In this document: positions 1-64,000 of the stretch, in pieces
Layout of the letters: each line of letters starts with the position of its first letter
How positions within the stretch are numbered: the first letter of the stretch is position 1
Source: Bacillaceae bacterium
Lineage (GTDB): Bacteria; Bacillota; Bacilli; JACDOE01
Direction of reading: 5' to 3'
Length of the DNA: 64,000 bases
Assembly: GCA_017656255.1 (NCBI GenBank)
Contig: JACDOE010000002.1
Location: 4,033-68,032, forward strand
The notes under the pieces: model-generated
Databases searched by the model: none
The model's input: only the letters and a program-made list of their open reading frames with translations
What the model was told of the DNA's origin: nothing
Program-made: the position numbers and the translations under genes

Positions 1-9
1 ATATACGCC

Positions 10-837
10 ATGGATCGGATACAGATAGACTGGGGAAATTTCACACAGTATGTGAGTGTTATCATTGATATTTTGCTGGTTTCTTATGTTATCTATAAAT
101 TAATCATGTTGCTCAGGGGAACGCGGGCGATTCAGCTGTTGAAAGGAATCATGGTAATTGTGGTTGCCTGGCTGGCCAGTACGTTTCTGGAGCTCAGGAC
201 CCTGCAGTGGCTGATGTCCCAGGCCTTCACATACGGGGTGCTGGCGATCATTATTATTTTTCAGCCTGAACTTCGTCGTGCCCTGGAACAGCTGGGGCGG
301 GGAAGGTTTTTCTCCCGCACCGGTTCGGTGGACGAGCAGGCCGTATCCCGGCTGGTCAATGAAGTGAATAAGGCGGCGCAATATATGGCGAAACGCCGGA
401 TCGGAGGACTGATCGTCATTGAGCGGAACACAGGCCTTTCCGATTATATTGAAACGGGGACAGAGATCGAAGGAAAAGTCAGTTCGGAATTATTGATTAA
501 TATTTTTATACCTAATACCCCGCTTCATGATGGCGCCGTGATCATCCGCAAAAATATGGTGATGGCAGCCGGGTGTTATCTGCCGCTGTCCGAAAATCCG
601 ACGATTGACCGGGATCTCGGCACGCGGCATCGGGCAGCCATCGGTATGAGTGAGGTTTCCGATGCGCTATCCGTGGTGATCTCGGAAGAGACGGGAAATG
701 TCTCGATTGCGGTCAATGGGGAATTGAAACGCGGATTGAGTGAAGAAGAGGTTCGGGAGTTTTTGATGCAGGAACTACGGCCATCTGAGAAATCACAATC
801 CGGATTCTGGAACTGGAAGGTGAAGAATGATGGATAG
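10..837 (+). CDS. cdaA: Diadenylate cyclase CdaA (DisA_N/DAC domain, membrane-anchored c-di-AMP synthase)
   Basis: Three N-terminal transmembrane helices followed by a DAC domain with the motifs DGAVII and RHRAAIG. First gene of the conserved cdaA-cdaR-glmM-glmS arrangement. Confidence 0.85.
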   Translation: MDRIQIDWGNFTQYVSVIIDILLVSYVIYKLIMLLRGTRAIQLLKGIMVIVVAWLASTFLELRTLQWLMSQAFTYGVLAIIIIFQPELRRALEQLGRGRFFSRTGSVDEQAVSRLVNEVNKAAQYMAKRRIGGLIVIERNTGLSDYIETGTEIEGKVSSELLINIFIPNTPLHDGAVIIRKNMVMAAGCYLPLSENPTIDRDLGTRHRAAIGMSEVSDALSVVISEETGNVSIAVNGELKRGLSEEEVREFLMQELRPSEKSQSGFWNWKVKNDG

Positions 838-2068
838 ATGGTTAAGTCATCCCACTGTCATCAAAGTGGTAGCCGTGGTTCTGGCGGTCATGCTGTGGAT
901 GGTGGTCAACATGGATGATCCGCCGGCAGCCGAAACCGTTCCCGCTGAAAAATATACGATTCACGATGTAGAAGTCACGGCACGGGTAGATGCTGATGAA
1001 CTGGCCGTGGTGGATATGACGGATACGGTGACGGTGGAACTGCGGGGACCGCCGGCACTGCTCAACCCGGTCAGTATCCCGCCGGATTCCTACCAGGTGT
1101 ATGTGGATGCAACGGGGCTGGAAGCGGGCACATACCGACTTCCGGTGCAACATGAAGGATTCCCGTCCAATGTGTTTGTGACCACCAATCCGGCTTACAT
1201 TGAGATTACCCTTGAACGGAAAGTGCAGGCGCAAAAGCCGGTGCATATCGAAGTTATCGGAGAGCCACAGGATGGTTATGCTATCGGAGATGCGGTGATC
1301 AGTCCGCTGAAGGTGCATGTGACGGCACCAGAAAGCGTCATTGAACGTATTGCTCAGGTACGGGCGGCGGTCAACGTCCAGGATGCCGTTGAGACCATTC
1401 AGAAAACAATTCCGCTACAGGCCATCGACCGGGACGGAAACGTGATCAACGCCATGATCCAACCGGCCATCGCCGAGGTGAGAGTGCCGGTAACCAGCCC
1501 GTTCAAATCGGTTCCACTAAAAATCAATCTGGAGGGACAACCGGCTGATGGGTACAGCATCGCTTCGGTAGAGCAAAATGTGGACAACATCAAAGTCTAC
1601 GGCCCGTTAAATGTCATTGATAATTTGTCCGTCTACGAGGGACCGACGATCAATGTGGAAGGGGTCCGGATGAACCGGTTCTATCAATTGCGTATTCCGT
1701 TACAGGAAGGCGTGGAAAAAACGGAACCGGAATTTGTGGAAGTCGTCGTGCACATTGCCGAGTCTGAACAAAAAACGCTGGAAAATGTAGTGGTTCAATT
1801 AAACGGGGACAACGGAAACCGTCAGGCTGAATTCGTGGAGCCGACGGAGGGAAGCATCACCGTCACACTCACAGGGGCTCCGGAATTGCTGGCTGAACTG
1901 AGTGCCGCTGATATCCAGGCTTATGTGGACATTCAGAACCTGTCCCCCGAAGAACAGCGGGTTCCCGTTCAGTTTAATCTACCGCCGTATATCGAACTGG
2001 CGGATGATCAACCGATCTACGTGACGATTAACGTGACGGAAATTAACACAGATGGGCAAACGGAATAA
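827..2068 (+). CDS. cdaR: CdaA regulatory protein CdaR (YbbR-like repeat protein)
   Basis: N-terminal TM helix and repeated YbbR-like beta modules. The start overlaps the cdaA stop. Synteny with cdaA and glmM. Confidence 0.8.
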   Translation: MMDRWLSHPTVIKVVAVVLAVMLWMVVNMDDPPAAETVPAEKYTIHDVEVTARVDADELAVVDMTDTVTVELRGPPALLNPVSIPPDSYQVYVDATGLEAGTYRLPVQHEGFPSNVFVTTNPAYIEITLERKVQAQKPVHIEVIGEPQDGYAIGDAVISPLKVHVTAPESVIERIAQVRAAVNVQDAVETIQKTIPLQAIDRDGNVINAMIQPAIAEVRVPVTSPFKSVPLKINLEGQPADGYSIASVEQNVDNIKVYGPLNVIDNLSVYEGPTINVEGVRMNRFYQLRIPLQEGVEKTEPEFVEVVVHIAESEQKTLENVVVQLNGDNGNRQAEFVEPTEGSITVTLTGAPELLAELSAADIQAYVDIQNLSPEEQRVPVQFNLPPYIELADDQPIYVTINVTEINTDGQTE

Positions 2069-2114
2069 AAAGTGCGACATATAGATAAAATGGACCATTT
2101 TGGGAGGAGAGAAA

Positions 2115-3458
2115 ATGGGGAAATATTTTGGAACTGACGGCGTAAGAGGTGTAGCCAACCGGGAACTTACCCCCGAGCTGGCGTTTCAGATCGGACGCAT
2201 CGGCGGGTATGTGTTGACCCGTCACAAAGAAGAAAAACCGAAAGTGGTCATCGGCCGTGATACCCGGATTTCCGGACATATGCTGGAGGCGGCCCTGGTT
2301 GCCGGCCTGCTTTCCATCGGTGCGGAGGTGGTCCGGCTCGGTGTGATCACCACACCGGGGGTCGCCTATCTGACCCGCAAGTTATCGGCGGATGCGGGGG
2401 TGATGATTTCGGCATCGCATAATCCGGTGGAAGACAACGGGATCAAATTTTTCGGATCCGACGGATTTAAACTTTCCGATGAAAAAGAGGCGGAAATTGA
2501 AGCTTTACTGGACCGCAATCAGGATGAACTCCCGCGCCCGATCGGTCAAGAAGTGGGTACCGTGATGGATTACCTGGAGGGCGGACAAAAATACATTGCG
2601 TTTCTGAAATCGACGGTTCGCCATGAATTTGACGGCTTGAAAGTCGTGCTTGATTGTGCCTACGGGGCTGCTTCCTCCCTGGCGCCCCAGTTGTTCGGTG
2701 ATCTGGAAGCGGATGTGATCACCATCTGTTCCAACCCGGACGGGTTGAACATTAATGAGGGCTGCGGTTCGACGCATCCGGAACGGGTGCGGGAAGAGGT
2801 GTTAAAACAGGAAGCCGATCTCGGACTCTCCTTTGACGGAGATGCGGACCGGCTGATCGCCGTCGATCATCAAGGAAACATTATCGACGGGGACTATATC
2901 ATGGCTATTTGTGCCAATCATATGAAAAAGCGGGACCGCCTGAAGCACAACACGGTGGTGACCACGGTGATGAGTAACGTGGGATTCCATAAGGCGATGG
3001 AGGAACAGGGCATCTCAACCTGCCAGACCGCCGTGGGGGACCGTTACGTGATGGAGGAGATGCGAAAAGGCGGTTATAATCTGGGCGGTGAGCAATCCGG
3101 ACACATTATTTTTATGGATTATAACACCACGGGCGACGGCCTGCTGACGGCCATTCAGCTGCTCGATGTCATGGTCGACGAGGATAAATCGCTGCACGAG
3201 TTGAGCCAGATCATGGCAAAATATCCGCAGATCCTGGTGAACGTCGAGGTGGCGAATAAAACGCAGTTAACCGGAAACCGGGTGATAACCGAGGCGGTCA
3301 ACCAGGTGGAAGAAAAAATGAACGGCAATGGCCGGGTACTGGTACGTCCTTCGGGAACGGAGCCGATTGTACGGGTGATGGTGGAAGGACCGGATCGCGA
3401 TGAACTGGAAATGTACGCCAACCAGCTGGCCGACGTCGTGAAAAAAGAGCTGGGATAA
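2115..3458 (+). CDS. glmM: Phosphoglucosamine mutase GlmM
   Basis: GTDGVRG start motif and the active-site Ser loop SASHNP, both typical of GlmM. RBS GGAGGAG lies 6-7 nt upstream of the ATG at 2115; the ORF track extends the frame to 2100. Confidence 0.9.
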
Positions 3459-3492
3459 AGGCTGTTGCGGCAAGTGGGAAGCGATACGGAAA

Positions 3493-3521
3493 CTGCTGAT
3501 CTCAAGTCAGCAGTTTTTTTG
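3493..3521 (+). terminator. Rho-independent terminator after glmM
   Basis: Hairpin CTGCTGA...TCAGCAG followed by a T7 run. Confidence 0.7.
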
Positions 3522-3689
3522 TATAGATGGGGAACTGTCCGTTGTGTTATTGCATATTCTGAAGTGAGCCGGGGGTCAAAAAGTCATTGTCGCCGGCGAA
3601 AACTTATGATAGATTATAGGCTAAGAACAGGAGGTGGAACTTTTTAGCCTTTTAGTCAATCGATAGAAAGGAGGATCGTTAAACATACG

Positions 3690-3870
3690 TTTAAAGCGCC
3701 AGGACTAAGGACGAAATATCGGGATCGTTCTTAGTTGACGAGGAGGAGGTTTCATCGAGTTTCGGCGGGTGCCTCCCGGCACGTTGTCGGTGCCGCAAGC
3801 CGGTTTACAAAACAGCGGGGTGACCTGCTGGACAAAAGGGCCGGTACAGACAATGACCGATTTTTGACGA
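3690..3870 (+). ncRNA. glmS ribozyme: glmS ribozyme (GlcN6P-responsive self-cleaving leader of glmS)
   Basis: Core strings AGCGCCAGGACU and UUGACGAGGAGGAGGUUUCAUCGAGUUUCGGCGGGUGCCUCCCGGC match the B. subtilis glmS ribozyme core (AGCGCCAGAACU ... UUGACGAGGAGGAGGUUUAUCGAAUUUUCGGCGGAUGCCUCCCGGC). It sits immediately upstream of glmS. Confidence 0.85.
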
Positions 3871-3984
3871 AAAAATAAATGGAATGGACAGATAAACAAT
3901 GGAATGACGGGGGTACATGGCCCCTGTCAATGCTTAAGGGTCAGCCCCCGTCTCCCGTATATAGAGAAAGGGGAAATGACATCA

Positions 3985-5811
3985 ATGTGTGGCATAGTAG
4001 GCTATATTGGAGATAAACAGGCACAGGATGTGCTGATTAACGGACTGAAGAAACTGGAATACCGGGGATACGATTCTGCTGGTTTAGCGGTATATAACGG
4101 TTCGGTGAAAGTGAATAAAGCAAAGGGACGGATTGATCAGCTGGAGACGTTGCTCAGTGAGTCCCCGCTGGAAGGGACGATGGGGATCGGACATACACGC
4201 TGGGCAACGCACGGCCAGCCTTCTGATGAAAACTCGCATCCGCATCTGGATCAGTCAGGCAAATTCGCGGTCGTGCACAACGGGATTATTGAAAATTACC
4301 TGGAGATCAAGGAGGAGCTGATGGCCAAAGGGTATCAGTTTTCCTCCGAGACGGATTCGGAAGTGATCTCCCATCTGCTGGCCGACCTGTATAACGGCAA
4401 TCTGGTGGCGACGGTTCAGGAAGCGGTGAAAAAGATCAAGGGGGCCTATGCCCTGGCGATTATCAGTGAGTATGATCCCGGCAAAATTGTCACGGTCCGT
4501 TTCGACAGTCCGCTCGTGATTGGTGTGGGAGAGGGAGAAAACTTTGTCGGTTCGGATATTCCCGCCATTCTGGAGCATACCCGTAATGTCTATATTCTTG
4601 AAAATAACGAGATGGCGGTTCTTACCCGGGACAGCGTGGAGATTATGACGGTGGACGGTTCGATCGTCGCCAAGGATGTTTTCCGGGTGGAATGGGATAT
4701 GGTCCAGGCGGAAAAGGGAGGCTATGAGCACTTCCTGATCAAGGAGATTCATGAACAGCCCCGGGCTTTCCGCGATACGCTGGCCAGCCGGATCAGTGAG
4801 GACGGCCGGCGTGTAGTGCTGAAGGAACTGGAGCAGGGCCGCGATCTGTTAAAAGAGGCGGATAAAATATTTATCGTGGCCTGCGGCACGTCCTACCATG
4901 CGGGGATTGTCGCCAAGTATGCGATGGAACAGCTGGCACGGGTTCCGGTGGAAGTGGATGTGGCGTCGGAGTTCCGTTATCGGAACCCGATCATCACGGA
5001 TCGCACGCTGGTTATCGTGATCAGCCAGTCCGGTGAAACGGCGGATACGCTGGCGGCTCTCAGGGAAAGCAAAAAGCAGGGTGCGCGAGTGCTGGCGATT
5101 ACGAATGTGGTGGGCAGTTCGGTGGCCCGCGAGGCAGACGATGTGATCTATACATGGGCCGGGCCGGAAGTGTCGGTGGCTTCGACGAAGGCTTATACGT
5201 CCCAGCTGGTGGCGTTGTATTTGACGGCGCTTTATACAGCGCAGGTACGGGAAACGCACAGCGAGGATGAGATTGCAGACTTGATCAGCGGTCTGCAGCA
5301 GCTTCCGGAACAGGCGGAAGCGATCCTGGAACAGAAGGGCCAGATCAAGGCGTATGCGGAGAAGATTTCGAGTCATCCCAGTCTGTTCTTCATCGGGCGA
5401 GGCATAGATTATGCGGTGTGTATGGAAGGGTCGCTGAAGCTGAAGGAGATTTCGTATATTCATTCGGAAGCGTATCCGGCAGGTGAGTTGAAGCACGGTA
5501 CGCTGGCACTGATTGAAGAGGGTGTGCCGGTGGTGGCGATTGCAACGCAGCCGGAGATTTATGAGAAGACGATCAGTAATATTGTTGAGGTAAAAACGCG
5601 CGGTGCCCATGTCCTGGGTGTCGGGACGGAAGGGGACCGCGAGCTGGAGAAGTCGGTGGATGAGACGGTGTTTGTGCCGAAGACGCATCCGCTACTGGCG
5701 CCGGCTTTGTCCGTCATTCCATTGCAGTTGTTGGCTTATTACGCATCTGTTGCCAGGGGTAATGATGTGGATAAGCCGAGGAATCTGGCTAAGAGTGTTA
5801 CGGTGGAGTAG
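3985..5811 (+). CDS. glmS: Glutamine--fructose-6-phosphate aminotransferase GlmS
   Basis: Starts MCGIVGY, with Cys2 as the N-terminal nucleophile, followed by SIS domains. The ORF track's extension from 3904 runs through the ribozyme and is spurious. RBS AGAAAGGGG lies upstream of the ATG at 3985. Confidence 0.9.
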   Translation: MCGIVGYIGDKQAQDVLINGLKKLEYRGYDSAGLAVYNGSVKVNKAKGRIDQLETLLSESPLEGTMGIGHTRWATHGQPSDENSHPHLDQSGKFAVVHNGIIENYLEIKEELMAKGYQFSSETDSEVISHLLADLYNGNLVATVQEAVKKIKGAYALAIISEYDPGKIVTVRFDSPLVIGVGEGENFVGSDIPAILEHTRNVYILENNEMAVLTRDSVEIMTVDGSIVAKDVFRVEWDMVQAEKGGYEHFLIKEIHEQPRAFRDTLASRISEDGRRVVLKELEQGRDLLKEADKIFIVACGTSYHAGIVAKYAMEQLARVPVEVDVASEFRYRNPIITDRTLVIVISQSGETADTLAALRESKKQGARVLAITNVVGSSVAREADDVIYTWAGPEVSVASTKAYTSQLVALYLTALYTAQVRETHSEDEIADLISGLQQLPEQAEAILEQKGQIKAYAEKISSHPSLFFIGRGIDYAVCMEGSLKLKEISYIHSEAYPAGELKHGTLALIEEGVPVVAIATQPEIYEKTISNIVEVKTRGAHVLGVGTEGDRELEKSVDETVFVPKTHPLLAPALSVIPLQLLAYYASVARGNDVDKPRNLAKSVTVE

Positions 5812-5820
5812 GAAGGAACG

Positions 5821-5868
5821 AATCGAGAAGCGTACTTTAGATAGTACGCATTCTCGATTTTTTTTTGA
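5821..5868 (+). terminator. Rho-independent terminator after glmS
   Basis: 16-bp stem AATCGAGAAGCGTACT / AGTACGCATTCTCGATT followed by a T9 run. Confidence 0.8.
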
Positions 5869-6021
5869 GCAAAAAAATATGTAAACGATATAACCACGTT
5901 TGATAATCAGGGTTAATTTTAATTTGTATAAAATCAGATAAAAAGGAAAATAAGGGAATTATTTTTCGGTGAAAAAATTTAAAGCATATAAGGGTAAATT
6001 GTTAATACCTAATTTTACGGC

Positions 6022-6085
6022 ACTCAACTTCGATTACTTCATCATCTAGCCGGGGAAATTTCATTTTTACACATAATTTTGGACT
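6022..6085 (+). mobile_element. Solo IS256-family right-end remnant (about 65 bp, including the terminal inverted repeat)
   Basis: TTCATTTTTACACATAATTTTGGACT is identical to the right end of the intact IS at 16814..16840. Weaker upstream similarity (ACTCAACTTCGA...ACTTCATC) matches the last codons of the transposase gene. Confidence 0.6.
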
Positions 6086-6426
6086 CGACCGGAGGGGCTT
6101 TTCACCCTGAAGACAACCCTGGAATTCCATCCGATATATCACCGTCTCGAAGCCCGGATCCGTTCCCAAATTTTGCTGAGTTTGTTAGTATCATTACTTC
6201 TGGTAAGCATGGTCGAAGTGAAACGGGTGGGACCTGGAATAAGTTGAGTCACCTCCACGGTTCCTAGAAATCCATCCGGAAGCATAGACACGCCCACACG
6301 CCCTATTTCTATCTGAATACCTGTAAACCCAAGTATGACATGGATTTACAGGAATTTTATTTGCGTAGACGAACTCAGGTCTTTTTGGGGTTCTTTAAGG
6401 CTATCATCATAAACTTGAAAGAATAT

Positions 6427-9414
6427 TTATATGTTTTCCTTCAACTTTTCATAGCTTTCGGCTACTTTGTACTCGACATTTGTTTTTAGAGCTTCAAAAT
6501 GTTTGCGACCACACCTAATTTTTCCTACCTCTTTTAATCGTAGATCTTCTTGTTCTGTACTTCCTTTTGTTTCAACAACAAAGTATAACTTCTCTACACC
6601 TTGTATATCCATCAATATTGCCCAGTCAGGGTTGTAGTTTCCAAGTGGAGTATCAATGATAAATGAAGGCGGAAGTTTTACAAACAATTTGACGTCATCA
6701 TCGTTATTCAATTTTTCTGCAAAAGCTCGTTCCGTATTAGAATCATAACGAATGTAGTCATATACAGATTTATTTTTTGAAACTCCTATAGCATTTGCTT
6801 TCATGTAACCAATAAGCTCTTCATGTTCGAATAAGGACTGTTGGTAAAATTCATGGTCACCAATGCGCTCATATTTGATGCCATCGACAATGAGTTTTTT
6901 CTTCTCACGATTAATTATCTTCATAACTGCTTCCATAAATGCCTGTGGATTTTTCTCAAACTCATTTAAACGTTTAGAGCCGATTAAAATCTCAACCAAT
7001 GTACGACGCTTTAAATGGGTTTGTTCTTGAAGGTAACGTAAGATGTCTGGGAGGCGACGGTTCTCTTCCAATGCTTCGTAAACTCTAATCGTTTGACCTT
7101 CACCAGATACCCCAGATTGTTCTACTTTTAACAAAGCATTTTCTCTTTTAATCTTTCGTGCTTTGAAAGGCTCTAGTTTCTTTATTTCTTCAATACAACG
7201 TTTTTTAAGGGTTTCAACGTTAAGATCTACGGAATAGGTCGTTTTGTATTTGATTTGATTCCATAATTGTTTGAAATCATCCCCTAATAAAACTTCTTTA
7301 TTCAGTTTAATGGTAACCTCATCTTTTTTGTTAAAAACAGGTAACTTTTTGATAGAACGTCTAATCACGTGTTCAATATCGCCTTTTATTTCTTCAAATT
7401 CGGCCGGCACTGCAAATGTCTCTTTGACTAATGCTTCCTTAAGCGTGTCCTTTACTTTTCCTTGCTTCGTTATATAATTTTCTTTTAATAAGAATGAGAA
7501 AATTTTGGCTGATTTATCGTATCCAATTTCACTTTCTTGGCCTGTTTCTTCATCAACCATTGTAATCGTCGAAAAAGCATGCTCTTCAAGGTAACCGAAT
7601 TTAACGCCTGTTTCTTCTTCCATTTCTTTCTGTAGCGTCTCCGCAAACTCGTGATACGATTCGTTTGCGATTACGGTTAAGATATTTACGTCTTCATCAT
7701 ATTGGCGTTTACCTTCTTGGTTGACGGCAAGACGTAATCCACGTCCGATTTTTTGTCTTTTCGTAAATGTATCCTTTGTTTCAACAAGCGTACATATTTG
7801 AAAGACATTTGGGTTGTCCCATCCTTCTTTTAAAGCCGAGTGGGAGAAAATAAATCGTAAAGATGTATCAAAGCTTAATAGTTTTTCTTTCTCTTTCATA
7901 ATCAACTCAAATGTTGATTCATCGTCTTTATTCGAACGTAACGATCCATCTTTATTCATTCGGCTATCTTTAAATTGACCTTTCTTATCTTGAGAAAAAT
8001 ACCCGTTATGCACTTCTTCTGCATTACGGTTTACTATATATTTATCTTCTTTCCAAAGTGATTGGTACTTCGGTAAATTAATTAACTTTTCATATTCTTC
8101 TTCGAACATTTTGGCATATTTTCCTTTTTGCCAAGGTTGGCCTTTTGGGTAAATGCGGTAGTTTTCAACTTTGTCTATAAAGAAGAGCGTTAAAACTTTG
8201 ATCCCTTTATGAACGAGACGGAGCTCTTTATCTAAATGTGTACGAATCGCTTCACGAATTTGATACCTTTTTAGTAAATCGTCATCCATTCCGCCTATTA
8301 CTTCACCTAGTCGCAATACTTTACCGTTTGTAAACTCTACCGATTCATTTCCTGGATAACAATCAATTCCCTCTACCACATATCCTTTATACAGGTCCCG
8401 TTCACCGGATAAAAGGTATAAATCATTTTTTGTGTTTGGATTAATTTCCTTTTTCACACGTTTAACGGTACCGTTTTTCTTTTTCTCGTCTATTTCAATC
8501 GTAGCTTTGTAGCCATTTTTATTCGAAACACTAATGAGTTTAATGTATGGATCATTAAAATCATCATCCGAGTTTACCGATAATACCTCAATTTTTTTAA
8601 CTAACTTTTTTTCATACGCATCGACAGGGTCAAGCTTGTACATCAAATTGTATGTTTCCCGATGTGTAGCCGAATAACGTAATTTACACAATGGGTTTAA
8701 GGATGCAATTGCTTCTTTAGCTTTTTCCGTATTATCGACACTTTGTGGTTCATCGATAATGACAATTGGATTCGTTTCTTGGATGAACTGTATTGGACGT
8801 TTTCCGTTCATGGAATCACGTTCACGGTGAATTAAGTTTGCTTTATTTTCTTTTTCTGGATCATCGAAGCTCTTTTTAAATGCATCGATATTAATAATCA
8901 TCACTTCAATATTCGTACTTGTCGCAAAATCACGAACTTGTTCTAAGTCAGAAGAGTCATATTTAAAATAATGGCAATGTTGTCCTGGATACAGTTCAGA
9001 AAAGTGCTCTTCCGTCATTTGAAGGGATTTATAGACTCCTTCACGAATTGCAACACTTGGAACAACAATGATAAATTTTGAAAAACCGTACAGCTTATTC
9101 AATTCAAATATCGTTCTCGTATAAACATAGGTTTTACCGGTGCCTGTTTCCATTTCAACCGTAAAATTGCGATCTTGAATATCGGTACTTTTTTTCAAAT
9201 GATTGCGAATTTGGATCCTTTGGACGTTTTCAAGTAATTCAGCATCTGATATCTCCAACTTGTTTCCGATTCCTAGTTCGGTAAATTCTTGCCCCACAAT
9301 ATTGCCCATACTGACCGTGAAATTCGATACTTTTACAGGCTGCCCTTCAAAGATATCCGTAATGGATTTAATGGCGTCGAGCTGATATTGTTGTTCATCA
9401 AACTTAATCTTCAT
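6427..9414 (-). CDS. res: Type III restriction endonuclease Res subunit (SF2 helicase plus C-terminal PD-(D/E)xK nuclease)
   Basis: 995 aa. Helicase motif I TGTGKTYV and motif II IIDEPQ. C-terminal NPDW...VVETKG endonuclease motif. Lies immediately downstream of mod. Confidence 0.8.
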   Translation of the reverse strand: MKIKFDEQQYQLDAIKSITDIFEGQPVKVSNFTVSMGNIVGQEFTELGIGNKLEISDAELLENVQRIQIRNHLKKSTDIQDRNFTVEMETGTGKTYVYTRTIFELNKLYGFSKFIIVVPSVAIREGVYKSLQMTEEHFSELYPGQHCHYFKYDSSDLEQVRDFATSTNIEVMIINIDAFKKSFDDPEKENKANLIHRERDSMNGKRPIQFIQETNPIVIIDEPQSVDNTEKAKEAIASLNPLCKLRYSATHRETYNLMYKLDPVDAYEKKLVKKIEVLSVNSDDDFNDPYIKLISVSNKNGYKATIEIDEKKKNGTVKRVKKEINPNTKNDLYLLSGERDLYKGYVVEGIDCYPGNESVEFTNGKVLRLGEVIGGMDDDLLKRYQIREAIRTHLDKELRLVHKGIKVLTLFFIDKVENYRIYPKGQPWQKGKYAKMFEEEYEKLINLPKYQSLWKEDKYIVNRNAEEVHNGYFSQDKKGQFKDSRMNKDGSLRSNKDDESTFELIMKEKEKLLSFDTSLRFIFSHSALKEGWDNPNVFQICTLVETKDTFTKRQKIGRGLRLAVNQEGKRQYDEDVNILTVIANESYHEFAETLQKEMEEETGVKFGYLEEHAFSTITMVDEETGQESEIGYDKSAKIFSFLLKENYITKQGKVKDTLKEALVKETFAVPAEFEEIKGDIEHVIRRSIKKLPVFNKKDEVTIKLNKEVLLGDDFKQLWNQIKYKTTYSVDLNVETLKKRCIEEIKKLEPFKARKIKRENALLKVEQSGVSGEGQTIRVYEALEENRRLPDILRYLQEQTHLKRRTLVEILIGSKRLNEFEKNPQAFMEAVMKIINREKKKLIVDGIKYERIGDHEFYQQSLFEHEELIGYMKANAIGVSKNKSVYDYIRYDSNTERAFAEKLNNDDDVKLFVKLPPSFIIDTPLGNYNPDWAILMDIQGVEKLYFVVETKGSTEQEDLRLKEVGKIRCGRKHFEALKTNVEYKVAESYEKLKENI

Positions 9415-9429
9415 GACTCCATCTCCTCC

Positions 9430-11325
9430 TTAAATGACGCGGATATCTTCGACGCCATAACGTTTTAAAATTTGTTGTGCATTAATTCGAACGGTATCAT
9501 CTTTAAACCCTTCATCATAAAATACAACTCGTGCAGGTTTTTTCTGCGCAATTTCTTCAATATGTTCAAGCGTTAAATCTCTTTCTAAACAAATGAGTAA
9601 ATATCCCATACCCACTGAATAAACAACTTTATCAGCTACTTTTGTTTCTTCAATTGGAACTGTTAAATCAACACCATACTTGAGTAAAATTTCATACACA
9701 ACATCTTCTTGTGTACGCCCTTCTTTCACCGGATCAATTAAATCTAGTAAATTTCTTTCTACATCTGCTGTATTCTCATCCCAAACCTTTAAATTTGTAT
9801 CATCAAGCTTGAATACCTTAAACCCGATATCAAGATTCTCAATTCCTTCCTTGTCTTTATTCTCTTCCAATATCTTCTGACCCGCACGGCGAATACGTTC
9901 TTTTCCGATTTCACATATATTTTTAAAGCCTGCTTTAAATGCTTCTTTTTGATCATTTATTGGTTCATCTAATTGAATAAGGATAAACTTCCTTTTTCCA
10001 TTATCTTCGCTATTTAAATCAAAAACAGCATGAGCCGTAGTACTTGATCCTGCAAAAAAATCAAGTACTGTATCATGCTCTCCAAGTCCTAGCATCAATG
10101 ACTTCTTAATTAATTCCACAGGCTTTGGATGGTCAAAATACGAGGAACTAAAAAGCTCTCTAAAGACTATTGTTCCACGTTCTGTCCTAACATCCGCTTC
10201 ATCCCATATAGTCTTAGCTTTTGTAAGTGTTTTTCTATTTTTCTCATAAATATTCCATCCACCATTACGCTTTTCCTTAGCAATAACATTACTGTTTTCC
10301 GGATCATTTTCAATAATGTTTTCCGATAATAAATTTACCCCCCATCTCCAACAACTATCTTTCCCTTGACTATTTAATGGAAATACCTCTATATATTTAT
10401 CATTTTCTTTTACTAGATTTACAGGTGAAAATCCGTTCTTGTCTTTTATGTCAGGGTTAACATAAATTGGATAATAAAGATTTGGCCTGTTATTTTTGTT
10501 AAATTTCGGATTACGATTTCTTAATTCTCTTAATTCAAATCTTCCTTTATTGTCTTCATATTTAAATGATGACGTATCGGCCTTTGGAAGTAAGTTCAGA
10601 GTAGATTCATTGCTTTTAAAATAACATATCAAATATTCATGTGTTTTAGCTAAGTCTAAATAGTCTTGACCACCTTTATTCGTTTGTACAATGATTTGCC
10701 CTACAAAGTTGTGTTCACCAAAAATCTCATCACATATCTTCCGCAAATTATGAACTTCATTGTCATCAATACTTATAAATATTACACCATTATGTGTTAA
10801 CAAATTTTTCGCTAACTTTAAACGAGGATACATCATATTAAGCCAATCAGTATGATACCTACCATTTGTTTCTGGGTTTGATTTCATGCTTTCTTCATTC
10901 TTTTCTTTATAGTTTTTAATATTATCATGGAAGTCATCTTTATAAACGAAATCATTCCCTGTGTTATATGGTGGGTCAATGTAAATCATTTTTATTTTGT
11001 TACGATAGGAGTTCTGAAGAACGCGGAGTACTTCTAGGTTGTCTCCTTCAATATACAGGTTTTTTGTTGTATCCCAATTCACACTTTCCTCTTTACATGG
11101 TCGAAGTGTGCCTGTGGTTTGTTTTTGCGCAAGTTGAATGGCCTTTGTTTTTCCATTCCAAGTAAATTCATAGCGCTCTTTTTCTTTTTCAAGGTGTTCG
11201 CCAAGTGTCAGCAAGAGCTTTTCAACGTCAATTTTGTTTTCTGTAAATACTTCAGGGAAAAGTTGTTTTAGTTTTTCAATGTTGTCTTGTACAACGTTAA
11301 ATGTCTTTCCATCTAATTTTTGCAT
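9430..11325 (-). CDS. mod: Type III restriction-modification Mod subunit (N6-adenine DNA methyltransferase)
   Basis: 631 aa. Motif IV DPPYN and SAM motif FFAGSSTT. Size and mod-res order are typical of type III systems. Confidence 0.85.
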   Translation of the reverse strand: MQKLDGKTFNVVQDNIEKLKQLFPEVFTENKIDVEKLLLTLGEHLEKEKERYEFTWNGKTKAIQLAQKQTTGTLRPCKEESVNWDTTKNLYIEGDNLEVLRVLQNSYRNKIKMIYIDPPYNTGNDFVYKDDFHDNIKNYKEKNEESMKSNPETNGRYHTDWLNMMYPRLKLAKNLLTHNGVIFISIDDNEVHNLRKICDEIFGEHNFVGQIIVQTNKGGQDYLDLAKTHEYLICYFKSNESTLNLLPKADTSSFKYEDNKGRFELRELRNRNPKFNKNNRPNLYYPIYVNPDIKDKNGFSPVNLVKENDKYIEVFPLNSQGKDSCWRWGVNLLSENIIENDPENSNVIAKEKRNGGWNIYEKNRKTLTKAKTIWDEADVRTERGTIVFRELFSSSYFDHPKPVELIKKSLMLGLGEHDTVLDFFAGSSTTAHAVFDLNSEDNGKRKFILIQLDEPINDQKEAFKAGFKNICEIGKERIRRAGQKILEENKDKEGIENLDIGFKVFKLDDTNLKVWDENTADVERNLLDLIDPVKEGRTQEDVVYEILLKYGVDLTVPIEETKVADKVVYSVGMGYLLICLERDLTLEHIEEIAQKKPARVVFYDEGFKDDTVRINAQQILKRYGVEDIRVI

Positions 11326-12101
11326 CAGTCACACAACTCCTTTAATTCACTTAAAAGTGATTCAATGTTTGCTTGAATTTGTTTCATTTCTATATGAAGT
11401 TCCATCTTTATGCCAAAGTCTAACACATGATTTTGTTTTTGTTTTAATTCCTCTAACTGAGATTTTCTTACATTGACTTCTGATAACTTAGAAATGATTA
11501 AATCACGACTTTCATCTTGAGTTGGAAAGCACTCTATCCACTCAATGATTGGTGAACACTGCAACCAACGATTCAAGTCATCATAAAATTTGTAGAGATC
11601 AACAAACGATTGATTCGAGCACTTTAAGGCGTTTAGCAACTTTTCGTAGGAACTGTTATTGTTTTTTGGATGGAACCACCCAGTCAGTAATGGTTCATCC
11701 AACACAACTTTGGTAGGATCATTTTTATTCAACCGCTTATGACATGTGCTCAGCAACCACTCTTTTTCCTTTGACTCCATAATCAAAACAGCTGGATTTG
11801 GAATCGATTTATGAATCGCATGGATTATTCGATTAACATGTTGGTTCGTACGTAATTGTACATAAATCCAAACCACTTCAGCATATTGATGCACCTCTGA
11901 CTGATACGTAGAGATATTCATGCTTTGACGATTCATTACACTCAGTAAGTATATTCCTTCTATTTGAGAAGTAAATAGCTCTTTCTCCTTTTTCGATAAG
12001 TCACCTTGAGAAAAGAATGTTTTTTTCGGAACTTTTCGATTTAACACCGTTCTTTGCGGTATCTCAAACTGCTGGATAACCCATTCTCGCAACCTTCTCA
12101 C
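11325..12101 (-). CDS. DUF4391-like hypothetical protein of the helicase/type III module
   Basis: 258 aa with no catalytic motifs recognised. Its start/stop junctions are shared with the flanking genes (12102/12101 and 11325/11325). Size and context resemble DUF4391 proteins that accompany SNF2 helicases and DNA methyltransferases. The family assignment comes from memory of the architecture, not from an HMM. Confidence 0.45.
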   Translation of the reverse strand: MRRLREWVIQQFEIPQRTVLNRKVPKKTFFSQGDLSKKEKELFTSQIEGIYLLSVMNRQSMNISTYQSEVHQYAEVVWIYVQLRTNQHVNRIIHAIHKSIPNPAVLIMESKEKEWLLSTCHKRLNKNDPTKVVLDEPLLTGWFHPKNNNSSYEKLLNALKCSNQSFVDLYKFYDDLNRWLQCSPIIEWIECFPTQDESRDLIISKLSEVNVRKSQLEELKQKQNHVLDFGIKMELHIEMKQIQANIESLLSELKELCD

Positions 12102-15100
12102 CTACTTAATAATTAAAAATGAAATTAATTCAAAGTCTTCTGACGTTGTATTTGTATCTACTAATAAACTTGAGTCTCCTAAACTAAATAAAGATTCCAT
12201 TCCTTTTTCTTCGACAATTCCAAGAATAAATTCAACGACTGTATCTAATAATGACTTATAATCAGACATGTCCGCTAATTCATCCGTTTCTTTATGAAAT
12301 TGCAAGATTAATTCCGTAAACAATACATTTTGGCCCATGCAAACCTTTCGATAGAGGTCAAGGATTTGCTTCGTTTTGGAATGACCTAATAAAATATCAC
12401 CGTCATTACTCACATACACAAGATAATATGGATACAGAGCACTCAACTCTTTTATTTTGGCATTAGCGTTTCGTTGTTTGATACAAAAAATGACACCTGG
12501 TTTTGCTTCACCATTAGGAGTTAAATGTTTAGACGTGATTGAATACATACCTAGCGGAGCCGTTTCTAAATCAAGTTTATGTTTATTCATATAATCAACT
12601 AAATCCATCTTGAAGTCGTTCAATGTTAAGTCCGTGATCGAAATCCCGCCTGAAATATCCTCTAGATCAATTACTTCTTCTTGAAGTTGTTTCAGCTGCT
12701 TCGCACGATACTCTAGATCGTTCATTTTTTTCTTTTCATCATACTCGATTACATTCTCTTCTCCTGTTGCCGATATATCTAATAAAACCATACGACCACT
12801 TACACGAGCTTCTAAATTGATATACTCGTCTAAATCCATGTTTGGCCAGAAGTTCACAAGCTGAATCACATCATTTTTTGATCCGAGACGATCAATTCGA
12901 CCAAATCGTTGAATAATACGCACTGGATTCCAATGAATATCATAATTAATTAAATAATCACAGTCCTGTAAGTTTTGACCTTCAGAAATACAATCTGTTG
13001 CAATAAGTAGATCAATTTCTTCATTTGCCATTTCATCCACTTTATTTCGTTCTTTTGATACAGGGGAAAAATACGTTAAGATGGTATTTAAATCTTTTGG
13101 AATATTGCTTAAAGTTGTTTTATTTCCACCTGTACCGGTTACTAGAGCTGTGTGAATACCATATTCCTTTAGGATCCATTTGGACAGCTCATCGAATAAA
13201 TAGTTTGCTGTATCAGCAAAAGCCGTGAACACAATTATTTTTTTATTGTTTTGGTTTATTGGATTTGAAAGCTTATGATGAATCATAGACTTTAATTCTA
13301 AAAGTTTAGCATCCCGGTAAGGTCTGACTTTTGCCGATTCGACAAGAAGCTTCTCAAGTTTTTGTTTATCCTCTTCAAGGTCTTGACGCAATTTAATTTG
13401 ATCAATGTCTTGAAGCAGCACCTTGACTTTCGATCCAATTAGCATATCTTCCACATCATCGTCATCTATATTTATATCTGTAATATTAATCGACTGTTCA
13501 GTGAATTGATTAATATTTTCAAGCTTATTCAATAGATCATCAATTTTACCTAATAACGAGGCAATTGTCATGCCGAATGAGTGAATAGAGCTTTCCATTC
13601 GTTTTAAAAGATTAACACGCATTAAATGAACGAGACTACGTTCCCTGTCAATTTGTTTAAAAACAGATCCGCCTTTTACTTGGATATCGTATTTCTGACT
13701 ATATTCGGCCTGTTTCTCAGGCAAGACATATTTTAAAGGCGAATAGGCACTCAAATTCAATCGATTAATAATTTTATTTACTTCTCTAATTTCAGGAAAC
13801 TCTTTCTCTTCATCTATATCAGGATAAACATTAATTGGTTTTAATCTTTTTGGAAACTTCCCTATTTCTGACATGTTGTAGTATTTTTCAATATGTTTTC
13901 TAGACCTTGCGATAGTTATAGCATCCAACAATTTAAAATAATCAAAATTTAACATTTCTAATAATGTATCTGTTGTCCTTTTTTCTTCACCTAATTTTAA
14001 CCATTTATTAAAGTCTTGCTGTGCTTTTCTTAGTGTTAATTCAATACTATCAATTCCTGCTGAATTTAATGCATTATCTTTTCCTTCCGTAATAAAAGAC
14101 ACTTGATTTTTTAAATCATTCATTTTATTATTTACTGGTGTTGCTGAGAGCATTAAAACTTTTGTTTTTACTCCAGATCTAATTACTTGATTCATTAAAC
14201 GTGAATAACGGGTTTCTCGGTCTTTCCGCGCTTCATTATTTCGGAAATTATGTGATTCATCAATCACAACTAAGTCGTAGTTACTCCAATTTACAGTTGC
14301 TAAATTAATATCACCAGACATTCCACTATATCGACTAAGATCCGTATGATTTAACACATCGTAATTAAATCGATCTGCAGCTAAAACGTTTCGTTTGTCA
14401 TTTTGTGTATAGATTAGCCAATTTTCACGTAATTTTTTAGGACAAAGCACTAATACACGATCATTTCGAAGCTCGTAATATTTAATAACAGCAAGTGCTT
14501 CAAAAGTTTTTCCCAAACCAACACTATCAGCTATAATGCAGCCATTATATTTTTCAAGTTTATCAATGGCTCCTAAAACCCCATCTTTTTGAAATTTATA
14601 TAGTTTATTCCAAATGATCGTATCTTTAAAGCCTGTTTTAGATTTGACAATATCGTCTTCACTTAATTCTTCTAAAAAGTCTTTAAAGATATTATAAAGG
14701 GTCACATAATACAGAAACTCAGGTGTATTATCTTGATAAATTTTTTCGATCCGACTTAATACTTCTTGTTTAACATTTTCTACATGCTCATCATTGTTCC
14801 AGATTTGGTCGAACCATCTGAGATAATTCATTGTTTGGCCAGGTTCATTTATTAAAGAATTCATTTCATAATTAGTTGAATACGTATATCCTAATCCACT
14901 ACTCGTGAAATTTGAGGTGCCTTGAATGGCAATTGAATCATCACTCTTGTTTTGCACATGAATAAGGTTCCCGGGTGCCATTGGTAAATTTAACGATTTC
15001 ATTTGAACTTTTGAACGAATCCAGTCCGCACATTCACGTGCAATCTTAGCTTGATTGAGTTCGTTCCTAAATTTTACTTCTAAATCTATGCCTACCAAGC

Positions 15101-15347
15101 TATTCTCTCGTTTAAGCATTTCATGTTTGGCCATTTGATCAGGAATTTTCATATCACGTATAAAAGTTGGACTATTGAATAAAAATCGAACCTCTTCTAC
15201 TTTTAATAACTCTTTCTTAAGTGCTTCAAAAGCATATATTGTAAAATATGAAGACATAATCGATATTTTTGAACCCTTTTTTAGGAATTTCTTCAACTCG
15301 TCCCCAACATTACCATGCGTTTTATTATCTAGCATTTTTCCAACCAT
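12102..15347 (-). CDS. PLD-like nuclease domain fused to an SNF2-family (SF2) helicase
   Basis: 1081 aa. N-terminal phospholipase-D-like segment with H..K..DD..GTSNFT. SNF2 motif I DSVGLGKT, motif II DESHNFRN, and a helicase C domain. Head of a four-gene operon. Confidence 0.75.
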   Translation of the reverse strand: MVGKMLDNKTHGNVGDELKKFLKKGSKISIMSSYFTIYAFEALKKELLKVEEVRFLFNSPTFIRDMKIPDQMAKHEMLKRENSLVGIDLEVKFRNELNQAKIARECADWIRSKVQMKSLNLPMAPGNLIHVQNKSDDSIAIQGTSNFTSSGLGYTYSTNYEMNSLINEPGQTMNYLRWFDQIWNNDEHVENVKQEVLSRIEKIYQDNTPEFLYYVTLYNIFKDFLEELSEDDIVKSKTGFKDTIIWNKLYKFQKDGVLGAIDKLEKYNGCIIADSVGLGKTFEALAVIKYYELRNDRVLVLCPKKLRENWLIYTQNDKRNVLAADRFNYDVLNHTDLSRYSGMSGDINLATVNWSNYDLVVIDESHNFRNNEARKDRETRYSRLMNQVIRSGVKTKVLMLSATPVNNKMNDLKNQVSFITEGKDNALNSAGIDSIELTLRKAQQDFNKWLKLGEEKRTTDTLLEMLNFDYFKLLDAITIARSRKHIEKYYNMSEIGKFPKRLKPINVYPDIDEEKEFPEIREVNKIINRLNLSAYSPLKYVLPEKQAEYSQKYDIQVKGGSVFKQIDRERSLVHLMRVNLLKRMESSIHSFGMTIASLLGKIDDLLNKLENINQFTEQSINITDINIDDDDVEDMLIGSKVKVLLQDIDQIKLRQDLEEDKQKLEKLLVESAKVRPYRDAKLLELKSMIHHKLSNPINQNNKKIIVFTAFADTANYLFDELSKWILKEYGIHTALVTGTGGNKTTLSNIPKDLNTILTYFSPVSKERNKVDEMANEEIDLLIATDCISEGQNLQDCDYLINYDIHWNPVRIIQRFGRIDRLGSKNDVIQLVNFWPNMDLDEYINLEARVSGRMVLLDISATGEENVIEYDEKKKMNDLEYRAKQLKQLQEEVIDLEDISGGISITDLTLNDFKMDLVDYMNKHKLDLETAPLGMYSITSKHLTPNGEAKPGVIFCIKQRNANAKIKELSALYPYYLVYVSNDGDILLGHSKTKQILDLYRKVCMGQNVLFTELILQFHKETDELADMSDYKSLLDTVVEFILGIVEEKGMESLFSLGDSSLLVDTNTTSEDFELISFLIIK

Positions 15348-15457
15348 GCATATCCCCCTGTTTCTTTATGTATTATTTTTTAGGGATTGATTTATAATAA
15401 CAATTTTATTTTATAGTTACATTTTACCATTATCTTTGTACATTATTGCAATAAGTT

Positions 15458-16840
15458 AAGTCCATATAATTGTGTAAAAAGAAAATCTATAAAAAAGGAG
15501 CCATTTTCAAATCCCTCGGTTAGAATGAAGTTGTGCACACTACATTCGAGAGGAGAGATTTGAAATGGCTCAATACAAGATTAACGTAGATTCAGAGATT
15601 TTGCATCAACTTTTTCTGGGGAATTCTCAAGATTCAGGGGTAGCGGCTTTGTTGGAGTCCGTGTTAAATCAGGTCTTAGAGGCACAGGTTTCAGAACAAT
15701 TAGGGGCCGAACCCTATGAACGCACAGATGAACGCCAGGGTTATCGAAACGGTACATATCCTCGTCAACTGACGACGCGTGTCGGTAAGATCACCCTTCG
15801 AGTACCTCGTCTGAGAAACGGCAAGTTTTCTACCGAATTGTTTGCCCGTTACCAGAGAAGTGAACAAGCATTGGTTCTGGCTCTGATGGAAATGGTGGTC
15901 AATGGGGTTTCGACGCGAAAAGTGAGCCAGATTACAGAAGAATTGTGCGGTGAGGAGTTTTCCAAGTCGACAGTTTCTGAGCTGTGCAAAAAACTGGATC
16001 CGATTGTACAAGCCTGGAATAACCGAAACCTTCGAGATCGAAATTATCCGTTTGTCATTGTGGATGCAATGGTGATTAAAGTGCGTGAAGAGGGGCGGGT
16101 TCGATCCCGTGGTGTCCTGATAGGATACGGGATTAATGACGAAGGGCATCGGGAAGTATTAGGCATGATGCTTGGAGACAGCGAATCTGAAGCGAGCTGG
16201 AATGACTTTTTCTCCTGGTTGAAATCCCGCGATTTACGCGGTGTGGATCTCATTGTTTCTGACCACCACAGCGGACTGGTCAAAGCGATCCGAAATCACT
16301 TTCAGGGGGTAACGTGGCAGCGTTGCCAGACTCACTTTATGAGAAACATTCTGGATGCCACCCCAAAGGCTTTAAAAGAAGAAATCCATACGCGGGTCAG
16401 AGCCGTGTTTGATGCACCCGATATGAAGACAGCCAGGCTGTTACTTGAAGATGTGTTGGCAGAATATGAAGAGAAAGCTTCAAAGGCGATGAATATCCTG
16501 GAGACCGGTTTTGATGATGCGACAGCCGTCCTCGTTTTACCAAAGAAATACCGCAAACGTCTCCGGACAACAAATGGGATGGAGAGGCTGAATGAAGAGA
16601 TCCGACGCAGAGAACGGGTCATTCGCATCTTTCCTAATAGAGAGTCGGCCATGAGACTCATTGGAGCTTTGCTCATGGAACAGGATGAGAAATGGTCCAG
16701 TGGCCGAAAGTATTTGGACATGACGGAATACCACTTATGGCTTCCATCTCAAAAACAAGATAAACAGGTTCAAAAGGTTACTCAACTTCGAACTTCATCT
16801 TCTAACAGGGGGATTCATTTTTACACATAATTTTGGACTT
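15458..16840 (+). mobile_element. IS256-family insertion sequence (about 1.38 kb)
   Basis: Imperfect terminal inverted repeats AAGTCCATATAATTGTGTAAAAAG (left) and revcomp of TTCATTTTTACACATAATTTTGGACTT (right). Contains a single Mutator-like transposase gene. Confidence 0.75.
15565..16830 (+). CDS. IS256-family transposase
   Basis: 421 aa. Hallmark NGVSTRKV motif and DDE region typical of IS256/Mutator-like transposases. Confidence 0.85.
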   Translation: MAQYKINVDSEILHQLFLGNSQDSGVAALLESVLNQVLEAQVSEQLGAEPYERTDERQGYRNGTYPRQLTTRVGKITLRVPRLRNGKFSTELFARYQRSEQALVLALMEMVVNGVSTRKVSQITEELCGEEFSKSTVSELCKKLDPIVQAWNNRNLRDRNYPFVIVDAMVIKVREEGRVRSRGVLIGYGINDEGHREVLGMMLGDSESEASWNDFFSWLKSRDLRGVDLIVSDHHSGLVKAIRNHFQGVTWQRCQTHFMRNILDATPKALKEEIHTRVRAVFDAPDMKTARLLLEDVLAEYEEKASKAMNILETGFDDATAVLVLPKKYRKRLRTTNGMERLNEEIRRRERVIRIFPNRESAMRLIGALLMEQDEKWSSGRKYLDMTEYHLWLPSQKQDKQVQKVTQLRTSSSNRGIHFYT

Positions 16841-16979
16841 AATCGACATTTCCCCTTTGTAGTTATAGCCAGAGTAAATGGTAAATAACAAAGAGAGATT
16901 TATATTATTATAAAAGAAAAAGGAAATTGAGAATAAATATAGAAGTTAGAAGTAAATTTTAATCATTTGTTTAGATCAG

Positions 16980-17549
16980 ATGTTTAGGATGTGTATATCT
17001 ATGACTGGAATAATATTTGTAGGAGGAATTCATGGAGTTGGTAAAACAACTTTATGCAAGCAAATATCTGAACAGTTTAAATTATTACATTATTCAGCGA
17101 GTGATTTAATATCACAAAGGAAAAAAGTCGATTTTAATAATGAGAAAAAAGTTAGGAATATAAATGAGAACCAAAATTTATTACTGGAGGCAATAAATTG
17201 TTTAGATACTCGAGATAATTGTTTATTATTAGATGGTCATTTTTGCTTAATAAACACATTTGGAGAAATTAGAAAAATTCCTATTGAGACATTTATTAAT
17301 TTATCACCTAGCGCAATAATCTGTTGTACTGAATCTCCTACAAAAATTTTTACTAGGTTAAAAGAGAGAGATAACATAAATTATGATATTAATTTTTTAG
17401 AAAGATACCAAAGAATCGAATTAGCATATTCACAAGAAATATCAGAGAAATTAAATGTACCTTATTTCGTTTACTCTCCGGTCGAAGAAATGAATAATTT
17501 TTATAAATTTTTAGAAAGAATAATTAAAGGAGGGGTAGAATGTGAGTGA
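16980..17549 (+). CDS. Small P-loop NTPase / nucleotide-kinase-like protein
   Basis: Walker A GGIHGVGKTT near the N-terminus, about 185 aa, kinase-like size. An alternative start at 17001 is possible. Very AT-rich. The next gene overlaps its 3' end. Confidence 0.55.
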   Translation: MFRMCISMTGIIFVGGIHGVGKTTLCKQISEQFKLLHYSASDLISQRKKVDFNNEKKVRNINENQNLLLEAINCLDTRDNCLLLDGHFCLINTFGEIRKIPIETFINLSPSAIICCTESPTKIFTRLKERDNINYDINFLERYQRIELAYSQEISEKLNVPYFVYSPVEEMNNFYKFLERIIKGGVECE

Positions 17550-18591
17550 TTATTTAGAAAGAAGAAAATTTAAGGATGTTGATTTAAACGATAATTTTTT
17601 TGATTCTCTAAAAGAAGATTATCACGAATTTGAAACTTGGTTTAGAAAAAAAGAAGAAGAGGAAGCGTTTTTACTATATGATAATGATAATAAAATTCAA
17701 GGATTTCTTTATTTTAAAATTGAGGAAGGTCCAATAAAAGATGTTGAACCAGACATTAATCAAAAAAAAGTATTGAAAATCGGAACTTTTAAAATTAACC
17801 CTCATGGTACTAGATTAGGTGAGCGTTTTATAAAGAAGGCTTTAGATTATGCCATTGTAGAGAATGTAGATGCGTGTTATGTTACTATTTTTGAAAGGCA
17901 TGATGTCTTAGTAAAGCTGTTTGAAAGGTATGGTTTTATTAGGTACGGCGTTAAAGATACATCCAACGGGATTGAACTAGTTTTAGTTAAAGATTTGCGT
18001 GAGTTAAAGAATGATATATTATTGGATTATCCTTTAATCAGTACAAAAAATTCAAGAAAATTCATCCTTTCAATTTACCCTAAGTACCATTCAAGGATGT
18101 TTCCGGATTCTATCTTAAAAACTGAAAAAGTCGATATTCTAGAAGATGTTTCATATACGAATAGTATACATAAGATATATGTTTGTAGAATGGCTGTCGA
18201 TCAAGCGAACCGTGGAGATATCTTTGTAATATATCGCACAAAAACTCCTGGACAAAGTGCCGAATATACATCTGTTGTAACATCAGTGTGTGTTGTAGAG
18301 GATATAAAGAGTCAAGATGAATTTAAAAACTTTGAAGAATTTTTTGAATATGCTAATGCTTATAGTATATTTAATCGTGATGATCTAAAAAAGTGGTATA
18401 ACAAAGGGGGATGTTTTATTATCAAAATGACTTACAATGCAGCTTTGAGTAAAAGATTAATTAGAAAAAAACTAATTGAAGAAATAGGTCTTGAACGTAA
18501 TAGCTATTGGGGATTTTTCGAAATATCAAATGAGCAATTTAATCGAATTCTAGAAGAAGGTGAAGTTAATGAAAGTATTATTATCGATTAA
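17542..18591 (+). CDS. GNAT-fold acetyltransferase-like protein with about 190-aa uncharacterised C-terminal domain
   Basis: GTG start with RBS AAAGGAGGGG. The N-terminal half carries the GNAT motif-A-like HGTRLGERF. The C-terminal half has no recognisable motif. Overlaps both neighbours (8 nt upstream, 23 nt downstream). Confidence 0.5.
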   Translation: MSDYLERRKFKDVDLNDNFFDSLKEDYHEFETWFRKKEEEEAFLLYDNDNKIQGFLYFKIEEGPIKDVEPDINQKKVLKIGTFKINPHGTRLGERFIKKALDYAIVENVDACYVTIFERHDVLVKLFERYGFIRYGVKDTSNGIELVLVKDLRELKNDILLDYPLISTKNSRKFILSIYPKYHSRMFPDSILKTEKVDILEDVSYTNSIHKIYVCRMAVDQANRGDIFVIYRTKTPGQSAEYTSVVTSVCVVEDIKSQDEFKNFEEFFEYANAYSIFNRDDLKKWYNKGGCFIIKMTYNAALSKRLIRKKLIEEIGLERNSYWGFFEISNEQFNRILEEGEVNESIIID

Positions 18592-18943
18592 ACCCGAATA
18601 TGTTGAACAAATTGAAAATGGAAACAAAAAATTCGAATATAGAAAAAGAATTTTTAAAAAAAATGTTGATTCGGTAGTGGTTTACTCAACAAAGCCGGTT
18701 GGGAAAATAGTTGGAGAAATTATAATAGAAGAAATTATAAATGATTCTCCAGAAGAAATTTGGAACAAGACAAATAAATATTCTGGAATCTCAGAAGAAA
18801 ACTTTAAAAATTACTTTTCTAATCGAAAGGAAGGGTTTGCTATAAAGATCAAGAAATTTCTTAAATATGATAAACCTTTAAATCCATTTGAAATTTTTAA
18901 TGATTTTGTACCTCCGCAGTCTTATAAATATATAGAAAGATAA
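18569..18943 (+). CDS. ASCH (PUA-like) domain protein
   Basis: MKVLLSIKPEYVEQIENGNKKFEYRK is the canonical ASCH N-terminal pattern. About 124 aa. Start is inside the 3' end of the upstream gene; the ORF-track start at 18560 is GTG. Confidence 0.65.
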   Translation: MKVLLSIKPEYVEQIENGNKKFEYRKRIFKKNVDSVVVYSTKPVGKIVGEIIIEEIINDSPEEIWNKTNKYSGISEENFKNYFSNRKEGFAIKIKKFLKYDKPLNPFEIFNDFVPPQSYKYIER

Positions 18944-18948
18944 ATAGG

Positions 18949-18972
18949 GTGACTACAAGTCACTTATTTTTT
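18949..18972 (+). terminator. Rho-independent terminator after the ASCH gene
   Basis: Stem GTGACT / AGTCAC with a 3-nt loop, followed by TTATTTTTT. Confidence 0.6.
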
Positions 18973-19008
18973 ATGTACAAGTAATCAAAGTAAAAAAGGT
19001 GATTCATT

Positions 19009-21366
19009 ATGATACGAACAGGCGTTAGGTGGCTAGAATCCGAAACTCGCAAAATATTTAATGCAACCAAAAAATCAGACGAATTATTGGCATATCTTGA
19101 TTCACTTTTATTTCATAAAAAAGTGGCTACTGGAAGTGCTGAATCATTTGAATCTGGTCGAAAGCAGGGCAGAATGACGTATTATAAAGAAAATAAAAGA
19201 TTCATTGTAGCCGCACCTAGAAAAAAAGGAGATTACATACATGTCGTCCTAACAATCCAAACTATCAGCAGAGCTGAAATGGAGGAACAGGGATTTAAAT
19301 TGGGAAACCAACATGATATTTATCTCTATAATAAAGAAGAAATAGAAAGGTTTGTCGATTTTTTAAATTTTAAACTAAACCGGGGACGACAATTAAAATT
19401 ATCATCACTGGTGTTGAAAGAATGGATTAAGAGATACATACAAGATGAAGATAGTCGTAAACGATATAAACAAGTTAATAAATCCAGATTTACAACACTT
19501 GAACATTTTAAAATTTATCTTGAACAGTTAAAATCCGGTGACCTGTCGCTATTAGAATTTAAAAAGAACATTGACCAGTTATTTAAAACAAAACATGAAA
19601 TAGCCGGCGAAAAAATCAACATATGGGGATTCAGCGGCTTTTCAGGTCAAATGTTTTTCAACCAAATCTGTAATCAGGTTGAACATGCCGGAATGATGGA
19701 TGAATTAACCAATGCTTTTCTTGAGGCAATTGAATTACCTGAACAAATCAACCATGATTTCAGCTGGGTCAAACATAAATTTCAAACCTTTATTGAAATC
19801 ATTAAAATATCGGCTAAAAAAGCCATTGAGAACGGGTTTCCCCCACAAAAATGTGCCAAAGTTAAATTTTCAACATTTTTCTTAAGTTTTTTCTGGGGGA
19901 TTCAGGATCTTTATCATATCCCGATTTATTATCGGTCTTCCAGAGATGCACTGGAGTATCTAGAGTATCCACTTAATCAAAACACTAAACATTTTGATGG
20001 AACCAATTACATATATTTTGCAGAACGTATGAACGAAGTTTCTGACGAAGTATCCACTTATTTGCCTGATGACAATACATTTAACATGTTAGAGCTGGAA
20101 CATTTTCTTCATTATGTAAAACAAAAAGTTGAGGAACAAAAGCAAAGTCAGGATGAAATTTACACTCTTTCAGATGATTTGTTTGCAGAGAGAATCAAGA
20201 ATACATTTATTGATATAGGAATCGTGATCGATGAGATGTCCAGCTCAATGGGTGAAGAGACGGATTTACCCGAGAGCCATCATGGCCAGGAGGTATGGCG
20301 GTTTTCGGGGAAGACAAACAAAGATGCCATGGTTTCTTATCTATTCTGCTGGGATAATCCGGATACGTATCTTTCCACCGTTTATGAAGAAGATGAAGAA
20401 GGTGCCTCCAAAAATATAGGGGAGATAGGCGGAGAAAATGAAGATGACTTCCTCCGCAATATGAAAAGATTTTTCATAGATCGTTTTAAGGAAAAAAAGC
20501 CCTATACACTTGAAGATGCGGTAGGGGAGACTTATATTGAAAAGAAATTGCTGGAAGAATGGCTGGAGCTTTTAAGTGAAAACAAGCAAATTATTTTTTA
20601 TGGTCCGCCCGGAACGGGTAAAACCCTTGTTGCCAAAAAACTGGCAAAAATACTGGCACAGCACGAAAACAGAACACGATTTATCCAATTTCACCCTTCT
20701 TACACCTATGAAGAATTTATAGAGGGACTGCGTCCTGAACTGGTTAAGACGGATCAGGGGACTTCCCAGTTATCCGTTAAAGTAAAACCCGGTATTTTTA
20801 AATCCTTATGTAAAGAAGCTTCAAAACCGGAAAATAAGTATGATTCCTATGTTTTAATTATCGATGAGATTAATCGCGCAAACACAGCTAAAGTATTTGG
20901 AGAATTGTTATATGCGCTGGAATACCGTGATACGCCGGTCCCTCTTCCTTACTCGAATGAAGATAAATTAATCGTTCCTTCAAATGTGTATCTGATTGGA
21001 ACCATGAATACGACTGACCGGTCCCTGGCCCATATAGATTTTGCTTTACGTCGCCGGTTTCAATTTATCCCCTTTTTTCCAGAGCAAACCGAACACGTCT
21101 TAAAATCATATCTGGATAAACATCAACCGGAAATGTCATGGGTCTTTGATCTTGTTAAATACGTTAATCAAAAAATAGAAGATCCCCATTATGCGATCGG
21201 ACACAGTTACTTTATGGGCCAGGAATTAACTGAAGAGAAGTTGGAACGAATATGGAAGTATCAGATTATACCTTATCTTGAAGAATGCTTTGTTCATCAG
21301 CCTGATAAAATAGAAGAATTTAAACTGGAAACGTTATTGGAAAATGGGGAGTTCAGGCATGACTAG
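19009..21366 (+). CDS. McrB-like AAA+ GTPase with long N-terminal putative DNA-recognition region
   Basis: The C-terminal 260 aa carry Walker A GPPGTGKT and the McrB signature IDEINRANTAKVFGELLYALEYR. The N-terminal 520 aa are unassigned. Confidence 0.75.
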   Translation: MIRTGVRWLESETRKIFNATKKSDELLAYLDSLLFHKKVATGSAESFESGRKQGRMTYYKENKRFIVAAPRKKGDYIHVVLTIQTISRAEMEEQGFKLGNQHDIYLYNKEEIERFVDFLNFKLNRGRQLKLSSLVLKEWIKRYIQDEDSRKRYKQVNKSRFTTLEHFKIYLEQLKSGDLSLLEFKKNIDQLFKTKHEIAGEKINIWGFSGFSGQMFFNQICNQVEHAGMMDELTNAFLEAIELPEQINHDFSWVKHKFQTFIEIIKISAKKAIENGFPPQKCAKVKFSTFFLSFFWGIQDLYHIPIYYRSSRDALEYLEYPLNQNTKHFDGTNYIYFAERMNEVSDEVSTYLPDDNTFNMLELEHFLHYVKQKVEEQKQSQDEIYTLSDDLFAERIKNTFIDIGIVIDEMSSSMGEETDLPESHHGQEVWRFSGKTNKDAMVSYLFCWDNPDTYLSTVYEEDEEGASKNIGEIGGENEDDFLRNMKRFFIDRFKEKKPYTLEDAVGETYIEKKLLEEWLELLSENKQIIFYGPPGTGKTLVAKKLAKILAQHENRTRFIQFHPSYTYEEFIEGLRPELVKTDQGTSQLSVKVKPGIFKSLCKEASKPENKYDSYVLIIDEINRANTAKVFGELLYALEYRDTPVPLPYSNEDKLIVPSNVYLIGTMNTTDRSLAHIDFALRRRFQFIPFFPEQTEHVLKSYLDKHQPEMSWVFDLVKYVNQKIEDPHYAIGHSYFMGQELTEEKLERIWKYQIIPYLEECFVHQPDKIEEFKLETLLENGEFRHD

Positions 21367-22579
21367 GCGACAGTGGTACCGGATCAAGGAATATCAAACA
21401 CGGCAAGGGGTTCAACTGTCTGAACAGAGTGTCCAGTTGTTACACAATCATTTTCGTCAAGTGGTCAAAGTAAGAAAAGCAGCGGATGGCTCCTGGGACA
21501 TAAAGGCCAATTCGATCGTGGGCCACATTAACTTACCAGACGCCATCATTCAAATTGAACCCAAAATCCCCATACAAACATTGTGGGAATGGATGGCGTG
21601 GGCGTATGATTTAAAGTCCCTGGAAATCTATCCATCCATGTCACCGTTCCAGCATCATGTTGGTGATCAAGAATGGCTGGTCAAAATCTTTTTATATGAA
21701 TGTGAAAAGATATATTCACAGGGGATTTACAAGGGATATGTGACGCGTGAAGAGGCCCTGGGGCATGTTCGGGGTCAATTAAATGCTTATCCGACCTTTC
21801 GTTTATGGCTTCAAAATGACTATCAATTTCTGTGCACCTTTGACGAATTGACATATGGGGTGACGGAAAATGAAATTATTTTCGCTGGCTTGCAGGACAT
21901 GAGCTCTAAAACTTTTCAAGATCCTGAGGTAAAGTCCCGGATTCATAAATTGATCCATGTATTTGGCGCTGAATTTTCTACCACACCGAAAAGATCGCCG
22001 CAGGAATGGATCGACATGATTGATAGTATCAAGATAACCCGACTCAATCACCATTACACCCGGGCGTTCCGTTTGTTGCGTTTATACTGGGAGGCTGCTG
22101 GACTTTCTTTTCAAAAGGGGAACATACAATGTCACAGTTTTTTGCTGGATATGAATGAGCTTTTTGAGCGCTACATTGCCAAAAGGTTGCAACATGAATT
22201 AAGTCCCTATCATGTGAATGTCATAGCCCAAAAGCAGGACTGGCTGGCAGTCGGAGGGCGCATTAAAATTGTTCCTGATCTAATCATCAAAGATGCGTCA
22301 GGTGACGAGATTGTTCTGGATACAAAGTATATCGGAAAAACCGAAGAGAGCTCCATCAACAGTCATATCTTCCAGATGCTTGCCTATTTAACTGCTCGGC
22401 AATCTAAAAAAGGCATTCTTCTTTACGTTTTTGGACCTGAACGGGAGGACGTGATTAAAAATACCGATATGGTTATATATCAATGGGGATTTATGGATAA
22501 TGAATTCAAGGAAGATGGCAAAGCGTTGACGGATAAGATTATGGGTCTGTTTAATAAACATTTATCTCATTCTAGTTAA
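21359..22579 (+). CDS. McrC-like PD-(D/E)xK nuclease subunit
   Basis: C-terminal VPDLIIKD...EIVLDTKY (PD...D/ExK). Overlaps the McrB-like gene. RBS GGGGAG lies upstream of the ATG at 21359; the ORF track begins at 21344. Confidence 0.7.
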   Translation: MTRRQWYRIKEYQTRQGVQLSEQSVQLLHNHFRQVVKVRKAADGSWDIKANSIVGHINLPDAIIQIEPKIPIQTLWEWMAWAYDLKSLEIYPSMSPFQHHVGDQEWLVKIFLYECEKIYSQGIYKGYVTREEALGHVRGQLNAYPTFRLWLQNDYQFLCTFDELTYGVTENEIIFAGLQDMSSKTFQDPEVKSRIHKLIHVFGAEFSTTPKRSPQEWIDMIDSIKITRLNHHYTRAFRLLRLYWEAAGLSFQKGNIQCHSFLLDMNELFERYIAKRLQHELSPYHVNVIAQKQDWLAVGGRIKIVPDLIIKDASGDEIVLDTKYIGKTEESSINSHIFQMLAYLTARQSKKGILLYVFGPEREDVIKNTDMVIYQWGFMDNEFKEDGKALTDKIMGLFNKHLSHSS

Positions 22580-22592
22580 GGAGGGGAAAAGA

Positions 22593-22829
22593 TTGTCCAC
22601 ACAAAGTGATGCCATTATAAAAGCTTTTGAAGAATTAGGAGGTACCAGGAGCATTAGAGAAATAGAGGATTGGGTTAACAGAAAGTATGGAGCCAAATGG
22701 AAGGATTTTAGTACGTTGATGGCTGATATGGTACCTGTGTCTCATGGTGGCAATACTTCTTCAACTGTACCCGAAGAAAAACGGGTTTTAGAAAGGGTTT
22801 CACGGGGCTATTATCGTTTGATAAAATGA
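22593..22829 (+). CDS. Stand-alone winged-helix protein (Mrr_N / HARE-HTH-like)
   Basis: 78 aa with a TTG start after RBS AAGGAGGGG. Pattern SIREIEDWV...RVSRGYYRL resembles the N-terminal wHTH of Mrr-type restriction enzymes. Confidence 0.45.
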   Translation: MSTQSDAIIKAFEELGGTRSIREIEDWVNRKYGAKWKDFSTLMADMVPVSHGGNTSSTVPEEKRVLERVSRGYYRLIK

Positions 22830-23341
22830 TTCACAAATTCGAATTAACATTTTCAAAAAATATATTAATTTCTCTTAATATATTCACAAATATGAAGCAC
22901 AATACTACCAATTGAGTTTGGTGATCTAGTTTCTTTCCACCATAAATTTTCAGTACTTAATGATTGAATGCATTTAACAACTTGGAGAGGTAATGATTGT
23001 ACATCCTGGCTTTTGAAATTTTAATAAATAGTTTCAAAGTTTCATTTGCCATTGACTCATTCCCCTATTTAACCAAGTTCTAATTTATTATTATATAGAA
23101 TAATTTGAGTTGCAGCTACTAACCACGCGTGCCTCCAAATCCTACAGGTATTTTTGCCATCAATCGCATCCATGCAACAAATATTAGAGATAACCTTTTT
23201 GATTTAAACTATTCATTATTGCAGAATCTTCATGGTATACTAATGTTACATATCCAACTGTATAAAGTCTTCTAACACGGCAACACTAATCCTAAAAACT
23301 TTTTAGGAGGTGAGGTCGTGGATAAAAAGGAGGGGAACGAT

Positions 23342-23494
23342 ATGCTCACTCCGGTTAAGCCTATTAACAAAGCCAAAAAAACAGGACTAACAAAGGATAA
23401 GAAGGAGCTTATGAAGAAATATCAGGGGTCTGCTTCTGCTCCGGTAGATTTGAATAAAATACGCCAGTGGTCAAAGAAGAATGAATCTCATTAA
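23342..23494 (+). CDS. Lys-rich 50-aa micro-ORF overlapping the PIN gene start
   Basis: Strong RBS AAAAGGAGGGG lies 6 nt upstream of the ATG. Product MLTPVKPINKAKKTGLTKDKKELMKKYQGSASAPVDLNKIRQWSKKNESH. Not in the ORF track because it is below the size cut-off. Confidence 0.3.
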   Translation: MLTPVKPINKAKKTGLTKDKKELMKKYQGSASAPVDLNKIRQWSKKNESH

Positions 23495-24041
23495 TTTCTC
23501 AGATAATTTCACAGGTTTTCATGAAGGCGAGGATATTTTAGTTGATACTGGAATATTACTTGCCTATTTTAATGAGTATGATGCGTATTATTCCACTGTT
23601 AAGGACCTGTTTGATAATCACATTTATGGAACCGATAGAACCCTGTTCCTTTATGTAAATCCAACTATCGTCAACGAGATTACCCATTTAGCCCAGGATC
23701 CTGTAAAAAGATATTTAAACGCATATCCTTCAGAACGGGATAAGTTTGATATGATTACCTTAATTAATTTGCAAAATAAGATAGCAAACGGAGTAAAGAA
23801 TTTAATTGAAAATGAAATCCTGTATGTGCTGGATGGAAACGAAGAAAGCGTGAAAAAACAGATTGAACTATACAAGACTTTAGGGTCTGCTGATGCTGTG
23901 AATGCATCTGTTGCTAATCTTTATGGGACAAGCTTCTTAACGGTAGATGCAAAACTGGCTTACAATCTAAAAAGCGTTGAAAATCAACTTCCTTACATCC
24001 AAAATGTATACTATACAACTTCTAGATACCGTGATTTCTAA
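23481..24041 (+). CDS. PIN-domain (VapC-like) protein
   Basis: Acidic residues sit in the positions expected of a PIN domain: ILVDTG near the N-terminus and LTVD near the C-terminus. 186 aa. Confidence 0.45.
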   Translation: MNLINFSDNFTGFHEGEDILVDTGILLAYFNEYDAYYSTVKDLFDNHIYGTDRTLFLYVNPTIVNEITHLAQDPVKRYLNAYPSERDKFDMITLINLQNKIANGVKNLIENEILYVLDGNEESVKKQIELYKTLGSADAVNASVANLYGTSFLTVDAKLAYNLKSVENQLPYIQNVYYTTSRYRDF

Positions 24042-24149
24042 AAGAAGTAGGAAAACCAAAAAAATAACGAACGAAGTGTTCCAGAAGGAACAGTCCCAAC
24101 TTCGTCAGGTTGAACAATCAGTTATACCTTTATTTAAATAACCTCGCCG

Positions 24150-24593
24150 TTATTTGAACAATTTTTCGTTAAACCATACTGTCAAAAGTGTAATAAATAC
24201 ACTAATAAACCCGGCATACACGTAAGCAGGAGTAAAAAAGATAAATATATCTTGAACGACATCATACGCCTTGGTTTGCAGTTCTGGAAATTCATAACTA
24301 CCGATTTCCCTAGAGCCTAACCAAAGAAGCAATATCCTTTCAAGAATCATTGGAATCAGAGATACCATAAAGGCAAATTTATATGGTTGACTGATCTGGC
24401 CATTCTTTTTAAAACTTATTGTTATGAACCCTAAAATAATATAAGGTATGACAATGAGCAATGTCCCAATGACTATTTCAACGTGGCCAAAATAAATTCT
24501 GGTGCCGAATCCAATACCGCTGATTATTCCATAGACTAACAAATACATAACCCAGCTTACAATAAAATATCCAGCCTTCTTTAGCATTTTCAA
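24150..24593 (-). CDS. Hypothetical integral membrane protein
   Basis: 147 aa with four predicted hydrophobic helices. Last gene of the AT-rich island. Confidence 0.5.
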   Translation of the reverse strand: MKMLKKAGYFIVSWVMYLLVYGIISGIGFGTRIYFGHVEIVIGTLLIVIPYIILGFITISFKKNGQISQPYKFAFMVSLIPMILERILLLWLGSREIGSYEFPELQTKAYDVVQDIFIFFTPAYVYAGFISVFITLLTVWFNEKLFK

Positions 24594-24907
24594 TCCCCCT
24601 TTGCAGGAATAAGAATAAGGGAGAAGCCACCTTATTCGTTTAGTTATGAGATCACTTTCTGTCTATAGTAACGTTTATAATTTCCATAACGTTTCTATGA
24701 GTTAGCAAAATTAATCCCCGATTGTAGTGTAGGTTACGGTTGAGCAATACAGCACAATCCAATCATGAAACAGCAAAGTTATTTCAAAATCACAAAATAA
24801 ATCTTGTTAACCCCCAAAAATTCCCCTATAATAAACCCAACAAAACTTTTCTTAACACTTAAGAAAATTATTGAAAAATCCAAACTAAAACCACAGGGAG
24901 AACCAAC

Positions 24908-26098
24908 ATGCTAACCGGAAACTACGAAATCATCAAATCCGTCAACATATCCCTCGTCCTTGACGCCCTGCGACACCACGAACAACTCTCACGATCCGAC
25001 ATCGCCAGACTGACCGGCCTCACCACCGGCACCATCACCAACATCGTCCACAAACTCATCGATCATGGCCTCGTCGAAGAAACCGGATCCAGCACCTCAT
25101 CCACCGGCGGAAGAAAACCCATCTTGCTCCGCCTTGCTGCCCGGGGCGCCTATGCCATCGGCATCGAAGTCACCACCACCGGCATCAAAGGCATGCTGGT
25201 CAACTTCCTGGCAGAACCCATACATACGCTTGAAAAACCGGGTGTCTTCCGCTACCAGCAGGGCCTATACTCCATCGCAGACCTCATCAAAGAACTGCAG
25301 CAACATCTGCCGGACGAACAGGACAAATTGCTCGGCGTCGGCATCAGCCTGCCGGGATGGGTCCATTTTGCCACCGGGAAAGTTCAGAATCTTCCCAACT
25401 TGCCGGGCTGGGAAAACGTCAACCTCAAGGATGATCTGGAGCAGGAGATCCGCCTCCCGGTGTTTATCGACAACGACGCCAATCTGGGCGCACTGGGCGA
25501 ATTATGGTTTGGCAAAGGCAGGATGTATCAACAGCTCATCTATATCCTGGTTGAAGACGGAATCGGCTCCGGTTTTGTGTTCAATCATCAGGTCTATCAC
25601 GGCAGGGGGTACACGGTCGGTGAACTGGGGCATATCCCCTTCGGCGGGAGTGATCAGCCCTGCTCCTGTGGCAACAGGGGATGCCTTGATGTCACCGCCT
25701 CAAACCGGGCCATGCTGAGAAACTATGCCACCCGGACGGGGGAAAACATCACCATCGAAGCATTGAACAGCCGTTTTCAACAGGGAGAGGAAGCCGCCCG
25801 TGCCGTCATGGAGGAATGCGCCGACAGGCTGGGCAGGGGCTGTGGAGCTCTGATCAACCTGTATGGACCCGAAGCGATCATCATCGGGGGAACCGTCGTC
25901 CATCAAAATCCCCATTTTCTGGATCTGGTCAAAGAGGCGACGCTCAAGTACGCCCTCCCCGTCATGTCCCGGGAGGTCCTGCTGACCGGGTCTCAATTAA
26001 AAGAACGCAGCGGTCTCTACGGCTGTGTCGCCCTCGTTTTTCAATCGACCCTGCAGCCCTATTCCCTGCAGTCGGTAGGCGGAACGCAATCAGGATAA
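24908..26098 (+). CDS. ROK-family transcriptional repressor (NagC/XylR-like)
   Basis: N-terminal wHTH (LSRSDIARLTGLTTGTITNIV), ROK sugar-kinase-like fold, and Zn motif CSCGNRGCLD. Confidence 0.8.
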   Translation: MLTGNYEIIKSVNISLVLDALRHHEQLSRSDIARLTGLTTGTITNIVHKLIDHGLVEETGSSTSSTGGRKPILLRLAARGAYAIGIEVTTTGIKGMLVNFLAEPIHTLEKPGVFRYQQGLYSIADLIKELQQHLPDEQDKLLGVGISLPGWVHFATGKVQNLPNLPGWENVNLKDDLEQEIRLPVFIDNDANLGALGELWFGKGRMYQQLIYILVEDGIGSGFVFNHQVYHGRGYTVGELGHIPFGGSDQPCSCGNRGCLDVTASNRAMLRNYATRTGENITIEALNSRFQQGEEAARAVMEECADRLGRGCGALINLYGPEAIIIGGTVVHQNPHFLDLVKEATLKYALPVMSREVLLTGSQLKERSGLYGCVALVFQSTLQPYSLQSVGGTQSG

Positions 26099-26148
26099 CC
26101 ATGGGGGAGCCCCCATTTTTAAAAATATACAGAAATGAGGGAGGAAGC

Positions 26149-27264
26149 GTGGCAGGTATCAAGTTTAACCATGTTTACAAACGGTATGACAATAGCGATC
26201 AATACGCGGTCAAGGATTTTCATCTGGAAATCGAGGACCGGGAATTTATTGTGTTTGTCGGGCCTTCCGGATGCGGAAAATCCACCACCCTGCGTATGAT
26301 CGCCGGACTGGAAGAAATCACGGAAGGGGAACTCTACATTGGGGACCGTCTGGTCAATGATGTGCCGCCCAAGGATCGGGATATCGCCATGGTGTTTCAA
26401 AGCTATGCCCTGTACCCGCACATGTCCGTTTATGATAACATGGCCTTCAGCCTCAAATTACGAAAGTTTTCCAAAAAAGAGATCGATAAACGCGTCCGGG
26501 AAGCGGCCAAAATACTGGAGATTGAGGAATACCTCGATCGTAAGCCAAGGGCATTGTCCGGGGGACAGAGACAACGTGTGGCCCTCGGTCGGGCCCTGGT
26601 CCGCGAGCCGAAGGTGTTCCTGCTCGATGAGCCATTGTCCAATCTGGACGCCAAATTGCGGGTGCAAATGCGGGCGGAAATCCTGAAGCTGTATGAACGG
26701 TTGCAGACCACTTTTATTTATGTGACGCACGATCAGACGGAAGCGATGACCATGGCCACCCGCATTGTCATTATGAAGGATGGCGTGATTCAGCAGATCG
26801 GCAGCCCGCAGGAGGTTTACGACAAACCGGATAACCGTTTTGTCGGCGGCTTCATCGGTTCTCCGGCGATGAACTTTATGAAAGGGGAAATCCGGGAAGA
26901 AGACGGCAACGTGGTGTTTAAAAATCAGGATATTGCCATTCAGGTGCCACAGGGGAAAGCCGGTCAGTTAAAGGATTCCGGTTATGTGAACCGGCCGGTT
27001 TATCTCGGAATTCGCCCGGAAGATATCCATGATGAGCCGGTGGTGCTGGAGACCTCACCGCAAACCCATTTCAGAGCCAGAGTCGACTTGATGGAATTGA
27101 CCGGGGCGGAGAAATTACTTCATTTGTCCGTGATGGATCAGAAGGTGGTGGCCCGGGTCGATTCCCGCTCTGCCATCCAATCGGGAGATATGGTGGAGCT
27201 GGCGATGGATCCCAACAAACTTCATTTTTTTGACGTGGAAACCGACCAGCGCATCGGGGGTTAG
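26149..27264 (+). CDS. msmX: Sugar ABC transporter ATP-binding protein (MsmX/MalK-like)
   Basis: Walker A GPSGCGKST, signature LSGGQRQR, Walker B LLDEPLSNLD, and a C-terminal TOBE domain. GTG start after RBS GAGGGAGG; the ORF-track extension to 25816 is spurious. Confidence 0.85.
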   Translation: MAGIKFNHVYKRYDNSDQYAVKDFHLEIEDREFIVFVGPSGCGKSTTLRMIAGLEEITEGELYIGDRLVNDVPPKDRDIAMVFQSYALYPHMSVYDNMAFSLKLRKFSKKEIDKRVREAAKILEIEEYLDRKPRALSGGQRQRVALGRALVREPKVFLLDEPLSNLDAKLRVQMRAEILKLYERLQTTFIYVTHDQTEAMTMATRIVIMKDGVIQQIGSPQEVYDKPDNRFVGGFIGSPAMNFMKGEIREEDGNVVFKNQDIAIQVPQGKAGQLKDSGYVNRPVYLGIRPEDIHDEPVVLETSPQTHFRARVDLMELTGAEKLLHLSVMDQKVVARVDSRSAIQSGDMVELAMDPNKLHFFDVETDQRIGG

Positions 27265-27273
27265 GAGGACATC

Positions 27274-28272
27274 ATGACGGAACCATCGATCTATATCGGC
27301 ATTGATCTGGGTGGCACATCGATCAAAATGGGACTGGTGGACCAGCAGGGCCACCTGATTGACTGGACGGAAGCGCCCACCCGCGCCCGGGAGGGATACC
27401 ACAAAGTCAGTGAGACCATGCACGCCATGGCCGGTAACCTGTTACATCATCACGGGTATGCCTGGCATGATTGCGTTGGAGTCGGCATCGGCGTTCCCGG
27501 GTTTCTGGATTTGCCAAACGGCATCATCGTAGAATCAGTCAATCTGGGCTGGAAAAACATCGATCTGAAAAAACATCTGGCGCAAACGTGGCGCGTGCCG
27601 GTTGAACTGGACAACGATGCGAATGTGGCAGCCCTCGGGGAAATGTGGTGCGGTGCCGGCAGGGATATATCCGACATGCTCTGCCTGACCATTGGCACCG
27701 GGATTGGCGGCGGCGTCATCATCAACCGGGATATCTATCATGGTGCCAACGGGATGGCCGGTGAGATTGGCCATGTCCGCGTGAAAGAGCGGAACGCCAG
27801 AACCTGTAACTGTGGCAGAAAAGGGTGTCTGGAAACGGAAGCCTCGGCCACCGCCATTGAACAAAACGCACTGGAAAGAGCGCAACAGCAACCTGCAGGC
27901 AAACTGAAAGAGATCTACGAATCATCAGGGACCATCACCGCGAAACAGGTCATCGAACTCGCCCGGCAGGGAGACGCAGACAGCCGCCAAATCATAGAGG
28001 ATGTCGGTCAGGTTCTCGGCCGATTTCTCGCTGAAATGAGTTATCTGCTGAACCCGGAACTCATCGTTGTGGGTGGCGGTGTTTCCCATGCAGAGGATGT
28101 GCTTTTTCAGCCCTTGATCACCACTTTTAAAGCATCGGCCCTCCCCAGACTGACCGAAAAAACATCCGTCGTCCGGGCACAGCTGGGCAATCGGGCGGGC
28201 ATGATTGGAGCGGCCTGGCTCATTCATCGAAAACACACGGAAAGTAGCCTGAGGGGGAGGATGAACCCTTGA
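27274..28272 (+). CDS. glcK: ROK-family glucokinase
   Basis: IGIDLGGTSIK ATP-binding motif and CNCGRKGCLE Zn motif. No HTH. Confidence 0.8.
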   Translation: MTEPSIYIGIDLGGTSIKMGLVDQQGHLIDWTEAPTRAREGYHKVSETMHAMAGNLLHHHGYAWHDCVGVGIGVPGFLDLPNGIIVESVNLGWKNIDLKKHLAQTWRVPVELDNDANVAALGEMWCGAGRDISDMLCLTIGTGIGGGVIINRDIYHGANGMAGEIGHVRVKERNARTCNCGRKGCLETEASATAIEQNALERAQQQPAGKLKEIYESSGTITAKQVIELARQGDADSRQIIEDVGQVLGRFLAEMSYLLNPELIVVGGGVSHAEDVLFQPLITTFKASALPRLTEKTSVVRAQLGNRAGMIGAAWLIHRKHTESSLRGRMNP

Positions 28273-28506
28273 AATCACTCAATAAAATAGCTGTTTTAAC
28301 CAGTGGTGGAGATGCCCCGGGAGGGTTGCTTAATTCTAGATTAGTAGTTACACAGGGGCTGCTTTCTGAGCAATACATTTGCTGTAGAGAGTTTAAAGTA
28401 TTATGAATTTTATATAATGGTAAAGTGAAAGAGATGTATATAATCTTGAGGTCTTAAAAGTTTCTGTTCGATGATTACCATAACCTGTTTGAAGGGAAGT
28501 GTTGCA

Positions 28507-29079
28507 TTGAATTACTTATTCGAAACAGAAGAAAAGGATAGGGAAATTTCATTTCCTGAATTGATCAAAGAAAAGCCTGTGCTATTGGTGTTATTACGGC
28601 ATTTAGGATGACCCATCTGTCGGAATTTCCTCGCGCAGTTGCGTGAGAATGCAGATACCATTCAAAATAAAGGGCTTTCCATTGTCGCAGTTGTTCCAAC
28701 AGATTCAGATCAAATAAGACAGTTTTTACAAGTCTATGGGCCCTACCCGTTCCAAATATTAGGCGATCCCAATCTCAATGCTTATAAGGATCTTTCGCTC
28801 AGGCGAGTATCGATTGGAAGATCTCTTAAAATCATCACGCAGTATATTTTTTCTGGAAGAATACGAGAAATTTTCCCCAGAGATCCTGAACAGATGAAAA
28901 TCGTGAAAAAAGCATTATCGAGTCAGGATGTATATCAGCTAGGAGGGACCTGGTTGATAGAAACTACCGGAGAGATTCTCTGGCAACATATTGATTCTGA
29001 CCCCTCTGACCATGCTACTATTCCAACCATTTTATCAGTTTTAAATGAACTTAATGGAGAAGATTCATCTATCAGGTGA
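28507..29079 (+). CDS. Peroxiredoxin-like (AhpC/TSA_2-type thioredoxin-fold) protein with an in-frame TGA at the first Cys of the CxxC motif; candidate selenoprotein (UxxC) or pseudogene
   Basis: TTG start at 28507 after RBS GAAGGGAAG. Reads ...PVLLVLLRHLG-[TGA 28609..28611]-PICRNFLAQLRE.... The family motif is RHxGCxxCR. A 6-bp hairpin CUCGCG-CAGUUG-CGUGAG lies 18 nt downstream of the UGA. The track's ORF at 28639..29079 is the post-TGA part. Confidence 0.45.
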
Positions 29080-29113
29080 TCTATTGCATAACAAATGTAA
29101 CAACCCCGTTAAG

Positions 29114-29143
29114 AGGCCGTTCACCCTGCACCGGCCTTTTTTT
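29114..29143 (+). terminator. Rho-independent terminator
   Basis: AGGCCG-loop-CGGCCT followed by a T7 run. Confidence 0.7.
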
Positions 29144-29165
29144 CATGATTTTGTGTAAAAAGGGA

Positions 29166-29193
29166 TTGACTTTACGGCCATATTTTATATAAT
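29166..29193 (+). promoter_or_regulatory. SigA-type promoter of the cggR-gap operon
   Basis: TTGACT -35 box, 16-nt spacer, TATAAT -10 box. Confidence 0.55.
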
Positions 29194-29266
29194 ACCTGCA
29201 AAGCGGGATGAAAAATAATTATCGGGACACAAAACGTCCCGAACAAGAAACAGGTGGTCTTAATCG

Positions 29267-30295
29267 ATGAAACAAATTTGGCACGTCCTGGACAGCGTTC
29301 ACCCCGAACTGGTGGCCGAAGTGAGGAAAAGGCATGACGTTCTGCGGTACATTCATTTGCTTCAGCCGGTGGGAAGACGCAATCTCACCACACACCTGCA
29401 ACTGACGGAAAGAACGATACGGACGGAAATGGAATCCCTTCAGGAACTCGGGCTCATCTCATCCAACAACAGAGGCATGTCGCTCACCAGAAAAGGATTT
29501 CACATTTTGCAGCAACTGGATGCCTATCTCAGAGATAGCTCGGATCTGGGCAGCCTGGCCGCGGAGCTGGAAGAACGACTGGCCATTGAAGAAGTCATTG
29601 TCGTGGCGGGCGATTCGGAACAAGATCCGCTGGTCAAAAAGGAAATGGGACGTCAGGCGGCCCTGAAGCTGGTCTCCCTTTTTGAACATGCCAGCGTGGT
29701 TTCCCTCACCGGGGGTACTTCCGTCGCCAGTGTCGCCGAATTGATGCCCTCCCTGCAGGAGTTTCCCGATCTTCTATTTCTGCCGGCCAGGGGCGGGCTG
29801 GGACAGAAGATGGAAACCCAGGCCAACACACTGGTTTCCATGATGGCGGAGAAAGCGGGCGGCCGATACCGGCTGTTGCATCTCCCCGATCATTTGAGCG
29901 AAGCCTCCTATCAATCCCTGAAAAAGGAGCCGCAAATCAAAGAATATTTAAACCTGATCGCCGAATCGGACATCATTGTCCACGGCATCGGCGACGCCCT
30001 CAACATGGCGGAAAAAAGGCAGATGGATGACAGCATCCTTCAATTATTACAGCAGGAAAAAGCCGTGGGCGAAGCGTTCGGCTATTACTTCAATCAGCAG
30101 GGGGATGTGGTTTATAAAATGCCCAATATCGGGATTCAACTGGATCAGGTGCGAAACGCGTCTTATGTCTTGGCGGTGGCCGGAGGTGCCTCCAAGGCGA
30201 AGGCGATTGCAGCTGTGGCCAAGCAACAATTGCAGCAGGTCCTGGTGACAGATCAGGCGGCAGCGGAACGTCTGTTAGGAGAAACGCGCAGGTAA
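29267..30295 (+). CDS. cggR: Central glycolytic genes regulator CggR (SorC/DeoR family)
   Basis: 342 aa with an N-terminal HTH and a SorC sugar-binding domain. Lies immediately upstream of gap. Confidence 0.85.
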   Translation: MKQIWHVLDSVHPELVAEVRKRHDVLRYIHLLQPVGRRNLTTHLQLTERTIRTEMESLQELGLISSNNRGMSLTRKGFHILQQLDAYLRDSSDLGSLAAELEERLAIEEVIVVAGDSEQDPLVKKEMGRQAALKLVSLFEHASVVSLTGGTSVASVAELMPSLQEFPDLLFLPARGGLGQKMETQANTLVSMMAEKAGGRYRLLHLPDHLSEASYQSLKKEPQIKEYLNLIAESDIIVHGIGDALNMAEKRQMDDSILQLLQQEKAVGEAFGYYFNQQGDVVYKMPNIGIQLDQVRNASYVLAVAGGASKAKAIAAVAKQQLQQVLVTDQAAAERLLGETRR

Positions 30296-30329
30296 TCCTG
30301 TTTTTTTACGATAAAAGGAGGTATGAAAC

Positions 30330-31400
30330 ATGATGAGAGTTGGAATTAACGGGTTTGGAAGGATCGGACGCAATGTGCTGAGGGCCGCAATGATGAGTGA
30401 CGCTGACATCGAAATCGTGGCGATTAATGACCTGACCGATGCGGATATGCTGGCTCATTTGCTCAAATATGATTCGGTACACGGTCGGTTTCAGGGGGAG
30501 GTAACGGCGGAGGATAACCGGCTTATCGTCAACGGCAGGCCCATTCACGTTTTTGCCGAGAAAGACCCGGCGGATATCCCCTGGGGAGAGATGGATGTGG
30601 ATATCGTGATTGAATCCACCGGCCGTTTTCGCCGGAAAGAAGATGTCGAGAAGCATCTGATGGCCGGCGCGAGAAGGGTGATTATTTCCGCACCGGCGAA
30701 AAATGAGGATATCACCATCGTCATGGGGGTTAACGAGGACCGGTTTGATCCGGATCAGCATTTCATCGTGTCCAATGCCTCCTGTACCACCAACTGCCTC
30801 GCCCCGGTGGCAAAGGTCCTGAACGAACAGTTCGGCCTGAAAAGAGGGATGATGACCACCGTCCATGCCTACACCAACGATCAGCAAATCCTTGATCTGC
30901 CCCATTCCGACTATCGGCGGGCCCGGGCAGCCGGCCAGTCTATCATTCCCACTACCACCGGAGCGGCCGAAGCGGTATCGCTGGTTCTGCCCGAACTGGA
31001 AGGAAAACTGAGCGGGATGGCGATGCGTGTGCCGGTCCCCAATGTGTCGGTGGTCGATCTGGTCGCCGAACTGGAACGGCCGGTGACAGCGGATGAAGTG
31101 AATGAAGCCTTCAAACAGGCGTCTGAAGGCCCGATGCATGGCATAATGAGCTGCAGTGACGAACCGCTGGTATCGCGGGACTTCCTCGGAAATCCGCATT
31201 CCTCCATTGTGGATCTGTTATCGACAAAGGTGATGGATGATGCCTTGATCAAAGTGGTGTCCTGGTATGATAATGAGTGGGGATATTCCAACCGGATTGT
31301 CGATTTGATTCAGTACATCGGAGAAACCGAAAAGTCAGATGACAGGAGGGGGACTGACCGTGAATTCGCTGCGGGTACAACCGGAGGCCGTCATCTTTGA
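30330..31400 (+). CDS. gapA: Glyceraldehyde-3-phosphate dehydrogenase, with about 20-aa C-terminal extension
   Basis: NGFGRIGR Rossmann motif, the catalytic [12 protein letters not shown], and [11 protein letters not shown]. Confidence 0.85.
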
Positions 31401-32046
31401 TCTGGACGGCGTGATGACCGATACAGCTGAATACCATTTTCTCGCCTGGAAGGCGCTCGCTGAAGATCTCGGCATTGCGATTAATCGGGCGTTTAACCAG
31501 CGATTAAAAGGCATCGGCCGCATGGAATCGCTGGAACTGATTCTGGAGCACGCGGGAATGGCGGAACAATTTTCAACGGAAGAAAAAGAAAAATGGGCCG
31601 CTAAGAAAAATGACCATTACAAAAAACTGATCCGCCTGATTACGCCCCGTGATCTTTTACCCGGCATCGAACCGTTCATGAAAGCGATCAAGCAGCACGG
31701 CATCAAAATCGGGCTCGCCTCTGCCAGCCGAAACGCCCTGTCGGTGCTGGAGTCCCTCCAGATAACCGCCTGGTTCGACGGGATCGTGGATGCCGGTAAA
31801 ATCGCCAGAGGCAAACCCGATCCCGAGATTTTTTTAACGGCGGCACAGCTGTTGTCCGTCCGGCCTGACCGGTGCGTGGGCATTGAAGATGCGGTGAGTG
31901 GCATCCGGGCGATCAACCGGGCCGGGATGTTTTCCATCGGGGTGGGAGACACCCGGGTGTTGCACGAAGCCGATTATGTCGTTACCTCAACAGCCGAACT
32001 GGATCTACAGGATGTCATCAGCCGCTTCCACGCCTGGAAAACGTGA
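31360..32046 (+). CDS. pgmB: Beta-phosphoglucomutase (HAD superfamily)
   Basis: [13 protein letters not shown] motif I and KGKPDPEIF motif. GTG start after RBS AGGAGGGGG. Overlaps the gap 3' end by 41 nt. Confidence 0.75.
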
Positions 32047-34356
32047 TTTTTTTCTGATGTTTAGTTGAACGGGTTTCGTCGCATCCAGTTGATATGGACG
32101 ATCGTACAGGGTGAGTGACAGGCCCTCTCCCCGGACCAGTTTGATCCGAATCTCCTGCTGATTGATCGACACGTGTAACAGACGCCCCAGATACTGAATC
32201 GAGAACGAATAGGCGTTCCATTTTTCTGGAATGGAAGGGGCAAATGAAAGCCCTTTTTCCTTCAGGCGAAGCCCGGCAAACCCCATTACAATCGCCATCC
32301 AGGTGCCTCCCATGTTCGCCAGGTGCAGCCCATCCTTCGTGTTGCCATGGATATTGTCCAGATCCAGCCTCGCCGTTTCCCTGAAATAATCATAGGCTTT
32401 TTCCTGATAGCCCAGCCTAGAGGCCATGATACTGAACACACAGGACGACAGAGACGAATCATGGGTCGTGATTTTTTCATAGTAATCATAGGAATCTTTC
32501 ATCACGGAAAAATCCTGTTCGTCCTCCAGCAGAAAATGGGCCAGTACCGTATCCGCCTGTTTACACACCTGATGGCGATAGAGGGTGAGCGGGTGGTAAT
32601 GCAGGAGCAGCGGATAGCGATCAGCGGGGGTGCCGGCAAAATCCCACACTTTTTTGTTCAGAAAATCATCGTCCTGGGGATTAATATTTCGCTCCGCATC
32701 ATAGGGCAGATACATCTGCGCCGCCGCTTTCAGCCACGCCTCCACTTCTTCCGGATCCAGGCTGATTTTCTCGACAACTCGATGCAGCCGATCGGCATTT
32801 TCCTGCTTCAGCATGGCATACATCTTCGCCGCCCATTTCAGGTTATACTTGGCCATCACGTTGGTGTAATAGTTGTTGTTGACCAGACAGGTGTATTCAT
32901 CGGGACCGGTCACCTCGTGGATGTGAAACTGCCCCTGATGATAATGCCCTAGATCCACCCACAGCCTCGCCGTTTCGAACAGCATCTCCGCCCCGTAATC
33001 ATAGAAAAAGTCCAGATCGCGGGTGGCCAGATAGTACTGCACATAGCTGTAGGCGATATCAGCACTGATGTGATACTGGGCCGTTCCCGCCGGGAAAAAA
33101 GAGGAACATTCCGACCCGGAAATGGTGCGCCAGGGAAACAGGGCCCCCTTTTGGTGTCCCAGTTCCCGGGCGCGGATGCGTGCCTCTTCCAGCGTGGCGT
33201 ACCGGTAGATCAGCAACTGCCTGGCCAGGTCGGGCTGTGAGAACAAAAACACAGGAAACATAAAGATCTCCGTATCCCAGAAGTAATGCCCCTCATAGCC
33301 TTCGCCGGACAACCCCTTGGCCGCAATGTTGGAATACGGGTCTCGCCCGATCGATTGCAGCAAATGATAGAGATTAAAGCGAATCCCTTCCTGTAAAAGG
33401 GCCGCTTCCCTCAGCTCCCGATCACTCTCGATGGTAATGTCGGCCTGCTGCCAGAAATCCCTTAATACCTGCGTCTGTTGTTCCGCCATATCAGGGAAGG
33501 TTACCGATTGGAGACGTGCATGGGCCTGCAGTGCCTGCCGGATAAGGTCCGTTCCATGCCGCAGTGAATCCATATAAATATTTTTCCTGGTCAAAACAAC
33601 CGGTTCGCTCAGGGAAAAGGTGAAAGTAGACACGACGCCGTGGGTTGTTTGCTGACCCGTTCGCTTATGGTCCACAGACAGATCATGGGTGGTGGCACAT
33701 ACTGCCCTTAGTCCGGATCGGCTTGTGGCTGCTTCCACCAGCGCAATCCCCTTTTCCATCCGTACATCCGTAACGGAGAGGAGTTTGCTGACATCCGAAG
33801 CGATGCGGGGATCCTGATCATCCACATAATTGGATACATCCCCGGTGACCGTTGATACGATTTTCACCGTGCCATGAAAATTGACCGGTTCCAGCCGGAC
33901 TTCCTGGATGAACAGTTCCTTTTCCGTCAGGGAGACCAGGCGGCGGAAACGTAACCGGATTTCTTTTCCGGACGGGGAGCGCCAGTGGACGAGGCGTTCT
34001 GTATAGCCTTTGTCAAGATGGAGAAACCGGTCATAGTGCAGGAGGTCTCCGGCAAATAAAGAAAACCATTCTTCCTTCCCATGCTCGATCAGCGCAATCC
34101 GGATGGTCTGGGCATCGATGAGATTGACGATCTTCTGTTTCTGTTCGGGGAAACCGTGGTGTTTTTCACCGTAAGGGATGTCGGCAATGTCATAGAAAGC
34201 ATTTAAATAAGTCCCCCGTATCGTCGCTGCCTGTGCGGGATAGCCTTCTTCAAAATTGCCGCGAACCCCGATGTAGCCGTTCCCTGTAAAAAAGAGACTT
34301 TCTTCATTTAACAAGACTTCGAGATCTGTGCTTTGAGAATGAATCCGCCAGTTCAT
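32005..34356 (-). CDS. Glycoside hydrolase family 65 disaccharide phosphorylase (maltose/kojibiose/trehalose phosphorylase type)
   Basis: 783 aa with the GH65 N-terminal beta-sandwich and (alpha/alpha)6 core. Convergent with pgmB, whose product consumes beta-G1P. Confidence 0.75.
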   Translation of the reverse strand: MNWRIHSQSTDLEVLLNEESLFFTGNGYIGVRGNFEEGYPAQAATIRGTYLNAFYDIADIPYGEKHHGFPEQKQKIVNLIDAQTIRIALIEHGKEEWFSLFAGDLLHYDRFLHLDKGYTERLVHWRSPSGKEIRLRFRRLVSLTEKELFIQEVRLEPVNFHGTVKIVSTVTGDVSNYVDDQDPRIASDVSKLLSVTDVRMEKGIALVEAATSRSGLRAVCATTHDLSVDHKRTGQQTTHGVVSTFTFSLSEPVVLTRKNIYMDSLRHGTDLIRQALQAHARLQSVTFPDMAEQQTQVLRDFWQQADITIESDRELREAALLQEGIRFNLYHLLQSIGRDPYSNIAAKGLSGEGYEGHYFWDTEIFMFPVFLFSQPDLARQLLIYRYATLEEARIRARELGHQKGALFPWRTISGSECSSFFPAGTAQYHISADIAYSYVQYYLATRDLDFFYDYGAEMLFETARLWVDLGHYHQGQFHIHEVTGPDEYTCLVNNNYYTNVMAKYNLKWAAKMYAMLKQENADRLHRVVEKISLDPEEVEAWLKAAAQMYLPYDAERNINPQDDDFLNKKVWDFAGTPADRYPLLLHYHPLTLYRHQVCKQADTVLAHFLLEDEQDFSVMKDSYDYYEKITTHDSSLSSCVFSIMASRLGYQEKAYDYFRETARLDLDNIHGNTKDGLHLANMGGTWMAIVMGFAGLRLKEKGLSFAPSIPEKWNAYSFSIQYLGRLLHVSINQQEIRIKLVRGEGLSLTLYDRPYQLDATKPVQLNIRKKSRFPGVEAADDIL

Positions 34357-34504
34357 CGGCCATACCCCTTTTCGCGTGTATTACAAAAATGATATATTAC
34401 AATTTTTTGATTTTTGTTGAATTGCTATAATTTTCTGTAATATAATATCATTGAAAAGGTTTTCAAACAACATTGATCGACACTTTACTAAAAGGAAGAA
34501 TGCG

Positions 34505-35500
34505 ATGAAGCCCACAATCCGAGATGTTGCCCGGATGGCCAATGTGTCCATCAGCACGGTATCCCGCGTGATGAACGCCCCGGAAACGGTGGTGGAAGAC
34601 AAGCGGGAACGTGTCCTTGAAGCCATCAAAAAACTGCAGTATCAGCCCAATGCCTTTGCCCGCGGACTCATTTACAAGAAGTCCAATACCCTCGGCGTGA
34701 TGATTCCGGATGTGGAGAACCCCTATTATGCCGGTGTATTGAGAGGGATGCAGGATTCCGCGGTGAAACTGGGTTACAGTCTGATGATTTTTAATACCGA
34801 CCGCAACAAGCAGCGAACCGTTGATTATATGCGGCACCTGTATGAAAAACAGGCGGATGGCGTGATCTTCGCCAGTGATGTTTTTCATCAGGAGTACTAT
34901 GAAGCGGCCCGGCATTATCAGATTCCGATTGTGCTTGTTTCCACCAATTCACAGGAATTTGAAGTCCCGTCTGTGGATATTGACGATGAAAAGGCGGCTT
35001 ATGATGCGGTCAAATACCTAATTGAATCCGGTCATCGCAACATCGGAATGATCAGTTTTCCCTTCGATGATTCGATCTCCGGCCTTCCCCGTTACCAGGG
35101 GTTTAAGAAGGCATTGAAAGATTTTGAGCTCGAAGACTGTTTGTCACAGGTGTCTTTTGCCAATCATCGGTTTGAAGAAGCCTATGACGCAACGCAGCAA
35201 CTTTTCTCCCGATTTCCGGATCTGACAGCCATTTTTGCATCTTCAGATGAATTTGCCATGGGTGCCATTACCTACCTGCATGAACACGGCATTGCTGTAC
35301 CTGAACAGGTAGCGGTGATCGGCTTTGACGACATTCGCATGGCACACATGTTTATCCCCAAATTAACCACCATCGCACAGCCTGTCTATGAAATCGGGCA
35401 GCGCTCCGTAGAGAAACTTCACGAATTGATCACACAGGGGAAAGTTAAAAATCTGAGAGAACGTTTGCCACATAAGCTGGTTATCCGTGATTCCACTTGA
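34505..35500 (+). CDS. LacI-family transcriptional regulator
   Basis: N-terminal HTH MKPTIRDVARMANVSISTVSRV and a periplasmic-binding-like sugar domain. RBS AAAGGAAG upstream of the ATG at 34505. Confidence 0.8.
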   Translation: MKPTIRDVARMANVSISTVSRVMNAPETVVEDKRERVLEAIKKLQYQPNAFARGLIYKKSNTLGVMIPDVENPYYAGVLRGMQDSAVKLGYSLMIFNTDRNKQRTVDYMRHLYEKQADGVIFASDVFHQEYYEAARHYQIPIVLVSTNSQEFEVPSVDIDDEKAAYDAVKYLIESGHRNIGMISFPFDDSISGLPRYQGFKKALKDFELEDCLSQVSFANHRFEEAYDATQQLFSRFPDLTAIFASSDEFAMGAITYLHEHGIAVPEQVAVIGFDDIRMAHMFIPKLTTIAQPVYEIGQRSVEKLHELITQGKVKNLRERLPHKLVIRDST

Positions 35501-35666
35501 TAGATAGAGAAACCACTCATTTTGTTTGCTTATCTTTGAAAAGGTTTTCAAAGACAGAATTTTGCGGTCTTAAGGGGGTGTTGCATACATATAATGACTC
35601 TGGACAACGAGAGACAGCCTCAAGATATGGTCTTTGTGAATTGATAAAAGGGGGATGAATGTCTGA

Positions 35667-37067
35667 ATGAAACCAGTGAGAAAAAGTCTTTTAGCCGTTT
35701 TATCGTTCGCTCTGATTTTTGTACTCGCCTTTACGGCCTGCAGTAATCAGGATGAGGCCGTTGATCAGCAACCGGCTGAAAATGAAACGGATCAGCAGGA
35801 GCAGCCGGTGGCAGATGACAGCGAGAATAAGGGAAGTTACCTCGAACGAGCCTATGCTGGCGAGTTTCAGGGCACAAAGGTCTCCGTGTTTGGTCCGTTT
35901 GCCGATGCGGATGAGGTGAAATTTGAACAGAGCATCAAGCCATTTGAAGAAAAAACAGGCATCGATATTCAATATGAGAGCTCCAAGGAATTTGAAGCGA
36001 CCATTTCCATCCGCGTGGAAGGTGGCAATGCGCCGGACATTGCCGATTTTCCTCAGCCCGGTTTGCTTGAGTCCTTTGTTAAAACCGGTAAAGTGATTGA
36101 TGTTCGCACGTTCCTTGACGAGGATTATTTAAAAGAACAATACAACCAGAGCTGGCTTGACATGGCGACCATGGAAGGTCCGGACGGCGACGTGATGGCA
36201 GGCGTCTGGAGCCGAAGCAATCTGAAGAGTCTGGTCTGGTATCCCAAAAATGAATTTGAAGCGGCCGGCTACGAGGTGCCGGAGACCTGGGATGAACTGC
36301 TGGCGCTCTCAGAACAAATTGCAGCCGATGGCGATACACCCTGGGCGATCGGAATAGAAAGCGGTGCGGCAACCGGATGGGTCGCCACCGACTGGGTGGA
36401 AGATATCATGCTGCGAACCACGTCACCCGAGAATTATGATAAATGGGTGAAAGGGGAACTTCCGTTTACGTCGGATATCGTCAAGAATGCGGTTCAGGAA
36501 ATGTCAAAAATCTGGTTAAACGATGATTACGTCTATGGCGGAAGAAAAGCGATCGTCACCACGCCTTTCGGAGATGCCCCTGCACCGATGTTTGACGTGC
36601 CGCCAAAAGCCTGGTTGCACCGGCAGGGTAACTTTATCACCAGCTTCTTCCCGTCCGGTTTAACCCCGGGAGAAGATTATGACTGGTTCTATTTCCCGCC
36701 GATTGATGAGCAGTACGGAAAGCCGGTTCTTGTAGGTGGCGACATTATGGCCATGTTTAACGATCGTCCTGAAGTACGTGCCGTAATGGAATTCTTTACG
36801 ACAGGAGAATCGCTCAAAACCTGGATTCAGTCCGGCGGGACGATTGCCCCGATGAATGATGCCGATCTGGACTGGTATTCCAACGAATCGGATCGTCGCA
36901 TGGCGCAACTGCTTCAGGAGGCCACCACTATTCGATTTGATGGATCTGACCAGATGCCCGGTTCAGTCGGAGCGGGTACCTTCTGGAAGGGGATGACTGA
37001 CTATGTGAGTGGCACCGTTGATCTGGATGAAGCGATGGAAGAAATTCAGGCGGGATTCAATCAATAA
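35667..37067 (+). CDS. Carbohydrate ABC transporter substrate-binding lipoprotein
   Basis: Lipobox LAFTAC. Family-1 extracellular solute-binding protein features. Confidence 0.75.
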   Translation: MKPVRKSLLAVLSFALIFVLAFTACSNQDEAVDQQPAENETDQQEQPVADDSENKGSYLERAYAGEFQGTKVSVFGPFADADEVKFEQSIKPFEEKTGIDIQYESSKEFEATISIRVEGGNAPDIADFPQPGLLESFVKTGKVIDVRTFLDEDYLKEQYNQSWLDMATMEGPDGDVMAGVWSRSNLKSLVWYPKNEFEAAGYEVPETWDELLALSEQIAADGDTPWAIGIESGAATGWVATDWVEDIMLRTTSPENYDKWVKGELPFTSDIVKNAVQEMSKIWLNDDYVYGGRKAIVTTPFGDAPAPMFDVPPKAWLHRQGNFITSFFPSGLTPGEDYDWFYFPPIDEQYGKPVLVGGDIMAMFNDRPEVRAVMEFFTTGESLKTWIQSGGTIAPMNDADLDWYSNESDRRMAQLLQEATTIRFDGSDQMPGSVGAGTFWKGMTDYVSGTVDLDEAMEEIQAGFNQ

Positions 37068-37143
37068 ATCTCAGACGTTCCACCAGGGAAGCCATGATGC
37101 TTCTCTGGTGGAAATGTCTCTTTAAAGTCGGGTAGGGGGTAAA

Positions 37144-38226
37144 ATGAATAAATTAGCATTCAGAGGCTTTTCCATAAGGCTTGTTTTTTTATCCATACTG
37201 GTACCGACGGCTAATCTTGTTTTACACGGGTTGATATTTTTGTTTTTTAAACATATAGACCTGCACCCGCTTTTGGCAGCAGCCCTTGCGGTGCTCTGGG
37301 GTGTCGTGGGGATCTATTTTGTCTATCTTTCGCTTAACTGGGTGGTCGAGCAATATCCCCAGCATCTGCGGCAGAAAATGCTGCCCTTCGTTTTCGTGGG
37401 TCCCGCTGTCCTAATACTGGGTTGGTTACTTGTTTTTCCGACGCTCAGAACCCTGTATCTCAGTTTTCTGGATGCACAGTCCGTCAATTTTGTCGGGTTA
37501 TCCAACTACGTCGCGGTATTTACGGATCGATTGCTAGTGACGGCATTGCGTAATAACCTGCTGTGGGTGGTTTTTGGGGCGACCAGCTGCGTGGCACTGG
37601 GTCTGTTAATTGCGATTCTGGCAGACCGGAGCAGCTACGAACGTCTGGCCAAAACCATTATTTTTATGCCCATGGCCATCTCATTTGTGGCGGCCGGGGT
37701 GATCTGGAAGTTTATCTATTACTACCAGCCCGGGGACGAACAGGTGGGGCTGTTGAATGCAATCGTCGTAGCCCTTGGCGGAGAACCGCAGGCCTGGACC
37801 AGTTTGCTTCAACCGTGGAATAATTTATTTCTTATTGTGATTTTAATCTGGATGCAAACCGGGTTTGCCATGGTCATTTTCTCAGCGGCGATCAAAGGGG
37901 TTCCGGGTGAATTGCTGGAAGCGGCAAGAGTCGATGGGGCCGGTGAGATCCGAATATTTTTTCAGATCATTATCCCGTATATTAAGGGGACGATTCTGGC
38001 GGTGACCACAACGATTGTCGTCTTTACGCTGAAAATATTTGATGTGGTCATGGTGATGACCGGTGGCCAGTATGACACGGAAGTGGTGGCCACGCAATTT
38101 TACCGGCAGTTCTTTATGTACCGGAACTTTGGCTACGGTTCCACCCTGGCGATAGTTCTGCTGATTGCGGTCATTCCGATTATCATCTTTAATCTTCGTC
38201 AGTTCCGCAGGCAGGGAGGCGTATAA
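37144..38226 (+). CDS. Carbohydrate ABC transporter permease (MalF/UgpA-like)
   Basis: Multiple TM helices and an EAA-like loop. The N-terminal 80 aa could be an upstream extension. Confidence 0.7.
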   Translation: MNKLAFRGFSIRLVFLSILVPTANLVLHGLIFLFFKHIDLHPLLAAALAVLWGVVGIYFVYLSLNWVVEQYPQHLRQKMLPFVFVGPAVLILGWLLVFPTLRTLYLSFLDAQSVNFVGLSNYVAVFTDRLLVTALRNNLLWVVFGATSCVALGLLIAILADRSSYERLAKTIIFMPMAISFVAAGVIWKFIYYYQPGDEQVGLLNAIVVALGGEPQAWTSLLQPWNNLFLIVILIWMQTGFAMVIFSAAIKGVPGELLEAARVDGAGEIRIFFQIIIPYIKGTILAVTTTIVVFTLKIFDVVMVMTGGQYDTEVVATQFYRQFFMYRNFGYGSTLAIVLLIAVIPIIIFNLRQFRRQGGV

Positions 38227-38228
38227 TC

Positions 38229-39320
38229 ATGCCGGAGAAGGAAAGAAAACGCTCAAGCTGGATTGTGAATATTGTGCTGGCGGTAATTTGCCTGGTATGG
38301 TTGATTCCCACACTAGGCCTGTTCATTTCATCTTTTCGCCCTGCCACGGAGATTCTGCAGACGGGATGGTGGACGGTATTTCCGCACCGAACCTGGGAAA
38401 CGGTTGAACAGATTCAACTTCCGAAAGATCTGGATTTACGCAAGCCCGTTGAAGTGAATGGTCGTACCTACACCAATGAGGAGTTGCGTGCCGGCATTGA
38501 AATTGAAGACGGCCGCCGGCTGATCTGGGAAAACCCCCGAGAACGTCTGTTGAACGTGCAGGAACGGGGGTGGGGGATGAATACCAGCTTCACCCTGGAA
38601 AATTACAAAAGCGTGTTGACCGGTAAAGAATATGAAATTGCGCAGCCGGATGGCGGTGTCAGGCTTGAGAAGGGAAGCAATCTGTCCCGAAGCTTCTGGA
38701 ACACGCTGGCAGTATCAATACCGGGAACCGTCATTCCGATTTTGATCGCGTCGTTTGCGGCCTATGCCTTTGCCTGGATGCCGTTTCCGGGCCGTAAACT
38801 TATTTTCGTGACCATGATCGCCCTGCTGGTGGTTCCGTTGCAGGTGGCGCTCATTCCTGTGTTAAAAGATTATACCGCGCTGGGGCTGAACGGCAGTCTG
38901 CTGGGGATATGGCTGGCTCATACCGCTTTCGGCCTGCCGCTGATTACGTATTTTATGTACAACTATATCAGCCAGTTGCCCGGGGAGATCTTTGAATCCG
39001 CCTATCTGGACGGGGCGAGCAATTTTACAATTTTTACCCGGCTGGTGTTACCGCTCTCGGTACCTGCGCTGGCGTCGATCGGAATCTTTCAGTTTCTCTG
39101 GGTATGGAATGATTATCTGGTGGCGCTCGTGTTTATCGGCAGCCAGCCGGATGTGCAGGTGTTGTCGATGCGGATTGCGGACCTGGTCGGGTCGCGGGGC
39201 AGTGACTGGCATCTGCTGACGGCCGCCGCGTTTATCTCGATGTTCATGCCGCTCATGGTTTTCTTCTTTTTACAAAAATATTTTGTCAGAGGCTTGCTGG
39301 GCGGGTCCATTAAGGGGTAG
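38229..39320 (+). CDS. Carbohydrate ABC transporter permease (MalG/UgpE-like) with enlarged periplasmic loop
   Basis: TM helices and an EAA motif region (ESAYLDGAS). Confidence 0.7.
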   Translation: MPEKERKRSSWIVNIVLAVICLVWLIPTLGLFISSFRPATEILQTGWWTVFPHRTWETVEQIQLPKDLDLRKPVEVNGRTYTNEELRAGIEIEDGRRLIWENPRERLLNVQERGWGMNTSFTLENYKSVLTGKEYEIAQPDGGVRLEKGSNLSRSFWNTLAVSIPGTVIPILIASFAAYAFAWMPFPGRKLIFVTMIALLVVPLQVALIPVLKDYTALGLNGSLLGIWLAHTAFGLPLITYFMYNYISQLPGEIFESAYLDGASNFTIFTRLVLPLSVPALASIGIFQFLWVWNDYLVALVFIGSQPDVQVLSMRIADLVGSRGSDWHLLTAAAFISMFMPLMVFFFLQKYFVRGLLGGSIKG

Positions 39321-40771
39321 TGATGTTTAATCCAACTCATTTACATCGTGACAACAAAAATAATGGGGAGTCTTTGCGGATCATGAACCGATTAAAACCC
39401 GTGTATCATTTTATGGCACCTGTCGGCTGGATGAACGATCCGAATGGTCCCATTTATCTAGAGGGTGCCTATCACTTGTTTTATCAGTATAATCCCCATG
39501 GTGATCACTGGGATACGATTCACTGGGGGCACGCGAGAAGCCGGGATATGGTTTTCTGGGAACACCTGCCGATTGCCCTGGCCCCGTCACTGGAAAAAGG
39601 GGAACATCATTGTTTTTCCGGTTGTACGGTAGTCGATGATGAGGGCAAACCGATCATTTTTTATACCTCCGTGGGTGAGGGCGAACGAAACCAGATCACC
39701 GGGGCAGAGCAATGGATGGCAACCGGGTCATCCGACCTGATTTCATGGAAAAAATGGTCGGGGAATCCGGTGATGACGCCGGATATTCATGGCGACATGG
39801 CGGTTACCGAGTGGCGGGATCCGTTTGTCTGGAAAGAGAAGGATAGCTGGTATATGTTACTCGGCGGGTCCTATCAAGGGGCCGGTTGTGTGTTGATCTA
39901 TCGTTCCCCGGATCTGGTGAACTGGGAATTTCTCAATAGGGTGGATGAGGACAGGGAAGGGGCGGGGGTCTGGGAATGCCCCGGTTTATTTACCCTTCAA
40001 GATAAACATGTCCTCCTGTATTCGCCGGATCAGACGGATGATTATCGAGTGAGATATAAAATCGGGACCTTACGGGATGATTTTCGTTTTGAATCGGAAT
40101 ATGAAGGGATTCTGGACCACGGGGGAAAGGAAGGGTTTTATGCGCCGACCACTTTCCTCGATGGGCAGGGAAGACGGGTGATGTTCGGATGGATGCCGGA
40201 GACCCGGGGGGATTTTGAAGGCATTAAGGGATGGGCCGGTGTTCAGGCGATTCCGCGAATTCTCTCATTGCAAAATGACCGGTTGTGTGTGGAGCCGATT
40301 CCGGAAATCAGCAAGCTGAGAGAAGAAGAATACCGGTTTGAGGAGCAGGCGGTTACCGGTTCCATGGATACCGGTATTCGCGGAAAAGCGCTGGAGTTGC
40401 AACTGGTGGTGAGACAGAGCGCGGGGCGTTTCTGGCTGAAGGTATTCCGCTCTCCCGGCGGCGAGGAAGAGACCGTTTTATGGATTGATCCGGAGAATGG
40501 CAGCGTCGTTCTTGACCGCAGTCGCTCAAGCCTTTATCCGGGAATCAGCAACACGGCCATTAACGCTGATCTTGATCCGGCGATGGATGGGGTCTATCAC
40601 ATCCGTGTTTTGCTGGATCATTCATCAATTGAAGTGTTTGTTAATCACGGGACGTGCCTGTCGACCCGGGTCTATCCGCAACGCGAAGATAGCATGCAGG
40701 TCCATATTGGCTCGGAGAAAATATTGCAGATTGAGGCGTTCAGGGGCTGGAAGTTAAAAGCGATACGCTGA
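39320..40771 (+). CDS. GH32 beta-fructofuranosidase / sucrose-6-phosphate hydrolase
   Basis: WMNDPNG, RDP (EWRDPFVW) and EC (WECPG) motifs of GH32. The true start may be the internal MNRL at about 39383. Confidence 0.85.
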   Translation: MMFNPTHLHRDNKNNGESLRIMNRLKPVYHFMAPVGWMNDPNGPIYLEGAYHLFYQYNPHGDHWDTIHWGHARSRDMVFWEHLPIALAPSLEKGEHHCFSGCTVVDDEGKPIIFYTSVGEGERNQITGAEQWMATGSSDLISWKKWSGNPVMTPDIHGDMAVTEWRDPFVWKEKDSWYMLLGGSYQGAGCVLIYRSPDLVNWEFLNRVDEDREGAGVWECPGLFTLQDKHVLLYSPDQTDDYRVRYKIGTLRDDFRFESEYEGILDHGGKEGFYAPTTFLDGQGRRVMFGWMPETRGDFEGIKGWAGVQAIPRILSLQNDRLCVEPIPEISKLREEEYRFEEQAVTGSMDTGIRGKALELQLVVRQSAGRFWLKVFRSPGGEEETVLWIDPENGSVVLDRSRSSLYPGISNTAINADLDPAMDGVYHIRVLLDHSSIEVFVNHGTCLSTRVYPQREDSMQVHIGSEKILQIEAFRGWKLKAIR

Positions 40772-40773
40772 GG

Positions 40774-41763
40774 ATGTATCTTAAAGATAGGGTGAAAACG
40801 ATGTATGATGTTTGCGCGCTGGGAGAACTGTTGATTGATTTTACGCCGGTGGGAACATCCGATCAGAACAACGTGATTTATGAACAAAACCCGGGAGGGG
40901 CCCCGGCCAATGTGGTAGCGGCTCTCAGTAAACTGGGGAAGAAGACGGCGTTCATTGGAAAAGTGGGGAATGATGCGTTCGGCCATTTTTTAGGGAACGT
41001 ACTGGGTGAACGGGGGGTTGATGGGCAGGGGCTGGTTTACTCGGATGAATTCCCGACGACGCTTGCCTTTGTTCATCTGCAGGAAGATGGCGAGCGTTCC
41101 TTCAGTTTTTATCGGAAACATAGTGCCGATCAGAACCTGTCAAAAGATGAGGTTCGATTTGACCTGATCGCCGAGTCCAGGGTGTTTCATTTTGGATCGG
41201 TGTCGATGACGGATGAGCCGTCAGCGACAGCCACGCTGGAGGCGGCCCGGTTTGCCAGGGAGAACGGGGTGCTTGTCTCTTTTGATCCCAATCTGAGGGA
41301 GCCGCTATGGGATGATCTGGCCCGTGCCCGTGATCAGATCAGGGCGGGGCTGGGCTTTACGGATATACTGAAGGTATCGGAGGAAGAATTGTATTTTATC
41401 ACGGAGTCCGAGGATCTGGAGCGGGGATCGCATATGCTCCATGAAAAATATGCCATTCCGTTTATTTTCGTGACGCTGGGGGAGAAGGGCTGTTTTGTGC
41501 GCAGAAGGCATGAAACGGCCACCGTTCCCGGTTTCTCTGTCCCGGTGGTAGATACCACGGGGGCCGGGGACGGCTTTCTGGGTGGGATTCTCAGTCGCAT
41601 CCTTAATTTTGACGATGAGCTGGCGCGTTTGTCGAAGGACGATATCGTCAAAATGACCCGGTTTGCCTGTGGGGTTGGGGCTTTGACCACCACCAGACGG
41701 GGTGGGATGACGGCACTTCCCGGCAGTCTGGAGGTAAAAAGGTTTCTGGCAGAGAGGAAGTAA
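40774..41763 (+). CDS. scrK: Fructokinase (PfkB family)
   Basis: GGAPANVA N-terminal motif and DTTGAGD ATP motif. Confidence 0.8.
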   Translation: MYLKDRVKTMYDVCALGELLIDFTPVGTSDQNNVIYEQNPGGAPANVVAALSKLGKKTAFIGKVGNDAFGHFLGNVLGERGVDGQGLVYSDEFPTTLAFVHLQEDGERSFSFYRKHSADQNLSKDEVRFDLIAESRVFHFGSVSMTDEPSATATLEAARFARENGVLVSFDPNLREPLWDDLARARDQIRAGLGFTDILKVSEEELYFITESEDLERGSHMLHEKYAIPFIFVTLGEKGCFVRRRHETATVPGFSVPVVDTTGAGDGFLGGILSRILNFDDELARLSKDDIVKMTRFACGVGALTTTRRGGMTALPGSLEVKRFLAERK

Positions 41764-41774
41764 AATTCCTCTGA

Positions 41775-42641
41775 TCAACCAAAAACCTGGGCGGCGATGC
41801 CGTACAGTGTCTGATTTCGTGGAGGTAACTGCTTTGCGTTTCGGATCATGACGGGAGGCTCACTTACTTTGTTGAATCCGCGATCCTCCAAAAACGTTAG
41901 TATTGGATACTGTTCATCGGGGACATCGATTCGTAGCTTCCCCCTGCTGTTTGTGGCCAGGTGATCGATAATGCTTGTCGCCACATCCTGGTTGATGGCG
42001 ACAATGGGCCCGAGTATGGTATTGACGGGTCCTTTTATACTTAGTCCGTAACCCACTGCAATTCCCGTCCTGTCTGTGACGACAATCCCCCGATCAGCCT
42101 GCCTGATGCGCAACTTAAGAAAGGCGCTTCTGTTAGCCCCGACGGCAGATCGATCCAGCTCCACAATCCGGTCTAAGTGGTCATCAGTTAACGGTGATAG
42201 GGTGTACTCACCGTTTTTTCTATGGGTGTAAAACGGTACATAATCTTCGCTTAAAATCTTGTGGACACAGGAGACGGTGTGAAACCCCAGCTTTTCATAA
42301 AGCGGTTTCCCCTCCGGGGTGGCAATCAGCATAATGGTTATGTCTTCAGGAACGGCCTCGATACAGGTTCGGGTTAATGCGGAGCCTAACCCGTGTCCTC
42401 TATAACGTTGGTCTACAATGACCATGCCGATCGAAGCCAGTTTCTGGCCATAGGGAATGATGGCGGCACTTGAGATGATCTGTCCCTGTTCATTTTTATG
42501 GCCATAGCTGGTGCCGGCGGACATAACGGTTTTGATTTCCGCTTCATCGTAGTCCCAGCCGACTGAGGCGGAAAGTTCAATAAGACCTTTTATATCTTCC
42601 TGGTGGAGTGTGTGGATTTGAAAATGGGTTGTTCCCGTCAT
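41775..42641 (-). CDS. GNAT-family N-acetyltransferase (tandem GNAT domains)
   Basis: RGHGLGSAL acetyl-CoA motif. 288 aa. Confidence 0.65.
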   Translation of the reverse strand: MTGTTHFQIHTLHQEDIKGLIELSASVGWDYDEAEIKTVMSAGTSYGHKNEQGQIISSAAIIPYGQKLASIGMVIVDQRYRGHGLGSALTRTCIEAVPEDITIMLIATPEGKPLYEKLGFHTVSCVHKILSEDYVPFYTHRKNGEYTLSPLTDDHLDRIVELDRSAVGANRSAFLKLRIRQADRGIVVTDRTGIAVGYGLSIKGPVNTILGPIVAINQDVATSIIDHLATNSRGKLRIDVPDEQYPILTFLEDRGFNKVSEPPVMIRNAKQLPPRNQTLYGIAAQVFG

Positions 42642-42961
42642 ATTAACGCCTCTTTTTTATAAACTGTATCTGTCTTTCATACACCTCAATCTTACCAATT
42701 TTACACAGTTCAATAAATATATAATGATTTAAAGGTATGGCATCTTTTCATATCAGGCCTGATCCCTTCAAGGGAATGTTCTTGTTACAAACATACCCGA
42801 GAGTATGGTTGTAACAGAGTGAAACAAATAAGGATCCCAATTGTCTGGATGAATCCATGTGTTACGAAAGAATCCTGTCTCCATTCCCAAAAAAGTTGAG
42901 AGTAACATCGGGAAGCAACTTAAATATCATTGATCACGTCATAAATAGGGGGTGATAGTCT

Positions 42962-43537
42962 ATGAATAGGCTATTTCTGATCATATTGACAACATTGCTG
43001 TTAGTCTCAGCCGGTTGTGGCACAAATCAAAATGATGCTAACCAGACATCAAACCTGGATGATTTCCAGGTCCAAAACACACAGGATGAGGTCACGGAAG
43101 GCGACTTTACCTACCGTCTCGTCACAGAAAAGAAAGAATACCAGCAGGGAGAACCGGTCCGGATTTACGCGGAGTTAGTATACACCGGTGACCGGGAAGA
43201 AATCACGATTTATCATGCCGCATCCCCTTTCTATTTTCCCATGGTTGAAAAAACAAGGGGATTTACCATTGATTATCCGATGGAACAACCGTTGGTGAGC
43301 ACGACACTTAAAAAAGGAGAGCCGATTCAAAAAGAATACCGGAGAAGCGGCGGGTACGGTTCGCAGGATGAAAAAGCGTATATCGATTTTATGAAATCCT
43401 TTTTAGAAGAAGGGTTTCCGGCCGGCTATTATGTGGTGAATGGATTTGCTGACTTTTATGTTGAATGGGATGAAAATGGCGAAAAGGTTAAAAGAGATTA
43501 CAGGATTGAAGCCGAGATTGATTTTAAGGTGAAATAA
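42962..43537 (+). CDS. Hypothetical lipoprotein
   Basis: Signal peptide with lipobox LVSAGC. Confidence 0.5.
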   Translation: MNRLFLIILTTLLLVSAGCGTNQNDANQTSNLDDFQVQNTQDEVTEGDFTYRLVTEKKEYQQGEPVRIYAELVYTGDREEITIYHAASPFYFPMVEKTRGFTIDYPMEQPLVSTTLKKGEPIQKEYRRSGGYGSQDEKAYIDFMKSFLEEGFPAGYYVVNGFADFYVEWDENGEKVKRDYRIEAEIDFKVK

Positions 43538-43625
43538 CAGAGATAGGCATCGCTTCGCATAAACAGTTCTTCCGGGTTTTTGATACAATAAAGGAAATCA
43601 CAGGATAAAAACCGGGAGGGCTTTC

Positions 43626-43931
43626 ATGAAATATTTTATTACAGGGTCAATCATGGCCGTGATTGTGCTTGCGGTGGGGTTCATTTCGGGTGACCGGGAT
43701 TTAATGTTAAACATGATCGGTTTTGCGGCCATTGTCCCGTTGATGTTAGCCGGTGTATTTACGGGAGCCTTTTTAGGTAGCGACGGTGTGCGCAATGAAG
43801 CCAGGAGATATCATGACACGGAAACCCCGGAGAATAGAAAAAGAAAAAATAAATGGGCGACAAATTTAGTTCTGATCGCCCTGCCCAATCTTGTTTTGCT
43901 TATTGTATTATTATCATTTAATGACGGTTAA
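43626..43931 (+). CDS. Small hypothetical membrane protein
   Basis: 101 aa with three hydrophobic helices. Confidence 0.4.
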   Translation: MKYFITGSIMAVIVLAVGFISGDRDLMLNMIGFAAIVPLMLAGVFTGAFLGSDGVRNEARRYHDTETPENRKRKNKWATNLVLIALPNLVLLIVLLSFNDG

Positions 43932-44000
43932 AAACGGCTCCAACACCTTAACATTGCCCCCGAGCATGCTTAACGGGAATAGGCCGGGGGGTGAACGGCA

Positions 44001-44633
44001 TCATGGGGCTCCCTTTAAAACATCCCGGATCTTCTCTTCCAAAAGAGAGGAATCACCGTGTCTAAAATCCTCAATCACCTCATCCTGGACGATTGCCTGA
44101 AACAATTTTCTTCGTATCTCCGGATCATCAACCTGACGTATGATCTCCCGGCGCCACAAAGATAATTTCTCTAAAAAAGCTTCATATTCGGGTCCATACA
44201 TCTCCTCAAGCTGGAGGCGTATTTTTTTAGAAAGAGCCGGGCTGACACCTGAGGTAGAAATGGCAATGGTCAGCGACCCCTGTTGAACAACCGATGGAAA
44301 AGTAAACGTGCAAAGTTCCGGCTGATCGACCACGTTAATCAATGGGACGTGATCTCTGGCATCTTGATACACGGCATGATTGATCCCTTGATTATCGGTC
44401 GCCGCAACGACCACAAAGGCACCCTGTGTATCTCCCTTTTGAAATGAACGGTCTTGATAGTTAAAATGATCCCTCTGCGTCTGTAATGCCGGGTGAAGAT
44501 CAGGACTTATGATGGTGATATCAGCTCCGGCTTCGGCTAGAGTTTCAAACTTTCTCGCCGCCACATCTCCGCCACCGACAATCACACCTTTTTTATTTTC
44601 CAGGTTGAGCATAAATGGCGTTTGTCGTTGCAT
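44001..44633 (-). CDS. sirC: Precorrin-2 dehydrogenase / sirohydrochlorin synthase (SirC / CysG N-domain-like)
   Basis: NAD-binding GVIVGGGDVAARK. 210 aa. Divergent from the B12-riboswitch-controlled cbi operon. Confidence 0.7.
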   Translation of the reverse strand: MQRQTPFMLNLENKKGVIVGGGDVAARKFETLAEAGADITIISPDLHPALQTQRDHFNYQDRSFQKGDTQGAFVVVAATDNQGINHAVYQDARDHVPLINVVDQPELCTFTFPSVVQQGSLTIAISTSGVSPALSKKIRLQLEEMYGPEYEAFLEKLSLWRREIIRQVDDPEIRRKLFQAIVQDEVIEDFRHGDSSLLEEKIRDVLKGAP

Positions 44634-44737
44634 ACAACCGCTTTCCTTTCATCCAACATGATTATGCGTCATTCTATCACAATCTGGTAGACAACTCATC
44701 CGCTTGATGATAATATATTACTACAATTGCATATCGG

Positions 44738-44943
44738 AAGGGTACAGGTGCCGGGCGTTGTTTAACAACAACGATGAATAAGTTCATCGTCCGGCTTAAA
44801 AGGGAAGTTCGGTGAGAATCCGACACGGTCCCGCCACTGTGATGGGTTCCGGCAGATTGCCGGATATCTTTCAGTTTATGCCACTGGGCTAAGTCAACCG
44901 GGAAGGCACTGAAAGAGAGGCCCTAAGTCAGGAGACCTGCCTG
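44738..44943 (+). ncRNA. Cobalamin (AdoCbl) riboswitch
   Basis: Conserved AAAAGGGAAGUUCGGUGAGAAUCCGACACGGUCCCGCCACUG core and B12 box AAGUCAGGAGACCUGCC. Leader of the cobalt-transporter/cbi operon. Confidence 0.85.
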
Positions 44944-45029
44944 TATCAACAACACTGTCGACCTACGAGGATAGGGAGGTGTTAGAGAGCGGCATATGGT
45001 CTTTTTATGCCTGTGTGCGTCCAGTACAA

Positions 45030-45068
45030 GCATTTCTAACCCCGAGTAGGTTGGAAATGCTTTTTTTA
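45030..45068 (+). terminator. Riboswitch expression-platform terminator (attenuator)
   Basis: GCATTTC...GAAATGC hairpin followed by a T7 run, 22 nt before the operon's first start codon. Confidence 0.65.
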
Positions 45069-45090
45069 ATGGAAAAAGGAGTGAGAAAAC

Positions 45091-45786
45091 ATGATGATGG
45101 AATTTCTTGCACTGGCCGGGTTTGCGATTCTGATCGGTTTCCGGCATGGGCTGGATTCCGACCACATTGCAGCGATTGCGGACATGGTCGGAGCGGAGAA
45201 ACAGAAAAAGGGACAGTTAAGAATGGGGATCATGTATGCGATCGGACACGGTGTGATTGTGCTGGTAATGGGATTGCTCGTGATTTTTCTGGGATCCCAT
45301 TTGCCCGAATCCGTTTTAAAATCCATGGAATTTCTGGTAGGGATAAGTTTGTTCGTGCTGGGATCGATCATTCTTTATTCCGTCCTGAAACAAAATAAAC
45401 ACTACACCTACGAAAGTCGTATCATGATTGTTTACAAAGCATGCCGTCGTTTTTTTAGGAGAAAGACAGACGAAAAGCCGGTTAACATTACAAAATTTGG
45501 AATATTCGGATCTTTTGTTGTCGGTGTGATTCATGGAATTGGGGCCGAAACGCCCTCCCAGGTGCTTGTTATTTCCAGCAGTGCGGGGTTGAACAATTTA
45601 ACCGCCTCTTTGATGCAACTGCTTCTTTTTGTCGTCGGTCTGCTGTTGGCGACCATTCTGGTGACGTTCATCGCCTCCTGGGGATTTATGAAAGCCAAAT
45701 ATAAACGCAAAGCCTATCTATTTCTCGGCGTCATTACCGGGGTGTACAGTGTGTTTTTAGGCCTGAGCATGATGAATGGAATTTAG
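45091..45786 (+). CDS. NicO/NiCoT-like nickel/cobalt transporter (putative cobalt uptake)
   Basis: H-x4-DH signature RHGLDSDH in the first TM segment and GHG motif. 231 aa. Under the B12 riboswitch. Confidence 0.6.
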   Translation: MMMEFLALAGFAILIGFRHGLDSDHIAAIADMVGAEKQKKGQLRMGIMYAIGHGVIVLVMGLLVIFLGSHLPESVLKSMEFLVGISLFVLGSIILYSVLKQNKHYTYESRIMIVYKACRRFFRRKTDEKPVNITKFGIFGSFVVGVIHGIGAETPSQVLVISSSAGLNNLTASLMQLLLFVVGLLLATILVTFIASWGFMKAKYKRKAYLFLGVITGVYSVFLGLSMMNGI

Positions 45787-45804
45787 GGGAAAGGGTGAGC
45801 CACC

Positions 45805-47418
45805 ATGACGGGAAAATTACTGGTAATCGGATTCGGGCCCGGCAGTGAAGATCATATGACGAAACGGGCCCGGGAAGCCATTGAAGAAAGTGATGTCATC
45901 ATCGGGTACAAGACTTATGTGGATTTGATTCAGGATCTGTTGGACGGGCAGCAGATTGTGCAAACCGGGATGACGGAAGAGGTCAGCCGTGCCCAGGAAG
46001 CGGTGCGCCAGGCGGAAGAAGGAAAAAAAGTGGCGGTCATCTCCAGTGGGGATGCCGGTGTTTACGGAATGGCCGGACTCATCTATGAAGTTCTGGTCGA
46101 GAAAGGCTGGACGGAAGCGTCGGGGGTTGAAGTGGAAGTGATCCCGGGTATATCAGCGATCAACTCCTGTGCCTCCCTGCTGGGAGCTCCGGTGATGCAT
46201 GACGCCTGCACCATCAGCCTGAGTGATCATCTGACCCCCTGGGACCTGATAGCCCGAAGAGTGGAGGCGGCGGCAGCAGCTGATTTTGTGATCGCTTTGT
46301 ACAATCCGCGCAGCGGACGAAGAACCCGGCAAATCGTGGAAACGCAGAAGATTTTGTTAAAGCATCGTGCACCGGATACACCGGTGGGCATTGTGAAAAG
46401 TGCCTATCGTGAACGGCAGCGAGTGGTTGTCACCACCCTTGAAAAGATGCTGGATCACGAAATCGGGATGTTGACCACCGTGATCATCGGGAATGCCACC
46501 ACACGTGTCTATGATGGAAAAATGATCACCCCCCGGGGTTACCAGCGCAAATACACGCTGGATGCCGAAGAGCAAAAGCTGAAACCGCATGAACGCCTGA
46601 AAAAGGAAGTGGAACCCTGGGCATTGCCACAATCTGATACCGCCTCATCGGACAAGCCGGACGCCTATCAACTGGCCGAGGAAGCGTTGCAGGCCATCGA
46701 TCCGAGCCGGGGAACCCCGGGAGATCATAACACGGAACAGCAGCAAAGGGCGGCCGCTTTTTTCAAACAGAAAGCGATCTTTGAAGTGGCGGTCAGTCCG
46801 GGGCTGGCCAACAAAAAGTTTACCGCCGCCCAGATGAAAGTCCTGGCTGATGTGGCCGGGGAAGAGGGCGAAATTGAATATACCCCGCATCATCAGATCC
46901 TGCTTCGGATCCCCACCGAAGACCCGGAACAGATTCGCCGGCGCCTGGAGCAGGAAGGCCTGATGCTGTCTCCTGTTGGCGATGTGCTTCAGGTGAAGGC
47001 CTGTGATTTTTGTGACGGGGAGAAGGCGGATTCGATCCCGTATGCTGAAGCCTTGCATCAACGGCTCGGCCATCTGAAGGTGCCGAAACAATTAAAGATT
47101 GGATTTAACGGTTGTGCCATGGCCTGTTACGGCGCGGTTAAAGAAGACATCGGCATCGTCTACCGCAGGGGAAAATTTGATTTGTTCCTGGGGGGCAAGA
47201 CCGTCGGCCGCAATGCGCATCCCGGTCAGCCGGTGGCGGAAGGCCTTGAACCGGAAGAGCTGGTGCCGGTTATTGAACGCATTGTGAATCGGTATGTCGA
47301 CGAAGGGTTTCCCAATGAACGCTTTCATAAATTCTTTAAACGGGTCGGCGAAATCGAAGGATTTCCTTACCGGGAAGTTCCGACGATCAAAATTGAAAAC
47401 GCGGTATGCGGCGATTAA
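45805..47418 (+). CDS. cbiH: Cobalt-factor III C17-methyltransferase CbiH fused to a nitrite/sulfite-reductase-like 4Fe-4S domain (CbiH60 type)
   Basis: N-terminal TP-methylase fold (VIGFGPG...SSGDAGVYGMAG). C-terminal Cys-rich domain (CDFCDG...GCAMAC). Architecture matches B. megaterium CbiH60. Confidence 0.8.
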   Translation: MTGKLLVIGFGPGSEDHMTKRAREAIEESDVIIGYKTYVDLIQDLLDGQQIVQTGMTEEVSRAQEAVRQAEEGKKVAVISSGDAGVYGMAGLIYEVLVEKGWTEASGVEVEVIPGISAINSCASLLGAPVMHDACTISLSDHLTPWDLIARRVEAAAAADFVIALYNPRSGRRTRQIVETQKILLKHRAPDTPVGIVKSAYRERQRVVVTTLEKMLDHEIGMLTTVIIGNATTRVYDGKMITPRGYQRKYTLDAEEQKLKPHERLKKEVEPWALPQSDTASSDKPDAYQLAEEALQAIDPSRGTPGDHNTEQQQRAAAFFKQKAIFEVAVSPGLANKKFTAAQMKVLADVAGEEGEIEYTPHHQILLRIPTEDPEQIRRRLEQEGLMLSPVGDVLQVKACDFCDGEKADSIPYAEALHQRLGHLKVPKQLKIGFNGCAMACYGAVKEDIGIVYRRGKFDLFLGGKTVGRNAHPGQPVAEGLEPEELVPVIERIVNRYVDEGFPNERFHKFFKRVGEIEGFPYREVPTIKIENAVCGD

Positions 47419-47431
47419 GGAGGAGTACCGG

Positions 47432-48274
47432 ATGAATGCGATATTGTTTGTGGGCCATGGAAGCAAAGATCCTGAAGGGAATGAAGAAGTACGCCGGTTT
47501 GTAGCCTCCCTTGACCTTTCGGTATCAGATACGATCATCGAAACCTGTTTTCTGGAATTTGAGCAACCGGACATCGGCCAGGGGATTGAAACATGTGTGA
47601 AAAAGGGAGCGACCCGGGTTGTTCTGATCCCGATTATTCTGTTTCCAGCCGGGCATGCCAAACTTCATATTCCGGCCGCCATCGATGAAGCCAGAGAGAA
47701 GTATCCGGACGTGACATTTACGTATGGCAGGCCGATCGGGGTCCATGACCGGGTGCTGGACATCCTGTCGGCACGACTGGAGGAAGCCGGAATTCAGCTT
47801 GATTCTTCACCGTCCGATACAGCCGTTTTGATTGTCGGCCGGGGAAGCAGCGATCCGGATGCCAACAGCGATCTGTTCAAAATCGCCCGCCTTTTCTGGG
47901 AACGCGGGCAGGTGAAATGGGTGGAAACGGCTTTTATGGGTGTCACGTCCCCGTTAGTGGATGAAGGGATCGAACGGTGTGTCATACTGGGGGCCCGCCA
48001 TGTGGTGATACTCCCGTATTTCCTGTTTACCGGGGTTCTGATCAAACGGATGGAAAAAATGGTGGATGCGTTTCAAACGCGTTACCCGGATCATCAGTTT
48101 TCACTGGCGTCCTATTTCGGGTTTCATCCGACCTTAAAAGAGATCATCAAAGACCGGGTGAACGAGGCGTTACAGGATGAGGTGAAAATGAATTGCGACA
48201 ATTGCCAGTATAGGCTGGAAGCGATGAAGGACATGGATCATCACCATCACCATCATCACCATCACGGATCATGA
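47432..48274 (+). CDS. cbiX: Sirohydrochlorin cobaltochelatase CbiX, long form with Cys motif and poly-His C-terminal tail
   Basis: Two CbiX half-domains (LFVGHGSKDPEG / LIVGRGSSDPDA), MNCDNCQY, and a terminal DHHHHHHHHHGS. RBS AAGGAGG upstream of the ATG at 47432. Confidence 0.8.
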   Translation: MNAILFVGHGSKDPEGNEEVRRFVASLDLSVSDTIIETCFLEFEQPDIGQGIETCVKKGATRVVLIPIILFPAGHAKLHIPAAIDEAREKYPDVTFTYGRPIGVHDRVLDILSARLEEAGIQLDSSPSDTAVLIVGRGSSDPDANSDLFKIARLFWERGQVKWVETAFMGVTSPLVDEGIERCVILGARHVVILPYFLFTGVLIKRMEKMVDAFQTRYPDHQFSLASYFGFHPTLKEIIKDRVNEALQDEVKMNCDNCQYRLEAMKDMDHHHHHHHHHGS

Positions 48275-48306
48275 TGCGAAGCGATACAAGACAGGAGGAA
48301 GCCCCT

Positions 48307-49107
48307 ATGATTCTGGTACTCGCCGGAACGCATGATGCCAGAGAGCTGGCATTAAAAATCAAAGAGTCGGGATATGGCCTGATCACAACGGTCGTCACTG
48401 AAAATGCCGCCAGAAGCATGCGCAAAGCCGGGTTGCCCGTTCATACCGGGAGGTTGTCTGCCGAAGATATGGCGGAGATGATCCGCCAACACCGGGTTTG
48501 GGCCGTGGTGGATGCCAGCCATCCCTATGCGGAAGAAGCCTCCAGAAATGCCATGGCCTGCGCGAAAACGGCCGGGGTCCCTTACATCCGGTATGAACGT
48601 GAGTCCCTGTCCTATGAGTCACACGAAAACATCATCATGGTCGAGGATTATGCGGGGGCGGCCGAGGTGGCAGCAGAGAAACGGGGTGTGATCATGCTGA
48701 CCACCGGCAGCAAGACACTGGAGATTTTCACAAAAAGACTGCTCGGGTTGCCGGATGTCCGGCTAATCGCGCGCATGCTACCCCGTCAAGACAATATGGA
48801 AAAATGCGAAGCCTTGGGCCTGGAGCAAAAAAACATTGTGGCGATGCAGGGCCCCTTTTCCCGGGAACTGAACAAAGCCCTTTTTAACCATTACAACGTC
48901 ACTTTGATGATTACCAAAGAAAGCGGGAAAGCGGGGGCGGTTGACGAGAAGGTGGAAGCGGCCCTGGAACTGGGGATTGAAGTGGTCATGATCGCCCGTC
49001 CCAGACTGGCCTACGAGAGGGTGTTCTGCAATTATCGTGAGGTCATCGCCCAACTTAACCAATTTAAAAAGGGGGGAATCCGCCATGGATTTTCGGACGC
49101 ATTTTAA
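48307..49107 (+). CDS. cbiJ: Cobalt-precorrin-6A reductase CbiJ
   Basis: MILVLAGTHDAR start. Family size and operon context. Confidence 0.75.
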   Translation: MILVLAGTHDARELALKIKESGYGLITTVVTENAARSMRKAGLPVHTGRLSAEDMAEMIRQHRVWAVVDASHPYAEEASRNAMACAKTAGVPYIRYERESLSYESHENIIMVEDYAGAAEVAAEKRGVIMLTTGSKTLEIFTKRLLGLPDVRLIARMLPRQDNMEKCEALGLEQKNIVAMQGPFSRELNKALFNHYNVTLMITKESGKAGAVDEKVEAALELGIEVVMIARPRLAYERVFCNYREVIAQLNQFKKGGIRHGFSDAF

Positions 49108-49732
49108 GCCGGCTACCGTACAGCCGCAGGAAATTGAAGGGAAAAGTTTTCAAATCATTACGGAAGAGCTGGGGGAGCATTCTTTTACGGAGGAGCAGTA
49201 CCCCGTCGTTCAGCGCGTGATTCACGCATCCGCTGATTTTGAACTGGGAAGAAGCCTGATATTCCATCCCGATGCGATCCGGGCCGGGATTGAAGCGGTT
49301 CGAACAGGTAAACGGGTGGTGGCTGATGTGCAGATGGTGCAGGTTGGGATCAGCAAAGCCCGCCTTGAGAAATTCGGGGGAGACGTGAAAGTCTATATTT
49401 CCGACCCGGATGTGGTGGAGGAAGCGAAGCGGCTCAACACGACCCGCGCGATTGTATCAATGCGTAAAGCAGCGAAAGAAGCGGAAGGCGGCATTTTTGC
49501 GATCGGGAATGCGCCGACGGCGCTTCTGGAATTGATCCGCCTGGTCAAGGAAGGGGAAGCCAGGCCGGGCCTGATTATCGGGATGCCCGTCGGGTTTGTC
49601 TCCGCAGCGGAGTCCAAGGAAGAACTGGCCAAACTGGATGTGCCGTTTATCACCAACCGGGGGAGAAAAGGAGGAAGTGCCGTGACCGTAGCTGCCGTCA
49701 ACGCGATTATCCGGATGGGAGAACAGGTGTAA
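49085..49732 (+). CDS. cbiC: Cobalt-precorrin-8 methylmutase CbiC
   Basis: CbiC/CobH family pattern (VIHASADFELG, AIGNAPTAL). Confidence 0.75.
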   Translation: MDFRTHFKPATVQPQEIEGKSFQIITEELGEHSFTEEQYPVVQRVIHASADFELGRSLIFHPDAIRAGIEAVRTGKRVVADVQMVQVGISKARLEKFGGDVKVYISDPDVVEEAKRLNTTRAIVSMRKAAKEAEGGIFAIGNAPTALLELIRLVKEGEARPGLIIGMPVGFVSAAESKEELAKLDVPFITNRGRKGGSAVTVAAVNAIIRMGEQV

Positions 49733-49735
49733 CCC

Positions 49736-50830
49736 ATGGCGGAAGAAAAGTCATCTTCGATGCGGTACGGTTATACAACCGGTGCCTGTGCCACCGCTGC
49801 GGCGAAAGCAGCCCTTTTGGCCCTGATATCCCGGGAGGAGCAGACAGAGGTTACCATCGGGCTGCCCATTGGCAAAGAGGTCACTTTTTCGCTGGAACAG
49901 TGCGCCTGCACCGGCGATGAGGCGGTGGCCGGCGTGATCAAAGATGGCGGGGATGACCCCGATGCCACGCATGGTGCCCTGATCCAGGCCACCGTCACCT
50001 GGAAGGATGAAAGCGGGATCGAGATTGACGGCGGTACCGGGGTGGGGCGCATCACAAAACCCGGGTTGCCCGTCCCGGTCGGGGAAGCGGCGATCAATCC
50101 GGTGCCGCGCAGGATGATCACCGAGACGCTGCAAACGGTTCTGGTTGAGCATCATATCACCAGAGGGGTTCGTGTGGTCATCTCCGTTCCGAAAGGAGAG
50201 GAAATCGCGAAGAAAACCCTGAATCACCGTCTGGGCATTGTGGGGGGCATCTCCATTCTCGGGACACGGGGAATCGTCGTGCCTTTTTCCACAGCCGCCT
50301 ACAAGGCGAGCATTGTGCAGGCGATTCGGGTCGCCCGTGAATCCGGCTGCCGGCACCTGGTCCTCTCCACCGGGGGAAGAAGTGAAAAAACCGGGATGGC
50401 GCTCTATCCGGATTTACCCGAGGAAGCATTTATTGAAATGGGGGATTTTGTCGGCTTTTCCCTGGTTCAATGCAAAAAATCCGGCGCTGAAAAAGTCACG
50501 CTTGTCGGCATGATGGGCAAGTTCTCCAAGCTGGCCCAGGGCGTGATGATGGTTCATTCCAAAAGTGCCCCCGTTAACTTTGATTTTCTCGCAGATGTTG
50601 CCCGGGATGCCGGTATACCGGATACGCTGGTTCAGGAAATCCGTGGTGCCAATACGGCGTCCCAGGTGGGATCGCTGATGCATGAGCATGGTTATGATGG
50701 CTTTTTTGAGGCATTGTGCACGTCCTGCTGCCAGCAGGGGTTGAAGCAGGTGAAAGGCGGCATGGAAATGGAAACAGTGATTTGTTCCATGAAAGGTGAG
50801 ATTCTGGGAAGGGTGAGCATGCATGAATGA
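49736..50830 (+). CDS. cbiD: Cobalt-precorrin-5B C1-methyltransferase CbiD
   Basis: [19 protein letters not shown]-terminal signature of CbiD. Confidence 0.8.
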
Positions 50831-52040
50831 TACGATCAAAGTGATCGGAATCGGGGATAATGGCCGGGACAGCCTGCTGCCGCTGTATCAAAAATGGATC
50901 CATGAGAGTGAACGGCTGGTCGGCGGTGAAAGACATCTAAACTTTTTCCCGGACTATCAGGGAGAAAAAATCGTGCTGAAAGGCGGGCTTTCCAGACTGG
51001 TTGAAACATTGCAGCAGGAGAAAAAGAAGACGGTTGTGCTGGCTTCGGGAGATCCGCTTTTCTACGGAATCGGCGGCTATCTGGCCAAAAAAATGGCGGT
51101 GGACATCTACCCGAACTTAAGCTCGGTTCAGCTGGCCTTCGCCCGGATTAAGGAAAGCTGGCAGGATGCTTATGTCACCAGTGTGCACGGGCGCAGTATG
51201 AAAGGATTGATTCAGCGCATCGAAGGCAGGAAAAAAGTGGCGTTATTGACCGATGAAGCCCATAATCCGAATGAGATTGCCCGTTATTTACTCTCCTATG
51301 GCGTGAATGAGTACGAAGCTTATGTGGCGGAAAACCTGGGCAGTCCGTCGGAGAAGATCACGCATCTTACGCTGGAGGAGATGGCAGAAGGCTCCTTTTC
51401 CCCGTTAAACATTGTGATATTAAAACAGGTGAAGGCATCCCCGTCCTGGCCGCTGGGGATAGACGATCAGGCGTTCTATCAGCGAAAACCGGACAAAGGG
51501 TTGATCACCAAAAAAGAGATTCGGGTTTTAAGTCTAAGCCAACTTAACATCCGAGAAGACAGTGTGGTCTGGGATATCGGTACCTGCACCGGCTCCGTCG
51601 CGATTGAAGCGGCCCGGCTGGCACGGCATGGCCAGGTGTATGCGATTGAAAAAAACGAAGCGGATCTTCACAACTGCCGAAAAAATATGGTCAAATTTCG
51701 TACGGATTTTACGGTGGTGCACGGGAAAGCCCCTGACGGCCTGGATAATTTTCCGGATCCGGATGCGGTGTTTATCGGTGGGAGCGGAGGCCGCCTGCAA
51801 TCCCTACTGGAAATGTGCTGCCGCCGACTCAAGCCGGGGGGCCGGATCGTGCTCAATGCCGCGACGATGGAAACCCTGCACGATGCGAGCCGTATTTTGG
51901 CCGATCAGGGTTTTCAGACCGATATCACGCTGGTTCAGGTATCGAGAAGCAAACCTGTTTTAGACATGAATCGGTTTGAAGGATTAAACCCCGTCTTCAT
52001 CATCACCGCCGAGCAGCACAAAGGAGGAGAAACAGATTGA
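50823..52040 (+). CDS. cbiET: Cobalt-precorrin-6B/7 C5,C15-methyltransferase (decarboxylating), CbiE-CbiT fusion
   Basis: N-terminal TP-methylase plus C-terminal class I SAM MTase ([11 protein letters not shown]). Confidence 0.8.
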
Positions 52041-52747
52041 GTGATATTGGAACGTTATATGGCGTCGGCGTGGGGCCGGGCGACCCGGAACTGATCACGG
52101 TCAAGGCGTTTCGGGTTTTAAAGGAATCACCGGTGATTGCCTATCCGAAAAAACGAAAGGGAAGCAAGAGTTATGCCCATGCCATTGCCGAGGGATATCT
52201 CCATGAACAGGAAAAAGAGAGGCTGGGGCTCGTTTTCCCGATGACGAAAGATCGGGATATTCTGGAGCGGGAATGGCACCGTGTCGTGGAAACCGTCTGG
52301 GAACCGTTAAGCCGGGGAAAAGATGTCGCATTTGTCACGGAAGGCGATCCGCTATTATACAGTACGTTTATTCATCTCATGCGCCTGATGAACCAGTGTC
52401 ATCCAGAGGTTGAGATCCAGGTCGTGCCCGGCATCTCATCGATCAACGGGGTAGCTGCCCGGCTGGGGCTGCCTCTGGCGGATGGCGATGAGACGCTGGC
52501 GATTGTCCCGGCAACCGATGATCACGAGCAGATGAAGAAAGTGCTGCAGGATCATGCGTGTGTCATTTTTTTGAAAGTGGCGAAGGTGATCGATCCGATG
52601 CTGCGTGTCCTGGAGGAACTGGATTTATTGGACCGGGCGTCCGTGGTCACGAAAGCCACATCGTCGGAAGAAAGAATCTGGAAAGAGGTTTCAGAGCTTA
52701 AACGGGCGGAACTTCCCTATTTAACATTGATGGTGGTGAGGAAATGA
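52037..52747 (+). CDS. cbiL: Cobalt-factor II C20-methyltransferase CbiL
   Basis: [21 protein letters not shown] start after RBS AAAGGAGGAG. Confidence 0.8.
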
Positions 52748-53523
52748 TGAAGGTTTATATCATTGGCGCCGGCCCGGGCGATCCGGACCTGATCACGGTC
52801 AAAGGGTTAACGTTGTTGCAGGAGGCAGATACCGTTCTTTATACGGATTCACTGGTCAACGATGCGTTGATCGCCAGAGCCAGACCCGGTGCCGAGATCT
52901 TGAAAAGTTCAGGGATGGATCTGCAGGAAATGGTTTCGATCATGGCGGAACGGGTCAAAGCAGGCAAGAAGGTCGTCCGGATCCACACCGGAGACCCCTC
53001 GGTCTTCGGGGCGGTGATGGAACAAATCGCCCTGCTGAAAAAAGAGGGCATCTCATGCGAAGTGGTGCCGGGGGTCAGTTCCGTTTTTGCGGCTGCTGCG
53101 GCGATCGGGGCAGAACTGACCGTCCCCGACCTGACCCAGACCCTGATTCTGACCCGGGCAGAAGGAAGAACCCCGGTACCGGAACGGGAAAAATTAAAGG
53201 ATTTAGCCGCCCATCATGCCACGCTCGCCTTGTTCCTCAGCGCCACGCTGACCAAAAAAGTGGTGAAGGAACTGCGGGAAGCAGGCTGGCAGGAAGAGAC
53301 CCCGGTGGTGGTGGTGCAGCGCGCCAGCTGGCCGGATCAAAAAATTGTACGGACCACGTTAAGCCAATTAGATGACGCGATGCAACAAAACGGGATTCGT
53401 TCGCAGGCGATGATCCTGGCGGGCTGGGCGCTGGACCCGTCCATTTATGAAAAAGGGGAATATCGCTCCAAATTATACGATAAAACCTTTACGCACGGTT
53501 ATCGGAAGGGTGTGAACACATGA
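52744..53523 (+). CDS. cbiF: Cobalt-precorrin-4 C11-methyltransferase CbiF
   Basis: [20 protein letters not shown]. Confidence 0.8.
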   Translation: MMKVYIIGAGPGDPDLITVKGLTLLQEADTVLYTDSLVNDALIARARPGAEILKSSGMDLQEMVSIMAERVKAGKKVVRIHTGDPSVFGAVMEQIALLKKEGISCEVVPGVSSVFAAAAAIGAELTVPDLTQTLILTRAEGRTPVPEREKLKDLAAHHATLALFLSATLTKKVVKELREAGWQEETPVVVVQRASWPDQKIVRTTLSQLDDAMQQNGIRSQAMILAGWALDPSIYEKGEYRSKLYDKTFTHGYRKGVNT

Positions 53524-54644
53524 TTGTCCTCCGGGAAAACGAGATCCCGTCCGTTCAGGTGAAGGAACCCTATGCCATCGTGGCGATCACCAAACATGGC
53601 GTGCAACTGGCGCGAAGGCTTCAGACCCGTTTTGCCGGTGCAGATCTCTATTATATGAGCAAGTTTGAAAAAGGGGATGAGGCGGCACGGGGCATTCAGA
53701 TGTTTGAAGGAAGTGTCAGGCTGTTGTTACCCGCCCTCTTCCAGGCCTATCAGGGGATTATTCTGTTCATCTCCCTGGGAGCCGTGGTTCGCATGATTGC
53801 CCCATTGCTCAAAGACAAAAAAACGGATCCGGCTGTGGTGGTCATCGACGATAAGGGTGAGCATGCGATCAGTGTCCTTTCCGGCCATCTCGGGGGAGCG
53901 AATGAATTGACGCGTGAGGTGGCAGCCGCCATGGGGGCACGGCCTGTTATCACCACCGCCTCGGATGTGCAGAAAACGATTCCGGTCGATTTGTTCGGGC
54001 GCCGATTCGGCTGGGAATATGAATCCGAGGAGAAACTGACCCCGGTCAGTGCTTCCGTCGTCAATGAGGAACGGGTGGCCGTCGTCCAGGAATCCGGCGA
54101 AAAAAACTGGTGGACCTATGACGCCCCGCTGCCCCAAAATATTAAAACTTATGACAGCATTGACCGGGCCCTGGCGGATCAGCCGGATGCCGCTCTGGTC
54201 ATCACCCATCGCCTCCTTAACGAGGAAGAATCGCGCATTCTGGAAAACGGGGTGCTGTATCGCCCGAAAGTGCTGGCGCTGGGAATCGGGTGCAATCGCG
54301 GCACATCAGCGGAAGAAATTGAATCGGTCATCAAAGAAACCCTGGATGAGCTTCAGTTTTCCATCAAAAGTGTCAAAGCGGTCTGCACCATTGATTTGAA
54401 AAAAGATGAACAAGGACTGCTCGATGTGTGCCGCGGGCATGGCTGGGAATTTGTCTATTATAGCCCGGAACAATTGAATCAAGTGGAGATCAGTGCCCCG
54501 TCCGAAACGGTTTATAAATATACCGGTGCCTACGGGGTCAGTGAACCGGCCGCCAAAATCTATTCAGGGGCAAAAGAACTTGTTTTAAATAAAAAGAAGT
54601 CGGGCAATGTCACCATTTCCGTCGGCATCATTCCATTTGATTAA
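53520..54644 (+). CDS. cbiG: Cobalt-precorrin-5A hydrolase CbiG
   Basis: CbiG N-, mid- and C-domain pattern. Operon position between cbiF and cbiA. Confidence 0.75.
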   Translation: MIVLRENEIPSVQVKEPYAIVAITKHGVQLARRLQTRFAGADLYYMSKFEKGDEAARGIQMFEGSVRLLLPALFQAYQGIILFISLGAVVRMIAPLLKDKKTDPAVVVIDDKGEHAISVLSGHLGGANELTREVAAAMGARPVITTASDVQKTIPVDLFGRRFGWEYESEEKLTPVSASVVNEERVAVVQESGEKNWWTYDAPLPQNIKTYDSIDRALADQPDAALVITHRLLNEEESRILENGVLYRPKVLALGIGCNRGTSAEEIESVIKETLDELQFSIKSVKAVCTIDLKKDEQGLLDVCRGHGWEFVYYSPEQLNQVEISAPSETVYKYTGAYGVSEPAAKIYSGAKELVLNKKKSGNVTISVGIIPFD

Positions 54645-54662
54645 GAATAGGAGGATCTTGTC

Positions 54663-56048
54663 TTGGCTGAACACCGAATTGTTATCGCCGGCACGGGAAG
54701 CGGAGTCGGAAAGACCACGGTCACCCTCGGGCTGATGGCGGCCTTCAAAAACATGGGGCTCGGCGTGCAGGGGTTTAAATGCGGCCCTGATTACATTGAT
54801 CCCAGTTATCATACCGCGATTACGGGGCGGCCGTCCCGCAATCTGGACAGCTGGATGTTTTCCCGTGATACCGTCAGAGAAATCTATGCCCGGGGAAGCC
54901 GGGGAGCCGATATCGCCATCATTGAAGGGGTAATGGGGTTTTATGACGGGAAAAACCCCCGTTCCAACGAAGGCAGTACCGCGGACATCAGCAAGATTGT
55001 GGAAAGTCCCGTCCTGCTGGTGGTCAACTGCCAGAGTATGGCCCGCAGTGTGGCAGCCGTGGTCCGGGGTTTTCAACAGTTTACAGACGGAATCAACATC
55101 ATCGGGGTGGTCGCCAACAAGGTTGGAAGTGCCGGCCACTACAAAATCGTGCGGGAAGCGGTGGAACAGACCTGTCACGTTCCGGTTCTGGGATATCTGA
55201 CCCGGAATGACCGGTTGCACATACCGGAACGCCATCTGGGGCTGGTCCCCTCCATTGAACGGGGTGAACTGGACCCGTTTTATCAAAAACTGGCGGATAA
55301 AGTGTCTGAAACCTTTGATCTTAAACAGTTGTTGAAGCTTTCTAAAGTCGACCCCTTACAGGTTGAACCGGGGCTGTTTCGTAAAAAAGCTGATCCCAAA
55401 CGGGTCAAAATCGCAATCGCCCGGGATGCTGCTTTTAACTTCTATTATCCGGAAAATATCGAGTTGCTGGAAAGTTACGGGGCGGAATGCGTGTCCTTTT
55501 CGCCGTTAAAGGGAGAGCCGCTTCCGGAACAGGTGGACGGTCTGTATCTCGGAGGCGGATTTCCGGAAGAATTTGCGGAAACGTTGTCCCGGCATCAGCC
55601 TGTCAGGGAATCCATTGTCCGGGCGATCCGGAACGGGTTGCCGACGCTGGCCGAATGCGGCGGGTTTATGTACTTGACGGAAGCGATCATCGATACCGGC
55701 GGCAACCGTTATCCGATGGCCGGGGTGATCCCCGGGGAAGTGCGTATGCAGGAAAAGCTGGCCGCTCTGGGATACCGTGAAGTGACCGGGACTCAGGAAA
55801 ACGTTTTGTTGCGTGACGGACAGGTGGCGCGGGGACATGAGTTTCACTATTCGACGTTTTCTCCCGGGACCGAGATGCCACCGGCTTATGAAACCAGAGG
55901 GCTGCGCGGCGTGAAAAAAGAGGGCGTGGCGAAAGGAAACCTGGTAGCCGGTTATACCCATATCCATTTCGCGTCCAATCCGGACATGGCAAAAAATTGG
56001 ATTGACCGTTGTGTGAAATATCAAAACGAAAAACAAACAAAGAGGTGA
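54663..56048 (+). CDS. cbiA: Cobyrinate a,c-diamide synthase CbiA
   Basis: N-terminal P-loop IAGTGSGVGKTT and a C-terminal glutamine amidotransferase domain. TTG start after AGGAGG. Confidence 0.8.
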   Translation: MAEHRIVIAGTGSGVGKTTVTLGLMAAFKNMGLGVQGFKCGPDYIDPSYHTAITGRPSRNLDSWMFSRDTVREIYARGSRGADIAIIEGVMGFYDGKNPRSNEGSTADISKIVESPVLLVVNCQSMARSVAAVVRGFQQFTDGINIIGVVANKVGSAGHYKIVREAVEQTCHVPVLGYLTRNDRLHIPERHLGLVPSIERGELDPFYQKLADKVSETFDLKQLLKLSKVDPLQVEPGLFRKKADPKRVKIAIARDAAFNFYYPENIELLESYGAECVSFSPLKGEPLPEQVDGLYLGGGFPEEFAETLSRHQPVRESIVRAIRNGLPTLAECGGFMYLTEAIIDTGGNRYPMAGVIPGEVRMQEKLAALGYREVTGTQENVLLRDGQVARGHEFHYSTFSPGTEMPPAYETRGLRGVKKEGVAKGNLVAGYTHIHFASNPDMAKNWIDRCVKYQNEKQTKR

Positions 56049-56054
56049 GGTCGG

Positions 56055-56426
56055 ATGGCCACGTGGGATTTGTCTGAAACCCGCCATCATGTGCTGATAT
56101 GTAATGGAAACAGTTGTCTGAGAAAAGGTGGGGAAGCGGTAACACAGGCGATTCGGGAAGAAATCTCGAAACAGGGTGCCGATCATGTGATACATACCAG
56201 TCGCACCCGGTGTAACGGAAGGTGCAGGGATGCCTGTGTGGTCATCGTGTATCCGGAGGGAACCTGGTATAAGGATGTCACACCAGAAGATGCGGCTTCT
56301 CTGGTTCAGAACCATCTGCTGAAAGGACAACCTCTGGCAGAGAAAGTGAGTCACCGTTATAACCAGCACGCTTTTCAACGAACCGAGCATACCGTTGAGG
56401 GCACGGTTAAAAGCGTTGTGAAATAA
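56055..56426 (+). CDS. cbiW: Thioredoxin-like [2Fe-2S] ferredoxin (CbiW-like)
   Basis: 123 aa with Cys pattern CNGNSC...CNGRCRDAC. Located between cbiA and SUMT. Confidence 0.6.
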   Translation: MATWDLSETRHHVLICNGNSCLRKGGEAVTQAIREEISKQGADHVIHTSRTRCNGRCRDACVVIVYPEGTWYKDVTPEDAASLVQNHLLKGQPLAEKVSHRYNQHAFQRTEHTVEGTVKSVVK

Positions 56427-56441
56427 AAGGGGGATCCTAGC

Positions 56442-57215
56442 ATGAAAAAGGGGAAAGTATTCTTCGTCGGAGCAGGTCCCGGAGACCCAAAATTAATCAC
56501 CCTTCGCGGGCTGGAATGCCTGCAACAATCGGATGTCATCGTTTATGACCGGCTGGTGAATCCGGAACTGCTTACGTATGCCCGGGAGGATGCCAGGAAA
56601 ATATTTTGCGGAAAGTTTCCGGATCGCCATGTGATGCGCCAGGAACAGATCAACGACGTGCTCGTTCGCGAAGCCGGTGAAGGCCAGGTGGTCACCCGTC
56701 TCAAAGGGGGAGATCCCTGTGTGTTTGGGCGTGTTGGGGAAGAAGCGGTCCATTGTGCCTCGCATGATATTGAATTTGAGATTGTGCCGGGCATCACGGC
56801 TGGGATTGCGGCTCCGGCCTATGCCGGTATCCCGGTGACGCATCGGGATTACGGGTCTTCTTTTGCCTTTGTGACGGGACATCTCCGGGACAGGCAGGAA
56901 GACCATCGAAAGTGGGAAGCGTTTGCCAGAGGCATTGATACCATCGCTTTTTATATGGGGATCAACAAACTCTCTCATATTTGTGAGCGGCTGATCGAAC
57001 ACGGCCGCGACCCGGAAACCCCGGTCGCCATCATTGAATGGGGGACGACCGAGAATCAAAGAACGATTGTGGGGGAACTGCACAACATTGTCGAAAAAGC
57101 AGAACAACACAACATGACACATCCGGCGATTATTTTGGTGGGGGATATTGTCACCATCCGCGAGAAGATGCAGTGGTTTCAAGAGAGAGGTTTTTCCCGT
57201 TTGACGGGGGTCTGA
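56442..57215 (+). CDS. cobA: Uroporphyrinogen-III C-methyltransferase (SUMT, CobA/SirA)
   Basis: VFFVGAGPGDPKLITLRG and the TP-methylase fold. 257 aa. Confidence 0.8.
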   Translation: MKKGKVFFVGAGPGDPKLITLRGLECLQQSDVIVYDRLVNPELLTYAREDARKIFCGKFPDRHVMRQEQINDVLVREAGEGQVVTRLKGGDPCVFGRVGEEAVHCASHDIEFEIVPGITAGIAAPAYAGIPVTHRDYGSSFAFVTGHLRDRQEDHRKWEAFARGIDTIAFYMGINKLSHICERLIEHGRDPETPVAIIEWGTTENQRTIVGELHNIVEKAEQHNMTHPAIILVGDIVTIREKMQWFQERGFSRLTGV

Positions 57216-57283
57216 GAAGCATAAGGGGCGGTAAAACCAGAAGTATTGAAGGAGAGTCTGCCATCGGAAACGCCAAAACTGTT

Positions 57284-57709
57284 TTACGCCCTTATCCTCC
57301 TTACAATCTGATGAAACACCTCCGAGAACACCAGCCCAACCGCAATCGCCCCCGAGATCATCAACACTTTGGCCGCCAGTTGCAGCGCCATATTATAATC
57401 ATTCATCATAAAGTGTCTCATTGTATCATATGCCAGTCCGCCGGGGACCAGCGGAATAATCCCGGAAACGCTGAATATCGTCATTGGCAATTTTTCCACT
57501 CTGGCAAACACCTGGCTCATCAGCGCCACGAAAAAGGAGGCAACCAGTGTTCCCAGTACGGGATCAAACTGACGTTCCGTAAAAGAGAGATAGATCAGCC
57601 AGCCGATCATCCCGACAAAGCCGCATTTAAGCAGGGATTTTTTCGGTACATTAAATATAATCCCGAAGCCGGCGGATGCAATGAAACTGGTGAAAAGTTG
57701 TTCGATCAT
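57284..57709 (-). CDS. Threonine/serine exporter family protein, small subunit (YjjB/DUF3815-like)
   Basis: 141 aa with four TM helices. Paired with the upstream DUF1212-like gene. Confidence 0.55.
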   Translation of the reverse strand: MIEQLFTSFIASAGFGIIFNVPKKSLLKCGFVGMIGWLIYLSFTERQFDPVLGTLVASFFVALMSQVFARVEKLPMTIFSVSGIIPLVPGGLAYDTMRHFMMNDYNMALQLAAKVLMISGAIAVGLVFSEVFHQIVRRIRA

Positions 57710-57727
57710 AACACGTTTCCTTTCTGG

Positions 57728-58474
57728 TTAAAAAATCGAGATCACAACGGCAATGCCGGTACCGATCGCCGTGGCCGTCAGGAAGGCTTCAGCCCCCCTC
57801 GACAGTCCGGCTACCAGATGCCCCGCCATCAGATCTCTTACGGCATTGGTGATGAGGACACCCGGAACCAGAGGCATGACGGAGCCGATGATGATTTTAT
57901 CCAGTTCGTGCCCGATGCCTGACGTAACCAATAAGTAGGACATCAGGCCAATCACGAATGAAGCCAGAAACTCGGAGAAAAACCGGACCTGAATCAGGCG
58001 GTGAAAATACAGCATACTGGCAAATCCAAACCCGCCGGATACAACAGCCGGAATAAAGTCATGCCATCTCCCCTGAAACATGATCAGAAAACAACCGCTG
58101 GCAATGGAAGCAGCTGCGATCTGGATCAAAACCGGATAGGCATCATGTCCGGATTCAACCCTTTTTAACCGGTCATAGGCTTCATCAACAGTTAATTCTT
58201 CTCTGCTGATCTGCCGTGAAATACTGTTCACCTGCGTCACTTTATGTAAATCCGTTGAGCGTTCCAGGATGCGTACCATTCTAGTAGGATCCGTGCCATC
58301 CAGTGAAAAAATAATGCCGGTGGGGGTGACAAAACTGTGAGAGTCACGGATACCGAAAGCATCGGCGATGCGCATCATCGTATCTTCCACGCGGTAGGTT
58401 TCCGCCCCGTTCTGCAACATAATTTTGCCGGCCAGCAGGCACACGTCCATAATTTTTTTTGGTTGATTATCCAT
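57728..58474 (-). CDS. Threonine/serine exporter family protein (ThrE/YjjP, DUF1212-like)
   Basis: N-terminal soluble domain (AGKIMLQNGAETYRVEDTMMRIA) followed by TM helices. Confidence 0.6.
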   Translation of the reverse strand: MDNQPKKIMDVCLLAGKIMLQNGAETYRVEDTMMRIADAFGIRDSHSFVTPTGIIFSLDGTDPTRMVRILERSTDLHKVTQVNSISRQISREELTVDEAYDRLKRVESGHDAYPVLIQIAAASIASGCFLIMFQGRWHDFIPAVVSGGFGFASMLYFHRLIQVRFFSEFLASFVIGLMSYLLVTSGIGHELDKIIIGSVMPLVPGVLITNAVRDLMAGHLVAGLSRGAEAFLTATAIGTGIAVVISIF

Positions 58475-58957
58475 GCTTGATCGCTCCTATATCAATAAAA
58501 GCCGATTTGATTCTCAGTTTTTCCGCCATGGGCCCAGGCAATCCGTTCATCGATTTTGCGGACCAGGTGGTATATGACGGCACACGTTTAATTTATTTTA
58601 CCAGAAGATGTGCAACCCGGCATTCTTTTGTCGCATCGGTAGAAATGAAACCGTTTAGGAAGTTCTATTGAGGCCGCTCCTTTATAAGATATAATGAAAA
58701 AGGGATTGGTGAAACAAGTACAAATTACTAGACCTGGAGGTTAAACCATGAAAAACTGGGATTAGTTTAGATTGGCCAGACCGACAGACAAATTTGAAGA
58801 AGTGATCCGTTCTATGAAAAAGGCCTGGGTCTCAAACGACTCGGCGGATTTGAGAATCACGCCGGATATGATGGAGTGATGTTCGGAGTGCCGGATGCCG
58901 AATTATATTGAAGAATACGAAAGGGATATAGGGCCGGTAAGGGATGGAGGCTGGAGA

Positions 58958-59581
58958 ATGGATTTGCGAGTGACATTACTGTTTCTGGTTTTGTTTCTGA
59001 TGTCGGCGGGATGCAGTCAGGATGGGCAGGTGGGCACCGCTGACAAAATTCCCGATTCCCGGGATCGTGAACAGACGACTGCATCACAACAGGTTCCTGT
59101 TACAGATGATAAAGAGGAAGGTAAAATCGACGATTGGAGCCAGGTACGCCATACTTTAATCATTGAAAAGTTGAACAGTGAGGATCAAGCGGAAGTCAAC
59201 ATCCCGCTCCCTTACGGATGGGGGGCAATCCCCACACAACACGACGGGCAATATACGATTGTCAATGAGGACAGAGAGCAGATCGGGGAGTGGCTTCTCG
59301 TCGGACAGTCCCCTGATCAACCCGATGGTTATCTCCCGAATCATATCGTCACGCAAGAAAAAAGGGCTTTTCAAACGAAGCTGGGTGAGGGATATCTCTA
59401 CCAGCTGGAATTGGACTTTCCCGATCATGTACGGACAGAGGAACATTCCTCCTATCATATGGTGTATGTGCTCATCCCCATTGCAAACAGACAACAGTCC
59501 TATAACTTGTATGTGAGGGTCCCTTTCAATGAGCCGATGGGCAAATACGTGGAATTGGTAGAGAGAATGTTGCGTCCATAA
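58958..59581 (+). CDS. Hypothetical lipoprotein
   Basis: Lipobox LMSAGC after the ATG at 58958, with RBS GGAGG. The ORF track starts earlier at 58895. Confidence 0.5.
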   Translation: MDLRVTLLFLVLFLMSAGCSQDGQVGTADKIPDSRDREQTTASQQVPVTDDKEEGKIDDWSQVRHTLIIEKLNSEDQAEVNIPLPYGWGAIPTQHDGQYTIVNEDREQIGEWLLVGQSPDQPDGYLPNHIVTQEKRAFQTKLGEGYLYQLELDFPDHVRTEEHSSYHMVYVLIPIANRQQSYNLYVRVPFNEPMGKYVELVERMLRP

Positions 59582-59789
59582 TCTTCAAAACTTTATCGCA
59601 CAGGTCATCATAGCCTGTGTTTTTTATTTTTCTCAAAAAATCGACGAGATTCCTTTTAATTTGTCTACACACGTCACATTATGTAAATACATGTAATAAA
59701 AAATTATATTTGTAAAAATGGAGGAATTTAACATATAAAAATCGAATGAGAAAAGACACCAAATTTTTCTGTAAAGGAGAATGCAAATC

Positions 59790-62700
59790 ATGAGCCATGT
59801 TAACTGGAAAACAAGGCAGACGCTCATCATACTGCTTTGTTTTCTGCTGTTGTTTCCCCTGAATCCGGCTTTTGCCGCCGAAACAACAAACACCGATGAG
59901 TTGCTCCAACAGATCGAATCGGATATGCAAAATGGACTCAACTACCTCCAACAAACACAGGCAACGGAAGGATACTGGGGACAGGTTACTGCCACACAAG
60001 TCCGTAACACGTCTGAGATTGCCGGCTTCCTGAGACATCTCCAATCCGGTGATCCGGAATTTTCCCATCAGGACATGCTGTCTCGAGCCGAACAATGGTT
60101 ATCATCCCAGAATCCATTGACCAACTTTGATTATGCCGCACGTCTGTATCCCTTTCTTGAAGATCCGCAACAGAGAACCTCGCTGCTTGATGAATGGATA
60201 ATGTCTCAAAACCGGGACGGAGGCTGGGGAATCACATCCGGTTACGCCAGTGATGTCCTGGACACGCTTCTCGTCACACATGCCCTCCTTGGTGACAATG
60301 AGATCATCTCTGACCATCCGGACCTATTGAACAGCGCGGTCCAGTATCTCTTGAATCAACAGAACCAGGACGGAAGCTGGTCCTATGTGAGTGGCCAATC
60401 GGGAGACCTTCTGTTAACAGCCCGAACCGTTCTTCTGTTGAATGAATTCTCCACCCGAACCGGATCGACGTCCAACGCGTTGATGACCTCCCTGCAGACC
60501 GGGGGACAATATTTGCTTCGGCACCAGCAAACCGACCAGATGTGGGGAACCGATCGGGACCGGTTGAATCTCTCCCTGGTGGCTTATCGCGCTGTTCTGG
60601 TGACCGCAGGTCATCAGGAAGTTGACGCAGTTCCGGAACAAATCATGACCCTGCAACAAAGTGACGGCAGCTGGCAGCAGAATGATTATACCACGTTGCT
60701 CGCCCTTGAAGCATTGCAATCGTTCAAGACCTACTATCAAAAACAACATTTCATCAGCGCCGTGCATCTCTATAAATCGGAAAATGGGACCAAAACTGAA
60801 ACCGATCAGTTTGAGGCTTATGACCTGGTGGTTATTGAAGCCGATTATCCTGACAGTGATGTTCAGTTGGTGGAACAGGCGTTTATCCGAATGCCGGACG
60901 CAAGCATTGTGCCGCTTATGAGTGAAGATACGTTGCAGTGGCCTGTTGAAAACCATTCACCCGGTGACTACACTCTGATATTCCAGCTTAAAGACCCGCA
61001 ATCGGGAGAGATTGTTGCCAGCAGTGAAAAAATGTTTACGATCCTGCCGACCTTCAAGATTGACGGCGTCTTCATTTATACAGATCCGGAACAAACGTCC
61101 GTCGGTTCAGCCGTTGACGTTCAAGTGACAACATCTCTTTTTGCCGCCCATAATATGCCCGGGGATGTGACTGTCTCACTTGACGTGTATGATCCAAATC
61201 TCACCCTCGTTGATTCCGGCCAGAAAACCCTTACCATGCCGGTGGACGAGCCGGTGAAACACCTGGACATGCTGTCATTTACACCCGATGTGACAGAGGA
61301 AGGAATTTATACCCTGAAGGCGACTGTCGAACATCAAGGCATGGTGATGGCAGTAGCGGAAAAAAGTTTCGAGGTGCTACCGCCTCCTCCGCCGACCCGG
61401 GTGGATGTACAACAGGAATTGAACAAAACCAGACTGTATCCGGGACAGGATGATGCGGAAGTTCGTTTCACACTGGAAGGACTGGGTTCTCCGACCATGC
61501 CGGAGCGGAAACCGCTGGATATGGTATTCGTGCTTGATGTATCAGGAAGCATGTCGGGTACGCCGATCCAGAGTTCCAAACAGGCCGCCAAAAAATTGGT
61601 AGAGCTGATCCAGGAGGAGGACCGGGGTGCCGTCGTATTTTTCAACTACTATGGTCGAGTCATCCAGTCCCTTACGAATGATGTCAGCAAACTTCAGGAT
61701 GCCATTGATCAGGCATACGCCTATGGTGGAACAGCGATTCACAGTGGAATAGCCACAGCCAGATCGGTACTGAACCAGAACAGTACACCGGATCGTGAAC
61801 AGGTCATTGTGCTTCTGTCCGATGGCTATTCCAGCCGATATTATGCGATTAGAGAAGCAAGAAGGGCCGCGGAAGACGGAATCACCATTCATACCATCGG
61901 ACTGGGAAGAGGTGTGGATCAGTACCTGTTGCAAACCATCGCCAGTGAAACCGATGGCACCTATCGTTACAGTCCCACAACCGATGAACTGGAAGAAATG
62001 ATGAATGAAATCGGTGGAGAAATTTTTAACACAGCCGGTAAAAATGTGACGTTGTCTACCACGCTGCCACCGGGTATTCACATTGACTCCGACACCACGA
62101 CACCCGCTCCCGCCAGAATCATTGATCAGCCGGACGGAAGTGTGACGGTGGAATGGGATTATCCGTTAATTGTCATGGGACAGCAAAAAGAGATCGTGCT
62201 TTCCCTCTACGGAGACAATCTGCAACCGGGCGAAACGGTAACACTGACAACATCAACTGTCTTGACCTACACCAATAAATTTGATCAATCCGAAACGGTT
62301 GACCTGGAGGACCTGAAACTGCCGGTAGTAGATTCTCTCCAGGTAAAAGCTGCGACCGACAGATCCGTCTACATGGCAGATGAGGACGTTGAGATTACAA
62401 GTACGGTTACCAATTTTATCGATAAAGAACGGGATCTGCTGGTACAGGTGGACATTGTCGATGAGAATGGCTTAAAGGTGGACGAAGTCGGAACCTATAC
62501 CATTGAAACCCTGACGAAAAACAGTTCGGATGAACGCCGGTTGACCTGGAACACGGCTGACAACTATGCCGGTCCCTATCAGGTCCGGATAACGGTTCAG
62601 GAAGATGACCGGAAAGCAGGACAGGCTTTCGCCGACTTTGAGATTCAATCGGAAGCCGGAGCTGCCCTCGATGTTGTCACCGATCAACTGAAGTATGAGC

Positions 62701-64000
62701 CGGGGGCAACGGTCACGATCACCACCGACGTGATCAATCAAAGCGTGAACAGCGACTGGCGGGATCTCACCGTTCAGATTGCGGTTTATGGTGAAAATGG
62801 GGATATGGTGTTCTCGGATCAACAACCGGTGTTGTATCTCACCCCGCAGGAAACGAAAGAAAAAGTGTTTGCCTGGGAAAGCGGCCAAGCGTCTCCCGGA
62901 CCCTATGAAATAAAGGCAACTTTATGGAATCAGGACGAGATGCTGGCGGAAGATACAGCTGACTTTGAGATTCTGTCCACCGCCGATACCGGATATGGAT
63001 TATCCGGTGATGTCAAGGTCCAGGATCGTACCTTGATTTACGGCGAAACGGCTCAGATCGAGTACGTTGTTGAAAATACGGGTAACAGTGATATCACCGA
63101 TGGTGAGTATCAGTTGCTTATTGTAGACCCCGAACAGTCTGAGGACGGTGTGATCGATACGGAGCAAGGACCGCTCAATCTGACTGTCAATGAAAGCATG
63201 GACAGGACGTATCCGTTCAACACCACCGGTCTGGAACCGGGCCATTACCTGGTGGTATTGCAGGCGGCACCGCCCGGCGGAGAGCTGCGGACCCTCTCCA
63301 GTGCTTCATTTACGGTGGAAATTTCGCTGGACATCCAGGCGGAAGTTTCCGATGACCCGCGCATACTGGTCTGGTCCGAAGACCATGCCAACTGGCCCTG
63401 GATTAAAGCCTGGCTGGATGAGCGGGGTTATTATTACACGATGGTCGATCATGAAACCGATTTTGTGAAAGAACTCCGTTCCAATAAATACAATCTGTAC
63501 TTCCTGTCAGACTTCAACAAGACCCTGACGAATCACCATGATCAGGAGCTGTTGGCCAAACTGCATGGCGGCGGAAGCGTGATCGTAACTTCCGAAGCCA
63601 ACCTGGCCAATCTGGACGTCTATGAATTCACGGGAGCCAGACAAAAAGGGGTACAGTCTGTGAACGACGTACCGATGGTGTCCGAAACATTCACCGGCAT
63701 TGACGATACCACGATCAGCGGTAAAATTGAACAACTCGCCATCACAGAGGGAGACGTTCTCGCTCATGTCACCGGGCGGAAGGGATCCCTGTTACCGGTG
63801 GTGGTGCACCATCATTACGGAAAGGGGCAGGCTGTCCGGGTCGGGTTCGATTTAACCGCACTTCCGGAGGAAGAGCGAACCCGGTTACTCGATCAGATCG
63901 TACCGTTGATTCAGCCGGATGCTTCTGAAACGATGGCCGGATCCGGCCAGTTAATCGAATTGACCGTCACCGCCATCGGCGGTCCGATCGATGCGGAAAT
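59790..64000 (+). CDS. Very large secreted multidomain protein (partial, continues beyond the window): signal peptide, prenyltransferase/squalene-cyclase-like alpha/alpha-toroid repeats, VWA domain, multiple Ig/CARDB-like repeats, C-terminal ThuA/DUF4159-like (GATase1-like) region
   Basis: Translated manually: the frame is open from the ATG at 59790 to the window end. It is absent from the ORF track because no stop falls inside the window. Signal peptide LLLFPLNPAFAAE. DGGWG / DGSWS / DGSWQ repeats. VWA MIDAS motif DVSGSMSG...SDG. Repeated modules of about 100 aa. Confidence 0.65.
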   Translation, partial: MSHVNWKTRQTLIILLCFLLLFPLNPAFAAETTNTDELLQQIESDMQNGLNYLQQTQATEGYWGQVTATQVRNTSEIAGFLRHLQSGDPEFSHQDMLSRAEQWLSSQNPLTNFDYAARLYPFLEDPQQRTSLLDEWIMSQNRDGGWGITSGYASDVLDTLLVTHALLGDNEIISDHPDLLNSAVQYLLNQQNQDGSWSYVSGQSGDLLLTARTVLLLNEFSTRTGSTSNALMTSLQTGGQYLLRHQQTDQMWGTDRDRLNLSLVAYRAVLVTAGHQEVDAVPEQIMTLQQSDGSWQQNDYTTLLALEALQSFKTYYQKQHFISAVHLYKSENGTKTETDQFEAYDLVVIEADYPDSDVQLVEQAFIRMPDASIVPLMSEDTLQWPVENHSPGDYTLIFQLKDPQSGEIVASSEKMFTILPTFKIDGVFIYTDPEQTSVGSAVDVQVTTSLFAAHNMPGDVTVSLDVYDPNLTLVDSGQKTLTMPVDEPVKHLDMLSFTPDVTEEGIYTLKATVEHQGMVMAVAEKSFEVLPPPPPTRVDVQQELNKTRLYPGQDDAEVRFTLEGLGSPTMPERKPLDMVFVLDVSGSMSGTPIQSSKQAAKKLVELIQEEDRGAVVFFNYYGRVIQSLTNDVSKLQDAIDQAYAYGGTAIHSGIATARSVLNQNSTPDREQVIVLLSDGYSSRYYAIREARRAAEDGITIHTIGLGRGVDQYLLQTIASETDGTYRYSPTTDELEEMMNEIGGEIFNTAGKNVTLSTTLPPGIHIDSDTTTPAPARIIDQPDGSVTVEWDYPLIVMGQQKEIVLSLYGDNLQPGETVTLTTSTVLTYTNKFDQSETVDLEDLKLPVVDSLQVKAATDRSVYMADEDVEITSTVTNFIDKERDLLVQVDIVDENGLKVDEVGTYTIETLTKNSSDERRLTWNTADNYAGPYQVRITVQEDDRKAGQAFADFEIQSEAGAALDVVTDQLKYEPGATVTITTDVINQSVNSDWRDLTVQIAVYGENGDMVFSDQQPVLYLTPQETKEKVFAWESGQASPGPYEIKATLWNQDEMLAEDTADFEILSTADTGYGLSGDVKVQDRTLIYGETAQIEYVVENTGNSDITDGEYQLLIVDPEQSEDGVIDTEQGPLNLTVNESMDRTYPFNTTGLEPGHYLVVLQAAPPGGELRTLSSASFTVEISLDIQAEVSDDPRILVWSEDHANWPWIKAWLDERGYYYTMVDHETDFVKELRSNKYNLYFLSDFNKTLTNHHDQELLAKLHGGGSVIVTSEANLANLDVYEFTGARQKGVQSVNDVPMVSETFTGIDDTTISGKIEQLAITEGDVLAHVTGRKGSLLPVVVHHHYGKGQAVRVGFDLTALPEEERTRLLDQIVPLIQPDASETMAGSGQLIELTVTAIGGPIDAE

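What the first reader, a model, noticed from the sequence alone, without database searches (positions are those of the whole stretch)
19009..22579. McrBC-like pair whose McrB subunit carries an unusually long (about 520 aa) unassigned N-terminal region
Seen in sequence: the C-terminal 260 aa of the 785-aa protein have the McrB AAA+ GTPase signatures (GPPGTGKT; IDEINRANTAKVFGELLYALEYR). The overlapping downstream gene has an McrC-type PD...D/ExK motif (VPDLIIKD...LDTKY). Established: in McrB homologs the N-terminal domain determines which modified base is recognised. Here this region is far longer than the E. coli McrB N-domain (about 160 aa) and shows no motif I recognise. It also has a different composition (AT-rich) from the GTPase part and mcrC, suggesting domain shuffling. 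Inference: an McrBC variant with a novel specificity or effector-sensing domain, possibly working with the adjacent ASCH protein and the downstream wHTH protein.
Basis: partly seen in the sequence, partly recalled or inferred. Interest (0 to 1): 0.55.

Follow-up and report, generated by a model that had tools for sequence, protein, structure and literature searches.

The report
McrBC restriction system, unnamed sensor domain
This is an intact two-gene McrBC-type anti-phage restriction system whose motor subunit carries three unannotated N-terminal domains; the middle one belongs to a widespread, unnamed family that is also fused to several other restriction nucleases and is probably a new sensor of foreign or modified DNA.

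Summary
ORF 19009-21366 (785 aa) ends in a canonical McrB AAA+ GTPase. The overlapping ORF 21344-22579 is a canonical McrC. No Pfam, NCBIfam, PHROG or PDB sequence match covers McrB residues 1 to about 495.

That region is three domains, not one:
- D1, residues 1-130, basic α/β.
- D2, residues 133-381, helical, with invariant WGFSGFSGQMFFN and FFLSFFWGIQD..PIYY motifs.
- D3, residues 391-495, acidic α-β5-α.

AlphaFold models are confident (pLDDT 88.6; D2 alone 93.9). Foldseek finds no significant PDB or viral match.

D1 and D3 occur only in about 20 Bacillales McrB clusters. D2 is a promiscuous, mostly N-terminal module with 424 representative clusters across bacteria and archaea. It is fused to McrB GTPases, FokI cleavage domains, Mrr, GmrSD-HNH, HNH and TIR, and has no Pfam model.

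My reading is a Type IV McrBC whose target sensor is D2. A weak, non-significant structural echo of Ogg2-type DNA glycosylases hints at an inactivated-glycosylase sensor, as in the END nucleases.

The adjacent ASCH gene belongs to a separate candidate system (PDC-M11). The small downstream ORF is not conserved. Neither is a partner.

Verdict: a new variant of a known kind, of moderate interest.

The parts
19009..21366 (+). mcrB-like gene, 785 aa: three N-terminal domains followed by an McrB AAA+ GTPase
   Evidence: ORF. Domains. The exact protein is P0001, from a Bacillaceae MAG contig of 274,577 bp.
19009..19398 (+). D1, residues 1-130: basic (pI 9.7) α/β domain with an invariant APRK..H-V motif. 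It occurs only in the long Bacillales forms.
   Evidence: Alignment. AF2 secondary structure α-β4-α-β-α. pI. Restricted distribution. No PDB or Pfam match.
19405..20151 (+). D2, residues 133-381: helical module of about 250 aa with invariant WGFSGFSGQMFFN (residues 206-218; the reported block 206-219 ends in a non-invariant Q; nt 19624-19665) and FFLSFFWGIQD..PIYY (290-308, nt 19876-19932). This is the predicted target-sensing domain.
   Evidence: Alignments A2 and A9. AF2 pLDDT 93.9, pTM 0.90. 424 representative clusters. Fusion census. No Pfam family. No significant Foldseek hit.
20179..20493 (+). D3, residues 391-495: acidic (pI 4.4) α-β5-α domain with W430, W448 and YEE(N/D)EEG, linking D2 to the GTPase. 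It occurs only in the Bacillales clade.
   Evidence: No relation to the FokI cleavage domain or to D1.
20497..21363 (+). McrB-type AAA+ GTPase with lid. Walker A nt 20602-20625, Walker B nt 20854-20877, NxxD signature MNTTDRS nt 21004-21024.
   Evidence: PDB 7vsr and 6hz4 at E about 1e-49. AAA_5 at E 1.6e-20. PRK11331. PF28529 McrB_lid, precomputed. Motif positions.
21344..22579 (+). mcrC: DUF2357-type N-terminal region plus PD-(D/E)xK nuclease. The P-D...D-T-K motif is at nt 22271-22330. The start is either 21344 or 21359.
   Evidence: PF10117 at E 1.3e-41. PRK09736 at E 6.6e-24. Motif. A gene of 407-411 aa always follows and overlaps mcrB in homologous loci.
18947..18975 (+). Terminator-like hairpin and T-run between the PDC-M11B (ASCH) stop codon and the mcrB ribosome-binding site. 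It marks the upstream edge of the McrBC unit.
   Evidence: This is a consensus match only.

Best explanation
This is a self-contained Type IV (modification-dependent, methyltransferase-less) McrBC restriction system.

Proposed mechanism:
- McrB assembles through its C-terminal AAA+ GTPase into a ring.
- McrC inserts into the ring, stimulates GTP hydrolysis and supplies the PD-(D/E)xK nuclease.
- Target choice lies in the N-terminal extension of McrB. Its conserved core, D2, is an aromatic-rich helical module that binds foreign DNA, most likely by recognising a non-canonical or modified base.
- D1 (basic) probably adds non-specific DNA affinity.
- D3 (acidic) is a clade-specific spacer or regulator between the sensor and the motor.

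Shown: the McrB GTPase and McrC identities, intact catalytic motifs, the three-domain anatomy, the family-wide fusion pattern of D2, and the absence of a dedicated methyltransferase.

Inferred: DNA binding by D2, dependence on modification, which modification is sensed, and the roles of D1 and D3.
For: - The GTPase and the nuclease are canonical and intact.
- mcrB and mcrC overlap here and in every homologous locus examined.
- D2 is an autonomous, confidently folded domain (pLDDT 93.9, pTM 0.90).
- A profile search of D2 against 1.84 billion representative proteins finds 424 at E<=1e-3 and 209 at E<=1e-10, nearly always at the N-terminus.
- Among 86 D2 proteins of 330 aa or more, the fused partners are: McrB-type AAA_5 in 26, FokI cleavage domain in 21, GmrSD_N in 4 (one also with HNH), Mrr_cat in 3, Mrr_cat_2 in 2, NA-iREase1 in 2, and TIR, EVE, HNH and Mrr_N in 1 each. 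This is the combinatorial pattern of known Type IV reader domains.
- The FokI-type partners keep the catalytic D...D-x-K (invariant D68, D83, K85).
- No orphan methyltransferase neighbours the McrBC homologues or five distant D2-nuclease loci. The only methylase seen there is part of a complete Type I system.
- D2 is found in Bacillales, Deltaproteobacteria, Saccharibacteria, Thermoleophilia, haloarchaea and a Heimdallarchaeota MAG. This patchy, HGT-like spread is typical of defence modules.
- The gene sits in a low-GC defence island next to a Type III RM system, an HKD-SNF2 helicase and PDC-M11.
Against: - There is no direct evidence that D2 binds DNA or a modified base.
- No significant similarity to any characterised reader was found by sequence or by Foldseek.
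- Rare fusions to TIR and to NACHT-associated iREase, and stand-alone D2 proteins of about 240 aa, would also fit a more general 'sensor' role.
- The methyltransferase-absence test rests on about ten loci.
- Functions proposed for D1 and D3 rest only on charge and position.
Confidence: 0.65

Rival explanations
1. This refines the best explanation rather than contradicting it. D2 would be a highly diverged, catalytically dead HhH-GPD (Ogg2/EndoIII-like) glycosylase fold. The locus would then be the McrBC counterpart of the recently described END nucleases: it would flip out and sense hypermodified bases rather than one specific methyl mark.
For: - In the D2-only Foldseek search, the hit with the highest probability is S. 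solfataricus Ogg (3fhg, prob 0.44, TM 0.34/0.40).
- Three of the four distinct Ogg2-family proteins in PDB (3fhg, 3knt, 3n0u), plus the glycosylase-like DUF2419 (7u1o), fall in the top 31 of 350,542 chains.
- hhalign independently aligns D2 residues 292-362 with MjOgg 131-199, that is, the second HhH helix, the Asp loop and the next three helices. In that alignment the catalytic K129 corresponds to invariant F290 and D147 to invariant Y308.
- The END preprint (PMC12191111) reports an inactivated EndoIII/Ogg sensor fused to PLD nucleases, to NucS-like nucleases and to McrB-like GTPases. Its END-Mag sensor hits the same three PDB entries by HHpred.
Against: - All Foldseek E-values are about 0.9-1.7, TM-scores are below 0.5 and rmsd is about 12 Å.
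- hhalign gives Prob 1% and E 0.057, barely above unrelated controls (scores 14-15). It drops to E 0.44 with a 112-sequence D2 profile.
- None of 22 D2 segments hits Pfam HhH-GPD or OGG-like, even at E<=10.
- D2 has a β-hairpin and no canonical h-G-h-G hairpin.
- In END nucleases the sensor is C-terminal.
Confidence: 0.35
2. D2 is a sequence-specific DNA-recognition domain comparable to the N-terminal recognition domain of Type IIS enzymes such as FokI. The system would cut unmodified DNA at or near a fixed motif, with host protection coming from a methyltransferase encoded elsewhere.
For: - About a quarter of the long D2 proteins are D2 plus a FokI cleavage domain, which is a Type IIS-like layout.
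- A Type III mod gene (9430-11325) and other methylases lie in the same islands.
Against: - Those methylases belong to complete RM systems of their own.
- D2 is also fused to McrB, Mrr and GmrSD, which are hallmark Type IV effectors.
- The D2 motifs are nearly invariant from Bacillales to archaea. Sequence-specific readers normally diversify at their contact residues.
Confidence: 0.1
3. The N-terminal region senses something other than DNA, such as a phage protein or RNA, or acts as a regulatory effector-sensing module.
For: - D2 occasionally pairs with TIR and with NACHT-associated iREase domains, and it also occurs alone.
- Some McrBC branches (CoCoNuTs) are predicted to target RNA (PMC11090510).
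Against: - The GTPase has the canonical NxxD motif, not the NxD variant that marks the CoCoNuT branch (PMC11090510).
- There are no long coiled coils, cold-shock (CSD) domains or other RNA-binding domains.
- McrC keeps an intact DNA-type PD-(D/E)xK site.
- The great majority of D2 partners are dsDNA nucleases.
Confidence: 0.08
4. McrBC works as one unit with the upstream ASCH protein and the downstream 78-aa ORF.
For: All three are on the same strand. The gaps are short: 65 nt upstream and 13 nt downstream.
Against: - ASCH and its upstream neighbour are PDC-M11B and PDC-M11A.
- A terminator-like hairpin separates them from mcrB.
- Neither gene accompanies the McrBC homologues.
- The 78-aa ORF has no supported family.
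Confidence: 0.05

Closest known systems
E. coli K-12 McrBC (EcoKMcrBC), Type IV restriction
   Same: - AAA+ GTPase with Walker A, Walker B and NxxD motifs, E about 1e-49 to the solved structures.
- McrC with a DUF2357-type region plus a PD-(D/E)xK nuclease.
- Overlapping two-gene operon.
- No cognate methyltransferase.
   Different: - The 160-aa DUF3578/ADAM 5mC reader is replaced by about 495 aa of three unrelated, unannotated domains.
- The NCBIfam equivalog score is far below cutoff (176 versus 637 bits), so this is not an orthologue.
- The target modification is unknown.
END nucleases and their inactivated EndoIII/Ogg sensor, including the reported iEndoIII-McrB fusions (bioRxiv 2025, PMC12191111)
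   Same: - A helical sensor module combined modularly with different nucleases and with McrB GTPases.
- No methyltransferase.
- D2's only recurring structural echo is to the same Ogg2 glycosylases (3fhg, MjOgg, TmOgg).
- Residues at the aligned catalytic positions are non-catalytic.
   Different: - Neither the sequence nor the structural similarity of D2 to HhH-GPD is significant.
- D2 is N-terminal and has a β-hairpin plus a WGFxGxxGQMFFN loop that I do not recognise from HhH-GPD enzymes (recalled, not tested here).
- D2's partner set (FokI, Mrr, GmrSD, TIR) differs from that reported for iEndoIII (PLD, NucS-like, McrB).
McrB homologues with alternative N-terminal readers: YTH in T. gammatolerans McrB, EVE-McrB, and NTD-wH-NTPase/McrC (PMC11037411)
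   Same: The same principle applies: a constant GTPase plus McrC, with an exchangeable N-terminal specificity module.
   Different: D1, D2 and D3 give no EVE, YTH, PUA, ASCH, SRA or DUF3578 signal in Pfam, and no DpnI-type winged-helix (wH) match by PDB sequence or Foldseek search.
Single-chain Type IV enzymes built from a reader plus a nuclease (SRA-HNH, EVE-HNH, Mrr, GmrSD)
   Same: D2 is found in the same architectural slot, N-terminal to Mrr_cat, GmrSD_N-HNH, HNH and FokI-type cleavage domains.

Membership tests
McrB family AAA+ GTPase | [quoted passage not shown] | tested here: met
   PDB 7vsr and 6hz4 at E about 1e-49 over residues 484-776. GPPGTGKT at 532-539 and LIIDEINR at 616-623.
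McrB family AAA+ GTPase | McrB signature NxxD motif (canonical clade) | tested here: met
   MNTTDRS at residues 666-672. The motif definition is taken from PMC11090510.
McrB family AAA+ GTPase | McrB-specific lid domain | tested here: met
   PF28529 McrB_lid appears in the precomputed Pfam hits for the exact protein P0001 and for all full-length homologues.
McrB family AAA+ GTPase | Orthology to EcoKMcrB (NCBIfam equivalog PRK11331 cutoff) | tested here: not met
   176 bits against a cutoff of 637. Only profile positions 154-451 match. It is a family member, not the E. coli orthologue.
McrB family AAA+ GTPase | GTP hydrolysis stimulated by McrC, and hexamer formation | not testable with these tools
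   Needs biochemistry.
McrC | PF10117 McrBC-component homology over the full length | tested here: met
   E 1.3e-41, residues 53-361 matching profile positions 1-317 of 318. PRK09736 at E 6.6e-24, below the equivalog cutoff.
McrC | Intact PD-(D/E)xK catalytic residues | tested here: met
   VPDLIIKD at 310-317 and LDTKY at 325-329.
McrC | Encoded immediately downstream of mcrB in one operon | tested here: met
   A 23-nt (or 8-nt) overlap here. Overlaps of 4-14 nt in loci L001, L003, L005 and L006.
Type IV (modification-dependent) restriction | No cognate methyltransferase in the unit | tested here: met
   None is adjacent in the window unit or in four homologous loci. In five distant D2 loci the only methylase is part of a complete Type I system. 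The sample is small.
Type IV (modification-dependent) restriction | Cleavage requires modified DNA | not testable with these tools
   Needs restriction assays.
DUF3578/ADAM (EcoKMcrB N-domain) and the EVE, YTH, PUA, ASCH and SRA readers | Profile match of the N-terminal region | tested here: not met
   No Pfam hit to residues 1-505 or its sub-segments at E<=10. No PDB sequence hit for the D1, D2 or D3 profiles. None of these folds appears in the Foldseek top 50.
HhH-GPD / Ogg2-like inactivated glycosylase sensor (iEndoIII of END nucleases) | HhH-GPD fold | tested here: inconclusive
   3fhg, 3knt, 3n0u and 7u1o recur in the Foldseek top 31, but at E about 1, TM 0.25-0.40 and prob at most 0.44.
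HhH-GPD / Ogg2-like inactivated glycosylase sensor (iEndoIII of END nucleases) | Profile-level sequence similarity to HhH-GPD (PF00730) or OGG-like (PF21790) | tested here: not met
   No hit in 22 D2 segments at E<=10. hhalign against an Ogg2 alignment gives Prob 1% and E 0.057, and E 0.44 with a deeper profile.
HhH-GPD / Ogg2-like inactivated glycosylase sensor (iEndoIII of END nucleases) | Helix-hairpin-helix (h-G-h-G) followed by a Gly/Pro loop and Asp, or recognisable inactivated equivalents | tested here: inconclusive
   No canonical hairpin. In the hhalign register, K129 corresponds to F290 and D147 to Y308, both invariant. The register itself is not statistically supported.
PDC-M11 (PADLOC candidate defence system), for the adjacent ASCH gene | Both components present and adjacent | tested here: met
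   ORF 17542-18591 matches PDC-M11A at E 2.3e-147. ORF 18560-18943 matches PDC-M11B at E 1.2e-49. Their ends overlap.

The most novel reading that the evidence does not exclude
D2 defines a previously unnamed, structurally novel family of nucleic-acid-modification sensors. It would be used interchangeably by at least six kinds of Type IV or abortive effectors (McrBC, FokI-type, Mrr, GmrSD-HNH, HNH, TIR) across bacteria and archaea. Its specificity would not be covered by the known readers (DUF3578, SRA, EVE/YTH/PUA, wH, SBD, DUF262). The Bacillales D1-D2-D3 McrB would be an elaborated version in which an acidic domain gates the sensor.
Probability: 0.35. Interest if true: 0.65.

Novelty: new variant of a known kind. 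Interest (0 to 1): 0.5.

Why it matters
McrBC systems are classified and exploited according to their reader domains, for example as tools for mapping 5mC, 5hmC and 6mA. A confidently folded, strongly conserved, aromatic-rich module appears here in front of McrB, and elsewhere in front of FokI-type, Mrr, GmrSD and HNH nucleases. It has no Pfam model and no structural relative, so it is a concrete candidate for a new DNA-modification reader.

If the Ogg-like hint is correct, it would extend the 'dead glycosylase as sensor' principle of the END nucleases to a much larger and more diverse set of defence enzymes.

For genome annotation, these proteins are currently labelled only 'AAA family ATPase', 'McrB family protein' or 'hypothetical protein'.

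Tried and rejected
1. D3 as an inactivated PD-(D/E)xK or FokI-like domain. MAFFT aligned its first helix and strand with the FokI cleavage domain. hhalign gives Prob 0.5%, and the α-β5-α topology does not fit. Rejected.

2. D1 and D3 as duplicates of one fold. hhalign gives Prob 0.5%. Both look like α-β-sandwich domains. The weak Foldseek echoes (DUF1801/YdhG, YjbR, SAUGI, phage G Gp643 and Gp30) are not significant and cannot be assigned to one domain.

3. Known readers (DUF3578, EVE/YTH/PUA/ASCH, SRA, DpnI-type wH, sulfur-binding domain, Mrr_N). There are no profile, PDB-sequence or Foldseek matches.

4. Composition as evidence of shuffling at the N-terminus/GTPase junction. The GC step lies between D2 and D3 and is modest.

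5. A link to phages or plasmids. There is no tblastn hit in 50,697 phage records. One haloarchaeal plasmid carries a D2-McrB/McrC pair. There is no DNA-level match in plasmids.

6. Naming from public sources. Ten D2 clusters carry no informative name. Further homologues are labelled 'hypothetical protein' with no Pfam domain over D2.

7. The second and third word-indexed homology searches returned few proteins. The exhaustive profile search was what revealed the size of the family.

8. No sequences or supplements for the END nucleases were available, so D2 could not be compared directly with the iEndoIII domain.


Full report
**Observation**

- ORF 19009-21366 encodes 785 aa.
- Residues 484-776 align with the AAA+ GTPase of E. 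coli McrB in solved structures 7vsr and 6hz4 at E about 1e-49. They also match NCBIfam PRK11331 over profile positions 154-451 and Pfam AAA_5.
- Walker A (GPPGTGKT, 532-539), Walker B (LIIDEINR, 616-623) and the McrB NxxD signature (MNTTDRS, 666-672) are intact.
- The precomputed Pfam hit PF28529, seen on all full-length homologues, is McrB_lid and is C-terminal.
- ORF 21344-22579 (411 aa) matches Pfam PF10117 at E 1.3e-41 over its whole profile. It keeps P-D...D-T-K at residues 311-328.
- The mcrC start could instead be ATG 21359, which has a GGGGAG Shine-Dalgarno sequence.
- Nothing in Pfam (E<=10), NCBIfam, PHROGs, PADLOC or PDB sequences matches McrB residues 1 to about 495.

**Anatomy of the N-terminal region**

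A homology search with residues 1-490 found about 21 clusters of McrB fusions. All named ones are Bacillales (Evansella, Aneurinibacillus, Paenibacillus, and the exact protein in a Bacillaceae MAG). It also found 415-aa proteins that carry a FokI cleavage domain. The alignment and an AlphaFold model of residues 1-500 (mean pLDDT 88.6) resolve three modules.
- D1 (1-130) is α-β4-α-β-α and basic (pI 9.7). It has an invariant APRK...H-V motif. It is missing from the 650-aa Aneurinibacillus proteins.
- D2 (133-381) is helical with one β-hairpin. It carries invariant WGFSGFSGQMFFN (206-218) and FFLSFFWGIQD..PIYY (290-308).
- D3 (391-495) is α-β5-α and acidic (pI 4.4). It carries W430, W448 and YEE(N/D)EEG.

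Local HMM searches show that D1 and D3 are confined to the Bacillales clade. Only D2 is shared with the FokI-domain proteins.

**D2 is a widespread, unnamed module**

- A profile of D2, searched exhaustively against 1.84 billion representative proteins, gave 424 hits at E<=1e-3 and 209 at E<=1e-10. D2 lies almost always at the N-terminus, in proteins of 230 to 1,459 aa.
- A Pfam census of 86 of these found: McrB-type AAA_5 in 26, FokI cleavage domain in 21, GmrSD_N in 4, Mrr_cat in 3, Mrr_cat_2 in 2, NA-iREase1 in 2, and TIR, EVE, HNH and Mrr_N in 1 each.
- Individual scans confirmed D2-GmrSD_N and D2-GmrSD_N-HNH.
- The FokI-type partners keep their catalytic D...D-x-K.
- In D2-McrB fusions the distance from D2 to Walker A ranges from about 50 to about 800 residues. 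The length of the extension here is therefore not exceptional within the family.
- D2 proteins occur in Bacillales, a deltaproteobacterial MAG, Saccharibacteria, Thermoleophilia, Halorhabdus, a Natronosalvus plasmid (with an McrC-like neighbour) and a Heimdallarchaeota MAG.
- No Pfam family covers D2, even in the newer release used for the precomputed annotations. Stand-alone D2 proteins show no domain there, and public names are 'hypothetical protein', 'AAA family ATPase' or 'McrB family protein'.

**Fold**

D2 alone models at pLDDT 93.9 and pTM 0.90. Foldseek finds no match at E<=1e-3 in PDB or BFVD, either for the three-domain model or for D2 alone. Profiles of D1, D2 and D3 find nothing in PDB sequences.

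One weak signal recurs.
- The highest-probability hit for D2 is S. solfataricus Ogg (3fhg, prob 0.44, TM 0.34/0.40).
- M. jannaschii Ogg (3knt), T. maritima Ogg (3n0u) and the glycosylase-like DUF2419 (7u1o) are also in the top 31.
- I recovered Ogg2 sequences from PDB and ran hhalign against the D2 profile.
- The best alignment pairs D2 292-362 with MjOgg 131-199. That region covers the second HhH helix, the catalytic-Asp loop and the following helices.
- In that alignment the catalytic K129 and D147 fall on invariant F290 and Y308.
- Support is poor: Prob 1%, E 0.057. It weakens to E 0.44 with a 112-sequence profile. Unrelated controls score nearly as high.
- No D2 member hits Pfam HhH-GPD or OGG-like.

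This matters because a 2025 preprint describes END nucleases, in which an inactivated EndoIII/Ogg domain senses hypermodified bases. That domain is fused to PLD nucleases, to NucS-like nucleases and to McrB-like GTPases. The END-Mag sensor hits the same three Ogg structures by HHpred (PMC12191111). I treat this as the best lead for the nature of D2, not as a result.

**Surroundings**

The window from about 6.4 to 24.8 kb is a low-GC island (26-43% GC against about 51-56% in the flanks) directly downstream of glmS. It contains, in order:
- a Type III-like res/mod pair, DUF4391 and an HKD-SNF2 helicase on the minus strand;
- an IS256-family transposase;
- a three-gene operon of a kinase-like protein, PDC-M11A (E 2e-147) and PDC-M11B, which is the ASCH protein (E 1e-49);
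- McrBC;
- a 78-aa ORF;
- a PIN-like ORF.

A terminator-like hairpin with a T-run (18947-18965) lies between the ASCH stop codon and the mcrB ribosome-binding site.

In four homologous loci (P. sabinae, Aneurinibacillus sp. XH2, E. tamaricis and a JGI metagenome contig), mcrC always follows and overlaps mcrB. There is no ASCH gene. There is also no homologue of the 78-aa ORF; the small ORF in one locus is unrelated. The 78-aa ORF has only a sub-threshold DUF7669 hit and no PDB or PHROG match. McrB plus McrC is therefore the functional unit.

No orphan methyltransferase accompanies these loci or five distant D2-nuclease loci.

**Composition**

GC is 0.34 (D1), 0.33 (D2), 0.42 (D3), 0.39 (AAA+) and 0.42 (mcrC). 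GC3 for D1+D2 versus D3+AAA+ differs with p=0.007. The step lies inside the N-terminal region, between D2 and D3. Homologues lack it. It is at most a faint trace of a recombination joint. The solid evidence for shuffling is architectural.

**Mechanism**

By homology with EcoKMcrBC (established knowledge; structures 6hz4 and 7vsr), the C-terminal domain should form a GTP-dependent ring. McrC should activate the ring and cleave DNA.

The N-terminal region must supply targeting. D2 occupies the architectural slot that SRA, EVE, YTH, wH and DUF3578 readers occupy in other Type IV enzymes. It is combined with the same effectors. It lacks a partner methylase. Its conserved positions are dominated by aromatic residues plus a few polar ones (R160, K185, Q214, N218, S293, Q299).

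I therefore infer that D2 binds DNA and recognises a non-canonical base. I give this 0.65 confidence for the overall reading and about 0.35 for the specific dead-glycosylase version. The roles proposed for D1 (extra DNA affinity) and D3 (spacer or acidic gate) are speculative.

**Verdict**

The finding is real and the gene pair is intact. As a system it is an McrBC, which is a known kind. Its sensor region is new in the sense that none of its three domains is described. D2 in particular is a sizeable, cross-domain family that no database names.

Variable and unassigned McrB N-termini are expected by specialists, which caps the surprise. The multi-effector distribution of D2 and its possible link to the END sensors make it a worthwhile, directly testable candidate reader.

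Interest is 0.5. Novelty: new variant of a known kind.

Noticed in passing
window 6427-24800: A low-GC (26-43%) defence island sits directly downstream of glmS (3904-5811), the classic Tn7-type integration hotspot. The flanks are core genes at about 51-56% GC, including a ROK regulator at 24908-26098. No Tn7 transposition genes were seen.
   Followed up: partly
window 6427-15347 (minus strand): A four-gene cluster: Type III-like res (ResIII plus RE_endonuc, 995 aa), N6/N4 methylase (631 aa), DUF4391 (258 aa) and an HKD/PLD-SNF2 helicase (1081 aa; PADLOC C3a139 'HKD+Snf2', E 5e-141). The P. sabinae D2-McrB locus (L001) also has a PLD-SNF2 helicase plus a DUF1156 methylase immediately upstream. 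This may be no more than co-residence in defence islands.
   Followed up: partly
window 16980-18943: A three-gene operon with overlapping ends: an AAA_17 nucleotide-kinase-like protein (189 aa), PDC-M11A (349 aa, weak GNAT signal at the N-terminus) and PDC-M11B (ASCH, 127 aa; also PHROG 3136, E 4e-49). Some PADLOC PDC-M11A models are about 150 aa longer at the N-terminus, so the kinase-like gene may be a split-off domain. This is a candidate defence system of unknown mechanism.
   Followed up: partly
window 15565-16830: An IS256/Mutator-family transposase (E 8e-132) with 47% GC. This differs from both the island and the core genome. It is inserted between the Type III/SNF2 cluster and PDC-M11.
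   Followed up: no
L013 4575-6944 (Evansella clarkii DSM 8720): The McrB homologue is interrupted exactly in the D3/AAA+ linker. A TAA stop lies at 6066-6068. The conserved KPYTIDDAVRETYV... continues in the +1 frame from 6085, and the next ATG (6138) opens a 268-aa GTPase ORF followed by mcrC. This is either a frameshifted pseudogene or a natural split at the domain boundary.
   Followed up: partly
window 22593-22829 and 23481-24041: The 78-aa ORF 13 nt downstream of mcrC has only a sub-threshold DUF7669 hit. A 186-aa ORF has a weak, sub-threshold PIN-domain hit (E 3e-4). Neither is conserved next to McrBC homologues, and their function is unknown.
   Followed up: partly
window 21344-21366: The mcrC start is ambiguous. 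ATG 21344 gives a 23-nt overlap. ATG 21359 lies 6 nt after GGGGAG and gives the 8-nt overlap ATGACTAG with the mcrB stop codon.
   Followed up: no
L019 6202-9044 (Natronosalvus halobius plasmid NZ_CP099998.1): A haloarchaeal megaplasmid carries a D2-AAA ATPase followed by a 447-aa 'hypothetical protein' in the McrC position. The annotated CDS begins 201 nt after the start of the tblastn D2 match, so its start may be called too short.
   Followed up: no

What the first reader, a model, noticed from the sequence alone, without database searches (positions are those of the whole stretch)
28507..29079. Peroxiredoxin-like gene with TGA exactly at the CxxC Cys position plus downstream hairpin: selenoprotein or pseudogene
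Seen in sequence: the reading frame from TTG 28507 (RBS GAAGGGAAG) runs ...PVLLVLLRHLG, then TGA at 28609..28611, then PICRNFLAQLRE... and continues to 29079. Established: the AhpC/TSA_2-type peroxiredoxin-like family has the redox motif RHxGCxxCR. A UGA at the first Cys of such motifs is the hallmark of thioredoxin-fold selenoproteins (UxxC). Seen: a hairpin CUCGCG-CAGUUG-CGUGAG (6 bp with one G·U) starts 18 nt after the UGA, with GU in the loop. This is compatible with a bacterial SECIS-like element. Its geometry is looser than the E. coli fdhF SECIS. Inference: either a genuine Sec-containing peroxiredoxin-like protein, which would be rare in Bacillales and require selABCD elsewhere, or a nonsense-inactivated pseudogene or sequencing error. 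The gene is also lower in GC than its neighbours.
Basis: partly seen in the sequence, partly recalled or inferred. Interest (0 to 1): 0.7.

Follow-up and report, generated by a model that had tools for sequence, protein, structure and literature searches.

The report
Unannotated selenocysteine peroxiredoxin-like gene, horizontally acquired
The in-frame TGA is the selenocysteine codon of a conserved thioredoxin-fold redox protein that databases wrongly annotate as a truncated protein, and this genome acquired the gene by horizontal transfer, but I could not test whether this host can decode it.

Summary
Frame TTG 28507..29079 has one in-frame TGA (28609-28611) at the first Cys of the RHxGCxxCR motif of an AhpC/TSA_2 (Prx-like2 / SelL-related) protein.

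It is not a sequencing error or a private nonsense mutation:
- All 13 distinct ortholog sequences examined, and every database clade member down to 37% identity, have a stop at that codon, always TGA where DNA was read.
- Two distant high-GC homologs (23-28% identity) also have TGA there. Most of the wider family has Cys (113 of 150 representatives).
- Both halves are under purifying selection, and together they model as one thioredoxin fold, with the TGA residue at the CxxC position.
- The hairpin CUCGCGC-AGUU-GCGUGAG (28630-28647) meets the published bacterial SECIS criteria. It is the most synonymously conserved stretch of the gene, and its substitutions preserve pairing.

One ortholog host, Evansella (Bacillus) cellulosilytica DSM 2522, is published as SelD/SelA/SelB-positive.

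New here:
- The gene is a single-gene low-GC island (39% vs 52-57%) in a Paenibacillus-like MAG, so it was probably acquired horizontally.
- Every public entry for the clade is a truncated call.

Sec machinery in this MAG could not be tested. Verdict: a genuine selenoprotein gene, a new member of a known kind, of moderate interest.

The parts
28491..28499 (+). Ribosome-binding site GAAGGGAAG, 7 nt upstream of the TTG start
   Evidence: Read directly from the sequence. Orthologs have AAAGGAG/AAAGAGG at the same place, before an ATG at the homologous start.
28507..29079 (+). Full-length selenoprotein gene: 190 codons, TTG start, Sec at codon 35, TGA stop at 29077-29079. It belongs to the Prx-like2 / SelL-related thioredoxin-fold family.
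   Evidence: Translation. Pfam PF13911 4.2e-14. NCBIfam NF040769, 107 bits. Full-length collinear orthologs. dN/dS is 0.21 upstream and 0.125 downstream of the TGA against the closest ortholog. GenBank annotates only 28639-29079 (MBO8171503.1, 146 aa).
28609..28611 (+). UGA selenocysteine codon, at the first position of the U-P-I-C redox motif
   Evidence: TGA at the homologous codon in all 13 distinct ortholog sequences read, and never TAA or TAG. Also TGA in the distant homologs L016 and L020. The column is Cys in 113 of 150 family representatives. It aligns with catalytic Cys44 of human PGF synthase.
28618..28620 (+). TGT codon for the resolving Cys of the UxxC motif
   Evidence: Cys is nearly invariant here (C38). 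Alteribacillus has U-P-C-T, with the Cys shifted by one.
28630..28647 (+). Bacterial SECIS core hairpin: stem CUCGCGC (28630-28636), loop AGUU (28637-28640), stem GCGUGAG (28641-28647). It lies inside codons 42-47 (L A Q L R E).
   Evidence: Folds at -10.1 kcal/mol alone. The UGA-to-loop spacing is 25 nt, and G is at loop position 2 followed by U, which meets the criteria quoted. Codon choice in these six codons is 94% uniform against 62% elsewhere, and this is the top window for third-position conservation in the gene. 98.8% of cells are paired, and five of seven pairs vary while staying paired, including one C-G to G-C change.
29111..29143 (+). Terminator-like hairpin (9-bp stem, 12-nt loop) followed by a run of seven T
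   Evidence: Fold of -11.6 kcal/mol, z = -2.8 against shuffles. The consensus scanner missed it, presumably because it only accepts loops of 3-8 nt.
28273..29266 (.). Low-GC island (about 37-41% GC) holding this one gene and its intergenic flanks, between a ROK glucokinase gene (27274-28272) and cggR-gapA (29267 onward)
   Evidence: Composition profile. Nucleotide homology to ortholog loci is confined to 28491-29052. Both junctions are reproduced in a second assembly.

Best explanation
This is a selenoprotein gene. A 190-codon mRNA encodes a thioredoxin-fold, peroxiredoxin-like-2 / SelL-related thiol oxidoreductase. Its N-terminal active-site nucleophile is selenocysteine (U35-P-I-C38).

Inferred mechanism, from the established bacterial pathway: when a ribosome reaches UGA 28609, the hairpin 18 nt downstream (28630-28647, AGUU loop) binds SelB.GTP.Sec-tRNA(Sec). 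Sec is then inserted instead of terminating. The enzyme would cycle through a selenenylsulfide between U35 and C38, reducing a peroxide or disulfide substrate, as the Cys44/Cys47 pair does in the nearest solved relative.

The gene reached this genome by horizontal transfer from low-GC Bacillaceae (the Evansella / Alteribacillus / Sediminibacillus type). Gene callers and GenBank/RefSeq split it into a 34-aa ORF and a truncated protein of about 140 aa.

Shown here:
- conservation of the TGA and the Sec/Cys homolog pattern;
- RNA-level constraint on the hairpin;
- coding constraint on both halves of the gene;
- the fold and the active-site position of the Sec residue;
- the foreign base composition.

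Inferred, not shown:
- actual Sec insertion;
- the substrate;
- that this particular host has selA/selB/selC/selD.
For: 1. Conserved TGA. It sits at the same codon in 13 distinct ortholog sequences (Evansella vedderi, Alteribacillus sp., and Logan/ENA/JGI contigs) and is never TAA or TAG. All 23 clade members in a 5.8-billion-protein database are called as 117-148 aa truncations, except one read with TGA=Trp.
2. Sec/Cys pairs. Two distant homologs from 68% GC organisms also have TGA. Three others have TGC. 113 of 150 representatives have Cys.
3. SECIS.
   - The hairpin meets the published consensus: 4-nt loop, 7-bp stem, G at loop position 2 followed by U, 25-nt spacing, -10.1 kcal/mol.
   - Synonymous sites in the six hairpin codons are 94% uniform against 62% elsewhere. 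This is the most conserved third-position window in the gene.
   - Substitutions keep pairing, including a C-G to G-C double change in L020. L020 shares the AGUU loop and the spacing at only 23% protein identity.
4. One polypeptide. Against the closest ortholog, dN/dS is 0.21 for the 33 codons upstream of the TGA and 0.125 downstream. The AlphaFold model of ortholog P0001 (pLDDT 92.4) uses the N-terminal 34 residues as core strands. It places residue 35 at the N-terminus of helix 36-47.
5. Fold and family. The top fold hits are human PGF synthase (PRXL2B), then peroxiredoxins and ResA/DsbE. The PGFS CVVC motif aligns with UPIC.
6. Sec machinery in a host of the clade. Bacillus (Evansella) cellulosilyticus DSM 2522, which carries ortholog P0010, is listed as SelD+, SelA+, SelB+ with 3 selenoproteins.
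7. Not an assembly artefact. An independent Logan assembly is 100% identical over 20,186 bp, including the TGA.
8. Horizontal transfer. The gene is 39% GC against 52-57% in the flanks. Homology to orthologs covers the gene only. The host's GlmS is closest to Paenibacillus/Ferviditalea/Polycladomyces at 66-69% identity, not to the donor-type Bacillaceae.
Against: - No selA, selB, selD or tRNA-Sec was found in the 64-kb window or in the 20-kb ortholog loci. The rest of this MAG could not be searched, so Sec decoding in this host is unproven.
- The window contains no second selenoprotein gene.
- The foreign GC has not shifted toward the host's. A recent arrival could be intact without being used.
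- Covariation statistics are modest (29 of 500 shuffles reach the observed score), because the hairpin hardly varies.
- No Rfam family matches. I would expect this, because bacterial SECIS elements resemble each other little.
- The Logan assembly probably used the same reads, so it does not replicate the sequencing.
- There is no experimental evidence of Sec insertion for any member of this clade.
Confidence: 0.88

Rival explanations
1. The gene is a genuine selenoprotein gene by descent but is dead on arrival in this host. It was recently transferred into a lineage that lacks selA/B/C/D. Translation therefore stops at UGA 28609, and the gene is an intact-looking relic that will decay.
For: - The GC content is still fully foreign: 39% and GC3 35%, against 52-57% in the flanks.
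- There are no sel genes, no tRNA-Sec and no second selenoprotein in 64 kb.
- The Sec trait is patchy in Bacillales. About two thirds of listed Paenibacillus entries lack SelA/SelB.
- The neighbourhood collects foreign DNA: a 19-kb defence and transposase island lies 3 kb away.
Against: - The gene is completely intact: start codon, RBS, 190 codons with no other stop or frameshift, a consensus SECIS, and a terminator.
- It retains the residues that are invariant among its orthologs.
- dS to the closest known relative is about 0.75-0.9, with dN/dS of 0.13-0.21. No relaxation is visible, although that divergence could have built up in an unsampled donor.
- The Sec trait occurs in about a quarter to a third of related Bacillales, and selenoprotein genes should persist mainly in such hosts.
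Confidence: 0.25
2. It is a nonsense-inactivated pseudogene, or a base-calling or assembly error, specific to this genome.
For: A single in-frame stop in a MAG, which GenBank annotates as a truncated protein.
Against: - The same TGA is at the same codon in every ortholog from independent genomes and metagenomes.
- A second assembly gives an identical sequence.
- There is purifying selection on both sides of the TGA.
- A conserved RNA hairpin lies downstream.
Confidence: 0.01
3. The UGA is decoded without selenium. Either near-cognate tRNA-Trp or tRNA-Cys reads through it, or the two halves are made separately (termination plus reinitiation at TTG 28639) and then associate.
For: - A start codon (TTG/ATG, Met-Arg-Glu...) lies 9 codons after the TGA in most orthologs. 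This is why gene callers produce the products of about 140 aa.
- From general knowledge, not tested here: low-level UGA read-through as Trp is documented in Bacillus subtilis.
Against: - The stop is always TGA and always at the catalytic Cys column. Trp there would abolish redox chemistry.
- A conserved hairpin with SECIS geometry at SECIS spacing is unexplained by leaky read-through.
- A split would cut the fold between strand 24-29 and the active-site helix.
- At least one host has the Sec machinery.
- The apparent internal start, LRE/MRE, is part of the hairpin-encoding LAQLRE segment. It is conserved as Leu-Arg-Glu inside the helix.
Confidence: 0.03

Closest known systems
Bacterial 'Prx-like thiol:disulfide oxidoreductase' selenoproteins (UxxC; Zhang, Gladyshev and co-workers: PMC1794560, PMC2398784, PMC5029168, PMC13188914)
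   Same: A thioredoxin/peroxiredoxin-like fold, Sec at the first position of a UxxC motif, abundant Cys (CxxC) homologs, and an in-ORF bacterial SECIS just downstream of the UGA. This protein also scores on PF00578 (7.6e-12), the domain listed for that family.
   Different: The best domain match here is PF13911 / NF040769 (Prx-like2 / SelL-related), not PF00578. The catalogued examples I could see named are Deltaproteobacteria and Clostridia. I could not retrieve the catalogued sequences, so I cannot tell whether this Bacillaceae clade is already counted there. For example, it might be one of the 3 selenoproteins credited to B. cellulosilyticus.
[quoted passage not shown]
   Same: From my own knowledge, cd02970 (PRX_like2) is the CDD model corresponding to Pfam AhpC-TSA_2. 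If so, both belong to the same superfamily branch. Both have Sec at the first motif position.
   Different: The catalogued family has UxxS, with no resolving Cys. This clade has UxxC, with variants UxC (Alteribacillus) and UxCC. I could not run a sequence comparison with the exemplar MDX2448127.1.
Eukaryotic selenoprotein L (SelL; Prx-like, UxxU diselenide motif)
   Same: The best NCBIfam model is 'SelL-related redox protein', NF040769 (7.9e-31). SelL is described as a Prx-like protein (PMC2398784). Sec occupies the same redox motif.
   Different: SelL is eukaryotic, with a 3'-UTR SECIS, and has two Sec residues (UxxU). This protein has one Sec and an in-ORF bacterial hairpin. Its score of 107 bits is below the model's 120-bit cut-off. 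Two distant representatives here (P0117, P0140) read WxxW, which may stand for UxxU. I did not follow them up.
Human prostamide/prostaglandin F synthase (PRXL2B; PDB 9us9, 9usa)
   Same: It is the closest solved structure by both sequence (8.7e-05) and fold (Foldseek 5.8e-11, TM 0.70-0.81). Its RRFG-C44-VV-C47-R motif aligns with RHLG-U-PI-C-R.
   Different: It shares about 20% identity, is a Cys enzyme, and is eukaryotic. Its substrate cannot be assumed to apply to a bacterial homolog.

Membership tests
Bacterial selenoprotein gene (Sec-UGA plus bSECIS) | An in-frame UGA conserved among orthologs, with coding sequence conserved on both sides | tested here: met
   TGA in all 13 distinct ortholog sequences read. 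dN/dS is 0.21 upstream and 0.125 downstream.
Bacterial selenoprotein gene (Sec-UGA plus bSECIS) | Homologs with Cys aligned to the UGA position | tested here: met
   L017-L019 have TGC. 113 of 150 representatives have Cys. PGFS Cys44 aligns with it.
Bacterial selenoprotein gene (Sec-UGA plus bSECIS) | A bSECIS meeting the consensus: 3-9 nt apical loop, 4-16 bp stem, G in the first two loop positions, 16-37 nt from UGA to loop, MFE of -7.5 kcal/mol or lower (PMC13188914, Fig. 2A) | tested here: met
   The loop is AGUU (4 nt, G at position 2, followed by U), the stem is 7 bp, the spacing is 25 nt, and the energy is -10.1 kcal/mol. Synonymous-site and pairing conservation support it.
Bacterial selenoprotein gene (Sec-UGA plus bSECIS) | The host genome encodes SelA, SelB, SelD and tRNA-Sec | not testable with these tools
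   None in the 64-kb window. For ortholog host B. cellulosilyticus DSM 2522 the published table gives SelD+, SelA+, SelB+.
Bacterial selenoprotein gene (Sec-UGA plus bSECIS) | Selenium demonstrably incorporated (75Se labelling or mass spectrometry) | not testable with these tools
   This needs an experiment. I found no report for this clade.
Pfam AhpC-TSA_2 (PF13911) / Prx-like2 | Score above the curated gathering threshold | tested here: met
   53.3 bits against a cut-off of 27, covering profile positions 1-113 of 114.
Pfam AhpC-TSA_2 (PF13911) / Prx-like2 | A thioredoxin fold with the redox motif at the N-terminus of the first helix after a beta-strand | tested here: met
   Model of ortholog P0001, pLDDT 92.4: strand 24-29, residue 35, helix 36-47. 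The top fold hits are PRXL2B, Prx and ResA.
NCBIfam NF040769 SelL-related redox protein | Score at or above the curated cut-off (120 bits) | tested here: not met
   107 bits, E = 7.9e-31, over profile positions 16-172 of 173. It is the best model by far but falls below the cut-off, so I call the gene 'related to' rather than a member.
Typical peroxiredoxin (PF00578; peroxidatic Cys in a PxxxT/SxxC motif) | The T/S-x-x-Cp motif of true peroxiredoxins | tested here: not met
   The motif here is G-U-P-I-C-R, a CxxC type, not TxxC. The PF00578 match covers only residues 9-102. The gene may work like a thiol peroxidase or oxidoreductase, but it is not a canonical Prx.

The most novel reading that the evidence does not exclude
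Two readings are not excluded by my evidence.

1. This Bacillaceae UxxC clade of PF13911 / SelL-related proteins is an uncatalogued bacterial selenoprotein subfamily. Every one of its public entries is mis-annotated as a truncated protein. Its distant relatives include possible UxxU forms like eukaryotic SelL.
2. The window captures a selenoprotein gene moving on its own, with its SECIS inside the ORF, into a distant lineage. This would be a natural example of selenoprotein spread independent of the Sec machinery. If the host lacked that machinery, it would be a snapshot of a selenoprotein gene dead on arrival.
Probability: 0.3. Interest if true: 0.5.

Novelty: new member of a known kind. Interest (0 to 1): 0.38.

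Why it matters
**Annotation.** Every database entry for this clade is a 117-148 aa fragment lacking the active site. That includes the RefSeq entries for Evansella cellulosilytica, Sediminibacillus albus, Alteribacillus sp. and Bacillus sp. Marseille-P3661, and the GenBank entry for this MAG. Recognising the Sec codon restores a 190-aa enzyme and adds to the selenoproteome of aerobic or facultative Bacillales, where selenoproteins are less studied.

**Evolution.** The locus is a clean case of a selenoprotein gene, with its SECIS embedded in the ORF, carried as a single-gene island into a compositionally and phylogenetically distant host. This bears on how selenoproteomes expand.

**Limits.** It does not change what is known about how Sec decoding works.

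Tried and rejected
- **Rfam.** The gathering scan of the window found only a glmS ribozyme and a cobalamin riboswitch. A permissive scan of 28560-28720 found no SECIS family, only a chance 15-bit viral pseudoknot hit on the minus strand. This says little, because bacterial SECIS elements resemble each other little.
- **Sec machinery.** ARAGORN found no tRNA in the window or in nine ortholog loci. Motif scans for SelA/SelB/SelD signatures in the window and all loci were negative. This covers only about 64 kb plus about 150 kb of other genomes, so it does not show absence.
- **Second selenoprotein.** A scan of the window for TGA-split ORFs gave 29 mechanical candidates. None had a redox-motif context or coding-like continuity.
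- **Lower SECIS stem.** A possible lower stem (AUCUGU...GCAGAU), seen in the window, L001 and L002, is not conserved in the other orthologs. I dropped it.
- **Source sample.** A literature search for SRR13776092 or H0Z33 found nothing.
- **Gene neighbourhood.** It is not conserved among orthologs (ribose operon, sigma factor, PALP enzyme and others). Only L010/L011 place the gene next to ahpC-ahpF-like genes, so context says little about function.

Full report
**1.

- The frame from TTG 28507 to the stop at 29079 is 190 codons, with one internal TGA at 28609-28611. The context is LLVLLRHLG-TGA-PICRNFLAQLRE. An RBS, GAAGGGAAG, precedes the start.
- With Cys in place of the stop, the protein matches Pfam AhpC-TSA_2 (4.2e-14), AhpC-TSA and Redoxin, all above their cut-offs.
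- The best NCBIfam model is NF040769, 'SelL-related redox protein', at 107 bits. That is just under its 120-bit cut-off.
It is better drawn as a 7-bp stem (one G.U) with an AGUU tetraloop at 28630-28647.
- The gene is 39% GC (GC3 35%), against 52-57% in its flanks.

**2. The TGA is a conserved feature, not damage**

- A search of 5.8 billion proteins returned 15 close homologs. Fourteen were only 117-145 aa and covered the C-terminal 33-75% of the query. The one full-length hit read RHLG-W-PCCR, which is what a caller using TGA=Trp would print.
- I fetched DNA for the orthologs from Evansella vedderi, Alteribacillus sp. YIM 98480 and contigs from Logan, ENA and JGI. In 13 distinct sequences the stop is at the identical codon, is always TGA, and follows a conserved 34-residue N-terminal segment. 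Gene callers usually list that segment as a separate 34-aa ORF.
- A profile search with the full-length alignment found 23 clade members down to 37% identity. All are truncated calls, except the one with W.
- An exhaustive HMMER scan of 1.84 billion representatives showed the same pattern. Every representative at 40% identity or more is a truncated form.
- Among the best 150 representatives, 113 have Cys in this column (consensus LRHxGCxxCR). Another 27 begin just after it, and 5 show W.
- Three distant metagenomic homologs carry TGC. Two others, at 23-28% identity and from 68% GC organisms, again carry TGA at the same codon.
- This is the Sec/Cys homolog pattern used to recognise selenoproteins (PMC2398784).

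**3. The two halves are one protein**

- Against the closest ortholog, dN/dS is 0.21 for the 33 codons upstream of the TGA and 0.125 for the 140 codons downstream. Over 19 pairs with usable dS (below 3), the medians are 0.28 and 0.13.
- An AlphaFold model of the full-length ortholog P0001 is confident (mean pLDDT 92.4, pTM 0.88). The N-terminal 34 residues supply three strands of the fold. Residue 35 sits between strand 24-29 and helix 36-47, the classical CxxC site.
- Foldseek ranks human prostamide/PGF synthase (PRXL2B) first, followed by 1-Cys peroxiredoxins and ResA/DsbE oxidoreductases.
- By sequence, the PGFS motif RRFG-C-VV-C-R aligns with RHLG-U-PI-C-R.

**4. The hairpin behaves like a SECIS**

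- The 2026 review of prokaryotic selenoproteomes gives the bacterial SECIS consensus: a 3-9 nt apical loop, a 4-16 bp stem, G in the first two loop positions (usually followed by G or U), 16-37 nt from UGA to loop, and MFE of -7.5 kcal/mol or lower (PMC13188914).
- Here the loop is AGUU, the stem is 7 bp, the spacing is 25 nt, and the hairpin alone folds at -10.1 kcal/mol.
- Across 11 orthologs, the six codons that encode the hairpin (L A Q L R E) use a single codon in 94% of cases. Other conserved residues average 62%, and 4- to 6-fold degenerate residues average 51%.
- The 6-codon window with the highest third-position conservation in the whole gene is codons 43-48, which overlap the hairpin.
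- The fixed codons (CTC, GCG, CAG, TTG, CGT, GAG) differ from the commonest synonymous codons elsewhere in these low-GC genes.
- In a 12-sequence alignment, 98.8% of cells are paired. Five of the seven pairs vary while staying paired. The only unpaired cell is at the terminal pair.
- L020 has 23% protein identity but keeps the AGUU loop and the spacing. Its outer pair is G-C where the window has C-G.
- The shuffle control is only moderately significant (29 of 500), because there is little variation to count. The synonymous-site result is the stronger argument.
- Rfam has no matching family.

**5. Sec machinery**

- The window has no tRNA and no SelA/SelB/SelD signatures, and neither do the ortholog loci. 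It also has no second candidate selenoprotein.
- I could not search the rest of the genome.
- From the literature: Peng et al. 2016 list Bacillus cellulosilyticus DSM 2522 as SelD+, SelA+, SelB+ with three selenoproteins (PMC5029168 Tables S1 and S2). That strain is now Evansella cellulosilytica, the host of ortholog P0010.
- By my hand count, about 34 of roughly 137 Bacillales entries in one block of that table have the full Sec trait, as do about 17 of roughly 50 Paenibacillus entries.
- The trait is therefore patchy in Bacillales, not rare.

**6. Where the window comes from, and how the gene got there**

- Exact look-ups identify the window as a MAG labelled 'Bacillaceae bacterium' (274,577-bp contig). 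Its entry MBO8171503.1 is the 146-aa truncated 'AhpC/TSA family protein'.
- The host's GlmS is closest to Paenibacillus, Ferviditalea, Polycladomyces and Brevibacillus, at only 66-69% identity.
- The gene's relatives sit in low-GC Bacillaceae (Evansella, Alteribacillus, Sediminibacillus and Bacillus sp. Marseille-P3661).
- Nucleotide homology to the closest ortholog (81%) covers only 28491-29052.
- The gene lies between a native-GC ROK glucokinase gene and cggR-gapA.
- A second assembly (Logan, SRR13776092) is identical over 20,186 bp, including both junctions and the TGA.
- I conclude this is a horizontally acquired single-gene island. A 19-kb low-GC defence and transposase island lies 3 kb to its left.

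**7. Verdict**

- At the family level, the selenoprotein reading is strongly supported. The sequencing-error and private-pseudogene reading is refuted.
- For this locus, the gene is intact in every respect that I could test. Whether it is decoded depends on sel genes that I could not look for.
- I put the family-level claim at about 0.9. I estimate about 0.7 that this host expresses the full-length Sec protein. That figure starts from a prior of about 30% for the Sec trait in related Bacillales. I raised it because an intact selenoprotein gene should persist mainly in Sec-decoding hosts.
- Thioredoxin-fold UxxC selenoproteins with in-ORF SECIS elements are a well-known kind, and the literature lists Prx-like families, including a cd02970 family with UxxS.
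- I could not establish whether this Bacillaceae UxxC clade is already counted in those catalogues. No public protein entry that I saw annotates it correctly.
- It is therefore a new member of a known kind, of moderate interest. Its value lies mainly in correcting annotation and as an example of a selenoprotein gene moving between lineages.

Noticed in passing
window 5750-25000: A low-GC island of about 19 kb (27-42% GC, against a host GC of about 52-57%) encodes defence and mobile functions. It holds a type III restriction Res subunit with an endonuclease domain (6427-9414, minus strand), an N6/N4 DNA methylase (9430-11325, minus), a DUF4391 protein (11325-12101, minus) and an SNF2/PLD helicase (12102-15347, minus). 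It also holds a Mutator/IS256-type transposase (15565-16830), a McrB-like AAA_5 ATPase (19009-21366) and McrC (21344-22579). The 349-aa ORF at 17542-18591 has no Pfam match at E <= 1e-5.
   Followed up: partly
window 3684-3855 and 44729-44958: A glmS ribozyme (115.8 bits) lies upstream of glmS. A cobalamin riboswitch (94.8 bits) is at 44729-44958, followed by plus-strand ORFs that I did not annotate.
   Followed up: no
window 29166-29193: A near-perfect sigma-A promoter (TTGACT, 16-nt spacer, TATAAT; 11 of 12 matches) lies just upstream of cggR-gapA. It falls in the intergenic stretch at the downstream edge of the low-GC island.
   Followed up: no
P0117 and P0140 (distant representatives, 306-325 aa): Both redox positions read W (LRHFAWDPWRDHI and LRHLSWLPWRDHI). 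If these W residues are TGA codons called as Trp, the proteins would be UxxU (diselenide-type) forms, like eukaryotic SelL, with an N-terminal extension of about 150 aa.
   Followed up: no
L002 10103-10117 (Alteribacillus sp. YIM 98480); L003 604-618: The redox motif varies within the Sec clade. Alteribacillus has U-P-C-T, with the resolving Cys one residue closer (UxC). L003/P0001 has U-P-C-C. All the others have U-P-I-C.
   Followed up: partly
L016 3037-3100: This distant TGA-containing homolog (28% identity, 68% GC) lacks the AGUU hairpin. It folds into a different bulged stem-loop with a CAGGAA loop about 30 nt after the UGA, so the same family may use a second SECIS design.
   Followed up: partly
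L010/L011 6716-9446: In one ortholog lineage the selenoprotein gene lies directly downstream of two AhpC/TSA genes and an AhpF-like flavoprotein disulfide reductase. This is the only neighbourhood that hints at an antioxidant role. The other ortholog neighbourhoods are unrelated to each other.
   Followed up: partly
window contig (public record): The MAG is labelled 'Bacillaceae bacterium', but its GlmS is closest (66-69% identity) to Paenibacillus, Ferviditalea, Polycladomyces and Brevibacillus. The family-level label may therefore be wrong.
   Followed up: partly
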